This document shows, piece after piece, positions 1-64,000 of a stretch of 64,000 nt of DNA. Below the pieces are notes generated by a model, which was given only the letters and a program-made list of their open reading frames with translations, made no database searches and was not told the origin of the DNA. The position numbers and the translations under genes are program-made. The stretch is from Ostreococcus lucimarinus. Lineage: Eukaryota. Positions within the stretch are counted from its first letter, which is position 1, and every line of letters begins with the position of its first letter. The stretch lies in the NCBI GenBank assembly GCA_000092065.1, contig CP000593.1, one strand, 5' to 3'.

Positions 1-479
1 TGCGAATCTCGAGGAAAATCTCCGCGGTGGGGAAGATTGACAACATCTTTAAGTTGCGTGCCGGCGACATTCACAGCGTCGAGGTGACACTCTTGGACCC
101 CAAAACGCTGAAATCGGTGGGAATTTTACACTGTCGCATACGAATCAACATTTTGCAACCGAACATCGTCGTCGACGAGGGAAAGTCGAGCGAGATATCT
201 TTAGGCAAGCGCGTGGCGGTCTTGTACGAATCAATGAGCTCTGCCGCGTTACATATTCCTCGAGGAGCCGCCGATGCGGCGTCATCTACATCTCGCGCGG
301 CGTTGAAGCGAACGGCGACGTGTTTTGGTTGCTTCCGAGCGACCGCCGCCGACGTCGACGACGGCGAAGACGATTTCGGCATCGCCAGCCTGACAGCCCT
401 CACGTCAATAGAGCGCACTCGCGCCATGGGTGCCGAAAACGTGTCCGACTTCGGCACGGACGACGAAGACGCGAGTTAG
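1..479 (+). CDS. 3' fragment of a protein-coding gene running off the left edge (hypothetical protein)
   Basis: The reading frame is open from base 3 through the TAG at 477-479. The listed ORF 27..479 begins at an alternative GTG, so the gene most likely starts upstream of the window. No family recognised. It is convergent with the Sm-G gene. Confidence 0.3.
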   Translation, partial: RISRKISAVGKIDNIFKLRAGDIHSVEVTLLDPKTLKSVGILHCRIRINILQPNIVVDEGKSSEISLGKRVAVLYESMSSAALHIPRGAADAASSTSRAALKRTATCFGCFRATAADVDDGEDDFGIASLTALTSIERTRAMGAENVSDFGTDDEDAS

Positions 480-542
480 ACGGACGACATTCCTCTCTGA
501 CACTGTTTTATTTATACTACAACTCTAAACAACTCTCCGCGC

Positions 543-984
543 TCAAGCCCCTTGCCTTCGCACCGCCGGCGCGATGTGTTCCAGCGCCTCCATGCTCACC
601 ACCGAGTTCCCTCGCACGACAATCATCCCCATCGGCGTCTTCTCGCTCGTCGTATCGTTCGTCGCGTCGTCGAGCACGACGTTTAAGAATTGATCGAACC
701 CTCGCAGCGTCCCGACGACGTTCCGGTTCCCATTCAGCCGCAAGCGCAGCTTCTTGTCCATATACCTGGTTGGCGTGCGTCACGGGCGCGTCTGCGGTCA
801 GCGTGGCGCACGCGGCGCGCGTCGGCGCGTCGAGACGGGTAAAAAACGCGTTCGATTGCGAAAAGTCGGCGGCGTTGGATGTCGCGACGATTCGACGTCG
901 CGCGCGAGAGAGAACGCGCGAACGGGCGAGCGCGCGCGAGGAGAGGACGCACTGTTTGAGTTCGGGGATCGCGACGCCGCCCAT
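543..984 (-). CDS. Small nuclear ribonucleoprotein Sm-G (SNRPG/LSm family), two exons: join(953..984, 543..765), intron 766..952
   Basis: Exon 2 (ORF 543..761) reads MDKKLRLRLNGNRNVVGTLRGFDQFLNVVLDD...IVVRGNSVVSMEALE. This aligns along its length with human SmG ([32 protein letters not shown]...VVIRGNSIIMLEALE). Exon 1 sits in another frame of ORF 517..1116 (MGGVAIPELKQ). The GTGCGT donor at 952 and the CCAG acceptor at 766 join the two as MGGVAIPELKQ|YMDKKL, matching human PPELKKFMDKKL. The ORF track misses the intron. Spliced product is 84 aa. Confidence 0.75.
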
Positions 985-1123
985 GGTGTGCGTTCGCTCG
1001 AGTGCGGAGGAGCGTCGGGGAATGATGTCTGCCGCGGGGCGCCTGAGCGCCGAGCGCGCGCGAAGTCCTCGCGAATGAATGTTCGCGTAAAGATCGCTAA
1101 CTACGCGCGCGCTCATTCGCTAA

Positions 1124-4100
1124 TTACATGTACTTTTTGGTCTTGCTCGTCGCGGCGGCGGACTCGGGATCGTCGGGCCAGAAGTGCTTGGGATATCGAC
1201 CGGCGAGCTCTTTGCGAACGTCCGTGCGATAGGCGTTGCGCCAGAACGACGCCAAGTCGCGCGTGACGGCTTGCGTGCGACCGGCCGGGCTGAGGAGGTG
1301 TAATTCGCAGTTGACGCCGCCCACGCGTGGAGTTTCGGTAGTGCCGAAGAACTCTTGGATGCGCGCGGCGACGACGGGAACGTCGCCGTCGTAGTCGACT
1401 TTGGCGTTGGATCCGCTGGGCAGGCGAACGGCGACGGGACAGGCGTCGTCCACGAGCTTGAGATGGTCGTACGTGCAGAAATGCGCCTTGACTAGGGATG
1501 CGACGTCAACTTTCGCGAGATCCGATTTAGACTGCGCGCCAGCGATCCACGGCGCGAGCCATTCACCGGCGGAGCTCAGCAAATTTTCTTCGGAGAGATT
1601 TGGAAACGTGGCGTCCACGCCTGAGCGATGGACATATTCCGCGCGCTTGAGCCACGATGTCGTCGCTTTGTTCAAACCGAAGGCGCTCGCGAGACCCATC
1701 TCGCGAATACCGTCTAACATCGCGCTCACAGTCGCCTCGGGATTGTCTTTCACCGAAAACGGAATCTCTCGAAGCACCAAAGATCCTACCGTCAAGCGCC
1801 TGCGCGCGAAGACTGATTTCGATGCGCTCGCCCAGAACACGTCGTCACTCTCCTTGGACAACGCTTCGTACAGCGCACCACCGCTTTCTAAGCATGCACG
1901 GTCGATCGGTGCCGCCAACCGCACGCGGTCGTTCCTCGATCCCGCGTTTCCCGCGCCATCGCCAGCTAATTCGACGACGACTAAAGTTTCATTCGCCTTG
2001 TCGCCAGAGCGAAGCAGCGCGTCATCCTTGTGCTCACTTCCCACGCTCGCGGCGCCGCCGCCAGAGAGTTGAAACGCCCCTCCTCGGTTTTTACGCGCGG
2101 CGACGCGATCAGGATAGGCGACAGCGAGCAGTAGGCCGGCTTCGCTTTCGCCCGCGCCGCACAAGAACGACCACACCACCGCCGAGGCGTCGCCCTCGCC
2201 GACACCCGGAGCGCAGAAGTCAGGATGCGAAGACGCTAAGCGGCGCAAGTTCCCGAGTAACTGCTCGGCAACTTGTTTCGCTTCGCGAACCGCCCGCTCG
2301 TCGACATTCCAGCTCGCACCGCTCGCGCCGCCCGTCGCGACGCTCACCGCCGCGTTTACGCTCGCGCGTTTGCCGCGAGGCGCGCCTTTGATTTTCTTCC
2401 CGCTCTTCGGGAGTTTGGTACCGATTGGAACGCGCGTCGGTTTCGTCGGGTCGACTTCTGGTTTCTCTTCATCCAAATCGCCCGCGCTTGCGAGTGGATC
2501 TTGACCCCAAAGCGCGCGAAGTCTACACCGAACGTCGAGAGGGGCGTCGCGTCCAGAGATCAAGTCGCGGTCGCCGATGACAGCTGCGAGTTGACACGCG
2601 AGTCGAGCGCTCTCAGCGCCGCGTGACGCGCCAAAAAGTAACATACGCGCCAGTCTTGGGTGCACTGGAAGCTCGGACATGATCGAACCCACGTCGCTAG
2701 GGACGAGTTTGCCTTCCTCCAACGCGCCGAGCTCGCGTAACAACCGTCTCGCCGCGATGAGCGGGCCTTCAGGCGGTGGGTCGAGCCAAGCCATGTCTGC
2801 CCCATCGCCGACGCCCCACGCTGCTAAATCTAACGCCACCGGAGTCAAGTCGGCTTGCAAAATCTCGGGTGTCGTGTCTGGCTGAAGTTTCGCGTTCGAG
2901 GCCTCGCTCCATAAACGATAGCACGTCCCAGGAGCGATGCGCCCGGCTCGCCCGCGCCTTTGATCCGCCGATGCGCGGGAGACACGAGTCGTCTCCAGTC
3001 GCGTCATACCCTTCCGAGCGTCGAACTTGGGCGTCTTGCACAATCCCGAGTCCACGACCACTTTCACGCCGTTGATGGTCAACGAAGACTCGGCGATTGG
3101 AGTGCTCACGACGACGCGACGCGTGCCCGGTTTCGACGGCGCGAGCGCCGCCGCCTGTTCTTCTTGCGATAGCGCGCCGTACAGTGGCAACGCCACGACA
3201 CCGTTCGGAAGCTCCCTTTGCAGATCTCGCACCACGCGATTGATCTCCGCCGCGCCCGGAAGAAAACACAGCACGTCGCCATCTGGGCACGCGCGCACGG
3301 CGTCCTTCACCGCGTTCGTCGTCGCGCGCTCGAGCTCACCCCATCCCGCGCCCGGCGCGCCCAAATAAATCGTCTCCACCGGATACGACCGCCCCTCCGA
3401 CACGATCACCGGCACCTCGGGCCCGTTCTCATCCCTCAACAACGCCGCCACGCGCGCGCCCATCTCCCCGAGCGTCGCGCTCATCACCAACAGTCTCAAA
3501 TCTGGCCGTATCGTCTGTTGCACCTCTCGACACAGCGCCAGCGCGACGTCCGCGTCTAAATTCCTCTCGTGAAACTCATCGAACACCACCAATCCCACGT
3601 CCCGCAGCTCTGGATCGTTTCTCAACCGCCGCGTCAGCACGCCCTCCGTCACCACCTCCACCCGCGTCGCCGCGCTCGCCCTTCGTTCAAATCGCACCTG
3701 ATACCCCACCGTTTCCCCCGCGCGTTCCCCCAACATCTCAGCCATCCGCATCGCCGCCGCTTTCGCCGCTAACCGTCGCGGTTCGAGCACGATCACTTTC
3801 CCCGCGCGTCCGTCGCCGCCGGCGCTCGCCGCCGCCAGCGCCGCCGCCAGCGGCATCACCGTCGTCTTCCCCGCCCCCGGCGGCGCCTGCATCACCGCGC
3901 GCGTCGCGCGCTGTTCGCATCGAACCCAATCGTTCGCCTCGTCAGTCCCGCGTCGCGCTTTCGCGCGCCGTCGACGCACCTCGAGCGCGTCCAAGCACGC
4001 GTCCACGACCGCGTCGATGGGCAACTTCGCGCGCGCTTTTCGCAGCGCCTCGCGCCGCGCGTCGTCTCCCGTCGCGCGCCGCGCGACGTCGCGACGCGCA

Positions 4101-4177
4101 CCGCGCGCGCGCCGCGCGACCGGCGCGCGCGCGTCCGTCGTCGCGACGCGCGTCGCCATGTTGTGTCGTCGTCGCAC
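1124..4177 (-). CDS. ATP-dependent DEAH-box RNA helicase, bacterial HrpB type
   Basis: Walker A APPGAGKTT, then VLEPRRLAA, DEFHER, SAT (LVMSATL), QRRGRAGR. The C-terminal 350 aa run collinear with the E. coli HrpB C-terminal domain (AYPDRVA...RDLASFWRNAYRTDVRKELAGRYPKHFWPDDP...TSKTKKY, versus E. coli GRYPKHVWPDDP...TRRTKKY). The start is M1 or M7 (4159). Confidence 0.85.
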   Translation of the reverse strand: MRRRHNMATRVATTDARAPVARRARGARRDVARRATGDDARREALRKARAKLPIDAVVDACLDALEVRRRRAKARRGTDEANDWVRCEQRATRAVMQAPPGAGKTTVMPLAAALAAASAGGDGRAGKVIVLEPRRLAAKAAAMRMAEMLGERAGETVGYQVRFERRASAATRVEVVTEGVLTRRLRNDPELRDVGLVVFDEFHERNLDADVALALCREVQQTIRPDLRLLVMSATLGEMGARVAALLRDENGPEVPVIVSEGRSYPVETIYLGAPGAGWGELERATTNAVKDAVRACPDGDVLCFLPGAAEINRVVRDLQRELPNGVVALPLYGALSQEEQAAALAPSKPGTRRVVVSTPIAESSLTINGVKVVVDSGLCKTPKFDARKGMTRLETTRVSRASADQRRGRAGRIAPGTCYRLWSEASNAKLQPDTTPEILQADLTPVALDLAAWGVGDGADMAWLDPPPEGPLIAARRLLRELGALEEGKLVPSDVGSIMSELPVHPRLARMLLFGASRGAESARLACQLAAVIGDRDLISGRDAPLDVRCRLRALWGQDPLASAGDLDEEKPEVDPTKPTRVPIGTKLPKSGKKIKGAPRGKRASVNAAVSVATGGASGASWNVDERAVREAKQVAEQLLGNLRRLASSHPDFCAPGVGEGDASAVVWSFLCGAGESEAGLLLAVAYPDRVAARKNRGGAFQLSGGGAASVGSEHKDDALLRSGDKANETLVVVELAGDGAGNAGSRNDRVRLAAPIDRACLESGGALYEALSKESDDVFWASASKSVFARRRLTVGSLVLREIPFSVKDNPEATVSAMLDGIREMGLASAFGLNKATTSWLKRAEYVHRSGVDATFPNLSEENLLSSAGEWLAPWIAGAQSKSDLAKVDVASLVKAHFCTYDHLKLVDDACPVAVRLPSGSNAKVDYDGDVPVVAARIQEFFGTTETPRVGGVNCELHLLSPAGRTQAVTRDLASFWRNAYRTDVRKELAGRYPKHFWPDDPESAAATSKTKKYM

Positions 4178-4197
4178 TGCGCGACGCGACGACCGCC

Positions 4198-4370
4198 ATG
4201 CCGCGCGAGGTCACGCGCGTCGGCGCGTACGCGCTCAAGCACGCGCTCGGGAGAGGGGCGTTCGGGTGGGTGAAGCTCGCGGTGCAGGACGAGACGGGCG
4301 CCAAGGCGGCGATCAAGGTGCGTCGACGCGCGCGGATGGATGGATGGATGCGTCGACGAAACGAAAAGAA

Positions 4371-4407
<37 letters not shown>

Positions 4408-5773
4408 ACGCGCGCGACGCGCCATCGCGACCTCGACCGAATCGCCGAAACCGACGACTGACGGGAATCGACGACGCGCGACGCGAATCGAAACGTAGAT
4501 TTTGGACAGGGAGAATTTGCAACGCCTGGACGAGCAGGACCAGGTGAAGGCGGAGGTGAAGGCGATGGCGGATCTCACGCATCCGTGCATCGTCGACCTG
4601 AAAGAGGTGCTGAGCGATGAACAGAGCGTGTTCATGGTGATGCAGTACTGCCCGGGGGGGGAGGTGTACGATAGGGTGCGAGCGAAGGGGAGTTTCGGCG
4701 AGGCGGAGGCGAGACGACATTTTCAGAGGTTGATACAGGGGGTGGATTTTTGTCATAAGAAACGGATATATCATCGGGATTTGAAACCTGAGAATTTGTT
4801 CTTCGATGAGCGCGGGGAATTGTGCATCGGGGACTTTGGGTTGGCGGCGCTGCGGGCGGACGCGGAGGATACTAATCTTCGCACGATTTGCGGGACGCCG
4901 CACTTCGCGGCGCCGGAGGTGATGGGAGGATCGAGGAGGCTCGTGGGGAATAAGAATTTTAAGACGGTGAACACGAAGACGCGCTCTGATGGATACGATG
5001 GTGGACCCGCGGACGTGTGGAGTTGTGGATGTATCTTGTATTTTATGCTCACGGCGAAGTACCCGTTCGACGGAAAGAATTTCGTGCAACTGCAACTCAT
5101 GGTTCAAAAGACGGAGCCGTATTTCCCGAGCGGTTCGATGTCGCGCTCGTGCGAAAAACTCATCAAAGGCATGCTTGTGAAAGATCCGACGAAGAGAATG
5201 ACGCTCGATCAAGTGATGAAGAACAGTTGGTTCAAGGTTGACTTTGTTCCCGTCAAGGTTGAGCACAACGCCAACACGAATCGGTTCTTCGACGAAGAAG
5301 ACCCGACGCTCGCGCAGTTTATGACGCCGGACGACAAGCTCGTGGTGAAGAAATCATCCATGATGAGCACAAATGAGTCGAAACTTCGCCCGATCAAACA
5401 GCTCAACGCGTTCGAGTTGATCAATATCGCCGCTTTTGATGTGGCAAACATCTTCGACGAGGATGAAAACACGGTGAGCAACGCCACGCGCTTCGTGAGT
5501 AAAGTAGAGATTGATCGCGTGCAAGCCGCCATCATCGAACGGGCCACCGCGCTTGGGAGTGTCGCTCATCGACAGACGCAAGCGCGCGTGGTTTTTGAAT
5601 GTCAAAGCACGGGGCAAGTGGTGACGATGCGAACGTATCAAGTCATCCCAGGCGTGTGCGTGTACGACTTCAGTCGAGACGAAGGCGGTCGCGAACATTT
5701 TCACACTTGGTTCGCAAATCTTCGCGATGAAAATCACGAAGTGGGTAAACTCATACTTAGCGAAGCAGATTAG
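4198..5773 (+). CDS. CBL-interacting (CIPK/SnRK3-type) Ser/Thr protein kinase, two exons: join(4198..4317, 4499..5773), intron 4318..4498
   Basis: Exon 1 carries the glycine loop LGRGAFGWV and the VAIK-type lysine (AAIK). Donor is AAG|GTGCGT and acceptor is aacgtag|ATT, both phase 0, giving ...AAIK|ILDRENLQRLDEQDQVKAEVKAMADLTHPCIV. Exon 2 has HRDLKPENLF, DFGLAA, GTPHFAAPE and a C-terminal NAF/FISL motif (IKQLNAFELINIAAFDVANIFDE). The intron contains an (ACG)n microsatellite. Confidence 0.8.
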
Positions 5774-5815
5774 CGTGGCTCGTTTTATTTTGTAATTATC
5801 AACAGTTCAATAGCG

Positions 5816-6640
5816 CTATCCTTCTCTGAGCAACGAGATGAACGTCGAGATGTCGATGACGGTGATTCTATCGTTCGCCGCCGCTCTCGCGCGTTCACTC
5901 TCGGTGTTATACCCCCAATCCACTAGGAACAATTCCCATTCATCTAAGTCATCCGCCTTGCACACTTTTTCCAGCGTGCTGAGCTTGTCTTCGACGAAAA
6001 TTTTGCGAGGATTCCCGTCGACGCCGAGCGTTCGCAAGACATCCGTCTTCGGGATCCCGCTCACCGTCGTGCTATACATATCATCATCAGCGATCGAAAT
6101 CTTACCCATCCGTTCCAAAATAGCCAGAGCAAATCTTCCTTGCTTCGTGGTCACGATCTTCACCGCCGCGTCGCTTCTCTTTTGCGCCGCGAGCACCGCC
6201 TCGGCGACGCCCGGATACAACGCGTTCGGAGCCAACCACCCGTCAAAGTCGTTCAATATCCAATCATCCCGTATCCTCCCGAACGCCTCCACCATCGTCG
6301 CTCGATCGAGCGACCATTTATCCATGAGTGCTCCCGACAGCCCGTCCCAATCGTTCAGAATCTCCTCGATCGAGTACCCCGGCAACCTTTCCAGCAACGC
6401 GCGCGCCAGCGTGGTGTTTTCGTACCCAGTCTCCACCACCGGTCGCACCGCGCGCAAACCATCGAGCACTCGCTCCTTCTCCGCGCGCGTCGCGTCGGCG
6501 TCGAAGACGTCGGGCCATAGTTCCTCTCCGTGTTTCCACGCGCTGAGCGAAGATTCACCGACGGAGTCGCACACGACGCCGTCAAAGTCGAGGGCGAAGA
6601 TGACCCTCGGTGCGGTTTCTGACGAAGCAAACGTCGCCAT
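5816..6640 (-). CDS. HAD-superfamily hydrolase (haloacid dehalogenase-like)
   Basis: Motif I VIFALDFDGVVCDS (DxDG) sits right after the candidate start MATFASSETAP (ATG 6638-6640). The rest looks like a HAD alpha/beta fold. The ORF 5816..6772 as listed begins at an upstream alternative start and is probably over-extended. Confidence 0.55.
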   Translation of the reverse strand: MATFASSETAPRVIFALDFDGVVCDSVGESSLSAWKHGEELWPDVFDADATRAEKERVLDGLRAVRPVVETGYENTTLARALLERLPGYSIEEILNDWDGLSGALMDKWSLDRATMVEAFGRIRDDWILNDFDGWLAPNALYPGVAEAVLAAQKRSDAAVKIVTTKQGRFALAILERMGKISIADDDMYSTTVSGIPKTDVLRTLGVDGNPRKIFVEDKLSTLEKVCKADDLDEWELFLVDWGYNTESERARAAANDRITVIDISTFISLLREG

Positions 6641-6820
6641 TCGCGCGCGCGGACGCGCGTCGACGCGCGCGGACGCGCGGAAACGCGCGCGGGTAAACGC
6701 TTTGGACGCGATCGATCCGACGGTGGGCATGGATGCGCGCGAGTCGGCGAGTGCGGTGCGTTGTGTTGACAAGGGAGGCGTCCCGGGGACGCAGTCTAAC
6801 CGCCGGCGCCGCTTCGGCGA

Positions 6821-9124
6821 TCAACAGCATCGCTTGCGGTCGAGCGCAGCCTGGGCCTGAGCTTTCTTCTTCGCATCAGCGTCTTGTCTCGCGCGCTCGC
6901 GGGCGAGCAACTCGTCGAGCGACGTCGTCGGGTCGTGCGCGGGACGCTGGGCGCGGTCGTCGCCCGCGCCGTTTTGTTGCGTCCACATCGCGTGGTACTT
7001 GGCCCCGCGTCGGAGGAGTTGATCGTGCGAACCGTATTCGACAACCTTGCCATCCTCTAAAACGGCGATGTTGTCGCAATTTCGCGCCGTGGAAAGCCTG
7101 TGCGCGACGACGATGGTGGTTTTGCCCTTCATCAACACTTCGAGCATTTTAAGAATATCTTTCTCGGTGTTCGTGTCCAGAGCGCTCGTGGCTTCGTCCA
7201 TCAAAACCAAAGGCGAACCCTTGAGCAACGCGCGCGCGATGGCGACGCGTTGCTTTTCCCCGCCGCTAAGTTTTAATCCGCGCTCACCGACGATGGTGTC
7301 GTACGCCTTGGGCATGCGGAGAATGGGACCGTCGATGGCGGCGAGACGCGCCGCTTCGCGAACCTCGGCATCCGACGCGCTCATTTTACCGTAATGAATA
7401 TTGTAATGGATCGTGTCGTTGAACAACACCGTATCTTGGGGAACCACAGCCACGGATTCGCGCAAAGAGCGCAAAGAGACGCTTTGCGCGTTTTGACCGC
7501 CGAGAAAGATGCCCGAAGTTTCGCCGTCGCCATTCTTTTGGGCGTCGTACAGCCTAAACAACAGGCGCAAGAGCGTGCTCTTTCCGCTCCCACTCGCGCC
7601 GACCAACGCGAGAGAACCACCCGCGGGAACAGTCACGGAGAGTCCATCTATAATTTTTCTCCCGTTGTCGTATCCAAAACTCACGTTTCTAAACTCCACC
7701 GAAAGCCCCTCGTCCGGGACGACGAGCGCGGGCGCGTTTTCCAGCTCTCGCACCGCGCTCTTCTCTTCCAACAAATGAAACATCGACGTCATGTCGATCA
7801 AAGACTGTCGCGCTTCGCGATACACCGACCCCAAAAAGTTCAGCGGCACCGATAGTTGGAATAGCAACCCTTGCACCATGACCAAATCCCCTACGGTGAG
7901 GTTTCCCTGCGCGACGCCTTGCGCGGCGAGGAGCATCGCCGCGGAGAGGGACGCCGAAAAAATGGCGTTTTGTCCAAAGTTCAACATCCCTAGCGAGCTG
8001 GCGATTTTCAAATTCGCCTGTTCGACGCCCTTTAAGCTCTCGTCGTAGCGTTTCACCTCGTGTTCCTCGTTGTTGAAGTACTTGACTGTCTCAAAGTTTA
8101 ACAAGGAATCGATCGCCCTCGTGTTGCCTTCGTTTTCCAGCGCGTTCATCTGACGCCTAAACTTTGTTCTCCACTGCGTGCACGCGATCGTGAACGCGGT
8201 GTACGTCGCGATCGTACCTCCGGTTAACATCGCAAACTCTGGTCCGCACTTTACGGATAAAATACCGCTCACGAGGGCGATTTCAAACGCCGTCGGGAAC
8301 ACGTTGAACACCATGCTATTCAACAGGAAACTAATGCCTCGCGTCCCGCGATCGATCGTGCGATTCAACGCCCCCGTCTGCCGATCGAGATGATACTTCA
8401 AATCAAGTTCGTGCAAATGCGCGAACACCCTCCGCGCGATCGCTCGTATCGCCCCCTGACTCACCTTGGCGAACGTCGCGTTTCTCAGTTCGTTCGCCAG
8501 GCTCGCCGACGCTCGCAGCGCCCCGTACCCGACCAACATCACCGCCGGCGTCGCCGCGATCGCCGTCATCGGCAGGTGCGTCATCGCCTCCACCCCACTC
8601 GTCGCCATCCCGGCCTGCGCGCTCAGCCCATCGATCGCGTACTTGAACGCGAACGGCACGCTCACGTTCGCCGCCTTGCTCGCCGCGAGCAGCGCCATCG
8701 CGCCCGCCACCCGTCGCTTCCCCGCCGGGTTCTCGTCGCTCCACAGGTACCCACCCATCGTTCGCAGTATTCCGAAATCGATGTCATCCGCGCTCGTCGC
8801 CGCCGTCGTCGTCGTCGCCGCCGTCGTCGGCGTCGCCGCCGTCGTCTCGCGCTTCGTCGTCGCCGCCGCGCGTCCGTCCTCCGTCCTCGCGTCGTCTCCC
8901 GCGCGCGCGCTCGTCGACGCGCGCGCGCTCGACCGCGCGCGCGCGCCCGCATCGCTCGCGAACGCCCGCGCGCGCGCGACGCGCGTCTCCCGCGCGCGCG
9001 CGCGCTCGACCGCGCGCGCCGTCGTCGCGACCGGCGCGCGTCCCCATCCCTCGCGCGCGCCGGCGCCTCGCGCGATCGCGCGCGCGACCGCGCGCGCGCG
9101 CGACCGCGCGACCGACGTCGCCAT
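6821..9124 (-). CDS. ABC transporter, B-family half transporter of the mitochondrial ATM1/ABCB7 type (TMD-NBD)
   Basis: There are six predicted TM helices. The NBD has [11 protein letters not shown] (Walker A), [16 protein letters not shown] (signature) and [12 protein letters not shown] (Walker B). The N-terminal 150 aa are R/A-rich and presequence-like ([13 protein letters not shown]...). The listed ORF runs up to 10153 as an R/S/P-rich low-complexity artefact. The chosen start is the ATG at 9122-9124. Confidence 0.8.
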
Positions 9125-9201
9125 GCCGCGCGCGTCGGCGCGGGCGAGCGCGCGACGACGCGCGCGCGTCACAATCGCGCGCGGATTCGAAATCGAATCC
9201 A

Positions 9202-10086
9202 ATGTCGGAGCGACGCGCGGCGAAGCGCGCGCGCGACGACGCGTCGACGGCCGACGACGACGACGACGGCGCGTGTGGACTGTGCGCGCGCGCGCTCGCG
9301 ACGGCGCGCGGCGACGGCGCCGACGACGGCGCGCGCGCGACGCTGCCGGGAACGCCGGTGCGCGCGAAAGCGCGACGGCGGTTTCGGTCGACGACGACGC
9401 CGGAGGCGGGACGAATCTGCGGCGCGTGCTACCAGCGAGAGTACCGCGCGAGGTGCCGCGCGCGGGCGAGCGCGGCGCGGACGTGCGCGCGGTGCGGGGA
9501 GGGAAACGCGTCGGGACGGTGGGCGAGGAGTCACGCGCCGCCGACGAAGGGAGAGACGGTGTGCCCGAAATGCTACGAGAGCGAACGCCGGGCGCGAACG
9601 GTGGCGACGGGAGGGCGAGGGGACGGTGAGCGGTGCGCGCGGTGCGAGAAGATCGGGCCGGGGAGCGAGAAGACGTACTGGTACAGGGCGGAGTTCGGCG
9701 AGCGGCGGGGAAAGCGCGTGTGCCAGGCGTGCCACAAGTTGGATTATCGCGAGAGGCTGAACGCGGATCCGAGCGTGTTTTGCCGTGGGTGCGAGAAGAC
9801 GGCGCTGGTGACGAATTATTGGCGGAGAATCGTCGGCGAGAACGGCGCGACGGCGGGGCACTGGTGCGACGCGTGTTACAAGAAGGACCGTCTGCGACGC
9901 ATGAACGCGGATCCGAGCGTGACGTGCGCGACGTGCGAGGCGACGACGAGCGGTGGACCGGAGTGGCGGCGCAAGGGTGACGGGTACGTCTGTCGCACGT
10001 GCGTGAGCAAGGAGCGCACGCGCGCGAACCGCCGCGCTCGCGGAGAAGCGAACCGAGACGGAAATCGAGAAGGAGACGCCGCGTAG
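9202..10086 (+). CDS. Zinc-finger protein with four tandem GATA-type (C-x2-C-x17-25-C-x2-C) fingers
   Basis: The four units are [95 protein letters not shown] and [26 protein letters not shown]. The last is closest to the GATA consensus (C-x2-C-x-T-x-T-x-W-R-R-x-G-x3-C-x2-C). Cys codons are disfavoured in GC-rich sequence, so the periodicity is unlikely to be random. The gene is wedged between the ABC start (9124, opposite strand) and the RNase II start (10118). Confidence 0.45.
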
Positions 10087-10117
10087 AGACGACGCGCACG
10101 AATGGACGAATGGAAAG

Positions 10118-12868
10118 ATGCACGAGCGATACGAATCGCGCGTCGTAGAACACACCGCCGCTCTTCGCGAGCAGAAAGCCCTCGCGAAGTTCCTAGCGCT
10201 TTTTAGTCACGTAGCCGTCAACTTTCGAGCGACGACGACTCAACCTCACAGCGCGACGCCGGTCGCGTCATGCCACCGCGCGCGCGCGCGATCCCTCACC
10301 CTAAAACCGAATCCGATCCGTTTGATCTCGCCGACGTCGCGAGCGCGCTCCAGGTGCGCGCGCGAGCGCTCGTTTTCTCAAGCTCAACTGTCCGCGCAAC
10401 GACCCGACTCGACGACTGACGACGAAACGACGGCGACTCGCGCGCAGGATGACGCGCGCGCGCACGTCGGTGAGTTCGTGGTGAACGAGTTCAAGCGGCA
10501 CGAAGCGTACGTGCGCGTGGAAGGGCTGCCGCTGGACGTCAAGTGCGAGGGCTGGGAGCGTCAGGGCAGAAGCGTGCACGGCGACCGCGTGCGAGTGGTA
10601 ATCGACGCGTGCGATCGCTGGGAGCGCGTCGTGGGGACTAAAGGCGAGATTTCAGACGAAGAGAGAGCGTTCGTAAGCGTAGAGGCGCTCGCATCGGTGT
10701 GTCGACGAGGGTGGCGACCGACGGGACGCGTCGTCCCGGATGCGCCGGTGACGCCGGCGACGCGGCGCTCGAGGATGGTCGGGAGGGTAGAAGTCCAAGA
10801 CGGCGGCGCGTCGCTCACATTCGTGCCCTTGGATCCAAAGTTGCCGAAGGGCCGCGTTTCTGAGTTTAGCGTGCCGAAGTCGTTACAGAAGACGCTGGCG
10901 TCGGGGGCGGAGGATGTCGAGGACGTCTTCGTGGCGGTGCGACTTAGAAAGTGGAGCAAAGGGATGTCGATGCCGATGATGGACATCATCGAGGTCGTGG
11001 GAAAAGGAAGTATGGGTGATGATTTAGATTTCATGACGAAAGTCATCGTCGCCGAGCACGGCATAGAGAGCGGAGATTTTAGCGCGGATGCGACGGCGTG
11101 TTTACCAAAGGTCAAAGTCGGCGATCACTGGAAAATTCCACCCGAGGAGATGAAACGGCGGGTGAATTTTAGGGAAAAGCTCGTTTTTAGCATAGACCCA
11201 CCGACGGCGCGAGATTTGGACGATGCGCTGAGCGTCCAAGTTTTGCCCGATGGTTGTCTAAACGTCGGCGTGCACATCGCCGACGTGTCACACTTCGTCA
11301 AGCCTGACACGCCGCTCGACGCCGAGGCGAGAGAACGAGGCACCACGACGTATCTCGTGCACACCATTTTTCCAATGTTGCCTAGACTTTTGTGCGAAAA
11401 TCTGTGCTCACTCAATCCTGGCGTTGAAAGATTAACGTTTTCGGTGGAATGGAAGATGACGCGTGGTGGCGTTGTGAAGAATGTCTCGTTCAAGCGTGGC
11501 GTGATAAAGAGCGCTGCGAAGCTGTCATACATTCACGTTCAAAATGTGATCGATGCTGGGTCGGACGTGAACAAAGCGAAAGAGGCACTAGATGATGTGA
11601 AGTTTTCAGGCGCGTACACCGCTGAAGACGTCATCGAGAGCATTTCAATCTTGAACGCAGCTGCGAAAGCGATGCGCAAGAAGAGATTTGAAGCCGGCGC
11701 TGTTCGATTGGATCAACCAAAGGTTGGTTTTGAGCTTAACGATGACTACGAGCCCGTGGGAGCTGCACCTTACGTCATTCGCGACAGCAATCGTCTTGTC
11801 GAGGAGTACATGCTACTCGCCAATATGTACGTCGCCGAGTTCATAGCCGAGATTTTCCCATCGCACGCCATGCTTCGATGCCATCCGCCGCCGAACGAAC
11901 GGAAGCTCATGGAGCTATCCACGTTCGCCAGCGAGCACGATATCGATATCGACATATCATCTTCGAAACGTCTTCACGACAGTTTGCGAGCAATAGCGCG
12001 CGACTCGCAAGATTTGTTTGACATCGTGCAGCTGCTCGCTACAAAGCCCATGCAACTGGCGAAATACTTTTGTACGGGGAGCGTGGACGAAGAGCAATGG
12101 CGGCATTACGCTCTCGCCGTTCCTTATTACACGCACTTTACGTCGCCTATTCGTCGATATCCGGATATCATTGTGCATCGTCTACTCGCAGCGGCGCTCG
12201 AGCACGCTGAGAGACAAGGGAAATCCAGTGAGCGAGACGTCGTAGAGAAACACAGTCTCATGACGCCGGAAATCTGTAGCGACGTCGCTGATCACTGCAA
12301 CGAGCGGAAACTCGCGGCGAAGTACGCCCAAGAGCGGAGTCAGCACTTGTTTCTCTGCAAATATCTGCAGAAAAATCCGGTCATCGCGCGTGCGATTGTA
12401 AGGCAACTCGGGCAGCAATACGTCGTCGCCTATCTCCCGGCGTTTGGATTCGAAATCAAAATTTACCTCGAAAAGCAGCGTCACGTGAAAGTCACACAAA
12501 AGGGATTTTCAAAGGGTCAATCATTGACGAAAGAATTAGACGTGACGTTAGACGTCCGTAAAGAGTGCGAAGAGGCCGCGAAAATCGCCGCTGCGGGTGC
12601 CGCCGCACTCGAGATTTTAGATCGATCGACGTACAAGAGCACGCTCAAGCACGCCAGAGGTTTGCGCGGGCGATGCCTCAATACTACGGAAGAGCAAGAG
12701 ACGTTCATAGATGATGCGGTCATGGACGACGCGCTGGTTTTACCTACTTCGATCAAGGCGCTGGATAAGATGCCTGTGATTTTATGCGTGCACAAAGAGT
12801 CGACAATTAAGTTTGAGATTTACGGCCACGTCCTCTTCTCAAATCCATTTTACACAGCTTTCGCTTAG
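10118..12868 (+). CDS. RNase II/RNB-family 3'-5' exoribonuclease, DIS3L2/SOV-like (no PIN domain)
   Basis: Cold-shock domains ([16 protein letters not shown]...[10 protein letters not shown]). The RNB catalytic motif [20 protein letters not shown]-terminal S1-like domain. No N-terminal PIN domain, so DIS3L2-type rather than Rrp44. Confidence 0.8.
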
Positions 12869-13273
12869 CCTCGAGTTGCAATTCATGATTAGTTTGTTTC
12901 GTTGCCTCGAGTTGCAATTCATGTTTCGTTGCATGTGATGCTGATGTTATTACATAATAGCTCGCGAGTAAAAGACATGGAATCGCGAGAAGACATGTAT
13001 TTGAACACAGATACCTCTCCACTCGAGGCACCGTCGCTCTAAACCTCCCAGTCGTGACCACGTGACGGCGAAGCGGTAACGCGTAGTTAAACGCAGTATG
13101 CACGCTTTCAAGGCGCCATGTCGTGACAATGGTGCACGAGTACAGAGAGCAAAAGTGCGCAGGACAACACAGCGATTGCTTGTACTCGTGACTGGGTAGC
13201 GGCGGCTCCAAAAGGAATCCATCAAAATCTTCGTCTTATTGAACTTTGCCGTTGCGGCAAAGCTTTTCCAAAC

Positions 13274-14533
13274 TCACATCTCCTCGTCCGTGGCTTCTTC
13301 AGAGTTCGACCCGGCGTCCGAGTTATCGGACAAGGGGAACTCCATGACACAAGATGGAGTCTGAGGGCGCATAGTGGCCTCCTTGGCGTCTGTAAACGAG
13401 AAGGCGTGCGCGGTCGACATAGACGCACCGCACAAGTTCGGAACGCTGATGGTGGATCGCAGACGATCGTTGCGTTCATACGTGTAATACGCAACGACAC
13501 CTTCCACGTCAAACTCTTGGCGAGTAGCTTGCGCGCGAGAGTATCCCGGCACAAATGCACCGTTGGCGAGCACTTCAGTGGCGACCTCAGCGGCGTTCAA
13601 ACCGTCGATGGAGATGGCGAACACCATCTTCCCGGGCTTGAACACGGAGGCGACCTTACGAACGTACGCGAAGGCATCGAGGTCTTGCACTTCCACGTTG
13701 GACAGCTCGCACGAGGCGTACGAGAATCCATCTTCGGGAGTGATGTGAATAGTGCTGAACTGGCCATCTAAAGAGCCTTTCTCGTGCAAGCCATTCATCG
13801 AATACCCGCACGGTTCGAAGACGTAGTCGTCGATGTCAAATTCCTCAAAAATCGATCGAATACCGCTGTCTGTGGTGGTTTGGGCCGAGCTCACAAAGGT
13901 TTCTTCTTTGCGATAGAAGTGTTCTTCGCAATGCGCGCGATTGAGATGCGTCATGCACACTTCGAGAGAAGCCTTCGGTCTGGCGTCTTGCAACGGGCAC
14001 GCGTCGCCAGAGACATACACGTGCCATTGCACACCCTTGAGTTTACTCCCCAAGATGTAAGACGACCCACCAGCCGCCGACAAGTTACCGAAGTGTTTCT
14101 CCAAAAACGCAGTCTCGTCATCGAACGAGGCGTGCAATTCGGGTTGCAAGTCAGGCTTGTCAAACGACGAGCGCGTAAACTTGACGCGTCGCGGTTCCAT
14201 GCCAACCTCGGCGGCGTACTTCAAGATGTTCGGCACACCCGCGAGAAGATGCGTGGTGCCACACGTCTTCAACACCAACTTGGTGGGAAAGACGAAGAGC
14301 GATGACTCCGACAAGACGTAGGCGTCAAATTTGTCATTCGAGCGAACGCTGACGATTTCACACCGCGCCGCCGTCATGCACTCATCGAGCTGCGCCCGCG
14401 CAATCTCCCTCAAGCCGCGCGGGTTCCTCTCGTTGAAGTGAAAGTCAATTTCAATGCGCTTCTCCGCGCCCTCAAAGTGCGGCGACGGGTAAATCCCGTC
14501 CACCGTCGTCACGGAAGCCGTCGCAGCAACCAT
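13274..14533 (-). CDS. S-adenosylmethionine decarboxylase proenzyme (AdoMetDC)
   Basis: N-terminal FEGAEKRIEIDF (compare FEGPEKLLEVWF). The processing site YVLSESSLFVFP (compare LSESSMFV, serine becoming pyruvoyl) is present, as is the core fold. The C-terminus has an acidic extension. Confidence 0.85.
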   Translation of the reverse strand: MVAATASVTTVDGIYPSPHFEGAEKRIEIDFHFNERNPRGLREIARAQLDECMTAARCEIVSVRSNDKFDAYVLSESSLFVFPTKLVLKTCGTTHLLAGVPNILKYAAEVGMEPRRVKFTRSSFDKPDLQPELHASFDDETAFLEKHFGNLSAAGGSSYILGSKLKGVQWHVYVSGDACPLQDARPKASLEVCMTHLNRAHCEEHFYRKEETFVSSAQTTTDSGIRSIFEEFDIDDYVFEPCGYSMNGLHEKGSLDGQFSTIHITPEDGFSYASCELSNVEVQDLDAFAYVRKVASVFKPGKMVFAISIDGLNAAEVATEVLANGAFVPGYSRAQATRQEFDVEGVVAYYTYERNDRLRSTISVPNLCGASMSTAHAFSFTDAKEATMRPQTPSCVMEFPLSDNSDAGSNSEEATDEEM

Positions 14534-14647
14534 GATACTATACCTCGTCGATACGAAATCTACGTATCCACGTTTCCCAACGTCAAATCAATTCTTCTAG
14601 TTGCGTTTTCCTCACGAGCACGCTACTCTTTAATCGATTTCACCGTG

Positions 14648-14803
14648 TCAGGAAGGTGATCTCGTCAAGTCCTGATACGCGCTGCTCGCGTACTTTTCGC
14701 ACCCCCACGGTCGCAAATCGGCGATGAAGCTCGATTCCGTTACCTTGTTCTGTTCCTCTTCGTCCCGTATATTATCGCTACTACCGTCCTCGGAGTCCAT
14801 CAT
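14648..14803 (-). promoter_or_regulatory. Conserved-peptide upstream ORF (51 codons) in the AdoMetDC 5' leader
   Basis: The minus-strand ORF ATGATGGAC...TCACCTTCCTGA encodes MMDSEDGSSDNIRDEEEQNKVTESSFIADLRPWGCEKYASSAYQDLTRSPS*. It ends 114 nt upstream of the AdoMetDC ATG. It resembles the plant AdoMetDC small-uORF peptide (MMES...SIEDVRPNGGIKKFKSSVYSNCSKRPS*): MM-D/E-S start, S-x-I-x-D-L/V-R-P-x-G...K...SS-x-Y...RPS/SPS-stop. At 51 codons it falls below the ORF-track size cutoff. Confidence 0.6.
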
Positions 14804-15551
14804 CTTCGTCGTCGATTCGCGGCCTTCGCCTTTTTTCGTGTTTTCGAGCTTCTCGCCCTTTTATTCCCTCACCCGAGAGAGCGTACGAGTTTGACTCCTT
14901 CGCCGCGCCTAAACTTTACTGTTGACCGTCCCTCGTTCACGCCGATCGACCTCTCGCCGTTCGACGCGCGCGCGTTATCCGTCGCGACGCTCGCGGCCGA
15001 CAATAATCAAACTTTATCACCGAACGCGCGCGTGCTCGCCCGTCCTTCGTCCCGCGCGCTGACCGCAACGCGTTTTACGATCGATTAATCTTTCGATCGG
15101 CGCCGCGATGAAAACGCGTGCGCGAGCTTTTATTCGCCTCGTGCGTCGCGCGCGAGGTGCGTCGCGCTGGAACGAGCGTGCGTTCGGGCGCGAGGATTTT
15201 GTTTCGCGACGTGCGTCGGCCGTGCGGGTGCGCGGGCGCGTGTGCGTCGAGTGGTGGCGCGCGATGCGACGCGGCGGCGACGCGACGTCGACGCGGTTCG
15301 GCGATCGGGTATCCGATTAGGGCTTTCGAGACCACAGGCGAGGCAGAGGCGACGGCGAAGGAGAGATCGAGGGCGCGACGCGCGCGCGATGACGGGTGAA
15401 AAGAGAACGTAAGTGATGTCGTGGTATTAAGAATGAGATCTAAGCGTGGATGAGGCGTGAAAACGAATCGTGCGAACGAACGAACGAACGAACGAAGGCG
15501 CGCGACGTCGCGCCGAGTGGACGACGAGCCGGCGACGAGCGATTTCGTCGC

Positions 15552-16955
15552 TTAGATGGCCTTGTACTCAACCTTGGTGATCTTACCCAACATGACGGCG
15601 GTGTTACCGTCCAAGAAAGCGATGCGGGAAAGACCTTCGCACTTCTTGAAGGAGTCGACGACGAGCGGGTGGACCGGCTCGAAGACGCACTCGGCGACTT
15701 CGTTGGACTTCAACGACATCGGGGACTCGAGCTTCTTACCGCCGGTTTCCTTGCCAACCTTGAAGTTGAGCGCGGTCAACTTGCACGCGGAGCGGCCGCA
15801 TCGGACGAAACCGATGGGGCTGTAGCCCGCCTTGAGTTCACCCGGAATGTCCAAGGTTTGGATTTGCGCGGTGAACTCCTTGCACGGGGCGAGGGAGGTG
15901 TCCTTCTTGTAGATCATCACGTCACCGGTGCGCGGCATGTTGAGCTTGTCGAGACCCTTGATGTTCATACCGACGTTGTCACCCGGCGCGGCGGCTTCGA
16001 CGCGCTTGTGGTGCATTTCGACGGTGAACACCTTACCACCGCACGGGTTGGAGGAGGTGTGGGTCGGGAGGAAGACGACGTCTTCACCCGGCTTGACGAG
16101 ACCTTGCTCGACGCGACCGGCGAGGACATCACCGACACCCTTGATCTTGTAGACACCGGAAATCGGAAGGCGCATGGCGGCTTCCGTGTTGCGGTCCGGC
16201 TTGTCGACCATGTCGTTGAGGACGTTGAGGAGGCAGTCGATGTGGAACTTCTTGCCGCCGCCCATGTAGTCTTCGACGTCGACGCCGTTCCACCACGGCA
16301 TCTTCGCGGACTTGGACAACAAGTTGTCGCCGTTCCAGCCAGAGATCGGGAGGACCGGGACGCTCTTCTCGACGTAATCCTTCTTCCAGCCGACCTTGAT
16401 CAACATGTTCTTCATTTCGTTGCGAATTTCTTCGTAACGCTCTTGCTTGTAGCCAGCCATGTCGCAATCCATCTTGTTGATGCCGCAAATGAGCTGCTTG
16501 ACGCCGAGCAAGTTGAGAAGACGCGCGTGCTGGCGCGTTTGGCCTTGGACTTCACCAGCCTTGTGGTTACCCTTTTGGATGGCGACCGTGAAGTTACCGT
16601 CCGCCGGCACCATGAGAAGCGCCACATCGGCTTGCGCCGCGCCGGAAATCATGTTCTTGATGAAATCGCGGTGACCCGGGGCGTCGATGATGGTGTAGTG
16701 CCACTTGTCCGTGAAGAATTCCTTGGTCGTGCAAGAAATCGTCACACCACGCTCACGCTCTTCCTTTTGGCGATCCATGTAGAACGCGAACGCGAAAGAA
16801 GACTTACCGAGCGCATCGGCTTCGGCGCGAAGCTTTTCGAGTTCGCGCTCCGGGATACCCCCGAGCTCGAATAACAAGCGACCGGTCGTCGTCGACTTAC
16901 CGGAATCGACGTGACCGCAGATCACGATGGAAAGATGTTCCTTGCCTTCAGACAT
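15552..16955 (-). CDS. Elongation factor-like GTPase (EFL), EF-1alpha paralog
   Basis: GHVDSGKSTTTG, DAPGH, NKMD. EFL-specific stretches FAFAFYMDRQKEERERGVTI and TTKEFFT stand where EF-1alpha has [20 protein letters not shown]. The gene is 467 aa with a real ATG. Confidence 0.85.
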   Translation of the reverse strand: MSEGKEHLSIVICGHVDSGKSTTTGRLLFELGGIPERELEKLRAEADALGKSSFAFAFYMDRQKEERERGVTISCTTKEFFTDKWHYTIIDAPGHRDFIKNMISGAAQADVALLMVPADGNFTVAIQKGNHKAGEVQGQTRQHARLLNLLGVKQLICGINKMDCDMAGYKQERYEEIRNEMKNMLIKVGWKKDYVEKSVPVLPISGWNGDNLLSKSAKMPWWNGVDVEDYMGGGKKFHIDCLLNVLNDMVDKPDRNTEAAMRLPISGVYKIKGVGDVLAGRVEQGLVKPGEDVVFLPTHTSSNPCGGKVFTVEMHHKRVEAAAPGDNVGMNIKGLDKLNMPRTGDVMIYKKDTSLAPCKEFTAQIQTLDIPGELKAGYSPIGFVRCGRSACKLTALNFKVGKETGGKKLESPMSLKSNEVAECVFEPVHPLVVDSFKKCEGLSRIAFLDGNTAVMLGKITKVEYKAI

Positions 16956-17542
16956 TTCTATCGTTCGTTCGTTCGCGCGCGCGTTTCAACGTCAGTCTCC
17001 GCGTCTCGGTCGTCGTCGCGTCCCGGCGGTGTTATCCACAAACCCGAAAGATGGTCTCCGGGACGGCGCGGTCAAACGACCGTCCCGTTGACGCGTCGCG
17101 CGCGTCTCCGTCCCTCCCGCGCGCGACGGCGCCGCGATGTATTCTTCGCCGTCGTTTGCGCGTCACCGCGTCGTCGTCGCGCGCGCGCGCGCGACGACGA
17201 CGCGCGAATGCGTCGAGGCGGCGCGAACCCGCGCGGCGCGGCGGCGCGCATCGCGCGGGCTCGACGCGCGCGCGCGCGACGCGACCACGGCGGGGGGGCG
17301 CGGATGGGCGGGAGATATTTTAAGCGATCGTTTCGACGCGCGAGGCGTACCGATGGAGTCGTGTGTGTGCGCGAGAGTGACGATAACGTCGACGACCAGA
17401 GGCGGATTACTCGCGCCGTGGCGAAAATGGCTTTACACTGAAATAGCATACAACAGCTGCGCGGAGAGGGCGCGACGGACCGCGGACCAGGGAGGGCGCG
17501 ACGCGAGTCGGAATCGGTCGATCGGGATCACCGCGATCGCCA

Positions 17543-18142
17543 TCACTTTTCGACGTATCCAAAGTACGCGTACGCCGCGGTGAAGACGGCCCAGACCGGG
17601 GCGTCCCAGGCGCCGACGCCGAATGCAGTCGCGACCAAGTACAGCATCGGGAAGACGTTCAACGCGCAAAATTTCTTCACCTGCGAGGCGCCGCCGCGAA
17701 CGGCGGTGATCTTACCGGCGAACCAACCGAGCTGAGCGGTGATGATCCAAGCCTTGAAGATGGGCCAATTCGATGCGGTCATGCCGGCGTTGACGAGCGT
17801 CGGCATGATTTTCGCGAAGAGCTCGTAATTCGTCGCCGCGACGATGGTGTACGCGAGCACGGTGAACGCGCTCAGCGCCAAGAACTGCACGCTCAGCGCG
17901 GCATCTTTGAGTTTCGTGATGTACATCACCGTCGGTCGGCGCGAGACGGCGTGGGCGATGACGGACCGTCGCGGCGCCGGCGCTGACGAGGACGCCGCGA
18001 GCGCGATCGTGGCGCGCGCGCCCTTGACGGCGCGCGGTTCGCGCGTGACGCGCACCAGACGCGCTCGAGACTTTGACTCGATGCTCGCGAGCGAGCGCGA
18101 TAAGGCAGGGCGCGCGTGCGTGTTGATCGTACCGGCGAGCAT
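17543..18142 (-). CDS. Small multi-pass membrane protein with an organelle transit-peptide-like N-terminus (unknown function)
   Basis: The first 70 aa are R/S/A-rich. Three to four hydrophobic helices follow (LSVQFLALSAFTVLAYTIV, WIITAQLGWFAGKI, FCALNVFPMLYLVATAFGV). Real ATG. No family recognised. Confidence 0.45.
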   Translation of the reverse strand: MLAGTINTHARPALSRSLASIESKSRARLVRVTREPRAVKGARATIALAASSSAPAPRRSVIAHAVSRRPTVMYITKLKDAALSVQFLALSAFTVLAYTIVAATNYELFAKIMPTLVNAGMTASNWPIFKAWIITAQLGWFAGKITAVRGGASQVKKFCALNVFPMLYLVATAFGVGAWDAPVWAVFTAAYAYFGYVEK

Positions 18143-18405
18143 GACGAATTAGAGGATTGCGGCGGGGAGCCACAAAGTGAGGCGAAAGCGTAGAAGTGCG
18201 AGCGCACGTACCGCGATTATGAAACTAAATTTTATAATGAAACATTGACAATTGTTGATTGTTTGTACAAATGAATGTCGTCTTCGCGAGGACGAGGACG
18301 AATGCGGACAAAAGAATAGAATAGAAGACCGTCGCGAGGCCGCACCGAGCGTTGACGCGAAAAATACAAAAAGACGCACGCCTCGCGCCGATGAGTGACT
18401 GCGTC

Positions 18406-18960
18406 TCAGGCGCTCTGTGGGACGGCAGATTTGAGCCACTCGCGCATCGCGCGCTCGTTCCCCGCCGCGATGGATTCGGACGTCAACTTGGCGACGTTGT
18501 GCCACTCGAAATCCTCCTCCGCGTACGCGCGACGAACCGCCATGATCCGCTCCGCCAGCGTCGGATTCACTCGCGTCAGCGCGATCAACCACTGTTCGCC
18601 GTCGCGCACGGGATTCGCCTCGAGATAGTCGAGCAAAAACTCGTGCGACGTCGTCACTCGTCTCGCTTCTCCTTCGCCGTCCTCGCCGGCGTCCTCGCCC
18701 GCGACCGACCGACGCGGCGCCACGTTTTCGAGCTGCGAGATCACGATCCACGCCGACACGTACGTCAACATCGCGTTCATGAGCTCGCTCGCTCTGCGCT
18801 CGGGCGACACGCCTCCGAACGCGCCCGCGGGGACGAACATCTTTTCGTCATCCCCGAGCGAACGGCGGCGCGCGAACCGACGCGAGCGACGCGAGGGACG
18901 CGAGATGCCGACGCGCGCGGGCGCGGGCGAAGCGACCGTCACCGCGGTGAACGTCGTCAT
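18406..18960 (-). CDS. RbcX-like Rubisco assembly chaperone (tentative), chloroplast-targeted
   Basis: LTYVSAWIVISQLENV and FLLDYLEANP...LAERIMAVRRAYAEEDFEW resemble cyanobacterial/plant RbcX (LTYQAVR.I..QL.E.NP ... LVLRILTVRENLAEG). Weak but collinear. The N-terminus is R/S-rich and transit-like. Real ATG. Confidence 0.45.
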   Translation of the reverse strand: MTTFTAVTVASPAPARVGISRPSRRSRRFARRRSLGDDEKMFVPAGAFGGVSPERRASELMNAMLTYVSAWIVISQLENVAPRRSVAGEDAGEDGEGEARRVTTSHEFLLDYLEANPVRDGEQWLIALTRVNPTLAERIMAVRRAYAEEDFEWHNVAKLTSESIAAGNERAMREWLKSAVPQSA

Positions 18961-19127
18961 CGGCGGCGCGCGCGGTCGAGGGCGGCGCGCGGTCGAGGGC
19001 GGCGGGCTGTGGGACGCGCCGCACTCCCGGGTTGTACCGTTGTACCCTAACTAACTTTTCCAGACGCAGGCGAGGCGCGCGCGAACGGGACGAAGGCTCG
19101 TCGACTGATATGATACGACATGAATCT

Positions 19128-21569
19128 CTAGGACGGTGGCGCGCGACGGCGCCAGCGAATTAAGACGGAGTCGAACATGGGCCAGTTGGCGCACGGAAGC
19201 GTCTCGTCGCGGTCGAAGGCGGCTTCGAGCTCGCGTTGGAATTCTCGGGAAAAACTCATGCCCGTGGCGGTGGTTCCGGGGGCGTAATCGCCAAATGTGT
19301 GATCTCGCCATTCGCCAATCGTGATGATGGTGTCGCCGGTGTAGTTGTCGAGCGTGGCGGTGGCGTAGTCGCCTTCGCCCGCGATGTCGATCCAGGAGAG
19401 CAGGAGCGCTCTGTCGGCGTGCTTGGCCGCACTTTCGGGACCGCCTTTACGTATTCCGTCGAACCAATTCACTTCGGTGAGCTTCGAGGCGCCAATTTTC
19501 GCAGCGCCGCCGTCTTGGTACTCTTCGTCGAACGTCGGCGTGTCGTACGCGATGATATCGACGCCTCGCTCGGCAAGCCGACGAGCCCACAATCCGCCGC
19601 CGGCGCCAACTTCGACGAGCGGCGCGCACTCGGCCAAGAAATCGAGCGCGATCGACGTGGGGACGCTGCAAGCGTGGCGACGCTTGAGCGCCGCGGCCTC
19701 GGCGCCAATGGAGTTAAGATCGGTGATATCTAAGATACCGCACGTCGCCCACTGCGAGAGCAACCACGCGCCCCACTGCTTAACCTTGCACGTGTACACA
19801 CCCGGAAGGAGCATCTCGCCCTCTTTACCGTTGTGCGGGTGCTCCTCTCCGGCGCTGCCATCTATCTCCAAGTCTGCCATGCGTTCAAGGTCGGCATACG
19901 CGGATGCATCGCACGTGGGTATGGTGTCAAACGGCCACGTCTGCGCGTTCGTCGCCGCGCGATTCGCGACGTCATCTTCGGTGTGACCCATCAACCACAG
20001 GTACGCCAAGTTGATCGTCTGTATGTGCGCCGCGACAGGCAGCGCGTCCTCGATCTGTCGAGCATAACGAGCAACTGTTGGGAGCATGGCTTCCACTTTA
20101 GGCCGGCGCTTTCGGAGCTCATGTAACCAACGACAGCCATGACTTTTGCACGTGACGCACTTTGGATCTTCGCACAAGCCCTCTTTCCGCGTCACCGCGG
20201 TGCGCGTCACATCGCGAACAACGGCGTCTAATCTCACCGATGACTCCGCAAATGCTTTTGTCGCGATTCTCCGTTCACCAGAACGCACGAGAAGAGCTAA
20301 ACGTCGCTTGTAAGGCACGTCCGCGAACGGTTTTGCCAATTCGGTGGCGTCGCTCTCGGCGTCGCCGACGGTGAAGCCTTCGCACACGTCTTGGAAGATC
20401 AGCTTGAGCGACGCCAACGCGGCCATTTCGTTCGCCTTGGATATGTACGTGTTGCCGGTTTTGTCGTTTGCACTAGCCATGATCGCCTTGCGCACCTCTG
20501 GATCCGCTAACTCCTCGTCGCCGAGCTGCTGCACGCGCGCCATCATGCGCAGCGGCGGCGGCAACGGCTCGCGCTCGGGCACGGTGTGCTTGACGATGAA
20601 CTCCGCGGTCGATTCTTCTACTTCTAATTCTTCCGCACTGGGCGTATACAGTTGCTGGTACAGCATGGGCAAATACGGTTCGGCGTAATCGCCGCTCTCG
20701 CGCCACCGAGCGTCGATGTCTTGCAGATACGCCACCGCGCTCGCTCGAAGCGCGGTCTCCAACACCGTCTTTCTGAGCTTATCGACCGTAATCGTGAGGG
20801 TCACGTCTAACTCCTCGTAAGGGTTGTCATCGATGCAAAACCCATACCACGTCAAAAGCTTTGAATTCGCCGCCTCACCACTGCCGTAGGAAATAAACGC
20901 TTGCTCGCCCGCCTTGTAGTCGTCCGCGGCGTACACCGTGACGCAGTTCTTCTCCGCGTTAAGCTTGTGCGTCTTCCCCAACGGCGCCTTCGCGCTGTGA
21001 TTAAAAATATCAAACGTCGGCACCATCGCCCGAGTCCGCTTCCCGTCCGGCATCAACAAATCGCACTGCCTCGACCATAAATTCGACCTCGCCCACGCGT
21101 ATCGCTCGTAATCGACCTCGTGTTCGCGCATCCACCCCCCCTCCCCGATCGCCTCCATTTTTTTCGTCAGCGTCTCGTAATCATTTTTCGTCTCCTCCCT
21201 CAGATTCATCGTCTCCCTCAGGCACGTCGTTCCCGTCAGCTCTCGCAGCTCTTCCTCGCTCCAGAAGAACGCCGTGTCGAAGCTTCGCGGCAGCGTCGCC
21301 ACGTGCGCCGCGCGCGTCGCCTTTTCACCCCTGAACCGCTCCGCGCACACGTGCAGCGCGACGACATCGTCGTGTCGCGCGCAGCACGACGCGACGCGCT
21401 TCACCGCGTCGTCCTCCAGCGCCGCCGCGAGCGTGAACCCGCGCTCGAGCGGAATCTCCAGCAGCACCTCCCCTCGCGCGCAATCGCGCAGCGCGCGCTG
21501 CCCGCGCCCGGTGTCCGCGAAATCGTGCGCCTCGACGCGTCGCGCGAGCGTCGCGTCGTCGCGCGCCAT
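19128..21569 (-). CDS. SET-domain methyltransferase (Rubisco-LSMT/SETD3-like) fused to a C-terminal class I (Rossmann) SAM-dependent methyltransferase domain
   Basis: N-terminal GRGQRALRDCARGEVLLEIPLERGFTL. SET core FDIFNHS...NCVTVYAADDYKAGEQAFISYG. An LSMT-like substrate-binding region follows. The C-terminal 270 aa hold VEVGAGGGLWARRLAERGVDIIAYD (motif I GxGxG) and ALLLSWID. The chosen start is ATG 21567-21569 (MARDDATLARR). The 285 codons listed upstream are R-rich artefact. Confidence 0.65.
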   Translation of the reverse strand: MARDDATLARRVEAHDFADTGRGQRALRDCARGEVLLEIPLERGFTLAAALEDDAVKRVASCCARHDDVVALHVCAERFRGEKATRAAHVATLPRSFDTAFFWSEEELRELTGTTCLRETMNLREETKNDYETLTKKMEAIGEGGWMREHEVDYERYAWARSNLWSRQCDLLMPDGKRTRAMVPTFDIFNHSAKAPLGKTHKLNAEKNCVTVYAADDYKAGEQAFISYGSGEAANSKLLTWYGFCIDDNPYEELDVTLTITVDKLRKTVLETALRASAVAYLQDIDARWRESGDYAEPYLPMLYQQLYTPSAEELEVEESTAEFIVKHTVPEREPLPPPLRMMARVQQLGDEELADPEVRKAIMASANDKTGNTYISKANEMAALASLKLIFQDVCEGFTVGDAESDATELAKPFADVPYKRRLALLVRSGERRIATKAFAESSVRLDAVVRDVTRTAVTRKEGLCEDPKCVTCKSHGCRWLHELRKRRPKVEAMLPTVARYARQIEDALPVAAHIQTINLAYLWLMGHTEDDVANRAATNAQTWPFDTIPTCDASAYADLERMADLEIDGSAGEEHPHNGKEGEMLLPGVYTCKVKQWGAWLLSQWATCGILDITDLNSIGAEAAALKRRHACSVPTSIALDFLAECAPLVEVGAGGGLWARRLAERGVDIIAYDTPTFDEEYQDGGAAKIGASKLTEVNWFDGIRKGGPESAAKHADRALLLSWIDIAGEGDYATATLDNYTGDTIITIGEWRDHTFGDYAPGTTATGMSFSREFQRELEAAFDRDETLPCANWPMFDSVLIRWRRRAPPS

Positions 21570-21635
21570 GTCGCGCGTCGCGAATCCGCGTCGACGCGCC
21601 GTCGCGGAGTGACGCGCGAGAGACGACGGCACTGC

Positions 21636-22529
21636 ATGGCGCCGCCGCGCGTCGCGCGCGTCGACGTCGCGCGAACGAGCGTCGCGCCGCGACGCGCGCG
21701 ACCGTCGCGCGCGTCGACGATGCGCGCGACCGCGCGCGCGACGGCGACGGCGCTGGCGCACGCGGACGCGGACGCGGGCGGGACGTACGCGTTCGAGCGC
21801 GAGACGACGGTGACGCGCGTCGCGACGCGCGACGACGGCGGACACGAGATGACGCTGGCGTCCACGATCGCGCACCCGGCCGGAGGCGGGCAACCGAGCG
21901 ACTCGGGACGGGTCGTCGGCGCGAACGGGCGAGCGTGGGCGTTCGACGCGGCGACGCGGCGGCGCGAGACGGGCGAGGTGGCGCACGCGGGAAGGACGAA
22001 GCCGCCGTTCGAGGTCGGCGATGCGTGCCGAGTGACGATCGACGGCGCGAAGCGCGTGCTGCACGCGAGGATACACTCCGCGGGACACGCGCTGGACGTG
22101 GCGATGATTCGCGCGGGGTTGCCGCCGACGACGCTGACGCCGACGAAGGGGGTCCACGAACCGGCGCTGGCGTACGTGGAGTATAAAGGGAAAGTCGACC
22201 CGGAGCACGAGTTGGCGGACGCGAACGCGCTGATGGCGCGATTGAACGCGGAGATGGCGAAGTTGATCGCGGAAGACGGGGCGTCGGCGGCGGCGGAGAT
22301 GACGTACGACGAGGCGAAGGCGGCGTGCGGGGGAGAGCTGCCGGCGTTCATCGCGCCGGATATGACGCCGAGGATCGTGACGATCGTGCCGGATACTCCA
22401 GGGTGTCCTTGTGGGGGGACGCACGTCGCGAGGATGTCGGAGATTCAGGATTTTAAGATGACGGGCGTGCGCGTGAAGAAAGGAGTCACGAGGCTTTCGT
22501 ACGCTATTCCTGGAATGGCGACGTGGTGA
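21636..22529 (+). CDS. AlaX-like alanyl-tRNA editing protein (tRNA_SAD domain)
   Basis: Zinc motifs HSAGHAL (HxxxH) and CPCGGTHV (CxxxH), as in the AlaRS editing domain and AlaX. The start is ATG 21636 or 21720. Divergent from the SET gene, 66 bp between starts. Confidence 0.65.
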   Translation: MAPPRVARVDVARTSVAPRRARPSRASTMRATARATATALAHADADAGGTYAFERETTVTRVATRDDGGHEMTLASTIAHPAGGGQPSDSGRVVGANGRAWAFDAATRRRETGEVAHAGRTKPPFEVGDACRVTIDGAKRVLHARIHSAGHALDVAMIRAGLPPTTLTPTKGVHEPALAYVEYKGKVDPEHELADANALMARLNAEMAKLIAEDGASAAAEMTYDEAKAACGGELPAFIAPDMTPRIVTIVPDTPGCPCGGTHVARMSEIQDFKMTGVRVKKGVTRLSYAIPGMATW

Positions 22530-22583
22530 CGTCGCGCGAGGGAAGAAGGAATTGTAATTTCAAAAGAAAGAATTGTCGTTTAC

Positions 22584-23858
22584 TCACTCTGTGGATTCGA
22601 ACATCGCGCGCAGGGTGTTCTTGGCCGCCAGGCGCTTCTCTTCTTCGGATACGAGTTCGCCGAAGTAATCCAAGCGCTCCGCGTGCGAGTCCATCTGGAC
22701 CAGATATTGGAACGGGTAGATGGCTGAGTTCAACAGCTCGACGCGTTCTTCGCCGTATTGTTCGTTCATGCGCTGAATCTCAGCTCTGATATCGTCCGGA
22801 ATGCTCTCGAAAGATAATTGCAGTTGGCGGCCGTCGGATAAGTCGACGCCCGAGTCTTCGAGAAACTTGCGCAACATTTTCTGAATCCCCGCTTGCAATT
22901 CGTTCTCGCGATGCGTCACGCGGCTTTGCAGCAAGCTTTGCCACAGGTTGACCAAGCGCCAGAATCCCATCTTTCCGCGCTTGGCGCTGATGGGCGCCGC
23001 GAGCTCGACGTCTTTGGTGAATCGAATAGGCTCGTCCACTTTTTCTTGCATGTCGATGAGCGCGCGGAATCGCTCCTCGAGCGCCGTCTCCTTGTTCGTG
23101 AAATCGTCGTCCAAGTCGCAATCTTCGAACTTTTCCGTGACAACCTTCAAGAACGAGCTGCGATCGCCCCACACGCGATCGTTCAGCGACCGCACCACTC
23201 GCACGCGCTCGATGACGGTGTGCGAGCACACGAATTTCACCTGGTCGTTGGTCTGCTCGCTCACCTCCTTCAAATCGTCCAGGTAAAACACCGCCGCGAC
23301 GGACGCGAACTTCCCCGGCTCGTTCGGCGCGCACATCGGCACCACGAATCTCCGCGAGCCGTTGAACAGAATCTCGTTGTACATGCTTCGATACCTCGGT
23401 TCAAAGATATTCAGCACGTGTTCCGTGTCCGGCAGATACACGTGACTCCCGAGCGGAAACATCGGCATCACCAGCTCTCCCTCCGCGAGCGTCGGCGATT
23501 CCTCCGTCTCCCTTCGCACGTCCATCACCGGCATCCACCGCACCTTTCCCGCCCAATCCCTCGGCGCGCTCTCGTCGAACGACCCCGACGCGTCGTCCGC
23601 CTCCTCGTCGTCCTCGTCCTCGTCGTCGCCCCTCGCGCCGCGCGCGAACCCTCGCGCGTCGTTCCATCGCCGCGCGTCCCGCCCGCGACGCTCGCGACGT
23701 CGACCCGGTCCCGCGCGTCGCGCGTCTCGTCCGCGCGGCGCGCAGAGCGTCGTCGCGCGCGCGCCGTTCGCGCGCGCGCTCGACGCGAATCGCGATGACG
23801 TCGTCGGCGCGTGCGTCGCGCACCATCGCGCCGTGTGCAGCGCGCGCGCGGCGAGCAT
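22584..23858 (-). CDS. Lon protease N-terminal (LON substrate-binding/PUA-like) domain protein
   Basis: PMFPLGSHVYLPDTEHVLNIFEPRYRSM matches the Lon N-terminal domain signature (LPLFPL...LHIFEPRY). No ATPase or protease domain. The N-terminus is R/A-rich. Confidence 0.6.
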   Translation of the reverse strand: MLAARALHTARWCATHAPTTSSRFASSARANGARATTLCAPRGRDARRAGPGRRRERRGRDARRWNDARGFARGARGDDEDEDDEEADDASGSFDESAPRDWAGKVRWMPVMDVRRETEESPTLAEGELVMPMFPLGSHVYLPDTEHVLNIFEPRYRSMYNEILFNGSRRFVVPMCAPNEPGKFASVAAVFYLDDLKEVSEQTNDQVKFVCSHTVIERVRVVRSLNDRVWGDRSSFLKVVTEKFEDCDLDDDFTNKETALEERFRALIDMQEKVDEPIRFTKDVELAAPISAKRGKMGFWRLVNLWQSLLQSRVTHRENELQAGIQKMLRKFLEDSGVDLSDGRQLQLSFESIPDDIRAEIQRMNEQYGEERVELLNSAIYPFQYLVQMDSHAERLDYFGELVSEEEKRLAAKNTLRAMFESTE

Positions 23859-24163
23859 GTCGCGGGCGCGGCGTCCGGAGCGCTCGCGCGCTCGCTCGCG
23901 TCCGGAGCGCTCGCTCGCGTCGCGCGCGTCGCGTCGCGCTCTGCCGGCGCCGGTCAGTCGTCGTCGTCGTCGTCGATCGGCATCGCGCGACGCCGCGCGC
24001 GATGGATCTCCGACGCGACGCCCGCGCGGACGGCGCGTTCGCGCGCGAGTTCGCGCGTCGCGCCGTCGGCGCGACGGACGACGCGCGCGCGATGGCGTCG
24101 AGCGCGGCCGCGCACGCGTTCGTTCGCGATCGAATCGCCGCGCGATTGCGCGCGCGCGACGAC

Positions 24164-24165
<2 letters not shown>

Positions 24166-24210
<45 letters not shown>
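24166..24210. repeat. (GAC)15 trinucleotide microsatellite
   Basis: A perfect GAC run. It would encode poly-Thr in the 23795 ORF frame but probably lies in the 5' leader. Similar (GAC/ACG)n runs occur at 4366-4405 (inside the CIPK intron) and 63971-63993. Confidence 0.85.
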
Positions 24211-24211
<1 letters not shown>

Positions 24212-24367
24212 TACGAGCGCGACCCGGTGCGGGCGATCATGCGCGACGCGGGCGCGGAGGATTCGGATTCGGATTCGGATTCGGCGCGCTCGAGCGACGA
24301 CGGCGGACGCGAACGACGCGAGGCGACGGCGACGACGCGCGGCGAGCGGGGCGTCGTCGAGCGGTGG

Positions 24368-27007
24368 ATGGCGAAGAAACGGGACGTGCACGAGAGACAC
24401 AGCGGACGAGGGACGATACAGGTGTCGATGGCGTTTGAGATCATATCGACGAAGGCGAAGGGGAGCGCGGGCGTGGAGGCGCGATTGGCGGAGTTGGAGA
24501 ACACGGCGACGGGCGCGAACGCGCAGACGCACAGGATATCGCAGCAAGAGTACGTGACGCGGTTGCACAGGCTGAACGAGGACATCGCGAACGCGTGGTT
24601 GGCGGAGGATCGGGTGAACGCGCTGAAATTGTGCGTCAAGGTGGCGAAACTGTTGGGCGACACAAAGGTCGGGAAGTTTTATCCAGTGCTGTTCGTGCTG
24701 GTGACGGAGGTGATCGAGACCGTGGGTCGGTTGGTGTACGATCGGATATTGCGGAAATCCGAGGAGTCGACGTCGGAGGGGGGGACGAAGGCGTTGCCGG
24801 AGGACTTTAAGGCGTCGCGCGTGAGAACGGTGGCGAAGAATACGTGCAGAAATTGGTTTTACAAAATCGCCACCATCCGGGACATCGTGCCGCGGATTTA
24901 CATGGAGCTCGCGCTATTTAAGTGCTATAGATTCATTCAAGACGAGCCGCCGACGGTGCAAATACGACGACTGATGAAGATGTCTCGCGGAGTGGCGGAT
25001 CCGCTCGCGGCGGCGTACGTTCGCATGTACATCGCAAAGTGCGCCCTGGCGTACGGCTGCGAGACCGAAGACAGCGCGATGACGTTGGAAATATTGAAAG
25101 AGTTCATGCCGTCCTACGTGAACGTGCTCGACGAGACCGCTGACGAGGACCCAGCGACAGCTTACATTTTCCGGCTCGGCTTGCGCCGAACCGAGTACTC
25201 GGAACTCATGGATCCCGCCATGGAGTGGCTAATCGAGTGTTGCGCGACGAACCCCAACCCGTCGCTGCTGCATAAAGTGCTGTATATGGGCGGTGAAACT
25301 CCGCCAGTGCCGTTCCTTCGCGCCGTGTTTCGCTCCTTGTCGCCGACGGTCGTTCGCGAAAACGCCCTCAAGCTCATCGCGCTCGTGGGCGCGACGTCCA
25401 CGGATGAAGATTCACTCGAGCATAGGGACGCCATGGCTGATTGCTATCGAACCCTCGTCGATAAGTTTGATGTCATCGCGCCAAACGAAGGCGATCGGTT
25501 GGCGATATTAGGCGACGTTTGGCGCGTCGTGCAGAAATGGACTCACGTGGAACCGTATTTGCGCGTCGCCGAGCGGTTTTTGCTCTACGTCATCAAGTAT
25601 CTCGCGCAAGGTGAACTTGAGACGTTGATGAAGGACGTTGCGAGACACGTGCACGCACACTTAGCCCAAGCTAAAGAGCGCGAGCCGACGAAATCGGCCG
25701 AATTACCCGCCGAGGCGATGCGCTGCGTTGAGCGGGCGTTACGCGTCGTCACCGATCAATTTCGCGACGTCGATTACCTCGTCTCCTTGAAGTGGTACGT
25801 GTACCTCGGCGAAATATTAGGCGGTGAAGCCAAGGTGAAATTTAGCGCCGCTCTTCTGAAGTGTGGGTCGAGCGCTGGATCCATCTCGGATCCCATGTGT
25901 TTGCACACCCTGCTAGAAGCCGCGAGAACGGTACACGACGATATCGACGGCATGAGCTCGGAAGAATCGCGCGCCGAAGCTGAAAGCTTGGTCGTGGACT
26001 TCATCAACAACGTCAGCTTTGCCGGTGACTTCGAGGCGCACTTGAACTTCCTTGTCACCGCTCGAAGCGCGTTCGCAAACTTGGACATGGCGCAAGAAAT
26101 TTTAGTATACCACGCGATTTCTCTGATGACGAGTGTGTACGAGCGCGTGGGCGTCGAACACACGAACAAGACGAAAGCCTTCGTCAACGCCTGCACGGCG
26201 TACTGTCAAATCACGATACCCAGTGTGCGTGGAGTCAATGTTCGCCTACAACTGTTCATGCTCACCGCGCAAGCGGCGATCGTGCACGGATTGATTCAGC
26301 AAGTGGATGGTCTGATTCGCAGCGCGGTGACGGATGCGCAAGAGAGCGGCGGCGAAACCGCCGTGGGCGGATGGATCGATCTTCCCACCGATCGCGCCGG
26401 CGCTGAGATGCTAGATTTCGTTCGGCGATGCAGTGCTCTTCTCGTGGTACAGCCAGGGAATTTAGAAAAAGGAGCATTCTTGGTCTTCCGCGGGTTGATG
26501 AAAGTCGTGGAGGATTTCGATTGGGAGCCGTCGAGCGCCGACGAAGTTCGCGCGTACGTCTCGTTGATCCCCATGATCACTGCCATGGCGCAAGAGACGA
26601 TACCCTTTAAAATCGACGGCTTACAGTCCAACGACGTGCTATTCGCCGGAGAGGAGGCGTACGTGGAAGAAGCCACCGAGCTCGCGCACGAACTCATCCA
26701 GCGAGCGACGGATTTAGCCGGCAACGAATCATCGCTCGCAGACGACGACGGCGAGGATGACCAAGCCGAGACCACGCACAAGTCTCGCGCGCGTGAATTC
26801 GCGCGCGTCAACGTCGAGCTCGCGGAGGTGATCGCGATGACGTGCAAACCTTCGCCGGAGATGCTCGCGCTCGCCGCCGGCGTCGTCGATCGAGCGCGAC
26901 GCCTCTTGCCCCCAGACGTCGTCGACCCGGTCGCGGCGTACGTCCACCGACTCCTCGACGACGCGCCGATGGACGTCGACGTCGACGCGCCTCGCGCGCG
27001 CGAGTAG
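24368..27007 (+). CDS. Large conserved alpha-helical (ARM/HEAT-like) protein, function unknown
   Basis: 880 aa of non-repetitive sequence (KIATIRDIVPRIYMELALFKCYRFIQDEPPTVQIRRLMKMSRGVADPLAAAYVRMYIAKCALAYG...). The listed ORF starts at 23795, but the first 190 codons are low complexity, including an (ACG)n poly-Thr run. Start set at ATG 24368 (MAKKRDV). ATG 24239 is an alternative. Confidence 0.45.
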   Translation: MAKKRDVHERHSGRGTIQVSMAFEIISTKAKGSAGVEARLAELENTATGANAQTHRISQQEYVTRLHRLNEDIANAWLAEDRVNALKLCVKVAKLLGDTKVGKFYPVLFVLVTEVIETVGRLVYDRILRKSEESTSEGGTKALPEDFKASRVRTVAKNTCRNWFYKIATIRDIVPRIYMELALFKCYRFIQDEPPTVQIRRLMKMSRGVADPLAAAYVRMYIAKCALAYGCETEDSAMTLEILKEFMPSYVNVLDETADEDPATAYIFRLGLRRTEYSELMDPAMEWLIECCATNPNPSLLHKVLYMGGETPPVPFLRAVFRSLSPTVVRENALKLIALVGATSTDEDSLEHRDAMADCYRTLVDKFDVIAPNEGDRLAILGDVWRVVQKWTHVEPYLRVAERFLLYVIKYLAQGELETLMKDVARHVHAHLAQAKEREPTKSAELPAEAMRCVERALRVVTDQFRDVDYLVSLKWYVYLGEILGGEAKVKFSAALLKCGSSAGSISDPMCLHTLLEAARTVHDDIDGMSSEESRAEAESLVVDFINNVSFAGDFEAHLNFLVTARSAFANLDMAQEILVYHAISLMTSVYERVGVEHTNKTKAFVNACTAYCQITIPSVRGVNVRLQLFMLTAQAAIVHGLIQQVDGLIRSAVTDAQESGGETAVGGWIDLPTDRAGAEMLDFVRRCSALLVVQPGNLEKGAFLVFRGLMKVVEDFDWEPSSADEVRAYVSLIPMITAMAQETIPFKIDGLQSNDVLFAGEEAYVEEATELAHELIQRATDLAGNESSLADDDGEDDQAETTHKSRAREFARVNVELAEVIAMTCKPSPEMLALAAGVVDRARRLLPPDVVDPVAAYVHRLLDDAPMDVDVDAPRARE

Positions 27008-27057
27008 CCCATCGCGTGTATTTATAGTCGTATTCGCCACACGCCGCCTCGCGCGCG

Positions 27058-28140
27058 ATGCGCGTCCTCGTCCTCGTCCTCGCCCTCGTCCTCCCGCGCG
27101 CCGCGCTCGGCCTCGAGTTCGACCCGTCGTCGTGGATGAACGCCACGCGCGATCGCGCGCTCGGCGCGCTCACGCTTCCCGGCTCGCACGACAGCGCGAC
27201 GCAGTACCTGAGTCCAAAGCTCCAACCGGGACGCGCGGGACAGCTTCCGCGCTGGGTCGACGACGCCGTCCGGCTCGCCGAATCGATCGGGGTGCCCGCG
27301 GATCAACTCGTGCGTCGGTGGGCGCGCGCGCAGTCCGCGCGCGTGGGCGCGCAGTTGCGACTGGGGGCGCGGTACGTCGACTTGCGAAGCGGTTGGGACG
27401 GCGACGAGGGCGTCTGGCGTGCGCACCACGCGCTCGAGGGACAGGCGGTGGATGAAATCTTGGAGGAAGTGAAAGTGTTTCTGGTGGAACAACCTTCGGA
27501 GGTGGTGATCGTGGAGTTGAGTCACTTTTACGGCGATCCGAGCGAGAGCGCGGTGGAGCGCTTGGCGACGGCGGCGACGGAAATCTTCGGAGACATGCTC
27601 GCGCCGTATCCAGGAGACGCGCGCGCGGCGCTGTACGACGCGCAGCTCGGGAAAGATTACGTCGACGTCAATCATCGCGCGATCGTCGTGTTCGAGGACG
27701 CGAACGTCGGCAAGAGATTCAAACTGTGGCCCCGCGAGACGCTGACGAATACGTACGCCGATTCCGACGACGCCCGCGCGATGGCCGCCTTCAACCGCGA
27801 CGTCGTCGCGGCCTTCAACGAGAAATCATTCCGCGATGACGCACTCTTAAAGCTCAGCTGGACGCTCACCCCACAAGCGTCGACGGTCGTTCGATCGTTG
27901 AACATCTTTGAGAAGAATCCAAAGTCGCTTCTCGAGCTCGCGTCTTCGCGCGCGAACCCGCCGTTGCGCGATTTCGCCGCCGACGCCGCGCTCCACGCGT
28001 GTTCGCTCGCCCACATCGTCGTCGTCGATGATTTCGACCATTCATCCGTCGTGGATATCGTCTTAGCCTCCAACGTCCACGGCATGTTCCCGAAAGGCGC
28101 GTGCGCGTGGTCCGCCGCCGCGCTCGCCTCCGAGCGCTGA
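27058..28140 (+). CDS. Secreted PI-PLC X-domain protein (PLC-like phosphodiesterase, PLCXD family)
   Basis: Signal peptide MRVLVLVLALVLPRAALG. Catalytic-His motif LTLPGSHDSAT. RYVDLR. TIM-barrel PLC X-box layout. The ATG is only 50 bp after the upstream gene's stop. Confidence 0.7.
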   Translation: MRVLVLVLALVLPRAALGLEFDPSSWMNATRDRALGALTLPGSHDSATQYLSPKLQPGRAGQLPRWVDDAVRLAESIGVPADQLVRRWARAQSARVGAQLRLGARYVDLRSGWDGDEGVWRAHHALEGQAVDEILEEVKVFLVEQPSEVVIVELSHFYGDPSESAVERLATAATEIFGDMLAPYPGDARAALYDAQLGKDYVDVNHRAIVVFEDANVGKRFKLWPRETLTNTYADSDDARAMAAFNRDVVAAFNEKSFRDDALLKLSWTLTPQASTVVRSLNIFEKNPKSLLELASSRANPPLRDFAADAALHACSLAHIVVVDDFDHSSVVDIVLASNVHGMFPKGACAWSAAALASER

Positions 28141-28407
28141 ACGCGCCGAACTTTAGATTGTCGCACCTTCCCCTAGTCACCCAAGCACGAACGATTGACG
28201 AGTTTCAACGCTCATCGATGGACGCATCGAGCGTAGCCCATCGCGATCGACATCACGCATCGACGCGCTAGGCCCGATCGAGCGCGGTTTACTTTGCGCG
28301 GCTCGCGGCTCCGCAATGATTGGTGTTGGGACGTCCCGCGTGACTTCGTGCCTCGGCGCCGCGCCGCGCCTCGCCCGGCGCCGCGCGCGCGGTGAACGAC
28401 GACGACG

Positions 28408-29448
28408 ATGACGACGATGAACGAGTCCACGCCGCTCGTCCGCGCGCGCGCGCTCGACGGCGACGCCGAAGACGCGCAGACGGCTGACCAACACGCCGTC
28501 GATCGCACCGCGCGACGCACGCGCGCGAGCGTGCGCGCGCCCATCACGCTCGCGCTGTCGTGGGTGCTCTTACTCGTCGTCGCGGCGACGTATTATCACA
28601 GCGATGGATTCGACAGCGTGAAGCGAGCGACGCGCACGGTGAAGGGGGTGCGGGTGTTCGACGACGACGGCGATCGCCTGCAGTCGGCGCGAGTGTGCGA
28701 GAGCGCGTTCGCGAACGTCGAGCGCGTCGATGACGCGCACATATCGGTGAACGTGGCGCTGGCGAGCGGATTGGAGCGAATCTACGAACGGACGCGCGAG
28801 GAGGCGACGACGTGCGAGTCGGCGGAGGCGACGCGAGACAAGGTGTTGTGCGTCAACGCGACGGAGGTTTGGCGATGCGCGGAGCGCGCGGGAGTGCTGT
28901 TGCCGAATAAATCGATAAAGGATCGGTATTTAATCGCGACGGTGATCAAACACGCGCAGGAGAGCGATGTGTCGAAGTTTGCGTTCGTGGACGGACGCGC
29001 CGAGGTGGAGGGCGCGCTCGCGCCGACGGATCAACGCGCGTTGGGAGTGTTGATCGATAGCGACAAGTGGAACGCCGTGCGATTGACGTACGACGCGACG
29101 ATCGCGGTGAGCGGTGCGGACGCGGCGGAGGACGCGTGCCCGCACCAGTGTCGGTGCAAATTTTCCGAGGGCAAGCTCTGCGAGCTGCGCTCATCCGAGT
29201 GCCAACTGAACGAAGACTCTTTCTTCGTCCTTCGTCACGACGCCTACGGCGACGTTCTCAAATCCTTACCCCACGCCGTCGACGGTTCGAGCGCGCTCAA
29301 GAACGTCTTCCCTCAGTGGCTCGTCGTGCCGCCGTTCAAGTCAAAGACGACCGCCACGGGCGTCGAAGCCACCAGACCGCCGGCGCTCGGTCTCCCGCTC
29401 TCGTGCGTCGAGAAGGACGACGCCCCGACCAACGCCACGTCCCCGTGA
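28408..29448 (+). CDS. Type II membrane-anchored protein (hypothetical, Cys-containing lumenal domain)
   Basis: N-terminal cytosolic tail, then signal-anchor ITLALSWVLLLVVAATYY. No family recognised. Confidence 0.4.
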   Translation: MTTMNESTPLVRARALDGDAEDAQTADQHAVDRTARRTRASVRAPITLALSWVLLLVVAATYYHSDGFDSVKRATRTVKGVRVFDDDGDRLQSARVCESAFANVERVDDAHISVNVALASGLERIYERTREEATTCESAEATRDKVLCVNATEVWRCAERAGVLLPNKSIKDRYLIATVIKHAQESDVSKFAFVDGRAEVEGALAPTDQRALGVLIDSDKWNAVRLTYDATIAVSGADAAEDACPHQCRCKFSEGKLCELRSSECQLNEDSFFVLRHDAYGDVLKSLPHAVDGSSALKNVFPQWLVVPPFKSKTTATGVEATRPPALGLPLSCVEKDDAPTNATSP

Positions 29449-29607
29449 TCCACCCATCGCGTGTTGACATCGTTTTGTTTAGCTCACACCGTGTATCATA
29501 CCTTCGACCGCACTTCTCCGCCCGCCGTCTCTCCGCGAGTCCCGAGCGCCGTCCCGGTCGACGCGCCGTCCCAACACTAAAAATCTGTGCCCGCACACGC
29601 CGGCGTC

Positions 29608-31938
29608 ATGGCGCACGCCGAGCGCGCACCCCTGCTCGGCGTGCGCGCTCGACGCGCGCGCGATGACGACGACGATCGTCCGAGCGCGTCGCATCGCGCT
29701 GAGTCGCCCGAGCGCGGCGACAGCGGCGCGATCGGCGTCGACGACGACCGCCGTCGGTCGAGGCGCGGGACGAAAACTCGAAAGTACAGGCTCGCGCTGA
29801 CGCTGATCGCGATGAGCGTCATGCTGAGCGCGATGATGATGTCCGCGGCGGTGACGTTCGTGCGCAAGGCGGCGTCGATGGCGACGACGACGGTGCGGAC
29901 GCGACGCGTGGGCGTGGCGCCGCGCGCGAGAGAGGTGTTGAGCGACGAAGCGCTGCGCGCGTTTCCGTGGCTCGTCGAAGAGACGACGGCGACGATTTGG
30001 GGGGGTGGAGTAGATGTAGATGACGTCGGTGCGCTCGGGAGACGGGCGCACGCGAGGGCGCGGGTGGAGTTGGAGGACCCGCTGGAGGCGGAGTTGGAGC
30101 GAAACGCGCACGCGTTGGATCGAGCGCGCACGGTGGAGGATTTCGTGGCGATGAGCGTGCAAGTGGACGACGCGCACGCGGTAGGGAGAAAGCCGTTGCG
30201 CGAGTGGGCGCATAGGCCGGGATGGTACGAGGATTTACAGGCAAGAGGGAGCGCGATGGGTACGAATTTGGAATTCGGTGACGAGGCGTTTACGGTTTGC
30301 CTGTACAACTTACATAGATGGTCGCGACCGATCGGGACGTCGACTTGGGCGGAAGATTTGAGCGCGGTGTTGGATGCCAAGCGAGGCGTGCGCGCGGCGG
30401 CGAGAGAAAACTTGAAGGGACGTTGCGTGAAGGAGGTGTTGCACACCAATAGTCGGAGCGAGGAGCGGTGCATGGAAGCCGACGTCGTCATCTTTCGCGG
30501 GGACACGATGTTGAAACCATCGAGCTCGTTAGGAGTGAAAAGACGACTGGCGAAGAGCAGCGCGAGGTCTGCCGGTAGTAGCGACAAAGCCGACGGCAAC
30601 GCGACGGCGAGCGCGAGGAGCCTTCTTCGCGAAAGGTTGCGCAAGGCGCCCGAGGCGGCCAGGCGCGCGTCAAACGGTGCGGTCGCGTCGACGCACGCGC
30701 ATGCTAAATTAGGAGACCCCGGTGAAGACATTTTCGTCACGCATCTGCCGCAAAAGTCTCGACGAGATCAGGTGTACATGTACGTATCCACCGCCGCTCC
30801 CGCGGCGGAACAAACCGGACAAGATTTGAGAGATCAAATGTTACTTTCGCAAGTAGACTACTTGGCGACGTCGAATTCTGCACTCGAAAGCGTGTGGCGC
30901 TCGCCGCTGCCGACTGCAAAGTTCATGATTTCGTCCTTTGACGCGTTTCTGCGTCCGTTCCGCATGCGCGTACCTTTGATTGGATTCGGCGACAGCGCCG
31001 CGGCGTGCAAGCACGGTCGCTCGGTCGGGGCGCACATATTGAGACGAATTTCGCAAAAGTACCCGGTAGAATCGTTCGGAACGTGCATGAAGAACTACGA
31101 CGCCTCGTGGTTTGTGCCGAATCTCGGCGTATCGGCGTCTTCGGCGGAGACCATTCGAACGCAGCTCCAGCTGAGCAAATACTTGTTCTATTACGTCGCC
31201 GAAGAAGTGGATTGCCCCGGTCACGTCACCGAAAAGCTTTGGCTCCCACTGCTTCGCGGATCCATCCCAGTGTACTTTGGTACGAAAACCGTGGACGATT
31301 ACTTGCCCTGTCCGAAGAAAGACTGCGTGTTGCGCGTCAAAGATTTCGACAGCGTCGACGCTTTGGTGCGGCGCATGCGAGAAATCGCCGACGATCAAAA
31401 ACTATACGAGTCGCTCACCGCGTGGCGACACGAGGTGCCTTCAAACTGGCCGGAACGTTTCCGCACGGGCGTTGCGCGGGCGTCGCTTGATATTCAAGCC
31501 GTCGTGTGCGACGTCATGCGCGACGGCGACGACGCGCGACGACGCGGCTCGCAGTCCAATTTCGCCGCCGCCGCGCCGCAGAGCGCGCCTTGGTTGATCC
31601 AATCATACCCGAACAAACACATGGACATGGACGCCGTCATCGAGCTTGAAAAGTCTGGCGCGCGCGACGATTCGTACTGCGTGCGTCAAGAGCGCGTCTC
31701 CGCCTTGGGCGAAGTCTTCGCCGACCGCGTCGTCGTCGAGCGCCCCGTCTCGAACGTCGCCGTCGACGCTCTCGTCGCGGCGAACGCCTCGACGAACGCC
31801 TCGACGAACGCCGCCGAAGTCGAAGACGAAGACGAAGACGAGCTCCGTCTCGCCGACCCGAGTCGCCTGTACACCAAAGTGTGCGATTACGAAGCCGCCG
31901 CGTGCGGTCGACTCCTCCCCGATCCCACGATTAGCTAG
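29608..31938 (+). CDS. GT10-family alpha-1,3/4-fucosyltransferase (type II Golgi membrane protein)
   Basis: Signal-anchor LALTLIAMSVMLSAMMMSAAVTFV. GT10 motifs SKYLFYYVAEEVDCPGHVTEKLWLPLLRGSIPVYFG (compare SKYKFYLAFENS...DYVTEKFW..L.AG.VPVV.G). The listed ORF starts at GTG 29587. The first ATG is 29608. Confidence 0.7.
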   Translation: MAHAERAPLLGVRARRARDDDDDRPSASHRAESPERGDSGAIGVDDDRRRSRRGTKTRKYRLALTLIAMSVMLSAMMMSAAVTFVRKAASMATTTVRTRRVGVAPRAREVLSDEALRAFPWLVEETTATIWGGGVDVDDVGALGRRAHARARVELEDPLEAELERNAHALDRARTVEDFVAMSVQVDDAHAVGRKPLREWAHRPGWYEDLQARGSAMGTNLEFGDEAFTVCLYNLHRWSRPIGTSTWAEDLSAVLDAKRGVRAAARENLKGRCVKEVLHTNSRSEERCMEADVVIFRGDTMLKPSSSLGVKRRLAKSSARSAGSSDKADGNATASARSLLRERLRKAPEAARRASNGAVASTHAHAKLGDPGEDIFVTHLPQKSRRDQVYMYVSTAAPAAEQTGQDLRDQMLLSQVDYLATSNSALESVWRSPLPTAKFMISSFDAFLRPFRMRVPLIGFGDSAAACKHGRSVGAHILRRISQKYPVESFGTCMKNYDASWFVPNLGVSASSAETIRTQLQLSKYLFYYVAEEVDCPGHVTEKLWLPLLRGSIPVYFGTKTVDDYLPCPKKDCVLRVKDFDSVDALVRRMREIADDQKLYESLTAWRHEVPSNWPERFRTGVARASLDIQAVVCDVMRDGDDARRRGSQSNFAAAAPQSAPWLIQSYPNKHMDMDAVIELEKSGARDDSYCVRQERVSALGEVFADRVVVERPVSNVAVDALVAANASTNASTNAAEVEDEDEDELRLADPSRLYTKVCDYEAAACGRLLPDPTIS

Positions 31939-32201
31939 CTCGACGTATTGATATTCACCGTAGCGCTCGCAGCGACGCCTTCGCGCGCGCGACGCGCGCG
32001 TGGATCTGGTGACGTGCCGGGGGGGTAAAACGACCAATCATGACTCAATGATCGTTTGTGATTCAAACGCGACCCCCCCCTATCCACGCGCGCGCCGACG
32101 TCACGCCGCGCGACGACGGCGCGCGCGTCACACGCCCGCCCGCGCGCCGCACGCCGCGAGACACGCGCACGGAGACGACCGTCGCGCGCGCACACCGCCC
32201 C

Positions 32202-32546
32202 ATGTCGCACCACGCCCTGTCGTTCACCGCGAACGTCGCGCACGCGTCGCCGATCGCGCGATCGGCGGCGCGCGCGCGGACGCCCCGCGCGACGCGCGCG
32301 CACAAGCGCGCGCACGTCACGCGCGCCGGGAACGAGTACGAAAACGGATTGTTCGCGCCGATCGTGCGCGTCGCGCGCGATGTGATCGGGGTGAAGCGGT
32401 TCAACCAGATTCGCGGCAAGGCGATCGCGCTGCACTCGCAAGTCATCGGCGACTTTTGCGAAGAGTTTGGATGCGACACCAAGGTGAAACAAAACTTGAT
32501 TCGCACGGCAAAGAAGAATGGTGGGAAGCTTGGGTTCTTGGCGTAG
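32202..32546 (+). CDS. PGR5: PGR5 (proton gradient regulation 5), chloroplast
   Basis: C-terminal GLFAPIVRVARDVIGVKRFNQIRGKAIALHSQVIGDFCEEFGCDTKVKQNLIRTAKKNGGKLGFLA is near-identical in pattern to plant PGR5 (GLFAPLVVVARNIVGRKRFNQLRGKAIALHSQVI...LIRLAKKNGEKLGFLA). The N-terminus is transit-peptide-like. The listed ORF begins at GTG 32058. The first ATG is 32202. Confidence 0.85.
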   Translation: MSHHALSFTANVAHASPIARSAARARTPRATRAHKRAHVTRAGNEYENGLFAPIVRVARDVIGVKRFNQIRGKAIALHSQVIGDFCEEFGCDTKVKQNLIRTAKKNGGKLGFLA

Positions 32547-32777
32547 GCGCGAGACGAAGCGAGCGAGATTCTTTAGGAGCGCGACGGAAGACCGACGAGG
32601 GAGGGGGCGCGCGAGCATAGCCAACTTAAACACGTAGCGCGGCGCGAAGCAGAAGCAGAGCCATCGGAGATGGGCGTTGTGATGCAAAAAATGCGACATT
32701 CTTTAATATTCGCCAAAACGACGAACGAACGATTGAGGCGCGCGCACGGCCGCTCGCGGGTCTAAGTATTAAAAATT

Positions 32778-33869
32778 TTAAACGCCGAGGAGCGCGGAAT
32801 CGAGCGGGGAGTACATCTCTGACAGTAAGACGTTGATGAATCCCGGGCAATGCGCGCCGTGATCGGTGACGAACACCGAGATCAGTTCCGCGGGTACGAA
32901 TTCGAACGACGGGTTTATGACGACGGCGTCCGGATCGGCACCGCGCTCGCCGTAACCCAGTGCCGTCGACGGCGACCCGAAGCCGTAGACGCGGTCGAAC
33001 CCGGCTTCTTTTTGCGTCTTCGGTGAGATTGCGTACGAACCGGCGAGCATAAGCACGGGTACGGAGTGCGCTTTCGCGGCAAGAGCTATGTTATACGCCC
33101 CGCTATCGACGAGCGCGCTGCCATCGGCGAGCACGCCCCGCGCGCTCAACACGCACAGCTTGACGCTCGGCATCGTCGCGTACACCGCGCTATCGCAAAT
33201 CAAGCTCACGTCCCGCACCCCACGCTCGGCTAAACTCTTCGCCATCGCGTGTCCGTCGTATCTCGGCGCGCTCTCCGCGACGACGACGCTAAATCCACCC
33301 CCTCCCTCGCTCGCGGACCGTTTCTTATTCGCGTCTCTCAAAAACGCCTCCGCCAACCCGGTCCCCGCGCTCGCGTTCGACCCCATCGTCATCACCACGC
33401 ATCCATTCGTCACAAAATCCGAGCTTTGGCTCGCAATATTCGTCGACACCGTCTCCATTTCCTCGATCACCTCGTGTGCGGTATCGATGACATCCTTTTT
33501 CAATTTCTTCGTCGCCGCGCCGCCGCCGCCGCCGCCGCTCTCGCCGCCGCCGCCGCCGTCGCCCCTCTCGCTCGTCGCCCCCTCGTCCCGTATCACTCGC
33601 AGCACGCGCCGCGCCACGTTCCCGACCAGCAAGTGTTCCCGCTTCAGCACCGCCAGCGATCCACCGATCGCGCGCACGCTCGCGATGATTTCCTCGAGCG
33701 TCGCGCGACCGTCCGCCGTCGCCACGACCTGAATGAGCGTCTCCGCGACGCGTTTCGCGAGCACCGCCGGCGGTTTCGCGTCGTACGTCCCTCGCCGAAC
33801 GTCGTGCGACAAGTCCTCCACCGATCGCTGCGTCGCCGGCGTGAGCGCGGCGTCGCGCGCGGGCGGCAT
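32778..33869 (-). CDS. Translation initiation factor eIF-2B subunit (alpha/beta/delta family; IF-2B fold)
   Basis: Helical N-domain, Rossmann-like C-domain (VVMTMGSNASAGTGL...VPVLMLAGSYAISPK...PAELISVFVTDHG). A Gly-rich insertion is present. Which subunit it is was not determined. The start is taken as ATG 33867-33869. Confidence 0.6.
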   Translation of the reverse strand: MPPARDAALTPATQRSVEDLSHDVRRGTYDAKPPAVLAKRVAETLIQVVATADGRATLEEIIASVRAIGGSLAVLKREHLLVGNVARRVLRVIRDEGATSERGDGGGGGESGGGGGGAATKKLKKDVIDTAHEVIEEMETVSTNIASQSSDFVTNGCVVMTMGSNASAGTGLAEAFLRDANKKRSASEGGGGFSVVVAESAPRYDGHAMAKSLAERGVRDVSLICDSAVYATMPSVKLCVLSARGVLADGSALVDSGAYNIALAAKAHSVPVLMLAGSYAISPKTQKEAGFDRVYGFGSPSTALGYGERGADPDAVVINPSFEFVPAELISVFVTDHGAHCPGFINVLLSEMYSPLDSALLGV

Positions 33870-34317
33870 CGTCGTCGACGCGTCCTCGAACGGACGAGGC
33901 GACGCGCGACGAGGCGCGCGAACGCGGACGCGCGCGGGGTTCGCGAGACGAAAACGATCGCGAGGGCTTCGATCTCGCGCGCGCGCTCGAGACGTCGCGA
34001 CGACGCGTTGTGACGACGCGCCGGCTCTGCGCGTCATTGCGAGAAGATGGCGTTCGCGCTCGGCGCGAGCGCGGAGGAATGGGCGATCGACGCGTGGATG
34101 CGGTTACCGTTGATCGCCTGGGCGAGTTCGTTCGTCGGGACGGTGCGTCGGGCGGTCGCGCGCGGCGCGCGCGCGGCGCGAACGCGATGGATGGTCGAGC
34201 GGGCGCGCGCGCGCGCGTTGAGAGCGACGCGAGACGCGTTCGGGCGCGCGAGACGGCGACGCGCGAGGCGCGGCGCGGTGACTGACGGGAGTTTCGAACG
34301 CGCGGTGGACGCAGCTC

Positions 34318-35727
34318 ATGAATAAGCACGCGAAGACGCCGAAGATCACGGGATACTTGCTCGCCGGCGTGGCGTTTGGGCGACACGGTTTAGGCGCGTT
34401 GTCGGCGGCGGGATCTCGACGGTTATGGCTCGTCGATAACGGATGCCTGGCGTGCATCGGCGTCGCGGCTGGATCTGAGGTGGTGCTGAGTGAGGTGCGG
34501 AAGACGCTGCGGGTGACGATGGTGACCATCGCGAGCGTGGCGTGCTGCTGCTGGTGCGCGACGTTTGGCGCGTTCGACGCGATTTTCGCGCAGAGGGTGG
34601 AGTTTTTGCAAGGGCTGACGGAGCGACACGTCGCGGCGGTGGGATCTTTATTGGGGACGCTTTCGTTGGCGCGCTCGCCCGCGAGTGCGATGGCGGTGAT
34701 CAACGAGTGCGAGGCGAGCGGGCCGTATTGCGCGCACATTTTGAGCACGACGGTTTTGAAAGACGTTCTCGTCGTCGCGTTGTTCGCTATAAACGTCGAG
34801 CTCGTGGCGCTTTCGGGATTAGACTTCCACAATATCATATCAGATGCGGCGACGATGGCCTTGGGAGGTGAGATCGCGAGCAACACGACGCGCGATGTCG
34901 GCGCGAGCGCGGCGGCGAGAAGACTCTTGGTGAATTTGAAGCCCGCGACGCAATGGGAAACTTCGCATCCCATCACCAAGCTTTTGCAACCTATAGTGCG
35001 GGTGATCGGGGCCGCCATTGCGGGTATCATCGCAGGCGTCCTACTTGGACGCTTGCTCAAACCCACGTCCTTGGCGGCGCGTTGGAAAAACATTCGTGTC
35101 GGCTGCATCGTGTGCGGCGCCGCCGCCATCTTTGTGTCTAGCGAACATCTCGGATTGGAGCCTTTATTGGTGTGCGTCGCCGCCGGTCTCACCGCGGCAA
35201 ATCGCAAGCATACGAACGGCGCGCACGAGCGCGAGGAGTTACACGCCGCGATCGCGATCGTGACGCCAGCGGTAAATTTGCTCTTCTTCACCCTCGCCGG
35301 CGCGAGCCTGCGCCTGGAAAACGTGTACAACTCCATCGTCATCGCGGTCGGTCTCGTCATCGTTCGTCTTTTGGGGCTGTATTGTGCCACGGCAATATCT
35401 GCGCGCATACTCAAAGCACCGGCGGTGAGCGACATCACGGGCGAACGGCGCAAAAACATTGAATGGATGGGGCACGTCACCCAAGCCGGCGTCGCGCTCG
35501 GTTTGTCGCGCACCGTCGCCGCGAGATTTCCATACTGGGGCCCCGCGTTTTCGACGCTGGCCGTGTCCGTGATCGTCATCAACTTATTCATCGGTCCCGT
35601 GTTATTTCGCGCATCCATAGAACTCATGAACGAGTCGCACTCGACGCTCAACGCGGCGTTGGAGCGCATCGTCGCGACGCCCAAGCGCGCGGTCGAGGCG
35701 CCCGCGACCGGCTCTCCTTCCCTTTAG
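34318..35727 (+). CDS. Cation:proton antiporter (CPA/Na_H_Exchanger superfamily, KefB/KEA-like), N-terminus possibly incomplete
   Basis: ITGYLLAGVAFGRHGLG is the conserved GYLLAG..GP.GLG helix. At least ten TM helices follow. Homologs carry about 30 aa and one helix before this motif, so there may be an unrecognised upstream exon. Confidence 0.6.
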   Translation: MNKHAKTPKITGYLLAGVAFGRHGLGALSAAGSRRLWLVDNGCLACIGVAAGSEVVLSEVRKTLRVTMVTIASVACCCWCATFGAFDAIFAQRVEFLQGLTERHVAAVGSLLGTLSLARSPASAMAVINECEASGPYCAHILSTTVLKDVLVVALFAINVELVALSGLDFHNIISDAATMALGGEIASNTTRDVGASAAARRLLVNLKPATQWETSHPITKLLQPIVRVIGAAIAGIIAGVLLGRLLKPTSLAARWKNIRVGCIVCGAAAIFVSSEHLGLEPLLVCVAAGLTAANRKHTNGAHEREELHAAIAIVTPAVNLLFFTLAGASLRLENVYNSIVIAVGLVIVRLLGLYCATAISARILKAPAVSDITGERRKNIEWMGHVTQAGVALGLSRTVAARFPYWGPAFSTLAVSVIVINLFIGPVLFRASIELMNESHSTLNAALERIVATPKRAVEAPATGSPSL

Positions 35728-36353
35728 CACAGCGCGCCGCGCGCCTAGTCCATTTGTATCGAAAGTCTCCTTTCTTAGTGTATTACATTCGCATGATTCA
35801 TTCGCCGCTAAACTAAAATTAAACAGGCTCTCGCGACCCTATTCGAGCTCGAGTCGCTTCTCCACATCCTTCCAGAGTTTACCCTTATTCGAGCTGCGCG
35901 CGAACCGTCGACGAAAACCTCGGTCAATCCCCATTCGCATCATCGCGCGCGCGCGCGCGCGCCTCGCGCGCGTCGCGCGCGTCGCGTCGTTTCGCGTCGC
36001 GTCGTTTCGCGTCGCGTCGCTTCGACCCCTCACCTCTCCCACGCGCGATCGAATCCGTAGTTCAACGCCTTCTCCCCCGCGAGCGCCCCCGCGACGATCA
36101 CCCCGACGTACACCGCCGAATTCTGCGCGCGCGCGTTCGCGCCTCGTCAGTCCCCCCGTCCTCGCGCGCGTCGCGCGCCGCCCTCCCCCCTCGTCGTCGA
36201 GATCGCGCGCTCGATCGTCGCCGCCTCGCGCGCGCCGTCGCCCGCGCGCCGCCCGCGCGCCGTCGCCCGCGCGCGCCGTCGCGCCCGCGCGCGCTCGCGC
36301 GCACGCACCGACATGAACGTCTTGTAAAACGCGCCGAACATCGTCGCGCGTCC

Positions 36354-36592
36354 GTCCGTCGATCGCGTCGCGATCTGCGCGCGCGCGCGTCGTCGCCGCC
36401 GATCGCTCGAACCTCGAGCCATCGATCGTTCGCGCAGATTTAACCGCATCGCGAGGTTCGATCGACGACGCCGTCCGTCGATCGCGCGTCGCGATCCGCG
36501 CGCGCGCGCGATCGTCGCCGCCGATCGCTCGAACCTCGAGCCATCGATCGACTCCACCGATTTCACCGCATCGCGAGGTTCGATCGACGACG
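36354..36592. repeat. Tandem repeat, 119-bp unit x2, CGATCG-rich, upstream of the ANTH gene
   Basis: The unit gtccgtcgatcgcgtcgcgatc...ccgcatcgcgaggttcgatcgacgacg recurs at 36354 and 36473 with about 90% identity. Confidence 0.8.
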
Positions 36593-36662
36593 CGCGCGCG
36601 GGTTCGCCGGCGCGCGGGCGCGCCCGCGCCGGCACAGACGCGCGCGGTCGCGTCGGCGCGCG

Positions 36663-38813
36663 ATGCCGCTCCGGTTGCAGAAAAAGGCGTCGCGCGTCGT
36701 GCGCGCGGTGGCGGAGGAGGTCCAGGTCGCGCGCGGCGTCGGCACGCGCACCGATAAGCGCGGGAACGCGAAGACGGCGCTGTGGGAGCGCGGCAAGGTG
36801 CGATCGAGCGGCGGATTGGCGCGTGTCTCGATCGGCGCGACGAGGATCGCGCGCGAACGCGCGACGCGAGGCGACGCGCGACGCGCGCGCGCGGAGACGC
36901 GAAGGGAAACCCGCGCGGGAGATTCGGGGAGACGCGCGAGAGACTGACGGGACGCGGACGCGACGCAGGCGAAACTCGCGGCGACGGCGGTGGAGAAGGA
37001 GTTCGCCGAGACGCAGTTGGCGTTTAGCAAGGCGACGAATTTCGATGACGTGCCGCCGAAGGAGAAGCACGTGCTGGCGCTGGTGCGCACGTGCGGAGGC
37101 GCGGGCGGAGGGAGCTCGAGGGATCGGGCGTTCGTGTTGGAGACGTTGGCGAGACAGGTGCGGAAGTGCGCGCCGTGGAGGACGATGCTGAAGACGCACG
37201 TGTTGCTGCACAGGTTGATGCGGGAGTGCGAGGGAGGGGGGTTTAAGGATGACTTCTTCAGGTTTTTGGAATTTTTATCTCGGAAAACGTACGGGCCGAA
37301 AGAACAGACGCTGTTTAACATTCGCTACTGGAAGGACGAGACCAACAAGGACGCGTACGAGTTGTCGGGGTGGACGCGCGCGTACGCGGCGTACCTCGAA
37401 GAGCTGTGCGCTTTGAATGAGTTCATCCCGAGCCTCGTAGGAAACGTGAGTGGCGCGGTGACGACGACGACAAACGGCGAGGCGCGAGCGGTGGTGGCGA
37501 ATCCGTTGAAAGATTGTGATTTCGCGACGTTGATCAAGGTTTTGCCCTTGGTGCAGACGCTCGTGCGACGCATCACGGATTGCGCGCCAACATCTACGAC
37601 GCTGCAGAAAAATGCCGTCTCGCGATACGCCGTCGGACTCGTCGCAAAGGATAGTTTCTTGGTGTATCGCGTCATGAACGAGGGCATCATAAACCTGGTG
37701 GACAAGTACTTTGAAACGAGCAAAGTCGAGGCGGAGAAAGGGTTGGTGATTTTCAAAAAGTACTTGACGCAAATCGAAGACTTGCAACGATTTTACGACA
37801 CGTGCGAAGCGTGCGCGGCGGTGGAAAACGCAGTCGTCAAGCTTGAAGCACCCCCTGCGACGTTTTTGAAGAGCATGGAAGAGTACTTCGAATCGGCGCC
37901 TCGCGAAGGCTTGCCTCTTCGCGAGCGGCGGTTGGGCGCGACATCTTCGACGACGGCGAACAATGCACGAGCGAATGCGGTGGGGTCGACAATGTTGGCG
38001 ATCGACGTCCCCGCCAACAACGCGGACTTTATCAGTACCACTGCTGCGCTACCGCCGGTGGAGCCGTTGAATGCGCTCGATGCGCTCAGTCAGCTTGATT
38101 TAGGTACGCCGAGCCCAACGAGCAAAGACGATGTTTTTAGCTCAAACGCGCTGCCCGCGCCGACGCAACCGCCGGCGTTAGCGCCGGTCGCGCCCGCAGC
38201 TTCGAGCAGTACAAGCGCACTTGATTCTTTCTCCGAGTCAATCGCTCCGGCGGTGCCGACGGAACCCTCTGCGGTGGCGTACAACCCATTCGGAGCGAAC
38301 CCATACGGCGGCGCCCCGCAAATGGTGCCGGCGGCTCCGCAAACGGCGCCGGCGCCCCAAGCAAAATCGCCGAGAAGCACGAACCCATTCGGAAATAACC
38401 CGTTCGGTACACCACAGCCTCAAAGTTTGGACAAGAGCGCACTCAATGACTTATACGCGCAAGCTCCAGCGTCACCCAGGAGTGGCCATGGCATGAGTTC
38501 CATGGCACCGCCGCAACACATCAATCCGAGCTTTATGCAAGCGCCGCCCAACAGCGCCTTGCAGCGGCAGCAAGTTGGCGCACCTCAGCTAGCGCTACCG
38601 ATGGCTGGTGTGCAGTATCCACAACAATATCCGCAGATGGCGTTCCCCCAGCACCATCAGCAGATGGGATACCCGCAGCAGCATCCGCAGATGGGATATC
38701 CCCAGCGCCCGGCGGCTGAACCACCGTTGCACCCGGCGTTCGCCAACCCTCACCAAGGCGGCAGTCCAAGTTCTAGCGCTCCATCACCGCAGAACTCCGG
38801 CAGTTTGATTTGA
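36663..38813 (+). CDS. ANTH/ENTH-domain clathrin assembly protein (AP180/PICALM-like); probable two exons join(36663..36797, 36969..38813)
   Basis: The ANTH core is ...AFSKATNFDDVPPKEKHV...NEGIINLVDKYFETSKVEAEKGLVIFKKYLTQIEDLQRF (compare [39 protein letters not shown]). The C-terminal half is Pro/Gln/Ala-rich with NPF motifs (NPFGANPYG, TNPFGNNPFG). The listed ORF starts at GTG 36990. The frame stays open back to an acceptor gacgcag|GCG at 36969. A candidate exon 1 (ATG 36663, donor AAG|GTGCGA at 36798) joins in phase. The exon 1 assignment is tentative. Confidence 0.6.
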
Positions 38814-38898
38814 TCTAGAGCGACACGACGAGAATAAGCACGCAAATGAACAACCAAACGCGCGCGCTTCCCTTTGTCGCCACAGCGCGCCTCGCGCC

Positions 38899-40368
38899 AT
38901 GTCGCTCGCCGTCCATCTCTCATCCACCCGCACGCGCGGCGCGACGCCGTTCGCGCGCGTCAATCGCGCAAAACAGTCGCGCGTCGCATACCAGCGCGTC
39001 TCCACGCGCGCATCGCGACGCGTCGCGACGCTAGTTCGCGTTGTCCCGCTCAAAAAGTGCTGCGCTTTTTCGCAGTCATCCTCGCGCCGTTCCGCTACGC
39101 GCGCGCGCGCGACGGCCGCCGCGCCGCGCGACGCCGACGATGCGAATAAAATCATCCTCGCCCTCGGCGTGGCCATGCTGCTCGCGAGCGCGGACCGAAC
39201 GATTTTCGCCGCCGCGGCGCTGAGCCTGAAGGCGGAGCTGGGCATGTCCATGAAGGATTTGGCGCTCGCGCAGAGCGCGTTTCTGTGGGGATACGGCGTC
39301 ACGCAGCTCGCGGCGGGCGCGTCGAGCGATCGATTCGGTGGCGCGAAGGTGTTGCTCGGTGGGCTGTGCGTGTGGTCGATCGCGGTGGCGGTGACGCCGC
39401 TGAGCTCGATGACGACGGCGCCGGTGCTCGCAGTCGTGGCGGCGCGATTTTTGTTCGGCGCGGCGAGCGGATGCGCGCTACCGGCGTCCGCAGCGGCGGT
39501 TGCGGCGCACGTGCCGGCGGAGCGACGGTCGGGCGCGTTGTCAACGATATTTGCGCTGTTTAACATTGGTTCGGCGTTCGGGCTCGCGGCGGCTGGAAGT
39601 TTGATCACGCAGTTTGGGTGGCGAGCGATTTTCTACGGCTTCGGCGCGTTTGGCGCGGCGTGGGCCGTCGCCGCCTACGCCGCAATGCCGCAGAGCGTGA
39701 AAACTTTCGTCCCTAGGGTACCGAAGGTGAGCGAGTTGAAGGATGAAAACGGCGAGCAAATGACCGAGTTGTCGTCCGAAGTTGCGACGCAGCTCGTTGC
39801 GCTGTTGTGGTGTCACGTCGTCGTGAACTGGGGGTTCATGATTTTACAGTCATGGCTGCCGGTGTATCTCGCGAACGACTTGGGAATGTCCATCGCGAGC
39901 TCTGGGATCCTCGGCGCTTTACCGTGGGTATTCACCGCGTTCATGTCATTTAGCTCGGGACAGGTGGCGGATAAGTTGATTAGTCGAGGGATGGAGCGAT
40001 GGAAAGTGCGTCGATTGGCGATGAACGTCGCCACCATCGGTCCCGCCCTGGGATTATTCGCGTTGAAGTACACCACCACCGCGAGCGTCGCGTTGGCGTG
40101 CATCGTCGCCACGCTCGGTCTTCAAGCCGTCGCGGTTGCGGGGTATCACAGTTACCTTCAGGACGTCGCTCCGTCTCGCGCGGGCGCTATTCTCGGTTTC
40201 ACAAACACGGTCGGCGTCGTCGGTTCAATCGTCGCCAACATGGTGACTGGCGCGAGCGTCGAGGCGACGGGGTCGTTTCAAGCGACATTTTTGTACACCG
40301 CGGCGATGTACGCGAGCTCTTGCTTTGTTTGGAATGCATTCTTGAAGGGTGAGCAGTTGTTTCCGTAA
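38899..40368 (+). CDS. MFS transporter, SLC17/PHT4-like anion transporter, probably plastid-targeted
   Basis: Twelve-TM MFS layout. SLC17-like TM1-2 region DRTIFAAAALSLKAELGMSMKDLALAQSAFLWGYGVTQLAAGASSDRFGGAKVL. The N-terminus is S/R/T-rich and transit-like. Real ATG. Confidence 0.7.
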   Translation: MSLAVHLSSTRTRGATPFARVNRAKQSRVAYQRVSTRASRRVATLVRVVPLKKCCAFSQSSSRRSATRARATAAAPRDADDANKIILALGVAMLLASADRTIFAAAALSLKAELGMSMKDLALAQSAFLWGYGVTQLAAGASSDRFGGAKVLLGGLCVWSIAVAVTPLSSMTTAPVLAVVAARFLFGAASGCALPASAAAVAAHVPAERRSGALSTIFALFNIGSAFGLAAAGSLITQFGWRAIFYGFGAFGAAWAVAAYAAMPQSVKTFVPRVPKVSELKDENGEQMTELSSEVATQLVALLWCHVVVNWGFMILQSWLPVYLANDLGMSIASSGILGALPWVFTAFMSFSSGQVADKLISRGMERWKVRRLAMNVATIGPALGLFALKYTTTASVALACIVATLGLQAVAVAGYHSYLQDVAPSRAGAILGFTNTVGVVGSIVANMVTGASVEATGSFQATFLYTAAMYASSCFVWNAFLKGEQLFP

Positions 40369-40370
40369 AA

Positions 40371-40799
40371 AATAAGATGTAAATATAAAAAATGAATCCG
40401 TCACTCTTAGACTGCGATCGCGTTCCGATGCGTGTCGGAAATGGTAGACTGCCAGCGGAGCCATCAAAGGCTTCCTAATCGTCAACCGCACGATCCGCCC
40501 CAAAGTAAACTTTAATAAGATGTAAATATGAAAAATGAATCCGTCACTCTTAGACTGCGATCGCGTTCCGATGCGTGTCGGAAATGGTAGACTGCCAGCG
40601 GAGCCATCAAAGGCTTCCTAATCGTCAACCGCACGATCCGCCCCAAAGTAAACTTTAATAAGATGTAAATATGAAAAATGAATCCGTCACTCTTAGACTG
40701 CGATCGCGTTCCGATGCGTGTCGGAAATGGTAGACTGCCAGCGGAGCCATCAAAGGCTTCCTAATCGTCAACCGCACGATCCGCCCCAAAGTAAACTTT
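40371..40799. repeat. Tandem repeat, 143-bp unit x3, near-identical copies
   Basis: The unit aataagatgtaaatat[a/g]aaaaatgaatccgtcactcttagactgcgatcgcgttccgatgcgtgtcggaaatggtagactgccagcggagccatcaaaggcttcctaatcgtcaaccgcacgatccgccccaaagtaaacttt begins at 40371, 40514 and 40657. It starts 3 bp after the MFS stop and ends 43 bp before the stop of the convergent gene. Each unit has an AT-rich head with TGTAA and an internal hairpin ccga-tgcgtg-tcgg. Confidence 0.9.
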
Positions 40800-40841
40800 G
40801 AAAGTTATGCACTGATGCGTGTGCGATGATTATCTCGCGAA

Positions 40842-42359
40842 TTACACGAGAATCATGGTGGCGATGGCGACGAAGGTCACCGTCACAAGATTCGCGCCGA
40901 TGCGCGCCGCGGGAGACGCGCCGAGAAGCGCGGCGACGGCGACACGTTGCGCGGAAAGCTGCGCGAGGCACAGACCGTTGACTCGGGCGTTGTCCCACAG
41001 CGTACACTCATTCGCCGTCGTTTTCACGACGACGTCGTTGCTGTTGATGTCTCGGAAGAATCGAGGGCATCCTTCTTGAAGAGTCGTGACGCCCGCGACG
41101 CCATTCAGCCACGACAGACGCACGAGATCTTGCACGACCACAGCCGGATGCACGTAAGAGTCCTCGAACCACGTCAACGACTCGGTCGGCCAAAAGGTTG
41201 AGTGTGAGTACAAGGGATCACCATCGCTGACGTGCTTGTCCAATCGCAAGATCATACCAGTCGACGGTGAAAGACTGGGAAGACCCGGCGCTTCGTTGAA
41301 GGCAAGATTCGTGATGACGGCGGTCTTCGTCGCATCCGTGCTCGGCGTAGTGAACCACGATTCATCGATGACGACGGCAACATTTGCCATATCGGTGAGA
41401 AACGCCGCTTTGCTTGGATACTTGTAATAGCCCGCGCTCGACGTCGCCGCGCTCGGAATGTGAATGCTCAAGCCCGCGGCGGTACAAATGTCTCGCTTGT
41501 AGTCGTCCCAAGTGATTTCGTACGCAGCAGTAACCCAGGCGCACTTGTAACCGGTTGGAATGCCACCTCGAGCTTGCGCCGCGGCGACTTGCCCCGCCAT
41601 GTAATTCCAACGTTCGTACTGGTCGGCGTAGTAACCGCTCGCTTGGGTCTCCTTGTTGAAAAACAAAGAGATAAATTTGATGAACGAAAGTCGCTCGAGC
41701 ATGCCGAGATTCGTGTGCGACGGCGTGAACACCACATCCTTGTCCGAGTTCGAATACCCGGTGTCCCACTCATCCGTGATGACCATCTCCACATTATTGG
41801 TCGAAATACTGTTGTGCCACAGCGTGTAATTGTACTTCGACGCACCCAAATAAATCACGTGACTCGCCGCGAGCGTTCCGTCCTCCTCCGCCTTTTGCAC
41901 GCACGGCGCGTGCACGTACGCCGGATCGATCAACTTCAACTTATCTCGCAATCCGAGCTGTTCGAGGTATCCGACCGCGACGCTCATTCCCGTGGCCACG
42001 CGTTTCACCGGCACCGAGAAGAATCGCGCACCCGCGGGGAACGCCGACCCGTCGACGTCCTGCGTCGGCTGCGTCGTCCCGCACTGGTACAGCACGTACG
42101 TCAACGCCTCGACGCCCGGCAGCGCCTTCGTGCGCACCACCTTGAACGTCTCGGCGTAGGTGACATTGAACCCTTCGCCACCGTCCACGAACGCGCTCGC
42201 GCTTCCCGAGGTGAGATTCCCCGGGGACAAGCGCGCGGCGGCGGGAAAGAAATCTGTCCCGCTCGGCGTCGACGACGTCGCGCAGGCTTGGTTATCCACC
42301 GCCGAGGCGCGCGCGGTGCCGACGAGGGCGAGGAGGGTGAGCAGACGTACGCACGACAT
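40842..42359 (-). CDS. Cell-surface periplasmic-binding-protein-like (FhuD/FecB class) protein with signal peptide and C-terminal hydrophobic anchor (tentative)
   Basis: Signal peptide MSCVRLLTLLALVGTARASA. The C-terminal LVTVTFVAIATMILV looks like a GPI or TM anchor. The central region reads like a class III binding-protein fold (KRVATGMSVAVGYLEQLGLRDKLKLID...VEMVITDEWD...ANVAVVIDESW). By-eye resemblance only. Confidence 0.4.
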   Translation of the reverse strand: MSCVRLLTLLALVGTARASAVDNQACATSSTPSGTDFFPAAARLSPGNLTSGSASAFVDGGEGFNVTYAETFKVVRTKALPGVEALTYVLYQCGTTQPTQDVDGSAFPAGARFFSVPVKRVATGMSVAVGYLEQLGLRDKLKLIDPAYVHAPCVQKAEEDGTLAASHVIYLGASKYNYTLWHNSISTNNVEMVITDEWDTGYSNSDKDVVFTPSHTNLGMLERLSFIKFISLFFNKETQASGYYADQYERWNYMAGQVAAAQARGGIPTGYKCAWVTAAYEITWDDYKRDICTAAGLSIHIPSAATSSAGYYKYPSKAAFLTDMANVAVVIDESWFTTPSTDATKTAVITNLAFNEAPGLPSLSPSTGMILRLDKHVSDGDPLYSHSTFWPTESLTWFEDSYVHPAVVVQDLVRLSWLNGVAGVTTLQEGCPRFFRDINSNDVVVKTTANECTLWDNARVNGLCLAQLSAQRVAVAALLGASPAARIGANLVTVTFVAIATMILV

Positions 42360-42600
42360 CGCGCGAGCGGGCGTCGGCGAGCCGTGGTGTGGCGGAACGT
42401 TGCGATGGGCGGCAGACAAGTTGACGTCTCGTTCGCGAAAAAAACCCTAAAGGTTGCTAGAATAAACGTTCACAAAGCGGTAAATCTTGGAGATAACGCG
42501 CGGCGAGCTAGTGAAGTGCCGCGCGAGATGATGCAAGATGGGATAAGATGAGAGAACGTCGCGCGAGGCGACATCGCGAGGGCGAAGAGCTCATCGAAAC

Positions 42601-44049
42601 TCACGCCGACTTTGATTTGACGCGCTGAGATCCGTGCACGTAATAGTGCTTCCCGACGTCGTTCAAGTTGCCGAACGTCGCCTTCCAGGCCCCATAATAC
42701 GTCAAGACCTTGTAGTTTAAGTTCCACTTCTTCGCAAACGGGACGAATCGGCGGGAGACTTCGGGTTGGCGGAACTGAGGCATATCCGGGAACAGGTGAT
42801 GGATGACTTGGCAGTTCAAGTAGCCCATCAACCAGTTGACGACGCTGTTGTTCGGATTGATGTCGATCGTGTGATCGACGGCGTATCGCACCCACGAGAG
42901 GTGTTTATCGCTCGGCACGACATCCAAGTGCGTGTGAGACGTGGAAAAGTGCGCGAACAAGTAACATCCGCTCGCCCACATCGTCGCCGCGAACAAGCCG
43001 TACGAGGCGATCCAGGAGTAGCCGGTGACGGCTTTGATAACCGCCGTGCGAATGACGTGCGCGGAAAACATCCAAGCCGCTTCTTCGAAGCTTTTGCGTC
43101 GCAGCGCGTTACGCGGGTGCAAGACGAACATCCAGAAGAACAAAACCATACCGGACGTCACGGGCACGAAGGTCCACGCTTGAAGGCGCAACCACAACTT
43201 ACTGAATCCCCGCGGGCGATTTTCTTCAACCGCGGAGTTGAAGAACGCCACCGTGGGAGTGGTGTCGAGATCCATATCGTGTCGCACCTTTTGGGGCGTC
43301 GCGTGATGCTTGTTGTGCATGTTGTTCCACATGTCGCCACTCGACGCCAAGCCGAACCCCGCGGCGAAGGCTTGGATTCGCTTGTCCCACCAAATGTTTC
43401 CAGTCAACGAATTGTGCCCACCCTCGTGCTGCACCCAACCGCATCGCGCGCCGAAGAAACACGAGTACACGATCACGGAAGCGACGTGCCAACGCGCGTG
43501 CATCAACGCCGTGCCGAGCGCGAACATCGCCGCGAGCTCGGCGAATCGATACGCCACGTGCGCCGGCGAGGGCTTAAAAAATCCCTCACGCTCCAATTCC
43601 TTGCGCCACTGCGCGAAATCCTTCAGCATCGCCTCATCTTCGATCGGTTCCCGCGTCGCCGCGTCCACTGGCTTATGCGGCAACGCCGCCAACGCCTTGC
43701 GCGCCTTTTTCGACCGATAATGAAACTCTTTAAAAGCCTCCGTCGCGTCCGCTCCCGTGTTCGACAGCATGTAATAAATAACCGATCCTCCGGGATGCTT
43801 AAAATCCGTCACATCGTATTCCACGCCTTCGATCGTCACGTACCGCCGTTCGAACGTCTTCGCGATCGCGTGCGGCTCCAACTCTTTCGTCCACGCCGTG
43901 ACGCTCGCGTTTCGAGTCTTCTTCCCCGCGTCTTCGCTTCCCATCCCGACCGTCACCGTCGGCGTTCCGCCTTCGCTCAGCGACGACGACGAGCTCGTGC
44001 GTTCGTTCGCCATCGTTCGCGATGTGCCTTCGGTCGTTTCGACGCACAT
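42601..44049 (-). CDS. Front-end fatty-acid desaturase with N-terminal cytochrome b5 domain (delta-6/delta-5/delta-4 or sphingolipid delta-8 type)
   Basis: Cytochrome b5 heme motif HPGGSVIYYML...EAFKEFH. Histidine boxes HEGGH, HNKHH, and the third box QVIHHLFP (Q replacing H is diagnostic of front-end desaturases). The start is ATG 44049 or 44013. Confidence 0.85.
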   Translation of the reverse strand: MCVETTEGTSRTMANERTSSSSSLSEGGTPTVTVGMGSEDAGKKTRNASVTAWTKELEPHAIAKTFERRYVTIEGVEYDVTDFKHPGGSVIYYMLSNTGADATEAFKEFHYRSKKARKALAALPHKPVDAATREPIEDEAMLKDFAQWRKELEREGFFKPSPAHVAYRFAELAAMFALGTALMHARWHVASVIVYSCFFGARCGWVQHEGGHNSLTGNIWWDKRIQAFAAGFGLASSGDMWNNMHNKHHATPQKVRHDMDLDTTPTVAFFNSAVEENRPRGFSKLWLRLQAWTFVPVTSGMVLFFWMFVLHPRNALRRKSFEEAAWMFSAHVIRTAVIKAVTGYSWIASYGLFAATMWASGCYLFAHFSTSHTHLDVVPSDKHLSWVRYAVDHTIDINPNNSVVNWLMGYLNCQVIHHLFPDMPQFRQPEVSRRFVPFAKKWNLNYKVLTYYGAWKATFGNLNDVGKHYYVHGSQRVKSKSA

Positions 44050-44436
44050 CTCTCGCGTTTTAATCAGGATTTAAAGCGAACGATCAGTTTTGTGGAATTC
44101 GTCGCTTTGAACGCGTCTGACGTCGTCGCCGCGCGTCTTCGAGGCGTGCGGCGCGCGCGAAACTTTGATCGCGCGTGTTTGTTTCGCGGTGCGCGCGGTC
44201 ACGGACGCCGCCGCGCGCGCGCGACGACGCGATGTGACGATAAAGCGAGCCGCCAGTGTCATCATCTTGTGCTCCCTGCGTCGCGCGCGAGCGCCGAGCG
44301 CGCGCGTTTTAATGTCGCCTCGCGCGACCGCGCGCGCGGTCGACGCGGTGGTCGTCGCGATCGAATCATCGTCTCTCGCGTTATTCGCACATGCTAATTC
44401 GTTTCAATTCGCTACGTTGAACGTCGCCGCGCGGCG

Positions 44437-46035
44437 TCACTGGAAGTACGCGGTGAGGGAGCGGCGCGCGCGCGTCGGCGGCGCCGGGGAATCGATCGAT
44501 GTCATCGGTTTCGCTTTTGCTCGCGGGATCGGCTCGTTCTCGGTATTTTCTGCGTCGGGGCGCTCTTCGTCGATGTCTTCGACGTCGGGGTCGGCGTCGG
44601 CGTCGGCGTCGAGGACGACCGGGGACGGCGGAAGACCCGCGGCGAGGGCGAGGGCGTTCCCGGGGGTGTTGGGACGTCTCGCCGTTTGAGGCGCGAATGC
44701 GCTGAGAGGGGTGAGCACGGCGGATGATGTCGCCGCGATGGCCTCGTAACGCTCTCGCCAGTACCGAGCGTCGCTCTGGAAGAGCGCGCGCGCGCGGCGT
44801 TCGTGCTCGAGCGCCTCGATGACGTCGATGGAGGCGGCGGGTTTCGAGGGCGACGCCGAGACGGCGGCGCTGGGTGAGGACGCCACTACCGGCGATATCG
44901 GTCGCAGCTGATGCTGTTGCTGCTTTTGGGCGTCCAGTTCGCGCTGGAGCTCGTCGCGTTCGGCGGCGATGGCGTCCAAGTTTTCCTCGAGCGTCTTCAC
45001 TCGTTCCTCCGCCACGTTGACCTCTAACTCCGCCGTCGCCGCGCGTGCATCCGCCAAACGGAGCGCGGCGGCGTTTTCCGTGAAAATTTGACTCGCCTTG
45101 TCCGCGCGAGCAACGATGAGGTCGACGTTCTTTCGAGATTCCACGAGCTGGGCCTCGGCGTCGCTCAGCGCGACGCTCAGCGCGTTTTCTTTCTCGCGGC
45201 TTCGTCGCAGCTCATCCGCGCGCTCTTCGAGCGCGGCTTCGGACTCCCGCAACGTCGACGCCGTCGCCCGAATTTCTTCGTCTCGTTCGGAAAGTAAACT
45301 TCGTAACTCCTCAATCTCTCGCGCGAGCTCCGGCGACGCCCTCTCGCCTTCCTCCGCGGCTCTAAGCCGCGATTTCAAAACGTCTCGCTCCGCCGCCGCC
45401 GTCTCCGCCTTTTCGTTCGCCTCGTCCGCTTCCGCGCGCGACCTCTCGCGCGCATCCTCCAGCTCGCGCTTCGCCGCGTCAAACGTCTCTCTCGTCGCCT
45501 TCGTCTTCGCCTCCGTCTCGACCGCGTTCGCCTTCGTCTCCGCCTCGCGCGCCGCCCTCTCCCTCTCGAGCGCGTCCTCTAATTCCTTCGCCCTCTCGTT
45601 CGCCCTCTCCAGCGCCTCCGCGTCCGTCGTCGACGTCGTCGTCCTCTTCGACGCCTCCGCCCGCGCCAGCGTCCTTCGCAGCGTCGCCCGCAGTTCGTCC
45701 CGCAGCGCGTCCCTTTCCGCCCTCGTCTTCGCCTCTCCCGCCGCCGCTCGATCCCTCGCTTCCTCCATCTCCCTCGCCGTCGCTCGCGCCTCCTCCAGCG
45801 CGCGCTCGCGCGCCTCCAGCGCGCTCGTCAGTCGCCGCACGTCCTCGTCCACGCTCGCGTACGCCTTGCTCAGCCGTCCCGCCTGCGCCGCCGCCGCGCG
45901 CGCGCGCTCCAGCCTCGCCTCGCTCGTCTCCAGCGCCGCGCGCATCCCCTCCAGCTCCCCGCGCAGGCCGTCCACCGTGTCGTCGAACGCGCGCGCGTCG
46001 CCGGGCGACGACGCGCCGCTCGCCGGCGCATCCAT
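44437..46035 (-). CDS. Coiled-coil protein (hypothetical)
   Basis: About 330 aa of heptad-like E/R/A/L-rich sequence, then a non-repetitive C-terminal 150 aa. The start is ATG 46033-46035 (MDAPASG). The R-rich extension listed up to 46362 is artefact. The antisense S/A-rich ORF 45098..46636 is rejected. Confidence 0.5.
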   Translation of the reverse strand: MDAPASGASSPGDARAFDDTVDGLRGELEGMRAALETSEARLERARAAAAQAGRLSKAYASVDEDVRRLTSALEARERALEEARATAREMEEARDRAAAGEAKTRAERDALRDELRATLRRTLARAEASKRTTTSTTDAEALERANERAKELEDALERERAAREAETKANAVETEAKTKATRETFDAAKRELEDARERSRAEADEANEKAETAAAERDVLKSRLRAAEEGERASPELAREIEELRSLLSERDEEIRATASTLRESEAALEERADELRRSREKENALSVALSDAEAQLVESRKNVDLIVARADKASQIFTENAAALRLADARAATAELEVNVAEERVKTLEENLDAIAAERDELQRELDAQKQQQHQLRPISPVVASSPSAAVSASPSKPAASIDVIEALEHERRARALFQSDARYWRERYEAIAATSSAVLTPLSAFAPQTARRPNTPGNALALAAGLPPSPVVLDADADADPDVEDIDEERPDAENTENEPIPRAKAKPMTSIDSPAPPTRARRSLTAYFQ

Positions 46036-46039
46036 CGCG

Positions 46040-46330
46040 CCGCGGTGTGCCGTCGATCGATCGCTCGGCGCGCGCGCGCGTCGACCGCGCGAGGTTCGCG
46101 GCGCGCGCGCGATCGACGACGCGAGGGTCGCGCGATCGCGCGTCGATCGATCGCGCGCGCGGCCGCGCGACCGCGTCGATCGATCGCGCGCGCGCCGCGT
46201 CGATCGATGCGTCGTCGATCGACGCGCGCGCGCGATCGACGACGCGGCGGTCGCGCGATGGCGCGCGCGATCGATCGCGCGCGGTGGTGACGTCACCACC
46301 GGGCGCGGCGGCGACGCGCCGGCGCGCGGC
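46040..46330. repeat. CGATCG/GCGCGC-rich palindromic low-complexity tract in a divergent promoter spacer
   Basis: Reiterated cgatcgatcgcgcgcg / gcgcgcgatcgacgacgcg blocks sit between the coiled-coil gene start (46035, minus) and the HCF136 start (46374, plus). Confidence 0.7.
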
Positions 46331-46373
46331 GCGGCGCGGCGCACACCGACGCGCGCGCGCACGACCGCGCGCG

Positions 46374-47657
46374 ATGACGACGAGCGCGACGGCGACGACG
46401 GCGACGACGGCGACGGCGCGACGCGCGACGGCGCGCGCGCGCGACGCGGGGTCGAGACGGGCGCGAGGGGGGGCGCGATCGCGCGCGCGAGCGACGACGC
46501 GGACGACGACGGCGACGCGGGCGACGACGGAGGGCGCGGGGGAGGACGCGAGCGCGGAGGGGAAGATGCCGCGACGCGCGCTGGCGGTGAAGACGGCGAC
46601 GCTCGTCGCGGCGCTGAGCGCGCTGCCGATGGATAAGCGCGCGCTCGCCGAGGGTTCGATCGAGAGCTCGTACTGGGAGCAAGTGGAGCTGCCGCTGGAG
46701 CCGGGAGTGATTCTGCTGGACATCGCGTTCAGTTCGAACGATCCCAAGCACGGGTTCTTGCTCGGGACGAGGCAGACGGTGCTCGAGACGAAGGACGGAG
46801 GGAAGACGTGGGACGTGCGCGACTTGAGCGGATTGTTGGACGACGACGTGAATTATCGCTTTAATAGCGTGTCGTTTTGCGGCGACGAGGGATGGATCAT
46901 CGGTAAGCCGGCGGTGTTGTTGCACACGACCGATGGTGGCGCGAACTGGGAGCGCGTCGGGTTGAGCCCGCGACTTCCGGGGGCGCCGGTGTTGATCACG
47001 GCGGTGCAAGATAACGGCACGGCTGAGATGGTGACGGACGAGGGGGCGATTTACTTCACCAAGGACGCGGCGCGCAACTGGAAGGCTGCGGTCGAGGAGA
47101 CCGTCTCCGCGACGTTGAACCGCACGGTGAGCTCTGGTATCACCGGCGCTTCGTATTACACGGGCACGTTCTCCACGATCTCGCGCAACGACAACGGCGA
47201 GTACCTCGGTTTAAGCTCTCGCGGGAACTTTTACATGTCTTGGGCGCCGGGTCAGGCGTACTGGCAACCGCACAACAGAACGTCCGCGCGTCGGGTGCAA
47301 AGCATGGGCTGGCGCCCGGATGGCGGGATTTGGGAGCTTACCCGCGGCGGTGGCATCTTCTTCTCCGCCGAAACCGGCCTCCCGGAGGAGGATTCTGAAT
47401 TCAACGAAGGTAGAATCGGCTCTCGCGGCTTTGGTCTGCTCGACTTGGGTTACACCCCGAGCGGCAAGACGTTCTGGACCGTGGGTGGCTCTGGAAGCGT
47501 GTTTTACTCTACCGACGCCGGTAAGTCATGGAAGCGCGACCGCGGCACGGACAACGTCGCGGCGAACCTCTACAACGTCAAGTTCCAAAGCGAAGATCAA
47601 GGATTTATTCTCGGCAACGACGGTATTCTCTTGCGTTTCACCGGCGCCAAGTTGTAA
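46374..47657 (+). CDS. HCF136: Photosystem II stability/assembly factor HCF136 (Ycf48 homolog), bipartite transit peptide
   Basis: Seven-bladed beta-propeller region (WEQVELPLEPGVILLDIAFSS...GFLLGTRQTVLETKDGGKTWD...GWIIGKPAVLLHTTDGGANWERV...) is collinear with plant HCF136. It is preceded by a twin-Arg lumenal signal MPRRALAVKTATLVAALSALP. Upstream lies an S/T/A/R-rich stromal-targeting-like stretch from ATG 46374. ATG 46566 is the alternative start. Confidence 0.85.
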   Translation: MTTSATATTATTATARRATARARDAGSRRARGGARSRARATTRTTTATRATTEGAGEDASAEGKMPRRALAVKTATLVAALSALPMDKRALAEGSIESSYWEQVELPLEPGVILLDIAFSSNDPKHGFLLGTRQTVLETKDGGKTWDVRDLSGLLDDDVNYRFNSVSFCGDEGWIIGKPAVLLHTTDGGANWERVGLSPRLPGAPVLITAVQDNGTAEMVTDEGAIYFTKDAARNWKAAVEETVSATLNRTVSSGITGASYYTGTFSTISRNDNGEYLGLSSRGNFYMSWAPGQAYWQPHNRTSARRVQSMGWRPDGGIWELTRGGGIFFSAETGLPEEDSEFNEGRIGSRGFGLLDLGYTPSGKTFWTVGGSGSVFYSTDAGKSWKRDRGTDNVAANLYNVKFQSEDQGFILGNDGILLRFTGAKL

Positions 47658-47838
47658 CGGGCTGCCACAATTGAGCAGCACCCCGCGTCGCGCGTGAAAT
47701 TGCATGTAATAAATCTTCGAATTCGTTCAAATCCTGCGTATGCTTTACACGTCCTACATAAATGCGAGTCGATTCGTCGAGAGAAAGAATGGAGTTGCGC
47801 GCGCGCGTTCGTTTGCGTTCGCGCGATACTGTGTGATA

Positions 47839-49011
47839 CTACTTGAACTGCATGTTTTGCAGTTTTCCTTGCCGAGTCAGGAGATCGCTCAGAAGATCAT
47901 CCGACGACCCCCCGCGATTGAGTCTATGAAACTGTCGACGATGTAACTCGTAAAGCTCTTTCAAAGATTCGGTGTACAGGGCGTGGTACTTGTCGATGAT
48001 TTCGTTTGACGGATCGACGACTTTGGGCACGGCGATGGGATTGCCCACGACGACTTCGATCGGCTCACGCTTCGGAAGCACACCTTTGCGACCAAAGATT
48101 CGACGCCACATGCCTCGACTGAGCGACCGCCCGTAAAAAGCAGGCGGCGTGATGCCAATGAGTTGTTTGATGTACATTTGGAAATTCCTCAATCGTCCGC
48201 CTTCGGGATTTTCCACTTGTTCGAAGATGTCATTCTCGCCGAACGCGAACACGGGCACGAGCGATGCTCCTGTGCGAAGAGCCATCTTTACGAACCCCTT
48301 GCGTCTGGCGAGCGTGAGCGTGGCCCAGCCCGGACGCGCGTCCAACGCTTCGGAGGCGCCGCCGATGACTATGGCGACGGACGCCCCCGGCGCGCGCGTC
48401 AGATTCGTCTCCACGCTCGACTTGGTCACGCTATTGATCCCGAGCCCCATCAACACCTCGCGAGTGAACGGGAACTTGAAGTTCATGGACAGCGTGAGAA
48501 GACGCAAATCGAGTCCCGGAAATGCTTCGTAAAATCCCGTCGCCTCGGTGGCGAACGTCAACAACGCGCCGACGCCGATGACGCCGTGCGGATGATAACC
48601 GAACAAGTAATTACCGCTCGGATCTAACTTCGCGCTCACGTGTAATCGCACCGGAAAATACTCCGCCAAAATCCTCCAAAACGGTAACCGCCGAGACCAT
48701 CGAGCGAAACGCTTCCCCGAGCTCGCCGTCTTCCTGTCGAGCGTCGCGTACCACGCGATGTACCCCAGGAAGAAATTCTTCAACCACATCGACGGCCCGA
48801 ACACGCAATACGCGGGATATACGAATATCGCGCTCAGTATCCACGCGTATATCATCACCACGATCCCCACCTGCTCCGCGTGCGGCCCGTGTTCCGTGCC
48901 GTTCGTCACGAAGACGCTCTTCACCAGCGCCGTAAAGTACAACCCGAGCGGCACGAACGCCGCGCCGATCACCGCGTACCACAGGTAAAAGTTCCCCAGC
49001 CAAAACACCAA
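47839..49011 (-). CDS. Diacylglycerol O-acyltransferase type 2 (DGAT2/MGAT family); 5' end unresolved
   Basis: FGYHPHGVIGVGAL (HPHG), and RKGFVKMALRTGASLVPVFAFGENDIF...PIEVVVGNPIAVPKV, all collinear with DGAT2. The listed start is TTG, with no in-frame ATG before the first TM helix, so an upstream exon or a non-canonical start is implied. Confidence 0.75.
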   Translation of the reverse strand: MVFWLGNFYLWYAVIGAAFVPLGLYFTALVKSVFVTNGTEHGPHAEQVGIVVMIYAWILSAIFVYPAYCVFGPSMWLKNFFLGYIAWYATLDRKTASSGKRFARWSRRLPFWRILAEYFPVRLHVSAKLDPSGNYLFGYHPHGVIGVGALLTFATEATGFYEAFPGLDLRLLTLSMNFKFPFTREVLMGLGINSVTKSSVETNLTRAPGASVAIVIGGASEALDARPGWATLTLARRKGFVKMALRTGASLVPVFAFGENDIFEQVENPEGGRLRNFQMYIKQLIGITPPAFYGRSLSRGMWRRIFGRKGVLPKREPIEVVVGNPIAVPKVVDPSNEIIDKYHALYTESLKELYELHRRQFHRLNRGGSSDDLLSDLLTRQGKLQNMQFK

Positions 49012-49635
49012 GCCTACGTTTTCGCATCCATTCGTCCATCCGTCAGTCGTCGTCCGCGATCCGTGATCCGTTTCGTCGTCGCGCGCTCGTCTAGATTTGG
49101 ATTATCTCTCCACCCGCGCGTCTCCCCATCGCTCGTCCATCGCTCGTCCATCGCGTCGCCCATCGCGCCATCGCGCGCGCGCACCTCCTAATTTATGTCG
49201 CGTCGCCGTCGCCATCGCCGGCGGTTCGACGAACGTCGCGAGCGCCTCGGCGCCGCGCATCCCGCTCGACGCGCGTCGAAGCAGAAATCGTTTCTGCGCG
49301 TCCTCGCGCGCGTCGCTCGACGACGCGCGCGCGAGCGAGATGGCGGCCGCGACGCCGTCTCTTTCGCGCCGTCGCTCGACGGCGTCGCGACGCGCGGGCG
49401 CCATGGCGCGCGCGGCGACGCGCGACGCAGTGCCGTCGGCAGAGCACGACGCGCGCGGACGACGACGACGCGACGACGCGACGGATCCACGACGCGACGA
49501 CGCGACGGATCGACGACGCGCGAGCGACGACGCGGCGCGCGCGAGAGCGAGAGCGCGCGCGCGCGCGACGCGCGACGCGAGCGCGCGACAACCGATTGGT
49601 GTTGAGAAAAGTTTGACGACGAAGACGGCGCGACG

Positions 49636-50496
49636 ATGGCGCGACGACGCGTGCCGGGACTCAAATCGTTCCTTCGGGCGTTGTTGCGGCTGACGAACGG
49701 CGCGCTGCTCGCGGGCGGACTCGCGACGGCGTTGTTTGCGTTTCACTTGTGGTTGGGATTTAACAAGCGGCGCGTCGGGCTGGACGGTTTGGATTGGGAC
49801 GACGGGCCGGACGCGCGGACGCCCGCGACGGTGGACGTGAGCGAGAACGCGACGGCGATTGAACAGACGAAGGCGCGGGTGCATAATTTCTTTGAGACGG
49901 AACCGTGGTTCGTGTACTTTATCGGGGGGAGCGGAGCGTTTTGCGCGGCGACGGCGTGGTTGGGATTGGCGGGCGCGGAGAACGGGAACGCGTGTTGTTT
50001 GGGAATGTACGCGCATCAGGTGATGTGGATGGTGATATTGCAAGCTGGGTTGGCGGCGTACGTGTCGAGTGGTAAGGCGTACGCGTCGGCGCCGACGGAT
50101 GTGACGGGGGCGTACGCCAACGCGTGGTCCTTCATGGAGGAGCACGAGAACGCGGTGACGTCGCTCGTCCTCGTCGTCTTCTTCGTGCAAATTTTGAGCA
50201 TCATATTAGCGATCGCTTTACGGCGAGCGGCGACCGAAAGCGGTGGTGTGGATAGCGATGACGAGGAAGATAGCTACTACGAGGACACGTACGGGGATCG
50301 CGAACGCGCGCCCCTCGTCGGGAGCTCGCGAGTAGAGATGGAACGCGCGGGCGATAGTGCTTGGCGCATTAGGATGCGCGAAAAGTACGGATTAGACACC
50401 GCTAACTTCGAGCACAGCCCATCGCGGCCGCCGCCGTCTCGAGTGTCGCGAGAGAAGCAGCGCGAGCGCGACGCCAACGCGTGCGTCATCATGTGA
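49636..50496 (+). CDS. Four-TM membrane protein ending in a CaaX box (CVIM)
   Basis: Four hydrophobic helices. CC in the TM2-3 loop (GNACCLGMY). Acidic C-terminal tail ending ...ANACVIM*, a canonical CaaX prenylation signal. Real ATG. Confidence 0.45.
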   Translation: MARRRVPGLKSFLRALLRLTNGALLAGGLATALFAFHLWLGFNKRRVGLDGLDWDDGPDARTPATVDVSENATAIEQTKARVHNFFETEPWFVYFIGGSGAFCAATAWLGLAGAENGNACCLGMYAHQVMWMVILQAGLAAYVSSGKAYASAPTDVTGAYANAWSFMEEHENAVTSLVLVVFFVQILSIILAIALRRAATESGGVDSDDEEDSYYEDTYGDRERAPLVGSSRVEMERAGDSAWRIRMREKYGLDTANFEHSPSRPPPSRVSREKQRERDANACVIM

Positions 50497-50559
50497 GAAT
50501 TCATTGCAATGTTCCATCATCTTTTATTCCCTTCTTCTATTCGTATCGTGTCTGTCTAA

Positions 50560-52635
50560 TCATTTCGTCAAAAATGTCATGTACGGATCCTTGCTCGCCT
50601 CGAGCACGTCCGGGCGTTGACTTTGCTTATAGGCCAAGCATCGCGAGATGAACGCCTTGCCTTCCAGCGAAATTGAGGGTCTGCTTGGGAATTCCACCTC
50701 CTTGGCGTTTCGAATCGTGCCCGCGTGCAAGATTTGCTCCTGTGACATGTCGTGGCCGAACGGTCGCTTGCCGTAAATCATTTGAAACAAGATGACACCG
50801 CACGACCACGTGTCAACCTTGCTCGAGATCTTCGGCGGCGCCGGACCGGTTTCGAAACACTCCGGGGGCAAGTACCAGTACGTTCCAGCGCCTTGCGACG
50901 TGAGCTCCATGCCACTGTCGGCGCCGAAACCGACGCTACGCTCTTCCATAATTTTACTCAAGCCGAAATCCGTAATCTTCACTCGCCCGGCTTCGTCAAA
51001 CAAAATATTTCCAGGTTTCAAGTCGTAATGGATGATGCGTTTCGGCCCCGTGCTCATGTACGCCAAGCCGTTGAAAACTTGAGCGAGAATGGCGCGCGCC
51101 TCGCGTTCGCTGATCGAGCCTTGCGCCTTCAATCGAGCGTCGAGGTCATCGCCCGTGCACAGCTCCAACACGGTGCAGAAACTATCGGAATCTACTTCGA
51201 AGACGTCGATCAAGCGCACGACGTGCGGGTGATCGAGCGATTTGTGAATGTCGCACTCTCGCGCGGCGTGACGGACATACGTGCGCTTGCGCTCTTCGCT
51301 CCACTGCGGGTTCAACTGATGCAGCTTACACGCGACTTCTCGCATTTCGACGCTGTCCCACGCCTTGTAAACTTCGCTGAAACCACCTCGTCCAAGTAGA
51401 TTCATCAACACGTAACGATCGCCGAGCACCGGGTGCTTGTTAAATCTCGAGCCGTCTTCGTCTCGCACGCGCTTGAGCGCGCGAATGTGCGCAGCTTTTT
51501 CGCGTTCAAGACTCTCACGCTCGGATTTCAGCGCTTCTTCTTCTTTTCGAATGATCGCCATGCGCGCTTTGTGTACTTCCTCGCTCAACACGTACTCGGC
51601 GTGCGCCGTCGTGTCCATCTCCGCGCTTCCCGGCGGCGGCAACTTCTTTTTGACTTGCTTGCGCTTTTCTTCGGCGAGCTTACGAGATTCCGTCAAGCGA
51701 TCCAGTCGATCATCCAGTTCATGGAACGCGCGTCCGTCTTCCCAGACTTCTTGCAACACCGATCCCACGCGCTGAACGCCGATGGTTCCCAAACGCAAGC
51801 CTTCCTCGGCGATTTGCATGCGCATTTGTTTGCGTTCCAACACCGCGAGGTTCACCGCGAGCTGATGCACGCCCCGCCGCCTCGCCTCGCTGGCTCGCTC
51901 GAATTCGCGCTTCAACTCATTATTCGACGCCCTCAACTCTTCGCAACCGCGTTCGTACTCCTCGCGCTCTTTTTCCGTCGCCGCCAACTTTTCCTCGAGC
52001 GCTCGAATCTTCGTCGCCGCCGCCTCGCGTTCGCCACCCGCCGTCCCTTTCCCGGGCGTCGTCATCGCTTCCACGAGCGGCGAGCTCGTCTTAAACCCTG
52101 ATCCAGTATTTTCAAACCGATCGAGCAGAGAGACGTTGGCCTCGGGCGTGCGCGCGCTCGCCGTCTTCCCCCCCGGATGTCGTCTCGACCGCGCCAACCC
52201 TCCGCTCGCCCCTCCCCGCTCCGGATTTTCATTCTCCAGATCGCTCGCCGTCGCCGACTCCCGCCGTCTCCGTTTCGTCGTCTTCTTCCCTCCGTTCCCG
52301 CTCGCCCCCGTGCCGACGCCCTCCGCTCGCACCGTCGACGCCTTCCCCTCCGACGCGTTCGCCCGCGCGTCCACCACGCCGTACGCGCGCGTCCCGCCTC
52401 CCTCGTCCTCGCTCGAATCGCTCGCGCTGTCCTCCATCGCGCACCGCTCCGCGCCCGCGCGCGCCCGCGCGCTTCTCCCCGTCTCCCGCGACGCGCTCGG
52501 CGGCGTCGCTCGCTCCGACGTCGTCAGCCGCCGCTCGAGCAGTTCGATCTTCGCGCGCGCCTCGCGCGACAGCTCGCGCGCGTGAAACATCTCCAGCGCC
52601 GCGCTCGCCTCCGTCGCGCGCGGCGTCGACGACAT
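50560..52635 (-). CDS. Tousled-like kinase (TLK)
   Basis: N-terminal coiled-coil region. The C-terminal kinase domain is near-collinear with TLK: LLGRGGFSEVYKAWD...CKLHQLNPQWSEERKRTYVRHAARECDIHKSLDHPHVVRL...TVLELCTGDDLD...IIHYDLKPGNILF...ITDFGLSKIM...LTSQGAGTYWYLPPECF...PPKISSKVDTWSCGVI...KAFISRCLAY. The listed start is TTG. First ATG chosen: 52633-52635. Confidence 0.85.
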   Translation of the reverse strand: MSSTPRATEASAALEMFHARELSREARAKIELLERRLTTSERATPPSASRETGRSARARAGAERCAMEDSASDSSEDEGGGTRAYGVVDARANASEGKASTVRAEGVGTGASGNGGKKTTKRRRRESATASDLENENPERGGASGGLARSRRHPGGKTASARTPEANVSLLDRFENTGSGFKTSSPLVEAMTTPGKGTAGGEREAAATKIRALEEKLAATEKEREEYERGCEELRASNNELKREFERASEARRRGVHQLAVNLAVLERKQMRMQIAEEGLRLGTIGVQRVGSVLQEVWEDGRAFHELDDRLDRLTESRKLAEEKRKQVKKKLPPPGSAEMDTTAHAEYVLSEEVHKARMAIIRKEEEALKSERESLEREKAAHIRALKRVRDEDGSRFNKHPVLGDRYVLMNLLGRGGFSEVYKAWDSVEMREVACKLHQLNPQWSEERKRTYVRHAARECDIHKSLDHPHVVRLIDVFEVDSDSFCTVLELCTGDDLDARLKAQGSISEREARAILAQVFNGLAYMSTGPKRIIHYDLKPGNILFDEAGRVKITDFGLSKIMEERSVGFGADSGMELTSQGAGTYWYLPPECFETGPAPPKISSKVDTWSCGVILFQMIYGKRPFGHDMSQEQILHAGTIRNAKEVEFPSRPSISLEGKAFISRCLAYKQSQRPDVLEASKDPYMTFLTK

Positions 52636-52754
52636 CGCGTCGAGTTCGACGAACGCGCCCGCGACGTCGCGCGCGTCTTCGTCGATCCGCGCGTCGCGAC
52701 GACGCGCGCGGGCGTCGCGCGATGGCGACGCGACGCGCGGCGATTTCAAATCCC

Positions 52755-53050
52755 GCGCGCGCGCGAAAACGATCGATCGATCGATCGAGGTTTAAAACGG
52801 CGCGCGGTCGAAACGCGCGCGAGGGTCGACGCGCGCGAGAACGATCGATCGATCGCGCGGTCGATCGGTCGATCGATCGAGGTTTAAAACGGCGCGCGGT
52901 CGACGCGCGCGCGAGGGTCGACGCGCGCGAGAACGATCGATCGATCGCGCGGTCGATCGGTCGATCGATCGAGGTTTAAAACGGCGCGCGGTCGAACCGC
53001 GCGCGAGGGTCGACGCGCGCGAGAACGATCGATCGCGCGGTCGATCGGTC
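52755..53050. repeat. Tandem repeat, 92-bp unit x about 3.2, in the TLK/FKBP divergent promoter
   Basis: The unit ...cgatcgatcgatcgaggtttaaaacggcgcgcggtcgaaacgcgcgcgagggtcgacgcgcgcgagaacgatcgatcgatcgcgcggtcgatcggt... is anchored by gaggtttaaaac at 52787, 52879 and 52971. Confidence 0.85.
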
Positions 53051-53130
53051 GCGCGGTCGGTCGCCGCCGCCGCCGCCGCCGCCGCGCGCGCGCGCCGACG
53101 CGCGACCGCGACGCGCGACCGACGCTCGAC

Positions 53131-54252
53131 ATGTTCTGGGGCGCGCGACTCGAGCCGGGGGTGTGGACGCCGTACGTCCCGCCGCCGGACGTCGACGTGC
53201 GGCTGCACGTGTCGCAGGCGACGGCGGCGAGCGACGCCCTCGAGGACGGCGCGCGCGTCGTGATCAAGATGCGATGCGAGACCGACGACGCGGTGCTGCG
53301 AGCGGCGGCGGGCGCGGACGATGACGACGATGACGATGATTCGTCGACGGACGATTCGTTCGAGCGGGAGGAGTACCGCGTGTGCGCGCTGATCGGTGGG
53401 CGAGTGGAGACGTGCGGGTTGGATTTGGTGCTGGACGAGTACGCGGAGTTCACGGTCGAGGGCGCGTGCGGGGCGCACTTGACGGGGTATTACATGCCGG
53501 AGTACGGCGAGGGGGATGAGTTGGACGAGGACGACGTGTACGGCGACGAGGGGGACTCGGATTCGGACGAGGAGGAGGAGATGATGACGACGGGCGACGA
53601 CGACGAGTCCGACTCGGAAGACGACGACTCCGAAGACGACGACTCCGAAGACGACGACTCCGAAGACGACGACTCCGAAGACGACGACTCCGAAGACGAC
53701 GACTCCGAGTCCGAGTCCGAGTCCGAGTCCGAGCCCGAAGGCGTCACTCGTAAGGGTGGTGTGAAGATCGTCGAGATGACCGAAGACGAGTCGGCGCGCT
53801 CGGCGAAGAAGCGCGAGGCGGAAACCAAGCCCGCGAAGACCCCCGAACCGAAGAAGCGAGCAGTGGGGGCGAAACCGGAATCTGCGTCGAAGAAACCGGA
53901 GACACCCAAGCGCGTGCACAAGAATGGCATGGAAATCATCAACACCTTTGCCACGAAGAACACCAGCGCGAAAGTCGCCGCCGGCGGCAAAAAAGTGGCG
54001 ATGAAGTACATCGGAAAGCTCCCGAGCGGTAAGATTTTCGATCAAACCAAAGGCAGCGCTACTTTTAAGTTCCGCTTGGGGGTGGGCGAAGTCATCAAGG
54101 GCTGGGACGTCGGCGTCGAGGGCATGCGCGAGGGCGACAAGCGCACGCTCATCATTCCCAGCGCCATGGGTTACGGTAAAAAAGGCATCAAGGGCGTCAT
54201 CCCCGGCGGATCCGCGCTGCACTTCGACGTCGAGCTCGTCAAGGTTTTCTAA
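53131..54252 (+). CDS. Nuclear FKBP-type peptidyl-prolyl isomerase with nucleoplasmin-like N-domain and acidic tracts (FKBP53/Fpr4-like histone chaperone)
   Basis: C-terminal FKBP domain VAMKYIGKLPSGKIFDQT...FKFRLGVGEVIKGWDVGVEGMREGDKRTLIIPSAMGYGKKGIKGVIPGGSALHFDVELVKV. N-terminal beta-rich domain, then long D/E/S tracts including a 15-bp repeat (DSEDD)x6 at about 53618..53705. Confidence 0.85.
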   Translation: MFWGARLEPGVWTPYVPPPDVDVRLHVSQATAASDALEDGARVVIKMRCETDDAVLRAAAGADDDDDDDDSSTDDSFEREEYRVCALIGGRVETCGLDLVLDEYAEFTVEGACGAHLTGYYMPEYGEGDELDEDDVYGDEGDSDSDEEEEMMTTGDDDESDSEDDDSEDDDSEDDDSEDDDSEDDDSEDDDSESESESESEPEGVTRKGGVKIVEMTEDESARSAKKREAETKPAKTPEPKKRAVGAKPESASKKPETPKRVHKNGMEIINTFATKNTSAKVAAGGKKVAMKYIGKLPSGKIFDQTKGSATFKFRLGVGEVIKGWDVGVEGMREGDKRTLIIPSAMGYGKKGIKGVIPGGSALHFDVELVKVF

Positions 54253-54949
54253 ACCGACGCACCGAGCGCCCTCTCGCGCCGTCGTCGACCGTCCACGCGC
54301 GTTCGAAGTAATAATTTGAAGATACGACGCCGCTATTCGCAGTATTTGCTTACGCGCTTTGATTTTGATTTACACGCGCCGCGCGCGACCGCGCGCGCGC
54401 TTCGACGCTATTCTTTCGCCATCTCTACCCCTCTCCCATCCCATCGTCGTCCACGACGAACACGCCCCCCCCGCGCTTCCCGCGCCGCTCGCGTCGTTTC
54501 CCGTCGTCGTCGCCCGCCATCCCTCGCGCCTGCGCGCGCGCGATGACCCCGTCCAGCCTCGCGCCGCCGACGCACAGCCCCAGCAGCGCGGCGCCGACGA
54601 CGAATCCCGCGATTTCGTTCGCCGGCGGCAGCGCCGACGCGCGCGCGCGCGCCGCGCGTCGACGATTCGCATCCGTCGCGCGTCCGTCGCGCGCGGCGAC
54701 CGGCGGCGCGACGCCGCGCGACGCCGCGCGCGCGCCGGTCGCGGCGACGCGGACGCGCGGCGCGCGCGACGGACGCGGCGCCCACATCGCCGCGGCGCGC
54801 GCGTCGTCGCGCGCGTCGCGATGTCGGGACGACGTCGACGACGGATGAAACGGCGGCGCGCGCGCGACGCGACGCGCCGCACACGCCGACGCGCGCGAAC
54901 GACGGCGACGCGAAGCGAAGGGACGGGAAATTAGGATCGAACGGCGCGC

Positions 54950-56161
54950 ATGCCGGGCTCGGACGCGGCGCGACGCGACGGCGCGGACGACGGCGCGGAC
55001 GTCGATCCTGATTTTGAAAAATCGGTCGACGGCGCGCAGGTCATGGCGGCGCTGCAGCAGCTGCACGGGAACAGCGGCCTGATCGGGGCGCTGCAGCAAA
55101 AGCTCGATGGATTGGTCGGGCTGCGATCGGGATTCCTCGAGGAGCTGCACCCGAGGGTGCGAGCGCGGGTGAAGGCGCTGGAGAAGCTGCAGGAGGCGCA
55201 CGACGGCGTCCACGAGGCGTATCTCGAAGAGAAAAAGGCGCTGGAGGCGAAATACGCGGCGCTGTACGCGCCGATGTATAAGGCGAGAAGTGAAATCGTG
55301 ACGGGGGCGAAGGAAGCGGCGGTGCCGGACGATGATGAAGAGCTGAAGGCGGAGATCGAAGCGGCGGCGAAGGACGCCGTCGAGGCGCCGAAGGGGGTGC
55401 CAGAGTTTTGGATGATTGCGCTCAAGAATAACGAGGAGCTGGCGCAGATGATCACCGAACGCGATGAGGGGGCGTTGAAGCACTTGATCGATATCACCAC
55501 GTCCGCGCTCGAGGGCGAAGACGAAGACGGCGACGAGCTGTGCGGCTTCAAGATCGACTTTCACTTTGAAGAAAATGAGTACTTTGAAGATTCCGTGTTG
55601 ACGAAGACGTATCACATGGACGACGAGGAAGACAATCTCTTGCGATACATTGAGTCGAGTGAAATCAACTGGAAATCGGGTAAGAACTTGACGGTGAAGG
55701 TTTTGCGAAAGAAGCCGAAACCAGGGGCGAAGAACAAAAAGCCCATCACGAAGACGGAACCGGCGGAAAGCTTTTTCCAATTCTTCTACCCGCCCGAAGT
55801 CCCGGACGAAGAAGAGCAACAAAACATGTCCGAAGATGACGCCGAACAGTTGCAAGACGCGATGGAGCAAGATTACGAGCTCGGCATGATGATCGCGAAC
55901 AACTTGATTCCAGACGCCGTCAACTGGTTCACCGGCGACGCATTCGCCGACGACGAAGAAGATGAATTCGACGAAGACGACGATGAAGACGAATTCGACG
56001 ACGAGGACGATGAGGACGACGAGGACGACGAGGACGACGAAGATGAAGACGAGGACGAGGAAGAAGAGTTCGTCGGCGGTAAGAAGTCTTTCGCGGCGCC
56101 GCCGGCGATGGGCGGCGCGGCGAAGGAGGGCGAACAACCGCCCGAGTGCAAGCAGCAATGA
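54950..56161 (+). CDS. Nucleosome assembly protein NAP1 with C-terminal CaaX (CKQQ)
   Basis: The NAP domain is collinear with NAP1 (RVRARVKALEKLQEAHDGVHEAYLEEKKALEAKYAALYAPMYKARSEIV...PEFWMIALKNNEELAQMITERDEGALKHLIDI...FKIDFHFEENEYFED...). There is an acidic tail. The terminus is ...PECKQQ*, the same CKQQ farnesylation box as plant NAP1. Confidence 0.9.
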   Translation: MPGSDAARRDGADDGADVDPDFEKSVDGAQVMAALQQLHGNSGLIGALQQKLDGLVGLRSGFLEELHPRVRARVKALEKLQEAHDGVHEAYLEEKKALEAKYAALYAPMYKARSEIVTGAKEAAVPDDDEELKAEIEAAAKDAVEAPKGVPEFWMIALKNNEELAQMITERDEGALKHLIDITTSALEGEDEDGDELCGFKIDFHFEENEYFEDSVLTKTYHMDDEEDNLLRYIESSEINWKSGKNLTVKVLRKKPKPGAKNKKPITKTEPAESFFQFFYPPEVPDEEEQQNMSEDDAEQLQDAMEQDYELGMMIANNLIPDAVNWFTGDAFADDEEDEFDEDDDEDEFDDEDDEDDEDDEDDEDEDEDEEEEFVGGKKSFAAPPAMGGAAKEGEQPPECKQQ

Positions 56162-56228
56162 ACGCGAAATCCGTACTTTTCTAACGCTCGGATTATCATC
56201 TAGTTGTTGCTAAGACACATTACCCATT

Positions 56229-58430
56229 TTAAAATCCACGAAACTCATCTCCTTGCGAACGATGCGCGGGCGCGCCGCACTCGGCTCTTTCGCGTTCGCC
56301 TCGGCGCTCGAGCGCCTTGATGATCTCGCGCGATTTGTGCCTAGACACAGAATTTTCAGTAAAATCGAGCTCGCGGCGCGCAGGCACGTGCGGTGGTGCG
56401 AGGCGACGCATGGTGACGTCGGCCCAATCGACCGTGAAGAAATTGTGACTCTTCAAATCCCAAACGCCGCGCGCGCTCGATCCCAGTCTTCGCGACACGT
56501 CCACGACGCATAGACGAGAAATGAGGGATTTTGCGGTGAGAGGAAAGTATGCGGTACTAAATTTTAGATCGGAAGTGACGATGCGACGGTGACGAGCGCC
56601 GTCGTTCGCGCTCGCGAATGGGGCGTAACCGACAAGCATTTCGTACAAGAGCACGCCAAATGACCAATAATCGGCGAGCTGATCGTATCCTTGCGCGAGC
56701 ATGACCTCTGGAGCCATGTAATCCGCGGTGCCACATGTCGTGTACGCGCGTTCGCCTCGTAATAATCGGCGACAAAAGCCAAAGTCAGTGAGCTTGATGT
56801 GCCCGTCGGCGTCGATGAGGACGTTTTCGGGCTTCAAATCGCGGTACACGTACTCGTTCGCATGAATGTACTCGAGCGCCACGAGGACTTCGGCAGCATA
56901 AAATTGAGCGATATCGACGGGGAATTGTCCACCTCTGAATGGTCCGCTCACCAAGAGCTGGAACAAATCGCCGCCGGGAAGATAATCCATGAGCAAGTAC
57001 AACGCGCGAGCGTCTTGAAACGCGCCCAAGGCGCGCGTCAGGAACGGCGAATCGAATCGTTTCATGAGCTCGAGCTCACGTGAGACGTTTTTTTCTTGAT
57101 CTAAATGCGCGACTTTCCATTTGTGCATGACTTTGACGCAGCACGTTGTGAGTGTGCTCAACGTCTTTGCGACGAAGACGGCGCCGAGCATGCCTCCACC
57201 AATTTCCTTGACGAAAACAACGTCTTTGCTCGAGCGCACGCAAATTTCGGGCGCGACGTCGATCGATGCCATCGCATGAATATTGTGCGGTGAATCAATT
57301 GCTTCTGTTCGGCGTGCGATATTTCGCCGATCGAAAGAAAGCCATCGAAATCGTGACGTTACCGCCCCTCGCAACGCAGCGAACGATCCCGCTCGACGCG
57401 TCAATCTTCGCTTCGATTTCTTTTCCACCTTATTCGACGCGTACGAGTAGGAGTCTATCTTTTTTGCCATCATGTCGATTATTTCCTCTCCAATCATTCG
57501 ATGGAATGACTCAGCATCGAGCGTCAACGCGCTAACTTGACCGACGGCGACCACCGTCGCCGTAGGCGATGTCTTATGAATTAGGCTCACCTCGCCAAAG
57601 TAATCCCCTCGCTTCAACCTATTCACCTCGAACGATTCGCCATCTTCCACGTGAACGACCGATTCGCCTTTGACGATGACGTAAAACTTTGAGGAGGTTT
57701 CATCGTAAGAATCATCTGGGCTGACGATGACGGCGCCACTCTCAAATGTCGTCATGCGAAGCGCGTCGACCAACATTGACGTCGTTCGCGCGTCGAGCGA
57801 GTCGCGAAACACGGCGACAGATTCTAGATAACCCATGTACTCGCAACGTCGCTCGAAAGTCGTACGTTTGAGCGTCTCGTGAAACGTCGCCCGATCGAGC
57901 ACCCAGAGTTTGATGACTGGCGACGCCGCGACGACGGTCGCGGTGCGCGGGCACTTTCGCACCAACGCCACCTCCCCGAAAGTTTCGCCCGGATACAACA
58001 ACTTAGAACTATCTTTGAGTGGCGTTACTCTCGCCTCGCCGTCGCACGACGACGGACTTTCCGGCGCGATTTGTTCTCGCCGCGACGCCACGACTCGACG
58101 ACTGCCATCCTTCGCCGAGACGTCTTCGTCCTCCATCGATCCCACGTCGACGGTATCCGCGACGTCACCCTCGTCGTCGCGCGCGTCCACTCGCACGCAT
58201 CCCTGCGCGATTACGTAAAAATTCGCCCCAACCTCGCCCTTACGCACGATCACCTCGCCTCGTTCGAACTCGCACTCGACCATGCGCGCGCACAGCGCCG
58301 CGCGATCGTCCCTTCGAAGCTCTCTGAACAGCGCCACACCGTTCAGCGCCTCGCCCGCGCGCGCCGGTTCGCTCACCCTCCTCGCGCGCGCGCGCGTGCG
58401 CGCCTCCTCGTCCGCCTCTCGCGCCGTCAT
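56229..58430 (-). CDS. Cyclic-nucleotide-dependent protein kinase (PKG/PKA-like; three cNMP-binding domains + AGC kinase)
   Basis: Three cNMP-binding modules (FGEVALV, YFGEVSLI variants), then an AGC kinase domain (YRDLKPENVLID, DFGFCR, GTADYMAPE). Real ATG. Confidence 0.8.
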   Translation of the reverse strand: MTAREADEEARTRARARRVSEPARAGEALNGVALFRELRRDDRAALCARMVECEFERGEVIVRKGEVGANFYVIAQGCVRVDARDDEGDVADTVDVGSMEDEDVSAKDGSRRVVASRREQIAPESPSSCDGEARVTPLKDSSKLLYPGETFGEVALVRKCPRTATVVAASPVIKLWVLDRATFHETLKRTTFERRCEYMGYLESVAVFRDSLDARTTSMLVDALRMTTFESGAVIVSPDDSYDETSSKFYVIVKGESVVHVEDGESFEVNRLKRGDYFGEVSLIHKTSPTATVVAVGQVSALTLDAESFHRMIGEEIIDMMAKKIDSYSYASNKVEKKSKRRLTRRAGSFAALRGAVTSRFRWLSFDRRNIARRTEAIDSPHNIHAMASIDVAPEICVRSSKDVVFVKEIGGGMLGAVFVAKTLSTLTTCCVKVMHKWKVAHLDQEKNVSRELELMKRFDSPFLTRALGAFQDARALYLLMDYLPGGDLFQLLVSGPFRGGQFPVDIAQFYAAEVLVALEYIHANEYVYRDLKPENVLIDADGHIKLTDFGFCRRLLRGERAYTTCGTADYMAPEVMLAQGYDQLADYWSFGVLLYEMLVGYAPFASANDGARHRRIVTSDLKFSTAYFPLTAKSLISRLCVVDVSRRLGSSARGVWDLKSHNFFTVDWADVTMRRLAPPHVPARRELDFTENSVSRHKSREIIKALERRGERERAECGAPAHRSQGDEFRGF

Positions 58431-59057
58431 CGCCCGTCCCGCGTCTCCCGCGCGTCGCGTCCCGCGCCGCGACGCGAACCGTCGTCCCGCGCCGTCCCGC
58501 GTCTCCCGCGCGTCGCGTCGTCCGCGCCGTCGACGCGACCGCGCGCCGGCCGCCGCCGCGCGACGCGACGCGACGCGACGCGTCTCGCTCGCGCGTCGCG
58601 CACTGCGCGCGCGCTTTATTTAGCCCGACGACGACGACCGCGCGCGCGCGCGCTAACATCGCCGCCCGACGACGCGAATCGACGCTTCAAATCCCGTCCT
58701 CGATTGCGCACGATGCGCGGCCGACGCGCGACGACGCGCCGCGCGCGCGGCACTCGACGACGACGCGCGCGCGATGAGCGATTTCGCCGGCGCGACGCAG
58801 TACGCGGGGAGCCACGGGTACATGCCGCAGTGCGTCGCGACGCGACGCGACGGCGCGACGACGACGCGACGCGACCGAACGCGCGCGCGATCGAGGACGA
58901 GCTGTTGATTTTGAAATTTTGAAATTCTCGGCACTCGAACGATGATCTCGACGCGCGCGCGCGAGCGGACGCGGGAGAGGACGAGGAGGGACGGGAGAGG
59001 GAAGCGCGCGCGGACGATCGTGGACGGGTGACTGACGATGGGACGCGAACGGCGTCG

Positions 59058-59807
59058 ATGACGCGACGTAGACCGCAGGATGGATCGAGCGAAGGGAAGA
59101 CGTACGCGAACGTGAGCGCGCCGCCGACGATGAAACCGTTGACGGTTAAGATGCTGAAGCGAGCGATCGACGCGCGACAGACGCCGGATGAAACGCTCGT
59201 GGTGAATGGGGTGCCGGTTCATAACCTGACCGTCGTCGGTAAGATTGTGGGCGTCGAGAGTAAGAGCTCGTACGTTTTGTACAAGGTGGACGATTCCACC
59301 GGGGTGTGCGACGTCAAGGTGTGGAGTGACCAAGACGGCGATCAGACGGCCGAGCCGATCGAGGTTGGCGCGTACGTTCGTGTGTATGGCTCGGTGAAGA
59401 CTTTGGCCAACGAACACATGATTGCCGCGCACACTCAGCAGGCGGTGCGTAAGATTACCGACCACAACGAGGTGACGTTTCACATGTTGGAAGTCGTGTA
59501 CGCGAGCGGCCACGCCGAAAAGACCAAGGTCTCGGGCGGTGCCGCGCCGGCGAACGCTTACACCGTGCCGCAACAAGCGCCGAACGTCGCCGCGAATGGT
59601 GATTTGGGCTCCGAGGAAATCGACGTTTCAATTATGGGCGTGCTGAAGCAGTTCGCCGAGGGCGAGCAAGGGATGACCGTTGATGAAATCGCGTCGAAGC
59701 AAAACGGCAAGTTTACTCGCGATGCCATCAAAGCTGCGCTCGAAGAAATGTCGAACGGTGGTGAGGTGTTCACGACTATCGACGAAGACCACTACGCCGC
59801 TGTGTAA
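59058..59807 (+). CDS. Replication protein A 32-kDa subunit (RPA2)
   Basis: OB-fold region (VNGVPVHNLTVVGKIVGVESKSSYVLYKVDDSTGVCDVKVW...YVRVYGSVKTLANEHMIAAHTQQAV) and a C-terminal winged-helix domain (MTVDEIASKQNGKFTRDAIKAALEEMSNGGEVFTTIDEDHY). The listed ORF starts at GTG 59028. The first in-frame ATG is 59058. Confidence 0.75.
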   Translation: MTRRRPQDGSSEGKTYANVSAPPTMKPLTVKMLKRAIDARQTPDETLVVNGVPVHNLTVVGKIVGVESKSSYVLYKVDDSTGVCDVKVWSDQDGDQTAEPIEVGAYVRVYGSVKTLANEHMIAAHTQQAVRKITDHNEVTFHMLEVVYASGHAEKTKVSGGAAPANAYTVPQQAPNVAANGDLGSEEIDVSIMGVLKQFAEGEQGMTVDEIASKQNGKFTRDAIKAALEEMSNGGEVFTTIDEDHYAAV

Positions 59808-59891
59808 GACGCGACGAGAGACGCATCGGAAACGTTTTTTTGAGACAATGTGATGAACAAATGTTGATTTTACTAACAATCCCCACACTTC

Positions 59892-61913
59892 CTAATTCTC
59901 CCACGCCACGTGACGCGACGAATTTACCCTCGATGACGGATCGGCTTCGGACGAGAGTATGCTCCCGTCGTCGACCGCCGAAGATGACGCCCACGTGTCG
60001 TACTGCAATCCTGGGATGTTTTGCGTGTGATCGCTCGAGCGATGCGCGTCCAAGACGAAGGGCTCGTCCAAGAGCGCCACAGCCTCGGGGCGCATCTCCG
60101 CGTCTCTTTGTAAACATAGTCGCAAGAAATCTTGTCCTTCGGGGGACAAATCCTCGGGGATGTCTGGGATCTCGTTCGAGGATGCGATTTTGAATATTAT
60201 TTGCACCTGCGTGCTGCACTCGCTCCACGGCGGCGAGCCCGTAGACATCTCATACACCGTGCACCCAACGCTCCAGATATCGGCTTCAAAACCGATATTT
60301 TGTTGGCGTATTACCTCGGGTGCCATCCAACACGCGCTTCCTTTGAACGATTTCCCGATCGACACGCGCTCGAGCACCTTGGCCATACCAAAATCGGCGA
60401 GCTTGATGCGCCCGCTCTTTTCTACTAAAATGTTCGCCCCCTTGATGTCTCGATGTACCACGCGCTGCGAGTGCAAATACGCCAAACCGATTAAAATTTG
60501 ACGCGTATACACGCGAATTACGTTTTCTTCAAACTTACCGAATCTCTGCACGAGAGACGCGATGGATCCTCCCGGGACGTATTCTAAAAAGATGTACAGC
60601 GCCGTCTCTTGACGCGTGATCCCAATGTAACGTACGATATTGGGATGCACTAAGCGCGAAAGCACGTCCACTTCTTGCTCGAGTTGCTCAATGGACTCGT
60701 CGCGGTGCTTATCCGAACTCCCCACGCGAACTTCCTTGAGCGCGAAAAGCTCACCCGTGTCGCCATTGAGCGCTAGCCAGACGCTGCCGTACGAACCTTC
60801 CCCTAAATTATCCCCTTTTGTCCATCGACGAGGTTTCGTCGGTGCGAGCGACGTGTGACACATTCGTAACATACCATCATCCGAGGTGGTGTAACTCACC
60901 TCGCTCCAAGCGCCGCCGCTCGTCGATCGACGATGACCCAAACGCGGCGAAGGAATGCCGTTGTCTGAGTAGTCGTGATCCGTCGACGCCCTCACGGACG
61001 GCGCGCCGTCATCCATGAACGGGTTCGATCGATCGCGCTTGTGCATCGTCTCGCGATGACTATCGTCCATCGCGTCTCTCGCGCTCAAGTCGCTTGCCGT
61101 CGTGCTAACCTCGGACAACCTCGAATCTCTATGCGCTCGGCGCTCGGGGCCCGAGCTCGGCGGCGACTCGGACAATTCCACCGCCGTCATGGACGCCGCA
61201 CCTTTCGCGTGCCGAGGGATCGTCACTTTTGTTGACGCCACTTTCGCCACCTTCCCAGCCGCCGCCATCGCGCCCTTCGCCGCCCCAGCCGTGGTGGACA
61301 CGAAGGAATTCGTCCGCCGAGTCACTCTATCTCGCGATTGAATCAATCGCGTCTTCTCCCCCGAGTCCACCGCCATGTCCAGCGTCACCTCATCCAAACT
61401 CACGTATCCATCGTGCGATCCGGGCAAGAGCACTTTCAGCTTCTCCGCGACGCGCGTCGACCCACGCCCGTGCGCTGACGCCAAATTCCCCAACGGAGGC
61501 GGCAACGGCAACGGCGTCGCCTCGCTCGTCGTCGCCGCCTCGCGTCGCTCCGCCGCCGCCAACACCTCCGCCGCGGGCGTCATCCGGAGCGATCTCGTGG
61601 ACTTCGTCATCGCACGGCTACCCATCACCGCTCCATCGCTCGCGCTCTCGCGCGCCACCGCGTCCGCTCGCCGATCGTCTTCGTTCGCGTTCGCGTTCGC
61701 GTTCGCGTTCGCGTTCGCGTTCGCGTTCGCGTTCGCGTTCGCCCCGTCTCGCCGCATCCTCTCCTTCGCCTTCACCGCCGCCCCCTTCATCGCGATCGCG
61801 ATCGCCCGCGCGCGCGCCTTGAAAGATCCAGACCCCGTCGACGTCCGCGCGTCGCCGACGCCGTCGTCGTCGACGTACGGCGTCGTCGACGCGCTCGAAA
61901 AGCAAATTCCCAT
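59892..61913 (-). CDS. MAP kinase kinase kinase (STE11/MEKK-type) with N-terminal MGxxxS myristoylation motif
   Basis: The C-terminal kinase domain matches MEKK/ANP/YODA-type MAP3Ks (GEGSYGSVWLA...ALKEV...HPNIVRYIG...HRDIKGANILV...KLADFGMAK...GSACWMAPEV...SVGCTVYEMSTGSPPW). The protein starts MGICFSS (Gly2, Cys4). It contains an (Asn-Ala)11 tract. Confidence 0.85.
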   Translation of the reverse strand: MGICFSSASTTPYVDDDGVGDARTSTGSGSFKARARAIAIAMKGAAVKAKERMRRDGANANANANANANANANANANEDDRRADAVARESASDGAVMGSRAMTKSTRSLRMTPAAEVLAAAERREAATTSEATPLPLPPPLGNLASAHGRGSTRVAEKLKVLLPGSHDGYVSLDEVTLDMAVDSGEKTRLIQSRDRVTRRTNSFVSTTAGAAKGAMAAAGKVAKVASTKVTIPRHAKGAASMTAVELSESPPSSGPERRAHRDSRLSEVSTTASDLSARDAMDDSHRETMHKRDRSNPFMDDGAPSVRASTDHDYSDNGIPSPRLGHRRSTSGGAWSEVSYTTSDDGMLRMCHTSLAPTKPRRWTKGDNLGEGSYGSVWLALNGDTGELFALKEVRVGSSDKHRDESIEQLEQEVDVLSRLVHPNIVRYIGITRQETALYIFLEYVPGGSIASLVQRFGKFEENVIRVYTRQILIGLAYLHSQRVVHRDIKGANILVEKSGRIKLADFGMAKVLERVSIGKSFKGSACWMAPEVIRQQNIGFEADIWSVGCTVYEMSTGSPPWSECSTQVQIIFKIASSNEIPDIPEDLSPEGQDFLRLCLQRDAEMRPEAVALLDEPFVLDAHRSSDHTQNIPGLQYDTWASSSAVDDGSILSSEADPSSRVNSSRHVAWEN
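61676..61742. repeat. (GCGTTC)11 hexanucleotide microsatellite inside the MAPKKK coding sequence
   Basis: Eleven perfect GCGTTC units encode ANANANANANANANANANANAN on the minus strand. Confidence 0.9.
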
Positions 61914-62125
61914 GCCTCGAATCCTCCAACGACTTTCGACTTTCGTTCGTTTTCACCGCGCGCGGCGCGCGCGGCGCGTCGTCGTCGCTCGAGCGTCGCT
62001 CGAATCGCGCGCGATCGCCGGCGTCGCGATCACGTCCGCGCGCGCGCGCGTCGGACGCCCGCGCGCGCGGGCATCGACGACGGTCGTCCCGAGCTGCGTC
62101 GCACTCTGCGGCGCGCGCGCGCGCG

Positions 62126-63916
62126 ATGCCGCCCGGCGCCGCGCCCGGCGCGCCGGACGACGCGGGCGGTGGCTACGACTACGCCGCGCAGCTCGAGCGC
62201 GAGCCCGCGCGCGCGCGCGACGCGCGGGCGGCGTTTAAACACGCGCTGCCGCTGCTCGCGCTGACGCTCGTCGCGCTCGCCGCGCTCGCGCTCGACGCCG
62301 CGAGCGTCGCGCGAGACCGCGCGCGAGGATTCTCAAAGTTCTTTTCGTCGATCGACGACGATCGCGACGGCGAGCTGACGCTGGGCGAACTGGCGGAGTA
62401 CTTGGGGACGGCGCGACTCGGCGTGGCGGGCTCGGACGCGGCGACGACGGCGCGACGATTGGATTCTCCGGACGACGACGACACGACGGTGAGCCTACGG
62501 GAACTGCGGCGAGGCGCGGGGTTGATGAAGAGCGTGCGCGAGACGGCGGAGTGGGTGCGATGGGGGGTTGGGGCGCCGGAATGCGCGAACGCGTTCGCGG
62601 AGAACGGCGTGTCGTCGATGGATTTTCCATCGTTGTTGGCGAAGGACGGCGAACGGTTGCGACGGATGGGGGTGGTGCGCGATCACGAAAAATTGACGAG
62701 AGCGATGACGAGGCAGTTGTTGCACGTCGGGCGCGCACCTTCGTCGCCGAGAGCGGTCAAGGCGAGCGTGGAGCGCGGCGACGGGGAGCCGCGAGTGCGC
62801 GTGACGTGGAGAGCGCCGAAAGATCTCGGTTCGCCGCGCGCGCACGAATACGTCGTGCAAAGCGGAGTCGGGGTGGGTGGTAGAGTTTTAAAGTGGACTC
62901 ACGTTGCGAACGTCGACAGTGAGACGTTTACGGTGGATGTTGATGAGTTGAGTCGCGCGCCTGGGGTGCGGCACAAATTTCGCGTCATTGCTTGGGGCGA
63001 GTACGGGAGGAGTAAATCAACCAAAGCGATGTCGAACTGGGTGACGATAGCCGATGAAAGCGACGCCAAGTGGGTGGGTACGATTGTTTCGCTCGCTTTG
63101 ACGCTTCGATTCGTCATCGCCGCGCGTGGCCTCATCATCCGCGGCTTGGTGCTGATGGCGGCCTTGGTCAAGTTTACCGTCGCTCTAGCGAAGGGAGAGA
63201 AGAAGAGCGTGAAGGAATTCCTCGAACCGGCGCTCCGCATGAAGGAACCGTCGACACCGCCGTCCGTCGGTATAAGCATCAACAGAAAGCTCTTCACGCC
63301 TACGAAGGTTCTCGAGAGTCAATCGAGCATGAGCGAGAGCGACCCTTACTTTGTCGCTGTGGGAGATGCGTGCATGTCCATGGAAAGCCGCAAGCAGCTA
63401 GCAAGGAAACACTTGGACGAGCGTGAGTTCGCCGCCGGTGCGGGAGGCTCGGACGGCTTTTCACCCGTGCATCAAAGCATAGTATCAAGGCACGCGAGAG
63501 AAGCGATGACGCTCGCGCCAAACGACTCGTTAAATGGACGACGGCGCGAGCCAGGCGTTAAAGTTCTCGCGTGTAGCGACCCGGGGTGTCAAGTAAACTT
63601 GAAAAAAGCTCGCACCGTGCGGCATTTCTGCGGTTTATGTCAGGCGTGGTTTTGCGCGGAGCACACGCGAGTGTCACCTCACGGAAATCGCGGGCGATGC
63701 AAGCCCGAGTCGCGGTGCATCTGCACCGACTGCTACGAGATTCTCTCGAAAGAGGAGCAGCGAGAATTGGACGAAGATAACGCGTATTCGATCGCGTCTC
63801 GGACGACAAAAAAGAAGACGTTGTCGCGCGCTGTTACAATGATGATGACACGTCGACGCGGCGCGAAGGCGTCGGAGATTAGTAATAATCTTTTCAAAGA
63901 CGCCATGAGCGCGTGA
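62126..63916 (+). CDS. Membrane protein with EF-hand + SAM + fibronectin-III ectodomain, single TM, and cytoplasmic Cys-rich zinc-finger-like tail (STIM-like EF-SAM arrangement)
   Basis: Hydrophobic signal-like segment ALPLLALTLVALAALAL. Canonical EF-hand loop DDDRDGELTLGELAEY. SAM domain VAEWVRWGVGAPECANAFAENGVSSMDFPSLLAKDGERLRRMGVVRDHEKLTRAMTRQL. FN3-like module (PRVRVTWRAPKDLGSPRAHEYVVQS...HKFRVIAWGEYGRS). TM helix WVGTIVSLALTLRFVIAARGLIIRGLVLMAALV. C-terminal CSDPGCQVN...HFCGLCQAWFCAEH...CKPESRCICTDCYE. Real ATG. Confidence 0.5.
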   Translation: MPPGAAPGAPDDAGGGYDYAAQLEREPARARDARAAFKHALPLLALTLVALAALALDAASVARDRARGFSKFFSSIDDDRDGELTLGELAEYLGTARLGVAGSDAATTARRLDSPDDDDTTVSLRELRRGAGLMKSVRETAEWVRWGVGAPECANAFAENGVSSMDFPSLLAKDGERLRRMGVVRDHEKLTRAMTRQLLHVGRAPSSPRAVKASVERGDGEPRVRVTWRAPKDLGSPRAHEYVVQSGVGVGGRVLKWTHVANVDSETFTVDVDELSRAPGVRHKFRVIAWGEYGRSKSTKAMSNWVTIADESDAKWVGTIVSLALTLRFVIAARGLIIRGLVLMAALVKFTVALAKGEKKSVKEFLEPALRMKEPSTPPSVGISINRKLFTPTKVLESQSSMSESDPYFVAVGDACMSMESRKQLARKHLDEREFAAGAGGSDGFSPVHQSIVSRHAREAMTLAPNDSLNGRRREPGVKVLACSDPGCQVNLKKARTVRHFCGLCQAWFCAEHTRVSPHGNRGRCKPESRCICTDCYEILSKEEQRELDEDNAYSIASRTTKKKTLSRAVTMMMTRRRGAKASEISNNLFKDAMSA

Positions 63917-64000
63917 GCGGCGCACGCGCACCGCGTAGCTGAGTTGCGATAGTACACTAATTATACGTTAGAACGACGACGACGACGACGACGACGCGCG

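Follow-up and report, generated by a model that had tools for sequence, protein, structure and literature searches.

Genomic context and gene model

The window, which is the whole 64,000-nucleotide stretch of Ostreococcus lucimarinus contig CP000593.1 that was analysed, contains an HrpB-type helicase gene in an open reading frame at 1124..4177 of the minus strand (Table 1). Read from a GTG the frame encodes 1017 aa, and its first ATG (codon 7, at 4159) gives 1011 aa. The ATG at 4159 is the true start of HrpB and not the upstream GTG. The database protein P0121, with the source name "ATP-dependent helicase HrpB", is also 1011 aa long. This exact protein and its orthologues already carry that annotation, and the presence of the gene is not new.

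Table 1. Features of the HrpB gene and its two nearest neighbours (positions in the window).
Feature	Position	Strand	Basis or remarks
LSM/Sm-like gene	543..761	-	Directly downstream of HrpB, in conserved neighbourhood
HrpB coding exon 2, motif I through C-terminal domain	1124..3910	-	ORF, splice junction, alignments; stop codon 1124-1126
HrpB_C (PF08482), HrpB-specific C-terminal domain, ending in GRYPKHFWPDDP	1166..1561	-	Pfam, E. coli HrpB alignment, structure
K/G-rich insertion, Mamiellophyceae-specific, helical-bundle region	2300..2509	-	Residues ~551-620; gap in E. coli alignment
Conserved basic core TRVPIGTKLPKSGKKIKGAPRGKRA of the insertion	2363-2437	-	
RecA2 domain	2936..3292	-	Pfam Helicase_C
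Motif VI QRRGRAGR	2939-2962	-	Residues 400-407
RecA1 domain	3467..3901	-	Pfam DEAD, motif positions, invariant alignment columns
Motif III SAT	3473-3481	-	Residues 227-229
Motif II DEFHER	3563-3580	-	Residues 194-199
Motif I APPGAGKTT	3860-3886	-	Residues 92-100
Probable phase-0 spliceosomal intron, 69 nt, GTGCGTCGAC...ACTGACG...AG	3911..3979	-	Cross-species comparison
HrpB coding exon 1, ATG to ...LDALE	3980..4159	-	ORF translation, splice junction
N-terminal extension, 45 residues, basic, Ala/Arg-rich; candidate organelle presequence	4025..4159	-	Comparison with bacterial copies
CIPK/SnRK3-like protein kinase, divergent neighbour	4198..5773	+	181-nt intron 4318-4498

The flanking genes encode Ser/Thr kinases, an ATM-type ABC half-transporter, a Dis3-like RNB nuclease, a eukaryote-type SAM decarboxylase, a Vps35-like protein, a GT10 fucosyltransferase and an LSM protein. 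Only 38 bp separate the ATG of HrpB from that of the CIPK/SnRK3-like kinase, and this head-to-head pair recurs in the related loci L002-L005, L090 and L091. LSM adjoins HrpB in all related loci, and the block LSM - HrpB - CIPK kinase - HAD - ABC(ATM) - RNB is maintained across Mamiellophyceae. The gene order is common to L002, L003/L004, L005, L090 and L091, whose HrpB proteins are 41-80% identical. The O. tauri orthologue is located on a 573-kb, chromosome-scale contig. The GC3 of the HrpB gene is 0.73, within the range of its neighbours (0.65-0.82).

HrpB is thereby shown to be a nuclear, vertically inherited Ostreococcus gene. The original prediction had placed a bacterial-type helicase in a eukaryotic nuclear context and, from a composition like that of the neighbours, had discounted recent contamination; the eukaryote-type genes on both sides and the O. 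tauri contig agree with the first point, and the GC3, the probable spliceosomal intron described below and the gene order conserved across Mamiellophyceae genera agree with the second. One could suspect that the gene is a bacterial contaminant, or that it was transferred very recently and is not yet functional, since the closest characterised relatives are bacterial and the family is described as bacterial (PMC7237152). This explanation is refuted by the eukaryotic genes on both sides in a single contig, the GC3, the intron, the invariant catalytic residues and a neighbourhood that recurs in five or more further assemblies from Mamiellophyceae, that of O. tauri among them; we give it practically no credence.

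Very probable intron ahead of motif I

Residues 61-83 of the open reading frame very probably represent a 69-nt spliceosomal intron, which is the new element in the gene model. This stretch keeps the frame and contains no stop codon, so it translates as 'VRRRRAKARRGTDEANDWVRCEQ'. In alignment A1 the insertion is confined to the window sequence and stands immediately ahead of motif I. At the same codon, two sister Ostreococcus lineages contain GT..AG segments: one of 95 nt in L005 (5253-5347), which shifts the frame, and one of 144 nt in L091 (2929-3072), which carries an in-frame TGA. Excising these segments restores full-length products of 1004 and 1003 aa. The O. tauri gene is contiguous, with no insertion at that codon. 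With this codon interrupted in three lineages, the intron is very probably present in part of the genus Ostreococcus.

The 5' splice site and the branch motif of the 69-nt segment match those of the adjoining kinase intron. Splice motifs alone prove nothing here, because GTGCGT and GTGCGTCGAC are no commoner in the window than first-order Markov expectation, and it is the cross-species comparison that carries the intron call. The AlphaFold2 (AF2) pLDDT is about 51 across residues 61-83. Most probably, then, the corrected model starts at ATG 4159 and excludes the in-frame segment 3911-3979 as intron rather than coding sequence, so that the mature protein has about 988 aa. This corrected HrpB gene model is the practical outcome for annotation, and the case illustrates that an intron can lie concealed within an open reading frame.

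Domain architecture

Pfam identified DEAD at residues 93-237, Helicase_C at 296-414 and HrpB_C at 873-1004. The last match covers the profile from position 1 to 133 of 133 (E 6.7e-41, 140 bits against a cut-off of 25). The NCBIfam model TIGR01970 HrpB scored 774.4 bits against a cut-off of 546.15; the narrower enterobacterial model NF008662 remained below threshold (693 against 1053), and the HrpA models of NCBIfam scored well under their cut-offs. CON_HrpB (PF24473), the connector that links the OB domain to the C-terminal one, gave a weak match (18.8 bits, cut-off 27); this region is predicted with high confidence by AF2 and lies inside the 966-column structural alignment to 6EUD.

A phmmer search against PDB retrieved E. 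coli HrpB (6heg/6eud, E 2e-147) in two blocks, 91-544 and 677-1016. The collinearity with E. coli HrpB noticed at first was confirmed: the alignment extends to residue 808 of 809, the second-last, and takes in GRYPKHFWPDDP...TSKTKKY. Identity to E. coli HrpB is 42%, and numerous other HrpBs from bacteria reach 45-50%. The AF2 model of the window protein (pLDDT 88, pTM 0.83) matched 6eud (E 2.6e-68, 966 columns) and 6heg (E 2.3e-62) in Foldseek, followed by HrpA and Prp2 at E about 1e-44. A structural alignment of about 960 columns was given by HrpB structures only, against about 750 columns for DHX/Prp helicases. The superfamily 2 DExH core motifs (I GxGKT, II DEFHER, III SAT, VI QRxGRAGR) are all present, and in an alignment of 77 sequences motifs I, II, III and VI are invariant together with about 90 further columns.

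On these alignments the gene encodes a complete HrpB-family DExH-box NTPase with all catalytic motifs intact. Its domains are RecA1, RecA2, winged-helix, helical-bundle and OB, followed by the C-terminal domain peculiar to HrpB and, ahead of it, a probable HrpB-only connector. Bacterial HrpB (E. coli b0148, PDB 6EUD/6HEG; P. aeruginosa PA3961; X. citri HrpB) has the same domain order from the LPI helix to the last residues, and shares motifs I, II (DEFHER), III and VI and the C-terminal domain. Unlike it, the window gene is eukaryotic and nuclear, and has a probable intron, a basic extension of 45 residues and a probably disordered basic loop of about 65 residues.

Eukaryotic DEAH/RHA helicases (Prp2, Prp16, Prp22, Prp43/DHX15, DHX8 and DHX37) and bacterial HrpA have the RecA1-RecA2-WH-HB-OB core in common with the window protein, but lack the HrpB C-terminal domain and reach about half the score of HrpB; their sequence matches (E 1e-60 to 1e-74) are limited to residues ~95-527. 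We found no match to the Pfam models HA2 and OB_NTP_bind in the window protein at E<=0.01. An ordinary DHX helicase is rejected, given this lack, the HrpB_C domain and the position of the gene among bacterial HrpBs. The assignment as a true HrpB-family protein in the original prediction therefore stands, and the C-terminal similarity, on which it could have failed, is highly significant in the profile search. A pseudogene reading was considered as well, and rejected.

Distribution and phylogeny

Besides Mamiellophyceae, the named algal homologues come from chlorophycean and trebouxiophycean algae and from Tetraselmis. They include O. tauri, Myrmecia, Raphidocelis, Monoraphidium, Tetradesmus, Scenedesmus, Edaphochlamys, C. 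eustigma, Volvox africanus, Chlamydomonas UWO241, Dunaliella and Sanguina. The homologue P0361/P0462 has a eukaryotic gene context. The green-algal proteins named "ATP-dependent helicase HrpB" (O. tauri, Monoraphidium neglectum, Tetradesmus obliquus, Volvox africanus and others) are orthologues with the same architecture, and share the N-terminal extension and the phylogenetic group of the window protein. The O. tauri copy is 69% identical to the window protein and has the same neighbourhood, but not the intron.

Neighbour-joining (NJ) trees were constructed with corrected p-distances. The eukaryotic sequences formed one group with a bootstrap of 78-80% when 25 of them were included and 94% with 35. 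In these trees the HrpB genes of green algae (Chlorophyta) are a single group nested among bacterial HrpBs, and the window gene lies outside the ordinary DHX clade. Chlorophytes of four classes are united in one group (bootstrap 94%), so that the gene would have entered before the chlorophyte radiation; as judged from the sequences, the acquisition is neither recent nor Ostreococcus-specific. Among the best 120 matches of the hit lists, no homologue from streptophytes, red algae or other eukaryotes stood above the bacterial scores. Four partial HrpB-like matches were found in viral contigs, none of them close.

An origin by endosymbiosis, offered as one candidate explanation at the outset, did not find support. 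It would mean that the gene came with the cyanobacterial ancestor of the plastid or the alphaproteobacterial ancestor of the mitochondrion, moved to the nucleus and was afterwards lost from most other eukaryotes. The best bacterial matches by raw score do include many Rhodospirillales (Azospirillum, Indioceanicola, Magnetospirillum, Skermanella), and the adjacent NJ subtree often contains Rhizobiales or other alphaproteobacteria. This adjacency has a bootstrap of at most 15-19%, and Longimicrobium, Paenibacillus, Planctomycetes and Euzebya compete with alphaproteobacteria as nearest bacterial relatives. The GTDB genome scan, which returned at least 80 loci and is not a ranked sample of all bacteria, had one cyanobacterium-labelled sequence among the matches listed. 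This sole cyanobacterium-labelled HrpB (L038) is at a distance of 1.07 from the algae, against 1.08 for E. coli, and clusters with Bacteroidota in the NJ tree. Endosymbiotic inheritance further requires many independent losses, because no streptophyte, red-algal or other eukaryotic homologue exceeded the bacterial scores in the best 120 matches, and we regard it as quite improbable. No donor is named, because the NJ bootstrap for any sister group of the algal clade stays at or below 19%.

Basic insertion in the helical-bundle region

The K/G-rich insertion falls between the two alignment blocks of E. coli HrpB. As had been predicted, it is without a bacterial counterpart: it was found in no bacterial and no core chlorophyte sequence of alignment A1. 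The core chlorophyte copies, which lack this loop, instead carry low-complexity inserts and C-terminal tails that are acidic or Gly-rich. The AF2 pLDDT of 46-67 across the insertion indicates a disordered basic loop of about 65 residues. Its motif RVP[IV]x[TA]K[IL]...KxKxAP[KR]G[KR] was detected in 89 of the 548 fetched proteins, and every one was from Mamiellophyceae. The core reads KLPKSGKKIKGAPRGKR, or SKRSKKMKKAPKGKK in the other genus group, and was kept across Mamiellophyceae although overall identity is 41-55%.

The basic motif of the insertion (KKIK, KRSKKMKK) is reminiscent of a nuclear localisation signal, and both core forms fit the pattern K-K/R-x-K/R. The loop might accordingly be read as such a signal or as an RNA-binding arm of an HrpB domesticated in the cytosol or the nucleus/nucleolus, where it would act on nuclear or cytosolic RNA such as pre-rRNA; the N-terminal extension would then be a disordered tail. 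The conservation of the core in such divergent proteins speaks for this location, as do the acidic residues of the extension and the long helix that AF2 predicts there. On the other side, the loop is limited to Mamiellophyceae whereas the extension is common to N-terminally complete algal copies; the extension is R/A/S/T-rich, net positive and rapidly diverging, as presequences typically are; and nuclear RNA tasks in eukaryotes are already served by a complete DHX helicase repertoire. We consider a cytosolic or nuclear location unlikely, though worth keeping in mind.

N-terminal extension and possible role in an organelle

In the four bacterial sequences tabulated, 4-8 residues precede the LPI motif, against 45-182 in the N-terminally complete algal copies. 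The algal extensions are arginine-rich and fast-evolving. That of the window protein has 15 R/K against 5 D/E, with acidic residues at D9, D24 and D31-32, and the predicted helix spans residues 17-44. Between Ostreococcus lineages the extension is 33-39% identical, compared with 72-79% for the remainder of the protein, or about twice as divergent. Translation could not skip the extension by starting internally, because no further ATG precedes the conserved LPI helix. Several metagenomic algal homologues appear without it, probably as truncated gene models. A basic, fast-evolving N-terminal extension suggests organelle import, and from its sequence the organelle targeting of algal HrpB is plausible; the sequence does not tell chloroplast from mitochondrion as the candidate destination.

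The explanation we favour, with somewhat better than even confidence for the whole of it, is that one ancient bacterial gene became a nuclear green-algal HrpB, vertically kept, imported into an organelle and active in RNA remodelling. The gene would have entered the green-algal lineage once, before chlorophyte diversification, from a bacterium that the trees do not identify. The gene has gained eukaryotic features: the very probable intron in part of the genus, the basic extension and the lineage-specific basic loop. The extension would be a cleavable presequence directing HrpB to the chloroplast or mitochondrion. Inside the organelle, by analogy with the bacterial relatives, the protein could use RNA-stimulated NTPase activity to remodel structured RNAs or complexes of RNA and protein, possibly in ribosome assembly or transcript processing. 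A more specific version, in which the single ancient transfer was non-cyanobacterial and a basic docking motif was added to the organelle-imported RNA remodeller in Mamiellophyceae, is tentative.

Helicase-like enzymes of the HrpB type are widespread in bacteria. The bacterial protein is an NTPase that depends on RNA, and its auxiliary domains discriminate between RNAs; RNA-stimulated NTPase activity was demonstrated for E. coli and P. aeruginosa HrpB only, unwinding for no HrpB, and the biological role is still unclear even in these two species (PMC7237152). The function proposed above is an analogy for that reason. The lineage-wide nuclear copy in green algae implies that the gene was useful enough for retention over many hundreds of millions of years. 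Should the protein enter the chloroplast or mitochondrion, the few RNAs of these organelles would narrow the search for targets; the algal copy could then reveal natural HrpB RNA substrates, owing to the small organelle transcriptomes and to gene targeting in O. tauri.

Our literature search (algae, chloroplast, family identifiers) found no publication on eukaryotic HrpB except a one-line mention for Paulinella (PMC7826189). The hrpB of Paulinella micropora KR01, likened here by its published description, is likewise a nuclear HrpB-type helicase gene with an organelle-import signal in a photosynthetic eukaryote, in an unrelated host lineage with a far younger organelle. It bears a chromatophore-targeting peptide, a parallel for reading the algal extension as a presequence (PMC7826189).

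The HrpB gene and its nuclear locus

Counted from its first ATG (codon 7, window position 4159), the HrpB product has 1,011 residues and equals in length the database entry P0121, named 'ATP-dependent helicase HrpB' (sources including NCBI and JGI). Pfam detected DEAD, Helicase_C and full-length HrpB_C domains, the last over profile positions 1-133 of 133 (E 6.7e-41). On the NCBIfam HrpB equivalog TIGR01970 the protein scored 774 bits (cut-off 546), and the HrpA models stayed far under their cut-offs. Among solved structures, E. coli HrpB was the top sequence match (E 2e-147), aligned in two blocks that jointly reach from the P-loop region to residue 808/809. The protein was modelled with AlphaFold from 77 homologues (mean pLDDT 88, pTM 0.83). 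This model came closest to the two crystal structures of HrpB (E 2.6e-68 over 966 columns); HrpA and the spliceosomal DEAH helicases matched it over the core of ~750 columns only. Motifs I, II (DEFHER), III and VI are intact and lie in invariant alignment columns. These independent tests place the protein in the HrpB family, of which its membership is not in doubt. The original prediction of a helicase with the HrpB-specific C-terminal domain, collinear with E. coli HrpB to its end and carrying a K/G-rich insertion missing from bacteria, was therefore right in all its sequence details.

The neighbouring genes are eukaryotic and encode a CIPK-like kinase, HAD hydrolase, ATM-type ABC half-transporter, Dis3-like RNB nuclease, eukaryote-type S-adenosylmethionine decarboxylase, Vps35-like protein, GT10 fucosyltransferase, cGMP-dependent-type kinase and LSM protein. 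The GC3 of the helicase gene (0.73) falls within that of its neighbours (0.65-0.82), in line with the match in GC content and codon style noticed originally. The nearest named orthologue, 69% identical, is that of Ostreococcus tauri, where the gene lies on a contig of 573 kb. The block of six genes around HrpB was found again, in unchanged order, in O. tauri (locus L090) and two sister Ostreococcus lineages (loci L005 and L091), and also in a distant Mamiellophyceae group (L002-L004) with HrpB only ~41% identical; HrpB has therefore been at the same nuclear locus since before the divergence of these genera. The LSM orientation differs in the distant group. Only 38 bp separate the divergent start codons of HrpB and the CIPK-like kinase. 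Overlap of the two promoters or 5' UTRs must therefore occur, and this head-to-head pair is kept in all related loci. Owing to high GC content, both strands of the window contain spurious open frames of great length, such as an Arg/Ser/Pro-rich extension of ~400 codons upstream of the ABC transporter, and ORF length alone is thus a poor guide to gene starts.

Features of the HrpB locus and of related loci
Feature	Sequence	Position	Strand	Remarks
HrpB ORF	window	1124-4177	-	1017 codons if counted from GTG
Block LSM-HrpB-kinase-HAD-ABC-RNB	window	543-12868		six genes
HrpB/kinase start codons	window	4159-4198		divergent
Probable HrpB intron	window	3911-3979	-	69 nt, phase 0, in-frame, stop-free
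Kinase intron	window	4318-4498	+	181 nt
Long ORF	window	6821-10153	-	noted with the spurious open frames
K/G-rich loop	HrpB protein	residues ~551-620		within helical-bundle region; predicted disordered (AlphaFold model)
GT..AG segment	L005	5253-5347		95 nt, shifts frame
GT..AG segment	L091	2929-3072		144 nt, in-frame TGA

A probable intron in the HrpB gene

In the alignment of algal and bacterial homologues (A1), 23 additional residues (pLDDT ~51) immediately before motif I are present in the window protein and in no other sequence. The corresponding segment begins GTGCGTCGAC, has ACTGACG 30 nt from its end and terminates in AG; the kinase intron, which contains a (GAC)n run, has the same 5' site GTGCGTCGAC and branch motif ACTGACG. 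Since such motifs alone show no statistical excess in this GC-rich DNA, the argument is based on comparison between species. In L005, a GT..AG segment follows the same codon (...ALE), and the first exon and the remainder of the gene are in frame only when it is taken out. L091 has one at the same position with the same ACTGACG motif. Their removal gives stop-free proteins of 1,004 (L005) and 1,003 (L091) residues with motif I restored, and leaves exactly eight residues from the junction to APPGAGKT in all species; the O. tauri gene is contiguous without the segment. The window segment is thus very probably a spliceosomal intron whose frame is open by chance, and mature HrpB would probably have ~988 residues. 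Because the corresponding introns of the two sister lineages break the frame, prokaryote-style gene calls in public metagenome data yield N-terminally truncated proteins without motif I (e.g. P0002, P0003 and P0007).

N-terminal extension, basic loop and possible function

Wherever the N-terminus of an algal copy is complete, 45-182 residues precede the first conserved helix (LPI), against 4-8 in the four bacterial proteins tabulated. The 45 residues in the window protein include 13 Ala and 15 Arg/Lys versus 5 Asp/Glu, and must be translated, because no later ATG would retain the first conserved helix. Identity between Ostreococcus lineages is only 33-39% in the extension and 72-79% in the remaining protein; the common layout of the extension is an Arg-rich stretch, a short acidic patch and then the start of the conserved fold. 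These features make the extension a candidate chloroplast or mitochondrial presequence. A parallel has been published for Paulinella, whose nuclear hrpB has a chromatophore-targeting peptide (PMC7826189).

The NTPase activity of bacterial HrpB is stimulated by RNA, and structured RNA is discriminated by its accessory and C-terminal domains; it is not known to unwind RNA, has no assigned cellular role in E. coli and P. aeruginosa, and in Xanthomonas citri influences motility and biofilm formation (PMC7237152, PMC4804567). The same chemistry is expected of the window protein, since the catalytic and C-terminal residues are all conserved. We somewhat favour import of the protein into an organelle, where, by analogy, it would remodel organellar RNA or ribonucleoprotein.

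A non-organellar reading stays plausible because the core motif of the basic loop, RVP[IV]x[TA]K[IL]...KxKxAP[KR]G[KR], resembles a nuclear localisation signal. The motif may instead bind RNA or a partner. All Mamiellophyceae groups conserve it, and it is missing from bacteria and core chlorophytes. The latter have different inserts near this site, acidic or glycine-rich; as the chlorophycean inserts are unrelated to the Mamiellophyceae loop, the same surface region was expanded independently in different algal classes. Four chlorophycean proteins (P0206, P0207, P0208 and P0269) have long low-complexity inserts of these kinds (A1 columns ~900-1000 and 1440-1500) and Gly/Lys-rich C-terminal tails.

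Distribution and origin

Searches with the window protein, a trebouxiophyte homologue and a profile of core-chlorophyte sequences revealed named eukaryotic homologues in Chlorophyta only (best 120 matches of each search). They belong to four chlorophyte classes: Mamiellophyceae (Ostreococcus), Chlorodendrophyceae (Tetraselmis), Trebouxiophyceae (Myrmecia) and Chlorophyceae (Raphidocelis, Monoraphidium, Tetradesmus, Scenedesmus, Edaphochlamys, Chlamydomonas eustigma, Chlamydomonas sp. UWO241, Volvox africanus, Dunaliella and Sanguina). No streptophyte, red-algal or other eukaryotic protein stood above bacterial scores among these best 120 matches, and absence from other eukaryotes is provisional for that reason. 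An 883-residue relative also sits amid eukaryotic genes. In the 2,088-residue model P0498 (Sanguina aurantia), HrpB domains are joined to copper monooxygenase and DOMON domains (PF01082, PF03712, PF03351), a combination that probably arose by merging of gene models and not as a real fusion.

Neighbour-joining trees (780 trimmed columns, 233-249 sequences) included the eukaryotes, 145 representatives of 50%-identity clusters and ~65 named bacteria. The eukaryotic HrpBs formed one group (bootstrap 78-80% with 25 sequences, 94% with 35), with Mamiellophyceae at 100%. The bacterial lineage adjoining the algae varied by replicate: Rhizobiales and other alphaproteobacteria (15%), Planctomycetes (13%) or Euzebya (11%). 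Among the matches listed, raw scores put Azospirillaceae, Longimicrobium and Paenibacillus about equally close. The only cyanobacterium-labelled HrpB among the sequences sampled (L038, a Vulcanococcus MAG) is as distant from the algae as E. coli and clusters with Bacteroidota. The trees gave a single algal group and no bacterial sister with bootstrap above 19%. The simplest reading of these sequences would be one ancient acquisition predating the chlorophyte radiation. Of the two origins first proposed, endosymbiotic and horizontal, the horizontal one is a better fit than inheritance from the plastid or mitochondrion.

The protein itself is known, since NCBI, UniProt and JGI already annotate it and its orthologues as HrpB. 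Our literature search found no paper on HrpB in green algae; as far as we found, the single chlorophyte clade, conserved locus, lineage-specific intron and basic motif are undescribed, though incremental, findings. They offer a tidy example of how a eukaryote has domesticated an old bacterial gene, and a modest chance that the algal copy helps reveal the role of HrpB.

Four contigs classed as viral in IMG/VR (L086-L089) show HrpB-like matches of partial length, with 39-60% identity across the helicase core; the algal clade is close to none of them. L038 (contig CALRIT020000005.1, labelled Vulcanococcus limneticus) is nearest to sequences of MAGs labelled Bifidobacterium and Flavobacterium, and to Cyclobacteriaceae (distance 0.33-0.45). 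Contigs misbinned in these metagenome-assembled genomes, or horizontal transfer, are suggested by this pattern.

Follow-up and report, generated by a model that had tools for sequence, protein, structure and literature searches.

A probable Ostreococcus ortholog of the plant AdoMetDC leader peptide, encoded by a single upstream ORF

S-adenosylmethionine decarboxylase (AdoMetDC) catalyzes the committed step to spermidine and spermine, and feedback on its synthesis through a leader peptide is a textbook example of a nascent peptide that senses a metabolite. Does the AdoMetDC gene of the alga Ostreococcus lucimarinus carry the upstream open reading frame (uORF) that serves this purpose in land plants, and how much of the plant circuit comes with it? 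An initial annotation of a 64,000-nucleotide stretch of contig CP000593.1 (GenBank assembly GCA_000092065.1; the window, whose positions are used throughout) had described a ‘plant-type’ conserved uORF ahead of this gene. Here, we compared the locus with its algal and plant relatives, and we conclude that the uORF is probably the Ostreococcus ortholog of the conserved-peptide uORF of green-lineage AdoMetDC mRNAs, for which homology would predict polyamine-dependent ribosome arrest.

The main ORF (13274..14533, minus strand; AUG context agtatcATGg) encodes an AdoMetDC proenzyme of 419 aa (Pfam PF01536, E 2.5e-96) that is 82% identical to O. tauri AdoMetDC (CAL56417 / XP_003082560). Upstream on the same strand, the uORF (14648..14803) runs from an ATG at 14803 to a TGA at 14650..14648 and specifies, in 51 sense codons, the peptide MMDSEDGSSDNIRDEEEQNKVTESSFIADLRPWGCEKYASSAYQDLTRSPS. 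These coordinates, the codon count, the peptide and the distance of 114 nt to the AdoMetDC start were all given exactly in the initial annotation, as judged by the sequence and the ORF list. The uORF opens with tandem start codons, AUGAUG (14798..14803; contexts acgacgaagATGatgg). The first AUG of the pair has A at −3 and A at +4, and the second (14800..14798, reading AUGAUGG) has A at −3 and G at +4; the lone start codon of each ortholog aligns with this second AUG. All uORF starts of Ostreococcus-clade orthologs combine a purine at −3 with G at +4. Thus, the doubled methionine that had been counted as a resemblance to plant peptides is a coincidence, as all algal orthologs and most plant peptides have a single M. 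Between the uORF stop and the main AUG lies an AUG-free spacer of 114 nt (14534..14647), with a G+C content of 43% vs. 62% for the window. The locus turns up very often in marine metagenomes (L003-L007 and L083-L092 are 100% identical), and the 90% cluster of its AdoMetDC includes NCBI, Tara and MMETSP members on chromosome-sized contigs.

Two contigs, L101 and L102 (JGI 3300016815, Ga0186384), bear on whether the uORF is part of the AdoMetDC transcript. [quoted passage not shown] Positions 10354..10447, which form a 94-nt GT..AG intron in the RNB-domain gene next door, are missing from L102, and the contigs therefore derive from RNA. Their protein is also catalogued under MMETSP as a transcript, and they belong to the same JGI series as a Mantoniella MMETSP transcript (L103). 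This is good evidence that the uORF lies inside the transcribed AdoMetDC leader, with the assembly being unstranded and the contig 5′ end at 15255 marking the extent of coverage rather than a mapped cap site. A transcript start downstream of 14803, which the initial annotation had named as the outcome that would undo its reading, is not what these contigs indicate.

The part of the leader that these contigs cover upstream of the uORF (14804..15255, minus strand) is AUG-free. The nearest ATG on this strand, at 15593, is 790 nt upstream of the uORF and falls inside the preceding EF-1-alpha-like gene, which has its stop at 15552. With no ATG between 15593 and 14803, any transcript that starts in the intergenic region has the uORF AUG as its first, and the earlier statement that there is no tiny overlapping uORF was borne out. 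The 748-nt intergenic region contains 0 ATG vs. 6 CAT, where dinucleotide-preserving shuffles expect 1.9 ATG (P about 0.1-0.2); the absence is thus not significant alone for one locus, and ATG depletion was dropped as evidence of a long leader. Many metagenome contigs break at the 3′ end of the preceding gene; a repeat at this site was considered and set aside, with no second copy found within the window.

We next compared the uORF with its counterparts in other Mamiellophyceae. A database search with the 51-aa peptide was uninformative on conservation, returning only three gene calls, all from the same species (P0003 is frameshifted and P0002 is chimeric), and the leaders of relatives were therefore obtained via the AdoMetDC protein. 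One metagenome scan with the AdoMetDC alignment gave 80 loci, ranging from 100% to 44% protein identity. Every Ostreococcus-clade leader recovered carried an in-frame uORF counterpart, contrary to the lack of a conserved in-frame peptide that the initial annotation had put forward as a possible refutation. The peptides of this clade have a common core, [IV]A[DE]LRP.[GE], which is mostly followed by K[YF]A..Y.D..R.PS and the stop (e.g. MDCEDGSSDNIFRVQAEVDEVSGSALIADLRPWGWEAYADRAYYDLTRPPS in L008 and MDLEDGSSDYIREEEEHNRVTESSLVAELRPWGTVKFANAEYQDLTRSPS in L009). The window peptide ends in R-S-P-S-stop, with proline in the penultimate position; the C-terminus is CARSPS in the 56-residue form of L024, LTRPPS in the O. 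tauri-like L109, and CARHPR or CARHLR in the spliced forms of L016, L020 and L023. The penultimate proline is thus kept in most relatives but not all, the ending of L023 being H-L-R. A UGA stop is invariant across all Mamiellophyceae orthologs examined, and in the stop-context table of these orthologs the next two nucleotides are CA in all but one group, as in the window (14646..14650, minus strand) and in the O. tauri-like locus (TGA CAC). The Mamiellophyceae peptides also share a second conserved motif near the N-terminus, the acidic D-G-S-S-D-N-I, which has no plant counterpart.

The uORF is more than a chance ORF, and purifying selection acts on its peptide. We aligned eight Ostreococcus-clade sequences, seven of which entered the dN/dS comparison, with the O. 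tauri-like locus being added later. Length differences among the orthologs preserve the reading frame. Pairwise dN/dS (Nei-Gojobori), a test that the initial annotation had proposed, was mostly 0.07-0.48, well below 1, at dS values of about 1 to more than 2 that are near saturation; the two closest orthologs are separated by 6 synonymous and 2 nonsynonymous changes. Outside the clade, an in-frame counterpart whose core has the form D[LI]R.[WG]G (DLRPWG in the window) is retained in Micromonas-like leaders, in Bathycoccus prasinos (L045, whose AdoMetDC matches the NCBI Bathycoccus prasinos protein at 99.6%), in Mantoniella and in three freshwater green-algal leaders. The Bathycoccus and Mantoniella relatives keep a D[IL]R..G core without the P-S ending, and so the arrest module is not uniform in Mamiellophyceae. 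A guided search of the Bathycoccus-like group for a spliced C-terminus ending in P-S found none; in this group, the uORF seems either to have a different ending or to be spliced to the main ORF.

How does the algal peptide relate to the leader peptide of land plants? Our plant set (A2) comprised 21 angiosperm leader peptides found with an Arabidopsis-like query, in a search where every match carries PF08132 and several bear the name ‘S-adenosyl-l-methionine decarboxylase leader peptide’. In hhalign, a profile of 12 Mamiellophyceae peptides (A3) matched this set with a probability of 95.4% (E 1.7e-8, score 40.0), over 28 columns that reach both C-termini and place window residues 24-51 on plant positions 23-51. 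In contrast, 300 column shuffles of A3 scored 8.4 on average (sd 2.2), with a maximum of 17.1. When the window peptide was compared with 24,736 Pfam models, the sole match was PF08132, AdoMetDC_leader (E 0.038, 14.3 bits), with residues 27-51 on profile positions 26-51 of 51; the same model matched 4 of the 12 algal peptides (best E 0.0017). At 14.3 bits, the window peptide lies below the gathering threshold of PF08132 (25 bits, a whole-protein score) and is therefore not a member of the family in Pfam’s sense. Judged by these alignments, it is a distant but real homolog of the land-plant leader peptide, and the alignment with plant peptides that the initial annotation had called for thus came out in its favor, C-terminus to C-terminus.

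The resemblance is confined to one end of the peptide. Over the C-terminal 28 residues, the plant and window sequences share I-x-D-[LV]-R-P-x-G ... K-[YF]-x-S-S-x-Y-x-[DN]-x-x-[RK]-x-P-S-stop; after R-P, the window has W where plants have N/H/F, and after G it is one residue shorter. Residues 27-51 (IADLRPWGCEKYASSAYQDLTRSPS; 14651..14725, minus strand), which are covered by both the PF08132 and the hhalign alignments, form the conserved block; among conserved-peptide uORFs, conservation at the C-terminus is the mark of ‘class I’ (PMC9305500). The N-terminal halves are not alignable, being acidic in the window (MMDSEDGSSDNIRDEEEQ) and basic, Ser-rich and K-rich in plants (MESKGGKKKSSSS). In other respects the layout is close to that of the land-plant small uORF (HG3; Arabidopsis AdoMetDC1/SAMDC1), which also stands upstream of the same enzyme gene. 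It has 48-55 codons vs. 51 in the window, the spacer to the main AUG is 116-119 nt at Arabidopsis-type loci vs. 114 nt, and two angiosperm examples end in TCC TGA, with the same UGA stop.

An intron provides an independent sign of common descent. In the Ostreococcus-like L016, L020 and L023, a phase-0 GT..AG intron separates Y-x-[DN] from the last six codons of the uORF, and in Micromonas-like groups the corresponding site also holds an intron, whose splicing is confirmed by the cDNA-like contigs L031 and L032, which lack both the uORF intron and a main-ORF intron relative to the genomic L061 and L074. In Spirodela (duckweed), an intron interrupts the uORF at the same codon boundary (AAYSN|gtaagt...cag|CVRKPS-stop), and three angiosperm gene calls read into the unspliced intron at this point (‘...YSNV...’). 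Arabidopsis SAMDC genes have introns confined to the uORF and leader part (PMC5745906). The uORF intron is absent from the window species, from L008, L009, L012, L024 and L109, and from the Arabidopsis-type locus L104. Thus, land plants and relatives of the window species have the uORF intron position in common, which is a sign, separate from the peptide, that the algal and angiosperm uORFs descend from one element.

The window lacks the second component of the plant system. In the land-plant dual-uORF circuit, a tiny uORF of 2-3 codons overlaps the small-uORF start by one nucleotide, as at L104, where the tiny uORF ATGAGATTATGA overlaps that start. Since there is no ATG for 790 nt upstream, the window element falls outside the dual-uORF type, and the leaky-scanning switch of the plant model cannot operate. 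Nearly all Mamiellophyceae loci likewise have no ATG within 400 nt upstream of the uORF. The label ‘plant-type’ therefore stands for the homologous peptide and the shared enzyme gene, but not for the tiny uORF.

AdoMetDC uORFs of green algae are already known, and the window element is the same as those described from Chlamydomonas, Volvox, Ulva, Chlorella and prasinophytes in PMC2811004 and PMC2075485. Hayden and Jorgensen (2007; PMC2075485) found members of the HG3 uORF group in both Chlamydomonas and Ulva. Ivanov, Atkins and Michael (2010; PMC2811004) reported AdoMetDC leader uORFs in green algae, prasinophytes among them without the tiny uORF, and a penultimate proline as the rule; the window fits all three statements. 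The tiny uORF of Chlamydomonas and Volvox is longer and overlapping, in contrast to the window, which has none. At the Volvox locus, a simple motif pattern had no match within 1.5 kb upstream. Because the green-algal uORF is already in these two papers, the origin before the chlorophyte/streptophyte split proposed in the initial annotation is not new. In the published texts consulted, we found no statement on the shared intron position or the conserved stop context.

What the uORF does can be proposed from its relatives. The plant homolog represses in a sequence-dependent manner and acts in cis (PMC2811004), and it mediates polyamine-responsive arrest at the uORF stop codon (PMC5587730, citing Hanfrey 2005 and Uchiyama-Kadokura 2014). 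From homology to Arabidopsis AdoMetDC1, and by analogy with the mammalian AdoMetDC uORF that encodes MAGDIS, polyamine-dependent nascent-peptide arrest at the UGA is likely in Ostreococcus as well. The concentration of conservation in the last 25 residues, together with the invariant UGA and the CA after it, gives indirect support for arrest of the kind seen with the Arabidopsis AdoMetDC1 S-uORF, bZIP11 uORF2 and MAGDIS, in which the stop codon is in the A site and the C-terminal peptide is required. Most scanning ribosomes would translate the uORF. With the stop codon in the A site, residues 27-51 would occupy or adjoin the ribosomal exit tunnel, and at high polyamine levels this nascent C-terminal segment would block termination at the UGA. 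The arrested ribosome would then stop those that follow and prevent reinitiation at the AdoMetDC AUG 114 nt downstream, and it may also expose the AdoMetDC mRNA to decay. At low polyamine levels, termination would be completed, and 40S subunits could rescan the short, AUG-free, A+U-rich spacer and reinitiate at 14533. Reinitiation after a uORF of 51 codons is generally inefficient, which counts against an arrest/reinitiation model that has neither a tiny uORF nor leaky scanning.

With no tiny uORF to divert ribosomes, polyamine sensing would depend on the arrest step alone, as in MAGDIS. That system is an analogue of the one-uORF design, in which the peptide of a single uORF causes sequence-dependent, polyamine-modulated stalling at termination and blocks the main ORF, although the MAGDIS uORF is six codons long and sits 14 nt from the cap, compared with 51 codons in the window. 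The fungal arginine attenuator peptide (arg-2 / CPA1 uORF) is likewise a conserved nascent peptide that halts ribosomes in response to its pathway’s end product, but it is unrelated in sequence, senses a different metabolite, and its arrest is not strictly linked to termination. The arrest-only, single-uORF design is the simpler one and presumably ancestral. A fuller version of this history is tentative and, in our estimate, slightly less probable than its opposite: the ancestral Viridiplantae polyamine sensor may have had one uORF and worked by termination arrest alone, with a phase-0 intron six codons before the stop that was present in the common ancestor of prasinophytes and angiosperms and was lost later in this Ostreococcus lineage.

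Does the conserved peptide have to respond to polyamines? It might instead be a peptide-dependent repressor that acts constitutively or senses another signal, setting a low basal level of AdoMetDC translation without feedback. The window has no tiny uORF to provide the switch that land plants employ (PMC2811004), and nearly every ribosome should translate the uORF, given its strong start context; moreover, many conserved-peptide uORFs cause no arrest under standard in vitro conditions (PMC5587730). We nonetheless consider it unlikely, as the plant homolog and the unrelated MAGDIS are both found on AdoMetDC mRNA and both respond to polyamines, and as the conserved C-terminal block is the very part that is homologous to the plant peptide.

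Polyamine-dependent arrest in cis can also be set against a function in trans, in which the mRNA is bicistronic and the product of the uORF is a free-standing micropeptide conserved for its own sake. Conserved bicistronic loci that use leaky scanning are reported to be pervasive in green algae (PMC11892635), and such a product would fit with the purifying selection that the peptide is under and with its acidic motif near the N-terminus, which has no plant counterpart. Yet from prasinophytes to angiosperms the uORF is invariably linked to AdoMetDC; it is conserved above all at its very C-terminus and stop codon, in the manner of arrest peptides; its plant homolog works in cis; and the strong AUG context speaks against leaky scanning. 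We therefore regard a micropeptide as quite improbable here.

More doubtful still is that the uORF is a 5′ coding exon, spliced or read through onto AdoMetDC to give an N-terminally extended enzyme. Two NCBI models of Bathycoccus prasinos (P0165 and P0170) do join the uORF peptide to the enzyme after ‘...FFDVLT’, HG3-like fusion-type sequences have been reported in angiosperms (PMC7106846), and in the window the uORF and the main ORF share one frame (270 nt apart). However, the window spacer contains four stop codons in this frame and no intron, and the stops exclude a read-through fusion there. L101 and L102 run colinear with the genome through all three segments, and we rejected both forms of fusion in the window on these two grounds. 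Spliced cDNA-like contigs of relatives also retain the uORF stop and a separate main-ORF AUG. Spacers of the Ostreococcus-clade orthologs (64-141 nt) are all AUG-free and mostly not multiples of three, and those of the spliced Micromonas-like cDNAs (110 and 116 nt) are AUG-free. Finally, a chance ORF, or conservation due to RNA structure instead of the peptide, can be dismissed as extremely improbable: the leader folds slightly better than its shuffles (z = −1.98), which is not unusually structured, and the lack of upstream ATGs is compatible with chance at a single locus (P about 0.1-0.2), but the peptide is kept while synonymous sites are saturated, the length differences preserve the frame, the profile matches the plant peptide, and no Rfam family matches the window, so that structure was rejected as the cause.

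For the biology of the element, the practical value of these results is modest and existing knowledge is unchanged. Small possible additions to the known element are the intron position common to algae and angiosperms, the UGA-CA stop context, and the acidic motif near the N-terminus; if unreported, the first two of these would be further features that define it. The locus also exposes a blind spot of annotation, in that gene callers miss the uORF or fuse it wrongly, e.g. in the Bathycoccus models, and it suggests Ostreococcus as a simple test bed. What the window offers is a clean algal example of the single-uORF form, with the uORF AUG first and in a strong context, a conserved C-terminus and UGA, and a short AUG-free spacer. 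This supports the published view of a peptide sensor older than the chlorophyte/streptophyte split, with the tiny uORF as a later addition. If the one-uORF arrangement is indeed ancestral, Ostreococcus, which can be transformed, would be a minimal system for arrest without the tiny-uORF layer.

A phase-0 intron splits the uORF 6 or 7 codons upstream of its stop codon, at corresponding sites in Ostreococcus-like algae, Micromonas-like algae and angiosperms. It spans about 2227..2339 in the Ostreococcus-like locus L016, recurs in L020 and L023 (also Ostreococcus-like), in the genomic Micromonas-like loci L061 and L074 and in others, and occupies about 2632..2728 in genomic DNA of the Spirodela (duckweed) locus L106. 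Three angiosperm gene calls (P0330, P0252 and P0304) are left unspliced here and read '...YSNV'. The uORF of the window has no intron at the corresponding junction (14669/14668, minus strand); we conclude that the intron was lost from the window species and from several of its close relatives. In a literature search of limited reach, we found no published statement that this intron position is common to algal and angiosperm uORFs. In three Micromonas-like loci (L073, L076 and L077), the uORF intron is 102-114 nt long, a multiple of three, and free of stop codons. The FPGRPPS-stop ending would therefore be the same whether or not the intron is removed, with a predicted peptide of 57 residues from spliced mRNA versus 91-95 from unspliced mRNA.

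The C-terminus of the peptide varies in two further genera. The Bathycoccus prasinos uORF (L045 and relatives) keeps the DIRFWG core but lacks the terminal P-S, closing with ...FFDVLTVRRKCA-stop. In NCBI gene models from this species (P0165 and P0170), the uORF is spliced to the AdoMetDC ORF after '...FFDVLT', giving 'proteins' of 491 and 523 aa; the fusion is either an error of annotation or a genuine fused isoform. In a Mantoniella MMETSP transcript (L103), whose 906-nt leader opens with a purine-rich repeat, the uORF at 649 ends in ...GYADLEFGSYCCGA-stop and is followed immediately, in frame, by R-P-P-S; variant splicing or a displaced stop codon may explain this ending.

At the other end of the peptide lies a second conserved motif, the acidic, serine-rich E-D-G-S-S-D-N-I (residues 5-12; 14767..14790, minus strand, in the window), which is common to the Ostreococcus, Micromonas-like and Bathycoccus peptides, with the variants S-D-S-S-D-N and N-S-D-N-I-Y. 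In contrast, the plant AdoMetDC leader peptides have a basic N-terminus and no counterpart of this acidic motif.

Every Mamiellophyceae ortholog compared terminates the uORF with UGA, and in all groups but one the stop is followed directly by C-A (14650..14646, minus strand, for the window stop and these two bases), while the remainder of the spacer diverges. A C at +4 generally disfavours efficient termination. In the freshwater algal loci L065, L079 and L082 the uORF stop is UAA, again with CA after it.

Between the stop codon of the preceding gene and the uORF AUG, the 748 nt of the window (14804..15551, minus strand) hold 0 ATG and 6 CAT triplets; for this single locus, the absence of ATG is not significant against dinucleotide shuffles. 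Almost all Mamiellophyceae loci are likewise ATG-free within 400 nt upstream of the uORF. In L065, a 12-codon upstream ORF (positions 8..46) begins 28 nt ahead of the conserved uORF and runs into it, an arrangement similar to the tiny uORF of Chlamydomonas and Volvox, which is described as longer and overlapping.

The upstream neighbour of AdoMetDC is an EF-1-alpha-like GTPase gene (15552..16955, minus strand); its gene calls in the metagenome loci L083-L086 carry GTP_EFTU domains (Pfam). For the window species, many contigs from metagenomes and from Logan stop some 1050-1160 nt upstream of the AdoMetDC start codon, a point that coincides with the 3' end of this gene or lies just within it, and the window contains no repeat that would account for the breaks. 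Elsewhere, the 94 nt at 10354..10447 (plus strand; GTGCGC...GCGCAG) are missing from the RNA-derived contig L102, which makes them an intron of the convergent RNB/Dis3-like gene, close to its 5' end. Because 94 nt is not a whole number of codons, the 916-codon ORF listed from 10118 gives a wrong N-terminus for the product.

Two database 'proteins' that match the uORF (P0002 and P0003) were rejected as assembly artefacts: P0002 is chimeric, its signal-peptide-like N-terminus being unrelated to the uORF, and P0003 is a frameshifted copy. They are a reminder that short uORFs are miscalled in metagenome gene sets.

Follow-up and report, generated by a model that had tools for sequence, protein, structure and literature searches.

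A predicted structured RNA conserved beside CBA1 across the genus Ostreococcus and present in three tandem copies in O. lucimarinus CCE9901

Three near-identical tandem units of 143 bp stand between the stop codons of two convergent genes of Ostreococcus lucimarinus CCE9901, and this locus raises the question of whether they are a young repeat of no consequence or a multiplied part of the spacer with a role for one of its neighbours. The array was analysed within a stretch of 64 kb of contig CP000593.1, hereafter the window, in which it occupies positions 40371-40799 (3.0 copies, 99% matches, 0 indels, score 851, Tandem Repeats Finder). The three-unit alignment contains a single variable column, unit position 17 (A/G/G), with an A at 40387 in unit 1 (40371-40513) and a G at 40530 in unit 2 (40514-40656) and at 40673 in unit 3 (40657-40799). 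The first base of the array is the third base past the stop codon TAA (40366-40368) of an MFS transporter gene, and 42 nt lie between the array end and the stop codon (40842-40844) of the opposite gene, CBA1. A preliminary description of this DNA had considered the array recent and had placed it across the whole convergent 3' spacer; the 3.0 copies at period 143, the one base that varies between units and the coordinates confirm that it is real, recent and so placed. Other tandem repeats occur in spacers of the window, at 36352-36593, 46051-46283 and 52770-53051.

The MFS transporter gene (38899..40368, plus strand) was assigned by PF07690 (E 2e-50), and its source names are ACS-family and PHT4-like sodium-dependent phosphate cotransporter. 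Its probable poly(A) signal, TGTAA (40378..40382, plus strand), starts 10 nt past the stop codon and is repeated at 40521-40525 and 40664-40668, that is, once per unit, on the MFS strand and inside the 29-nt AT-rich part of the unit. UGUAA is the dominant poly(A) signal of O. lucimarinus (PMC6413133), as the preliminary description had supposed for this pentamer, and TGTAA is found just after the MFS stop also in L012, L015, L016 and L018. With a signal at this distance from the stop, the MFS mRNA is predicted to end at the edge of the element described below, which would leave the spacer to CBA1.

The gene on the minus strand (40842..42359) is the homologue of cobalamin acquisition protein 1 (CBA1) published for O. 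lucimarinus, identified by the match to the published CBA1 HMM, its motifs and its fold. The open reading frame is open from 42419, and the published protein starts at M21 (MSCVRLL...). In the supplement of Sayer et al. 2023, as far as its excerpts go, the CBA1 HMM match of O. lucimarinus CCE9901 is given as MSCVRLLTLLALVGTARASAVDNQ..., and the frame read from M21 agrees with that protein over the excerpts compared. The motifs FFNKE (253-257) and WFED (417-420) match F214, F215, N216 and E218 and W394, F395 and E396 of CrCBA1; the N-terminus is hydrophobic and a C-terminal helix spans 503-524. An AF2 model (pLDDT 76) retrieved class III periplasmic binding proteins with Foldseek, including BtuF 1n2z (E 4e-6). 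The protein thus shows the signal peptide, C-terminal TM helix, BtuF-like fold and FFNxE and WFE residues by which CBA1 is recognised. The earlier label "FhuD-like" had no support in Pfam, although the FhuD/BtuF type of fold that it implied was right according to Foldseek. The profile protein search for CBA1 returned nothing beyond Ostreococcus except one PF01497 protein. An apparent hypervariability of CBA1, suggested by an allele in L011 with 74% protein identity, was discarded as the product of long-read frameshifts, since the DNA is 98.1% identical. Ostreococcus needs external B12, and no protein other than CBA1 is known, to our knowledge, to be essential for the uptake of B12 by eukaryotic algae. 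The requirement itself has been shown only for the CBA1 proteins of Chlamydomonas and Phaeodactylum (PMC10828217).

Copy number of the unit differs among metagenome contigs of O. lucimarinus. One copy is present in L001-L005, L008, L009, L026, L029 and L037, two copies in L011 (A/A; a 206-kb contig) and L019 (A/G), and three copies, A/G/G, in the window and in the independent 527-kb contig L006; contigs with one, two and three copies are independent and their MFS genes are identical. At the right edge of the array a 13-nt indel polymorphism, ACTTTGAAAGTTA (40795..40807, strand not applicable), lies within the inverted-repeat cluster AAAGT-AA-ACTTT-G-AAAGT; it is absent in L001-L004, L007-L010 and L019, present in the window, L005, L011, L026, L029 and L037, and replaced in L006 by the shorter variant GAAAGCACACTG. 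That the three reference copies are a mis-assembly is scarcely credible. Short-read assemblies often mis-count tandem repeats, and scaffolds L007 and L010 carry N-gaps inside the array; against this, L006, a different haplotype by its right flank, repeats the A/G/G array, L011 and L019 carry two copies, and the array, at 429 bp, is shorter than one Sanger read, the CCE9901 reference having presumably been made with such reads. The single-copy contigs, on the other hand, are k=141 assemblies whose k-mers span the A variant and reach into the right flank, and independent contigs with two and three copies exist. The condition under which the preliminary description would have been refuted, a copy number that differs from one assembly to another, does occur, but the variation is a real population polymorphism among wild haplotypes and not assembly collapse.

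The idea of a satellite or MITE-like insertion, also put forward in that description, found no support. The two ends of the unit, AATAAGATG...AAACTTT, do not form inverted repeats, and the array flanks, CGTAAAA and GAAAGTT, are not duplicated, so neither terminal inverted repeats nor a target-site duplication are present. No further copy of the unit was found in the window, and motif matches in metagenomes were confined to the CBA1-MFS locus. Viral contigs gave 0 matches, whether scanned for exact 25-mers or for the degenerate motif. A prasinovirus origin and a dispersed satellite, with no second site in the window, metagenomes or viral contigs, were both ruled out. Nor was an empty site found in relatives, the orthologous site being occupied by the element in each related lineage. 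Because one copy stands at this place in every Ostreococcus lineage examined, the 143-bp unit is, on comparative evidence, the native and ancestrally single-copy MFS-CBA1 spacer. In O. lucimarinus this spacer has been duplicated in tandem through replication slippage or unequal exchange, with one breakpoint inside the small palindromic cluster, and the likely order is from one copy (A) to two (A/A), then A/G, and then three (A/G/G), all of these states still segregating in the wild. With the spacer triplicated, CCE9901 carries three copies of a candidate regulatory RNA.

The conservation of the spacer was assessed in at least five Ostreococcus lineages besides O. lucimarinus, told apart by CBA1 identity. 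The order desaturase-CBA1-MFS-ANTH, with one element in the spacer, was found in lineages at 76%, 57%, 55%, 48% and 46% CBA1 identity, O. mediterraneus being one of the syntenic lineages. The core of the element has 73-79% identity, and 56 of its 89 columns are invariant across lineages; at four-fold degenerate sites the flanking genes share only 35-59% identity, and the spacer outside the element is unalignable. A degenerate motif scan of JGI metagenomes yielded no true match away from the CBA1-MFS locus, and the covariance model found no additional locus in 210 kb. The distant CBA1-like locus L041 (29% identity) is without such an element, and the motif is therefore seen only in Ostreococcus.

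Each unit is made up of a structured RNA, read on the minus strand, followed by a 29-nt AU-rich tail. The three RNA copies are located at 40681..40794 (nearest the CBA1 stop; RNA position 1 is 40794), 40538..40651 (middle) and 40395..40508 (nearest the MFS gene), all on the minus strand and all with a covariance model score of 119 bits (E 1.6e-27 for the first, which is also supported by its fold). The predicted element, of about 110-114 nt, is a three-way junction of a closing helix P1, an invariant arm P2 and a variable hairpin P3. In the copy nearest CBA1, to which all coordinates of parts refer (minus strand), the 19-bp helix P1 is formed by the 5' strand UUACUUUGGGGCGGAUCGUG (40775..40794) and the 3' strand CGCGAUCGCAGUCUAAGAGUGA (40687..40708), the latter containing one of two copies of GCAGUCUA. 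The P2 arm (40729..40773) comprises a GAC/GUC helix, an internal loop GAUUA/GCUGGCA and a hairpin GRAGCC/GGCUYC, and is the most sequence-conserved part, the internal loop being invariant in the alignments. P3, UUCCGA-CACGCA-UCGGAA (40709..40726), is a hairpin in every lineage, with sequence and length that differ by lineage; in L015, L018 and L039 it has grown to two or three stems. Two details of the preliminary description thereby received a place in the structure: its short hairpin, ttccga-tgcgtg-tcggaa, is present and is P3, and its duplicated 8-mer TAGACTGC, the plus-strand form of GCAGUCUA, is genuine, with two copies per unit that are parts of the P1 and P2 3' strands (8 matches in the window, 0.67 expected by chance).

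Covariation indicated that the fold has been maintained. In P1, 98.9% of cells are paired across 11 distinct sequences and both sides have changed in 7 of the 19 pairs; the covariation score is 0.245 compared with 0.134 after shuffling, a value of 0.245 being reached in 0 of 500 shuffles, and slid controls pair at 37-50%. P2b has a change from G-C to A-U, in an alignment in which P2b (a one-column shift) and the 3' strand of L039 were set by hand over MAFFT and the first covariance model, guided by single-sequence folds. The z-score of the single-sequence fold is modest, -1.7. On the basis of these comparisons the element is a folded RNA conserved across the genus that had not been described before.

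The strand on which this RNA would be made could also be determined from its helices. Among the 223 helix cells, the minus strand has 184 Watson-Crick pairs, 34 G·U pairs and 5 others (218 paired), and the plus strand 184 Watson-Crick pairs, 0 G·U and 39 mismatches. Every one of the 34 wobble pairs, G·U when read in the CBA1 sense, would turn into an A·C mismatch on the opposite strand, where the invariant GGGC/GUCU segment of P1 is unable to form; RNAalifold gives -25.05 kcal/mol for the minus and -12.56 for the plus strand. An RNA in the 3' UTR of the MFS mRNA was rejected, as every wobble position is A·C there. A broader reading, by which the element acts on the MFS strand or as DNA, either as a 3'-UTR element or terminator of MFS or as a bidirectional terminator or insulator, is quite unlikely. 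It would agree with the start of the element 25-115 nt past the MFS stop in all lineages and with two convergent genes that terminate within ~190 bp, where a stable structure could limit read-through; nevertheless, the 39 mismatched cells without G·U pairs, the GGGC/GUCU segment unable to form and the MFS TGTAA, which predicts an mRNA end at the edge of the element, argue against the plus strand, while a generic terminator has no need for invariant loops and should recur at other convergent pairs, and no further copy was found. The reiterated polyadenylation modules that the preliminary description had proposed as one possible role of the array are incidental, and the conserved, covarying part is the RNA on the opposite, CBA1-sense strand.

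With head-to-tail units at one locus and a varying number of them, the array has both features of a minisatellite copy-number variant. Like an ordinary minisatellite, it has a period of 143 bp, one to three near-identical units, breakpoints beside short inverted and direct repeats and an adjoining 13-nt slippage indel; unlike one, its unit is a functional-looking conserved RNA together with the poly(A) signal of the neighbour and not anonymous sequence. A neutral minisatellite without function, expanded by slippage and conserved through low divergence or a constraint of 3'-end processing, is very improbable. This explanation would accommodate the free variation of wild haplotypes between 1 and 3 copies, the recent expansion implied by near-identical units and the other spacer tandem repeats of the window. 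Conservation and covariation contradict it: of the 89 core columns, 56 are invariant while four-fold sites are near saturation, seven P1 pairs and P2b carry compensatory changes, and 5-mer poly(A) signals would not explain invariant blocks of 12-15 nt or a strand-specific helix. The expansion to three copies may well be neutral, though the unit is not devoid of function.

The element was compared with known RNA families. Rfam 15 gave no relevant match (the region at E ≤ 10, five orthologous loci at E ≤ 1 and the whole window at the gathering score), and ARAGORN found no tRNA or tmRNA gene in the window. A TPP riboswitch (RF00059) was excluded by the lack of an Rfam match at E ≤ 10 (E ≤ 1 in five lineages) and of CUGAGA, and a cobalamin riboswitch (RF00174, RF01482, RF01689) by the lack of a match at E ≤ 10 and of GCCACUG and the B12 box on both strands of the unit. 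A C/D snoRNA was discarded because the sole UGAUGG, which falls within the variable loop of P2b, lacks conservation and there is no conserved CUGA, and an H/ACA snoRNA because there is neither a conserved terminal ACA nor an Rfam match. On inspection, the motifs of snRNA, telomerase RNA, SECIS, K-turn, IRE and the 11-nt tetraloop receptor were absent or not conserved, and no telomere template was present.

The reading preferred here, with a probability of roughly 0.55, is that the CBA1 3' UTR contains a structured RNA that acts in cis and has been amplified threefold in the reference strain. The RNA would be transcribed as the main part of this UTR and, through a specific factor bound to it, would influence in cis how the 3' end of the CBA1 mRNA is formed, how stable this mRNA is or how it is translated; the factor would be a protein or, with lower probability, a small molecule connected with B12 status. 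The CBA1 stop codon of CCE9901 is overlapped by a UGUAA, the use of which would end the mRNA before the element; this pentamer is polymorphic, being UUUAA in L001 and L008, and is absent in other lineages. In O. lucimarinus the minus strand has no recognisable poly(A) signal downstream of the element. The contig L042, considered as transcript-derived for the CBA1 3' end, proved to be genomic. The helices of three identical copies could also cross-pair between units, and extra copies may therefore not simply add function.

A stand-alone, trans-acting non-coding RNA of about 110-130 nt made from the spacer, for example one of the unclassified Ot-mncR, for which the adjacency to CBA1 would be a mere conserved address, is possible though doubtful. 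The long helix that joins the 5' and 3' ends recalls many stable small RNAs, a single copy per genome is in the manner of a housekeeping RNA, a run of U5-U6 follows P1 by 12-20 nt in O. lucimarinus and L012 (U4 in L039), and 128 unclassified medium-size RNAs of O. tauri are mapped to intergenic regions (PMC7671301). However, the U-run is not conserved, with none within 60 nt in L017, and the unalignable 40-60 nt between the CBA1 stop and the element contain no conserved promoter-like motif. The Rfam families of snRNA, snoRNA, Y, vault and SRP RNAs did not match, boxes of the C/D and H/ACA types are either lacking or without conservation, and the motif words are missing from the snoRNA and snRNA sequences listed for O. 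tauri (PMC7671301), the two classes that this comparison covered. The linkage to the CBA1 stop is, moreover, strict although both flanking proteins diverge to ~50%.

For the cis-acting element, B12 responsiveness is advanced as a hypothesis. In its strongest form, a cobalamin- or B12-status-responsive riboswitch in the CBA1 3' UTR and hence a candidate metabolite-sensing RNA, it is tentative and rather unlikely. The general architecture of a riboswitch was found, with covarying helices, invariant junction and loop nucleotides and cis-linkage to one gene, and the heptamer GCAGUCU, duplicated in the P1 and P2 3' strands, would offer the GGGGC 5' strand two mutually exclusive partners, which could be a switch. 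TPP riboswitches are known from the 3' UTR of plant THIC and from UTRs of prasinophyte genes (Wachter et al. 2007 in McRose et al. 2014, PMC4260697). Like the element, whose UTR placement is inferred, they are gene-specific structured RNAs in the UTR of a vitamin-related gene of the green lineage, with helices that covary, junction and loop nucleotides that stay constant and a peripheral hairpin that varies. The element differs in having no P4/P5 arm and no CUGAGA, the nearest string being CUUAGA on the opposite strand, and the known Ostreococcus TPP riboswitches are in the 5' UTRs of other genes, whereas the candidate is 3' of CBA1. Bacterial cobalamin riboswitches, which precede btuB and further B12-transport operons, also stand beside a B12-acquisition gene and have a multi-helix junction, and the neighbour of the element, an RNA of ~100 nt, encodes a BtuF-like binding protein; they have, however, a four-way junction with a kissing loop instead of a three-way junction, and the element is 3' of its gene and in a eukaryote.

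Reiteration itself has parallels. The 3' UTR of the transferrin receptor contains multiple iron-responsive elements, ~30-nt hairpins with a CAGUGN loop that are bound by IRP; it shares with the array reiterated structured RNA 3' of a nutrient-uptake gene and a plausible model of mRNA stability, but the element is a junction RNA of ~114 nt without the IRE consensus, and its copies, still polymorphic in number and not fixed, multiplied very recently. Tandem riboswitches of bacteria (glycine, tandem TPP) are fixed, diverged copies in 5' leaders. They are likewise complete structured RNAs placed head to tail, and copy number could sharpen or shift a response; in contrast, the array has identical copies that lie 3' of the gene and number between one and three within a species.

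Regarding annotation, the locus indicates that a duplicated regulatory element can pass for a "young satellite" when it lies in a 3' spacer, and that relatives should be compared before such a repeat is dismissed. The motif, absent from Rfam, is new and belongs to one of the most compact eukaryotic genomes, with very little intergenic sequence that escapes constraint. A genus-wide covarying RNA at CBA1 is a concrete, small and mutable candidate for B12-linked control of this gene, and the natural alleles with one, two and three copies, the reference strain included, constitute a ready-made allelic series. If the riboswitch reading were true, the element would give eukaryotes their first riboswitch class other than TPP and would be the long-sought way in which a B12-dependent alga tunes its B12-uptake protein, and the polymorphism of one to three copies would represent natural alleles with different dose-response.

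The strongest repeat of the window by a wide margin was a tandem array with a period of 143 bp (40371-40799), detected with Tandem Repeats Finder (3.0 copies, 99% matches, no indels, score 851) in the spacer between an MFS transporter gene on the plus strand and a convergent gene on the minus strand. The alignment of the units showed a single variable column, A at 40387 and G at 40530 and 40673, confirming the three near-identical units with one a/g difference reported in the preliminary description. The TGTAA pentamer, the short hairpin and the duplicated 8-mer TAGACTGC listed there were each present in the unit, the 8-mer with 8 matches in the window versus 0.67 expected. Further copies of the unit were found neither elsewhere in the window nor in viral contigs. 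The earlier interpretation was supported in part: the units and their motifs stood, and the proposed MITE-like origin did not, as neither terminal inverted repeats nor a target-site duplication were present at the array boundaries. At the array edge, a 13-nt indel polymorphism, ACTTTGAAAGTTA (40795-40807), was observed between the imperfect direct repeats AAAGTAA and AAAGTTA, within a small inverted-repeat cluster (AAAGT-AA-ACTTT-G-AAAGT) whose middle is the tandem-duplication junction. Three other spacer repeats of the window, at 36352-36629 (122 bp x 2.0-2.3, 85-91% matches, upstream of the ANTH gene), 46051-46283 (123 bp x 1.9, 84% matches) and 52770-53051 (92 bp x 3.1, 95% matches, between two divergent ORFs), are GC-rich with CGATCG-type motifs, and the array is unlike them.

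The MFS ORF (plus strand, stop codon 40366-40368) matched PF07690 (E 2e-50). The convergent ORF comprises 525 codons (minus strand, stop codon 40842-40844), and a Pfam search with its protein gave no match. Its AlphaFold2 model (17 homologues in the input, pLDDT 76, pTM 0.76) resembled class III periplasmic binding proteins, heme-binding PhuT, CeuE, FhuD-type and BtuF (E 4e-8 to 4e-6), so the former label "FhuD-like" was correct at the fold level. Algal CBA1 (cobalamin acquisition protein 1, a B12-uptake protein) combines a BtuF-like fold with a signal peptide and a C-terminal TM helix, and residues F214, F215, N216, E218, W394, F395 and E396 are conserved in it (Sayer et al. 2023, PMC10828217). 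Both FFNKE and WFED were found in the window protein, and the O. lucimarinus CCE9901 CBA1 of the supplement of Sayer et al. 2023, MSCVRLLTLLALVGTARASAVDNQ..., agrees in its excerpts with the window ORF from M21. On the basis of the fold, these motifs and the supplement, the convergent gene is therefore a CBA1 homologue. The cytochrome-b5/desaturase ORF downstream shows full identity to DAA34893.1, the O. lucimarinus CCE9901 delta-6 desaturase. The order ANTH - MFS (PHT4-like) - CBA1 - delta-6 desaturase (36990-44049) is common to every sampled Ostreococcus lineage, being also found at contigs L011, L014, L015 and L039.

Spacer states were compared among the contigs encoding exactly the MFS protein of the window. 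One unit (A variant) was present in L001-L005, L008 and L009, two units in L011 (A/A, a 206-kb contig) and L019 (A/G), no fewer than two in the gapped scaffolds L007 and L010, and three units A/G/G in L006, a 527-kb JGI contig whose right flank differs from that of the window. The single-copy contigs are k=141 assemblies, and a 141-mer starting from the A variant extends 14 nt into the right flank; therefore single-copy molecules must exist. With several spacer states, these molecules among them, the array is real, recent and variable in copy number. The preliminary description had linked variation between assemblies to a collapse artefact; copies did vary from 1 to 3 between contigs, but the k=141 contigs require real single-copy molecules, which discards collapse. 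A simple history from one copy (A) to two (A/A), then A/G and finally A/G/G fits the data. As a repeat, the array is an ordinary tandem-duplication copy-number variant.

Among wild haplotypes of O. lucimarinus, divergence on the CBA1 side (40842-43600) exceeded that on the MFS/ANTH side (35900-40650) about 5-15-fold, with DNA identities to the window of 96.4-98.1% versus 99.6-99.8% and the switch at the repeat, and CBA1 protein variants of 90-95% identity were common. Selection on a surface protein, relaxed or diversifying, may account for this higher divergence, as may a recombination boundary. The apparently divergent CBA1 product on L011 (3001-4530; 74% identical to the window protein) is almost certainly frameshift noise of a long-read assembly, its DNA being 98.1% identical.

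In more distant lineages, CBA1 identity to the window protein decreased from 76% (L012/L013) to 57% (L014), 55% (L015/L016), 48% (L039/L042) and 46% (L040, the O. mediterraneus cluster). These lineages keep the order desaturase-CBA1-MFS-ANTH, and every related spacer contains one copy of an alignable block, the rest being unalignable. Comparing O. lucimarinus with the lineages of L014, L015 and L039, identity at four-fold degenerate sites of both flanking genes was only 35-59%; the core of the block, hereafter the element, showed 73-79% identity, with 56 of 89 columns invariant and long invariant strings including GGGGCGGA, GUUGACGAUUAG, CGCUGGCAGUC and UCGCAGUCUAAGA. As judged from these alignments, the element is non-coding sequence under purifying selection.

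Single-sequence folds of nine variants agreed on a minus-strand structure of about 114 nt. Helix P1 is a long closing helix formed by both ends of the RNA. In the P2 arm, a GAC/GUC helix leads through the 5x7 internal loop GAUUA/GCUGGCA, which is invariant, to the terminal hairpin GRAGCC/GGCUYC. The hairpin P3 is variable; O. lucimarinus has a single stem here, and L015, L018 and L039 have two or three. The hairpin of the preliminary description corresponds to P3, and of its two TAGACTGC copies one is the 3' strand of P1 and the other that of P2. Each RNA, in every lineage, carries the heptamer GCAGUCU at two sites, one in the P1 3' strand (40687-40708) and one in the P2 3' strand (40729-40745), on the minus strand and in each unit. 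In a covariance-model alignment of 11 distinct sequences, 98.9% of the cells of the 19 P1 pairs were paired and 7 pairs were altered on both sides, counts that are biased to the structure of the model itself, although the helix had first been found in the independent single-sequence folds. One single pair occurs as C-G, A-U, G-C, U-A and U·G. The P1 covariation score was 0.245 versus 0.134 ± 0.012 for shuffled alignments, attained by 0 of 500 shuffles, and slid controls were just 37-50% paired. L039 has P1 rebuilt from other sequence, AUCGA/UCGAU, with the register shifted.

When eight distinct variants from five lineages were compared in a hand-curated alignment, Watson-Crick helix cells numbered 184 on either strand. 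The minus strand had a further 34 G·U and 5 other cells, whereas the same positions on the plus strand gave 39 mismatches and no G·U. RNAalifold gave -25.05 kcal/mol for the minus and -12.56 kcal/mol for the plus strand of one alignment, and the invariant GGGC/GUCU part of P1 can pair on the minus strand only. Together, these three observations clearly place the RNA on the CBA1-sense (minus) strand.

A degenerate pattern from three invariant blocks, run over the JGI metagenome collection, recovered 22 loci, 17 of them the CBA1-MFS spacer locus in Ostreococcus lineages; the other five (L027, L030, L033, L035 and L036) were rejected as chance matches, the remaining motif being missing. The pattern had no match in viral contigs. 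The covariance model R1 assigned 119 bits to each of the window copies, which lie on the minus strand at 40395-40508, 40538-40651 and 40681-40794, recovered one or two copies at each orthologous locus, and located nothing besides these over 210 kb. It gave no match at L041, a distant CBA1-like locus (29% identity); this contig is very GC-rich and its 310-nt 3' spacer (2695-3004) lacks the Ostreococcus motif. Rfam 15 yielded no match at E<=10 for the window region, at E<=1 for five other lineages or at the gathering score for the whole window, and the motif words of the element were not found in published O. tauri snoRNA and snRNA sequences. The riboswitches known from Ostreococcus are TPP aptamers that carry CUGAGA and lie in the 5' UTRs of other genes. 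Membership of the element or its unit among TPP riboswitches, cobalamin riboswitches, snoRNAs, tRNA-like RNAs and MITEs was rejected in each case; as an RNA, it is outside every described family.

O. lucimarinus uses UGUAA as its dominant poly(A) signal (PMC6413133). A plus-strand TGTAA (40378-82) starts 10 nt past the MFS stop codon, and TGTAA again directly follows this stop in L012, L015, L016 and L018; with the signal so placed, the MFS mRNA is expected to stop near the element's edge. On the CBA1 strand the remaining spacer lies 40-60 nt 3' of the CBA1 stop, and no conserved promoter-like motif was found between this stop and the element in the spacers compared. The simplest inference is that the element would constitute most of the CBA1 3' UTR. 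Contig L042, considered as a possible transcript-derived sequence for this 3' end, turned out to be genomic. The CBA1 stop codon of CCE9901 is embedded in UGUAA (GUG UAA; 40840-40846, minus strand), which could in principle end the mRNA earlier, before the element; this signal is polymorphic, being UUUAA in L001 and L008, and other lineages have neither.

On sequence grounds, a single-locus, genus-wide, strand-specific structured RNA is established beside CBA1, and it has evidently been amplified in tandem recently, together with its 29-nt AU-rich tail, from 1 to 3 copies. As a putative part of the CBA1 mRNA, the element may work in cis on 3'-end formation, stability or translation, presumably via a specific binding partner. 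Its architecture, in which helices covary, nucleotides of the internal loop and junction are invariant and a peripheral stem varies, is of the kind seen in protein-binding regulatory RNAs and riboswitch aptamers. In its mode it would most resemble a 3'-UTR regulatory RNA specific to one gene; the two closest analogues are the riboswitch in the 3' UTR of plant THIC and the transferrin-receptor multi-IRE 3' UTR. Since CBA1 is a B12-uptake protein and METE is missing from Ostreococcus, according to bioRxiv 10.1101/065771, B12 status would be the obvious candidate signal to test. Speculatively, the two GCAGUCU copies could be mutually exclusive partners of the GGGGC 5' strand, allowing a conformational switch. 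In the three-copy allele, the identical units are able to cross-pair. If a processing signal lies in the tail of the unit, transcripts may stop after the first copy; the additional copies would in that case be close to neutral, accounting for their free variation in number. A riboswitch is an improbable identity for the element; should it be one, eukaryotes would gain their first riboswitch class other than TPP. The real content of the array is a new conserved structured RNA at an algal B12-uptake gene, triplicated in the reference strain.

Follow-up and report, generated by a model that had tools for sequence, protein, structure and literature searches.

A green-lineage family of membrane proteins combining a predicted STIM-type EF-SAM module with a fibronectin type III domain and a divergent FYVE-type tail

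Introduction

STIM1 and STIM2 belong to a family of ER Ca2+ sensors found in animals and choanoflagellates. Their cleaved signal peptide is followed on the exoplasmic side by the EF-SAM module (PDB 2K60, 2L5Y, 6PW7), composed of one canonical EF-hand, one degenerate EF-hand and SAM, and then by a transmembrane (TM) helix. The cytosolic tail serves as the effector and contains the CC1 coiled coil, the SOAR/CAD region, which binds and gates Orai, a Pro/Ser-rich region and an EB1 motif, and it ends in a basic stretch that binds phosphoinositides of the plasma membrane. According to reviews published up to 2025, green algae and non-flowering plants retain Orai without STIM, with an Orai distribution in the green lineage that reaches 'as far as gymnosperms' (PMC8318260, PMC11085791, PMC11894410). 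A first, sequence-only reading of the locus described here had likewise taken STIM to be generally reported absent from this lineage and Orai-like channels to occur in some chlorophytes, and the literature does describe Orai without STIM in the green lineage. The retention of Orai without STIM makes Orai gating and store-operated Ca2+ entry in plants open questions.

Here, we describe a gene from a 64-kb window (the whole stretch of DNA analyzed), the product of which is a membrane protein from a picoalga of the Mamiellophyceae that is related to Ostreococcus. Its layout resembles that of STIM: an N-terminal targeting segment leads to a canonical EF-hand, its degenerate partner and SAM, all predicted to be exoplasmic, and a TM helix then connects them to a predicted cytosolic tail with a basic stretch toward its end. 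Compared with STIM, the protein has an additional fibronectin type III (FN3) domain between the SAM domain and the TM helix, a 41-residue extension and probable signal anchor instead of the cleaved signal peptide, and none of CC1, SOAR/CAD, the Pro/Ser-rich region or the EB1 motif, the STIM effector being replaced by a disordered linker and a predicted, divergent FYVE-type zinc finger. Lacking the Orai-activating CC1/SOAR region, the protein is neither a STIM orthologue nor a member of the STIM family.

Results

The open reading frame (Table 1) is intact and colinear with those of 11 homologs, with no sign of missing exons, and its product is identical over its full length (100% identity) to P0001, which is present on 169 contigs, many of which are marine metagenome contigs. 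The protein runs from a basic N-terminus through a hydrophobic anchor, an EF-hand pair, SAM and FN3 domains, a TM helix, a disordered linker and a Cys/His zinc finger to a basic C-terminus, so that all of the domains listed in the sequence-only reading are present in the order given there, including the FN3 domain (residues 205-312) between SAM and the TM helix (~316-334). Taken alone, the protein falls below the Pfam cut-offs for every domain, and the case consequently rests on family profiles. A Pfam match to Tsi3 (0.015, residues 211-275) is spurious, as it overlaps the FN3 beta sandwich and is missing from 11 of 12 homologs.

Table 1. Features of the gene and its product, with positions in the window and the basis of each assignment.
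Feature	Residues	Position	Strand	Basis
Complete ORF, 596 aa + stop		62126..63916	+	ATG start, ORF list
Arg-rich N-terminal extension, predicted cytosolic	1-41	62126..62248	+	Homolog comparison, topology inference
First hydrophobic segment (PLLALTLVALAALALDAA), signal anchor or TM1	42-59	62249..62302	+	Hydrophobicity
EF-hand pair (canonical EF1 + degenerate EF2)	64-131	62315..62518	+	Profiles, model
Canonical 12-residue predicted Ca2+-binding loop (DDDRDGELTLGE)	77-88	62354..62389	+	Direct reading
SAM domain, five helices, ending in invariant ...QLL.VG	135-202	62528..62731	+	
Fibronectin type III domain	205-312	62738..63061	+	Profile, Foldseek, Pfam, model
Transmembrane helix (WVGTIVSLALTLRFVIAAR)	316-334	63071..63127	+	Hydrophobicity peak
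Basic amphipathic juxtamembrane helix	335-356	63128..63193	+	Alignment, model helix 334-355, charge count
Invariant short linear motif (FTPTKVLE), disordered cytosolic linker	390-397	63293..63316	+	Alignment
Second invariant linker motif (EFAAGAGGSDGFSP)	434-447	63425..63466	+	Alignment
Predicted divergent FYVE-type zinc finger	483-536	63572..63733	+	Conserved Cys/His, FYVE matches
Conserved post-finger helix (…L..E.Q..LD.DN.YS.)	537-556	63734..63793	+	Alignment, model helix 542-557
Basic C-terminal cluster (RTTKKKTLSRAVTMMMTRRRGAK)	559-581	63800..63868	+	Direct reading

The EF-SAM unit

The structure model of the EF-hand region contains two helix-loop-helix units connected by a short beta bridge (83-85/121-123), with low confidence in the EF2 region (residues ~96-118). 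The first loop carries the canonical ligands at positions 1, 3, 5 and 12 and a Gly at position 6, and the second is degenerate, with a Pro at position 1. The Ca2+-ligating geometry on which the idea of a sensor depends is retained throughout the family: position 1 is Asp in 313 of 333 sequences, position 12 is Glu in 326 of 332, positions 3 and 5 are D/N and D/N/S, respectively, and position 6 is Gly in 299. Pfam EF-hand models match all 12 close homologs, with EF-hand_7 matching 10 of these as well as 42 of 67 wider members, and the family profile of the region aligns with calmodulin lobes. The pair also aligns with EF1 and the hidden EF2 of STIM, the first loop falling residue for residue on the STIM1 loop (77-88 here, 76-87 in STIM1). 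We infer Ca2+ binding and store sensing by the protein.

The SAM domain, a five-helix bundle of ~65-70 residues (PF07647/PF00536), lies directly after the EF-hand pair and is predicted to dock on it, forming an EF-SAM unit like that of STIM. Pfam SAM_2 scores 0.011 for the window protein, which is below the cut-off, 7e-8 for close homologs and 4e-21 for the wider family.

Profile comparisons indicate that this unit is homologous to the EF-SAM region of animal STIM. With hhalign, the Mamiellophyceae EF-SAM profile aligns with that of STIM1, STIM2 and C. elegans STIM in one colinear alignment of 116 columns (94.2% probability, E 1.1e-7), and the broad family profile covers the whole STIM EF-SAM (99.1%, E 1.7e-18, 136 columns). 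In a search of the PDB with the broad profile (hmmsearch), STIM2 (2l5y, 1.2e-14) is the only match spanning profile positions 6-150, and the Pfam EF-hand_STIM1 model (PF25578) matches three family members. The predicted fold superposes on the crystal and NMR structures of STIM EF-SAM, 6pw7 and 2l5y being the top two Foldseek matches and 6pw7 also the first non-FN3 match of the full-length model (TMt 0.65), although the training of AlphaFold included STIM EF-SAM structures and may bias the model toward STIM packing. The STIM-like EF-SAM that was proposed from the sequence is therefore matched by profile homology and by a superposing predicted fold.

The FN3 assignment is supported by a seven-stranded structure model with invariant W228 and F285, as expected for a fibronectin type III domain, by the match of the family profile to titin FN3 (9.3e-27), and by Foldseek (TMt 0.74-0.80; titin Fn3, E 1.7e-5, TMt 0.76). 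Pfam fn3 (PF00041) is found in 6 of 12 close and 8 of 67 wider members, with a best score of 1.2e-16.

Membrane topology

The first hydrophobic segment, which has a Kyte-Doolittle peak of 2.24, is kept in all 12 homologs and forms part of one long model helix (residues 28-76) that continues into EF-hand helix 1. It is preceded in the close homologs by extensions of 33-100 residues that are poorly conserved and variable in sequence but basic, and its flanks are charge-balanced (+4/-1 on each side), so that the orientation of the protein has to be read from the second TM helix and from the relatives. The TM helix at 316-334 carries an acidic flank on its N-terminal side (+1/-3) and a basic flank on its C-terminal side in 12 of 12 homologs. 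Among 90 members of the wider family, 77 have a TM helix, at a median distance of 150 residues downstream of EF-SAM. In 43 of the 90, the equivalent of the first hydrophobic segment lies at the extreme N-terminus and resembles a cleavable signal peptide. Based on the flank charges and on these N-termini, the EF-SAM-FN3 portion is predicted to face the lumen or the exterior rather than the cytosol, in agreement with the side assumed in the sequence-only reading. The signal segment assumed there stands as a hydrophobic segment but not as a classical cleavable signal peptide: the 41-residue basic extension makes a signal anchor likelier, and the protein is probably a two-pass protein.

The juxtamembrane helix following the TM helix, in which R339, K349 and K356 are conserved, may act as a stop-transfer or membrane-surface helix. 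A two-helix hairpin at residues 311-355 (model helices 311-332 and 334-355) was rejected in favor of a lone TM helix followed by an amphipathic, basic one, given that proteins of the O. mediterraneus group (P0013-P0015) have RRIPRR right after a single hydrophobic stretch of 19 residues. Also not favored was a bipartite thylakoid-lumen presequence in the N-terminal extension, since about half of the family begins directly with the signal-peptide-like segment. Locations in the ER and in the plasma membrane are not distinguishable computationally.

The cytosolic tail

Within the linker, the FTPTKVLE motif, which contains a Thr-Pro site and is modeled with pLDDT <50, has F390, T391, P392, K394 and L396 invariant in 12 Mamiellophyceae homologs, and the second motif has E434, F435 and G438-F445 invariant. 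The structure model of the whole tail is of low confidence and contains short helices only.

The Cys/His-rich region beyond the linker has the pattern C-x4-C...RHFC-x2-CQ-x3-C-x2-HT-x2-SPHG-x4-C-x5-C-x-C-x2-C, with C483, C488, H500, C502, C505, C510, H513, H519, C525, C531 and C533 invariant and C536 present in 56 of 58 sequences, and is best described as a divergent FYVE-type finger that is predicted to bind zinc. In the PDB, the broad tail profile matches the FYVE domain of WDFY3 (8.7e-4), then those of Vps27, Hrs and EEA1 (FYVE matches ranging from 8.7e-4 to 0.25), and Pfam FYVE (PF01363) is found in 6 of 67 wider members (best 1.1e-6), so that FYVE is the class that fits the tail best in both databases, albeit with marginal matches. 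An AN1-type finger, considered because of the C-x2-C-x4-C-x2-H-x5-H spacing, was rejected, as AN1 (1x4v) scores 0.66 compared with 8.7e-4 to 0.25 for several FYVE domains. With the cytosolic FYVE fingers of EEA1, Vps27/Hrs and WDFY3, the region has in common the central C-x2-C-x4-C-x2-(C/H), a basic-His motif before it and a C-x2-C pair after it. As a cross-brace, it reads C-x4-C...C-x2-C-x4-C-x2-H...C-x-C-x2-C, which is compatible with FYVE spacing, the structure model being unconfident here. It differs in the first pair, which is C-x4-C in the clade of the window protein, in having 12 potential ligands instead of 8, and in its three invariant His residues and invariant HT..SPHG insert. Also absent from the finger are the FYVE PI3P motifs WxxD, R(R/K)HHCR and RVC; it reads ...VRHFCGLCQ..., and only (K/R)H(Y/F)C is kept across the family.

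After the finger, a conserved helix (L540, L548, D549, D551, N552 and S555 invariant) leads to a basic cluster near the C-terminus, although not at its very end. Its RRK..K stretch is conserved among homologs, and the last 60 residues across the family contain up to 5-7 K/R per 12 residues; this cluster may bind lipid. No SOAR or STIM coiled-coil model of Pfam matches the window protein even at E<=10, and none is among the matched Pfam families listed for 67 relatives. The claim that a Cys/His-rich tail takes the place of the STIM coiled-coil/CAD region is thus borne out, more exactly as a predicted divergent FYVE-type finger, and in a tail of this kind a STIM-like output cannot be assumed.

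Distribution of the family

The domain combination, which at first sight had appeared unusual, is no one-off but defines an undescribed family of more than 100 representative sequences, conserved across Viridiplantae. Members with the whole architecture occur in prasinophytes, chlorophytes, streptophyte algae, mosses, a lycophyte and Ginkgo (Ostreococcus tauri, O. mediterraneus, Micromonas, Picocystis, Cymbomonas, Edaphochlamys, Ostreobium, Chlorokybus, Spirogloea, Physcomitrium, Ceratodon, Sphagnum, Diphasiastrum and Ginkgo). No member was found in angiosperms by a word-indexed search, Marchantia, Selaginella and conifers likewise not being among the matches. True homologs with the same full architecture are O. 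tauri XP_003082591.2 ('Fibronectin, type III'), which falls in the cluster of P0008 (P0008 and the window protein share 49% identity), Micromonas commoda XP_002502942.1 ('predicted protein'/'Calmodulin') and Physcomitrium patens XP_024371677.1 ('uncharacterized protein'). These three entries carry no functional annotation, and a search of the available literature library returned no paper linking them to STIM and none reporting a plant or algal protein that is STIM-like or contains EF-SAM.

The distribution of the family matches that published for Orai. In the 64-kb window, no Orai was found by tblastn; a marginal match (E 0.045) falls in an open reading frame that is an ABC transporter by Pfam. 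A metagenome scan with an alignment of human and Drosophila Orai (animal-specific patterns LSGFAMVA and MVEVQLD) returned only animal-type Orai, on contigs with a GC content of 0.31-0.63, which are uninformative about the alga.

Discussion

By analogy with STIM, we consider it reasonably probable (roughly 0.6) that the protein is a sensor of store or lumenal Ca2+ that uses a STIM-type EF-SAM and signals when its cytosolic tails cluster. The N-terminus, short and predicted to be cytosolic, and the signal-anchor helix precede ~255 residues that would lie in the lumen of an endomembrane Ca2+ store or at the cell exterior. These residues comprise the STIM-type EF-SAM, with its SAM domain packed on the EF-hand pair in the predicted fold, and then FN3, after which the single TM helix leads into a predicted cytosolic tail of ~260 residues. 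With Ca2+ bound, the EF-hand pair would clamp the SAM domain and keep the lumenal part compact and monomeric. A drop in lumenal Ca2+ would loosen EF-SAM and allow it to self-associate, possibly with help from FN3, and this self-association would cluster the cytosolic tails. Once clustered, the FYVE-type finger and the basic C-terminus may bind more avidly, either to an anionic-lipid membrane or to a partner protein, and a membrane contact site is one place where this could happen. Since this effector is unrelated to CC1/SOAR, either the output would be unlike that of STIM or Orai would be reached through a different interface. Were the protein located in the plasma membrane of a marine alga, its EF-hand would stay saturated at the ~10 mM Ca2+ of seawater and could sense nothing.

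The same predicted topology would be seen in a plasma-membrane receptor or adhesion protein, in which an extracellular EF-SAM-FN3 portion holds Ca2+ as a permanent structural cofactor rather than sensing stores, the FN3 and SAM domains bind a ligand or associate homophilically, and the FYVE-type tail couples to endocytosis or signaling. The FN3 domain, which is typical of extracellular receptor ectodomains and has cytokine receptors and NCAM among its Foldseek matches, is consistent with such a role, as are a C-terminus (...KDAMSA) with no evident ER-retention signal and the precedent of STIM1, part of which is itself found at the plasma membrane. However, by sequence the FN3 domain is closest to intracellular domains of the titin type, and the Ca2+ loop and the entire EF-SAM are strongly constrained in STIM-like form across the family, in freshwater and terrestrial members as well. 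We regard a receptor of this type as unlikely.

Considerably less probable is that the resemblance to STIM arose by convergence, an EF-hand pair and a SAM domain of generic type having been joined in a separate fusion within the green lineage, giving a cytosolic-type Ca2+/SAM scaffold that is membrane-anchored by chance and bears no mechanistic parallel to STIM. Both domains are very common, identity to STIM is just 13-17%, multi-EF-hand proteins exceed STIM in total HMM score in the PDB search, and with the SAM half alone Shank2 and liprin score about equally to STIM (STIM2, the top match, 5.2e-9; Shank2, 1.8e-8). Against these generic similarities stands the single colinear alignment at 99.1% probability, which runs from EF1 through the degenerate EF2 and the linker to the end of SAM. 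No PDB protein other than STIM is matched along the entire profile, and STIM alone matches both halves in three dimensions. Also telling are the idiosyncratic motifs that the family and STIM have in common at the EF2-SAM junction, (A/H)W and then W...LPQY...F, the equal distance of the module from the N-terminus, its lumenal context ahead of a TM helix, and the matches of family members to the STIM-specific EF-hand model of Pfam.

Very improbable, finally, is an inverted topology, in which EF-SAM-FN3 would sense Ca2+ in the cytosol, plastid stroma or thylakoid lumen and the Cys-rich tail would be lumenal and disulfide-bonded instead of zinc-binding. In its favor, EF-hand, SAM and titin-type FN3 domains are for the most part cytosolic, the first hydrophobic segment has flanks that do not reveal its orientation, and the Arg/Ala/Ser-rich extensions of Mamiellophyceae and moss members could in principle be organellar presequences. 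Against it, the second TM helix is acidic on the FN3 side and strongly basic on the tail side in 12 of 12 homologs, about half of the full-length members lack a presequence and open with the signal-peptide-like segment, and the tail combines FYVE-type Cys/His spacing with three invariant His residues, a combination typical of zinc fingers in the cytosol.

Returning to the lumenal Ca2+ sensor, we put forward only tentatively the further proposal that the store-Ca2+ sensor 'missing' from the green lineage is this family, a partial STIM homolog with EF-SAM in common and a different effector, which would control Orai directly or via membrane-contact formation and would have been lost along with Orai in angiosperms. 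If so, the EF-SAM-TM sensor would be much older than animals, and animal STIM would have arisen by a swap of the cytosolic effector. Homology of the EF-SAM units would push the origin of this sensor module back past the animal/choanoflagellate lineage. For the question of how Orai is gated, the family provides a concrete candidate that is open to knock-out tests in genetically tractable organisms such as Physcomitrium, Edaphochlamys (a close relative of Chlamydomonas) and Ostreococcus tauri, and its tail defines a new invariant, putatively zinc-binding module (…HxCxxCQxxxCxxHTxxSPHG…). Should the link to Orai fail, the family would still represent a new conserved class of lumenal, putatively Ca2+-responsive membrane protein.

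Gene and domain architecture

The sequence-only reading had placed an EF-hand/SAM/FN3/TM protein with a zinc-finger-like tail at 62126-63916, and this was confirmed: the ATG-initiated (+)-strand ORF is intact (596 codons, no interruption), and its domains are clear at the level of the family. The layout in the Table is based on a 12-sequence alignment, hydrophobicity analysis and an AlphaFold model (pLDDT 70-89 at residues ~50-310, <50 in the tail), which all agree, with the coordinates confirmed by translation. In the window protein alone, every Pfam domain falls under the cut-off (SAM_2, 0.011; EF-hand, 0.015-0.11; FYVE, 0.14). Among the close homologs, Pfam EF-hand models match all 12 and fn3 matches six of the 12, with a best SAM_2 value of 7e-8, while the family profile matches titin FN3 at 9e-27 as well as calmodulin-type EF pairs. 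EF loop 1 (residues 77-88, DDDRDGELTLGE) carries every canonical ligand position. The second loop is degenerate: with Glu126 counted as position 12, its position 1 is Pro.

Only 15 close homologs were found; one is Ostreococcus tauri XP_003082591.2, with ‘Fibronectin, type III’ as its sole annotation, and another comes from O. mediterraneus. P0008, the O. tauri cluster representative, is 49% identical to the window protein. These relatives place the source among the Mamiellophyceae picoalgae, in a species other than O. tauri. P0001, identical (100%) over the full length, represents 84 member sequences on 169 contigs (up to 531 kb). The four contigs inspected are from ENA assemblies, at least one of them a marine metagenome, and the neighbours on them are eukaryotic (RPA subunit, protein kinase, Arf/Ras GTPase, starch-synthase-like glycosyltransferase). 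Across the window, G+C content per 2-kb block is 52-69%.

Table. Domains of the EF-SAM protein (residues) and other features of the window (nucleotides).
Feature	Position	Remarks
Variable basic N-terminus	residues 1-41	
Hydrophobic helix	residues 42-59	
EF-hand pair	residues 64-131	
SAM	residues 135-202	
FN3	residues 205-312	
TM helix	residues 316-334	
Basic amphipathic helix	residues 335-356	
Disordered linker	residues ~357-482	two invariant motifs
Invariant linker motif	residues 390-397	FTPTKVLE
Invariant linker motif	residues 434-447	EFxxGAGGSDGFSP
Cys/His module	residues 483-536	
Conserved helix	residues 537-556	
Basic cluster	residues 559-581	
ABC half-transporter ORF	6821-10153 (-)	1110 aa; ABC_membrane + ABC_tran; ~480-residue N-terminal extension without Pfam match
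Tandem repeat	36352-36629	122 bp x 2.3
Tandem repeat	40371-40799	143 bp x 3.0, 99% matches, near-perfect; between ORFs 38899-40368 (+) and 40842-42419 (-)
AT-skewed segment	44001-46000	AT skew -0.338; 67% GC; overlaps long ORFs on both strands
Tandem repeat	46051-46283	123 bp x 1.9
Tandem repeat	52770-53051	92 bp x 3.1
PKG-like kinase ORF	56229-58430 (-)	733 aa; three cyclic-nucleotide-binding domains, then protein kinase domain
Protein kinase ORF	59892-61913 (-)	
Hexanucleotide repeat	61682-61742	perfect (CGTTCG)x10, inside the protein kinase ORF
Intergenic segment	61914-62125	212 bp; very GC-rich, CGCGCG-rich

Comparison of the EF-SAM module with STIM

For comparison with STIM, the human STIM1 query comprised residues 58-209, of which the first 144 (58-201) are identical to the whole 2K60 STIM1 construct, and the STIM2 and C. 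elegans STIM (CeSTIM) EF-SAM sequences were drawn from PDB alignments. The comparison with STIM EF-SAM profiles that had been proposed as a check gave a match: the Mamiellophyceae EF-SAM alignment aligned with the STIM set at 94.2% probability (E 1.1e-7) in a single colinear block of 116 columns, from EF1 to the last SAM helix, and the broader 34-sequence family profile at 99.1% (E 1.7e-18) over 136 columns, the entire EF-SAM. In an hmmsearch of the PDB, the latter profile matched STIM2 at 1.2e-14, the sole chain covered across profile positions 6-150; calmodulin and secretagogin scored similarly, but over the EF half only. A SAM-only profile ranked STIM2 first (5.2e-9; STIM1 and CeSTIM, 1e-7) with the Shank2 and liprin SAMs close behind, so that, taken by itself, the SAM half is no more than suggestive. 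Furthermore, the STIM-specific Pfam model EF-hand_STIM1 matches three family members.

The two best Foldseek matches are the STIM EF-SAM structures 6pw7 and 2l5y (~145 columns), and with the full-length model 6pw7 leads the non-FN3 matches (TMt 0.65); since AlphaFold has seen STIM structures, the docking of the SAM on the EF pair is to be read as a prediction. The register is nearly that of STIM1, with the EF loop at 77-88 rather than 76-87 and W143, P151 and F157 corresponding to STIM1 W140, P148 and F154, and STIM and the wider family have in common a ‘(A/H)W ... W...LPQY...F’ motif where EF2 joins the SAM. Family-wide conservation covers the ligand positions of EF1, the core of the SAM (W143, P151, F157, D166-P168) and hydrophobic positions of the last SAM helix, the last of these corresponding roughly, without formal alignment, to the STIM1 L195/L199 anchors. 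Judged from these profiles, the EF-SAM of the window protein is STIM-type.

Membrane topology

In all 12 homologs, the second TM helix is flanked by acidic residues on the FN3 side and strongly basic residues on the tail side; the O. mediterraneus group has a clean 19-residue hydrophobic stretch followed by RRIPRR. By the positive-inside rule, the tail is predicted to be cytosolic and the EF-SAM-FN3 region exoplasmic. In the wider family, a hydrophobic segment lies N-terminal to the EF-SAM in 68 of 90 full-length members, and in 43 of these it is at the very N-terminus and signal-peptide-like; a TM helix follows the EF-SAM in 77 of the 90 (median spacing 150 residues), and 52 have the same zinc module. 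The flanks and the N-terminal segments both favor the lumenal placement of the EF-SAM over a cytosolic one, as had been proposed. The proposed N-terminal signal segment was upheld as a hydrophobic helix, probably not a cleavable one. Its flanks are charge-balanced and, because 33-100 residues precede it in the Mamiellophyceae clade, a signal anchor is more likely than a cleaved signal peptide.

The cytosolic tail

No Pfam match to SOAR/CAD or the STIM coiled coil was obtained in the window protein or among the families listed for its relatives, nor does the AlphaFold model contain a long helix in the tail (pLDDT <50). Thus the STIM-like reading holds for the EF-SAM but not for membership of the STIM family, and the description of a Cys/His-rich tail in place of the coiled-coil/CAD region stands. 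In 58 sequences, with sources ranging from algae to Ginkgo, the Cys/His module does not vary (C483, C488, H500, C502, C505, C510, H513, H519, C525, C531, C533; C536 in 56 of 58), with the signature (K/R)H(Y/F)C-x2-CQ-x3-C-x2-HT-x2-SPHG. Pfam FYVE matches six relatives (best 1.1e-6), and a broad module profile matches the FYVE domains of WDFY3 (8.7e-4) and Vps27 (0.012), then Hrs, LM5-1 and EEA1; an AN1 finger, considered for its spacing, reached only 0.66. The PI3P-binding signatures WxxD, R(R/K)HHCR and RVC are missing from the module, which we call a putative divergent FYVE-type finger.

Family distribution

An exhaustive HMM search of 1.84 billion representatives with the EF-SAM profile returned 379 proteins at E<1e-10 (37 at E<1e-30). 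Most of the best 150 are 550-950 residues long and combine a single complete EF-SAM with a TM helix, frequently also with the same zinc module, and many such proteins match even a three-sequence STIM HMM (1e-8 to 1e-15). Some of the 150 have two EF-SAM units, a duplication of the sensor module; in the metagenomic proteins P0103, P0105, P0106, P0109, P0111, P0114-P0117, P0129, P0132, P0135, P0143 and P0148 the doubled unit lies ahead of the TM helix. Named members include Micromonas commoda, Picocystis, Edaphochlamys debaryana, Chlorokybus atmophyticus, Spirogloea muscicola, Physcomitrium patens (XP_024371677.1) and Ostreobium quekettii. A search with the moss protein adds Ceratodon, a second Physcomitrium paralog, Sphagnum, Ginkgo (Gb_01581), the lycophyte Diphasiastrum and the prasinophyte Cymbomonas; this word-indexed search, reaching down to 30% identity, gave no match in angiosperms, Marchantia, Selaginella or conifers. 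The protein of the chlamydomonad E. debaryana (P0130, KAG2492414.1, 2163 aa) has its EF-SAM, TM helix and zinc module within the first ~910 residues, followed by ~1250 more with another hydrophobic segment near residue 1913; either gene models may have been fused here or the protein may be far larger.

Neighboring features

The segment between the EF-SAM gene and the divergent kinase gene is likely a shared bidirectional promoter. The hexanucleotide repeat encodes a run of (Asn-Ala)n in the N-terminal part of this kinase. Depending on the metagenome contig, the kinase product is 665, 671 or 673 aa long, a variation that suggests the coding microsatellite is polymorphic. The PKG-like kinase lies two genes from the EF-SAM gene. 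A weak tblastn match of the ABC half-transporter ORF to Drosophila Orai was spurious, as its Pfam domains indicate. The repeat at 40371-40799 is relatively AT-rich and lies within one of the lowest-GC stretches of the window (GC 0.548), the other three tandem repeats (84-95% matches) are CGATCG/CGCGCG-rich, and the strongly negative AT skew at 44001-46000 lies far outside the values seen elsewhere in the window.

Possible mechanism and significance

The behavior of the STIM1 EF-SAM is established and offers an analogy for the present protein. Ca2+ bound to EF1 would keep the SAM clamped and the lumenal domain monomeric, and loss of Ca2+ would destabilize this domain and lead to its self-association, thereby clustering the cytosolic tails. 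Clustering might in turn let the FYVE-type finger and the basic C-terminus bind a target membrane or a partner with higher avidity. The compartment concerned may be the ER, another store or the cell surface, and Orai is one possible target.

Orai is reported in green algae (e.g. Chlamydomonas Cre01.g025000) and in plants up to gymnosperms, where STIM is reported missing, ‘suggesting ... alternative gating mechanisms’ (PMC8318260; PMC11085791; PMC11894410); these reviews agree with what the sequence-only reading said of the reported absence of STIM and of Orai-like channels in some chlorophytes. No paper on an EF-SAM or STIM-like protein from a plant or alga was found in the literature, of which coverage was incomplete. 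What is new is the architecture and how widely the family occurs; its distribution alongside that reported for Orai is suggestive, and this co-distribution makes a long-standing question experimentally approachable.
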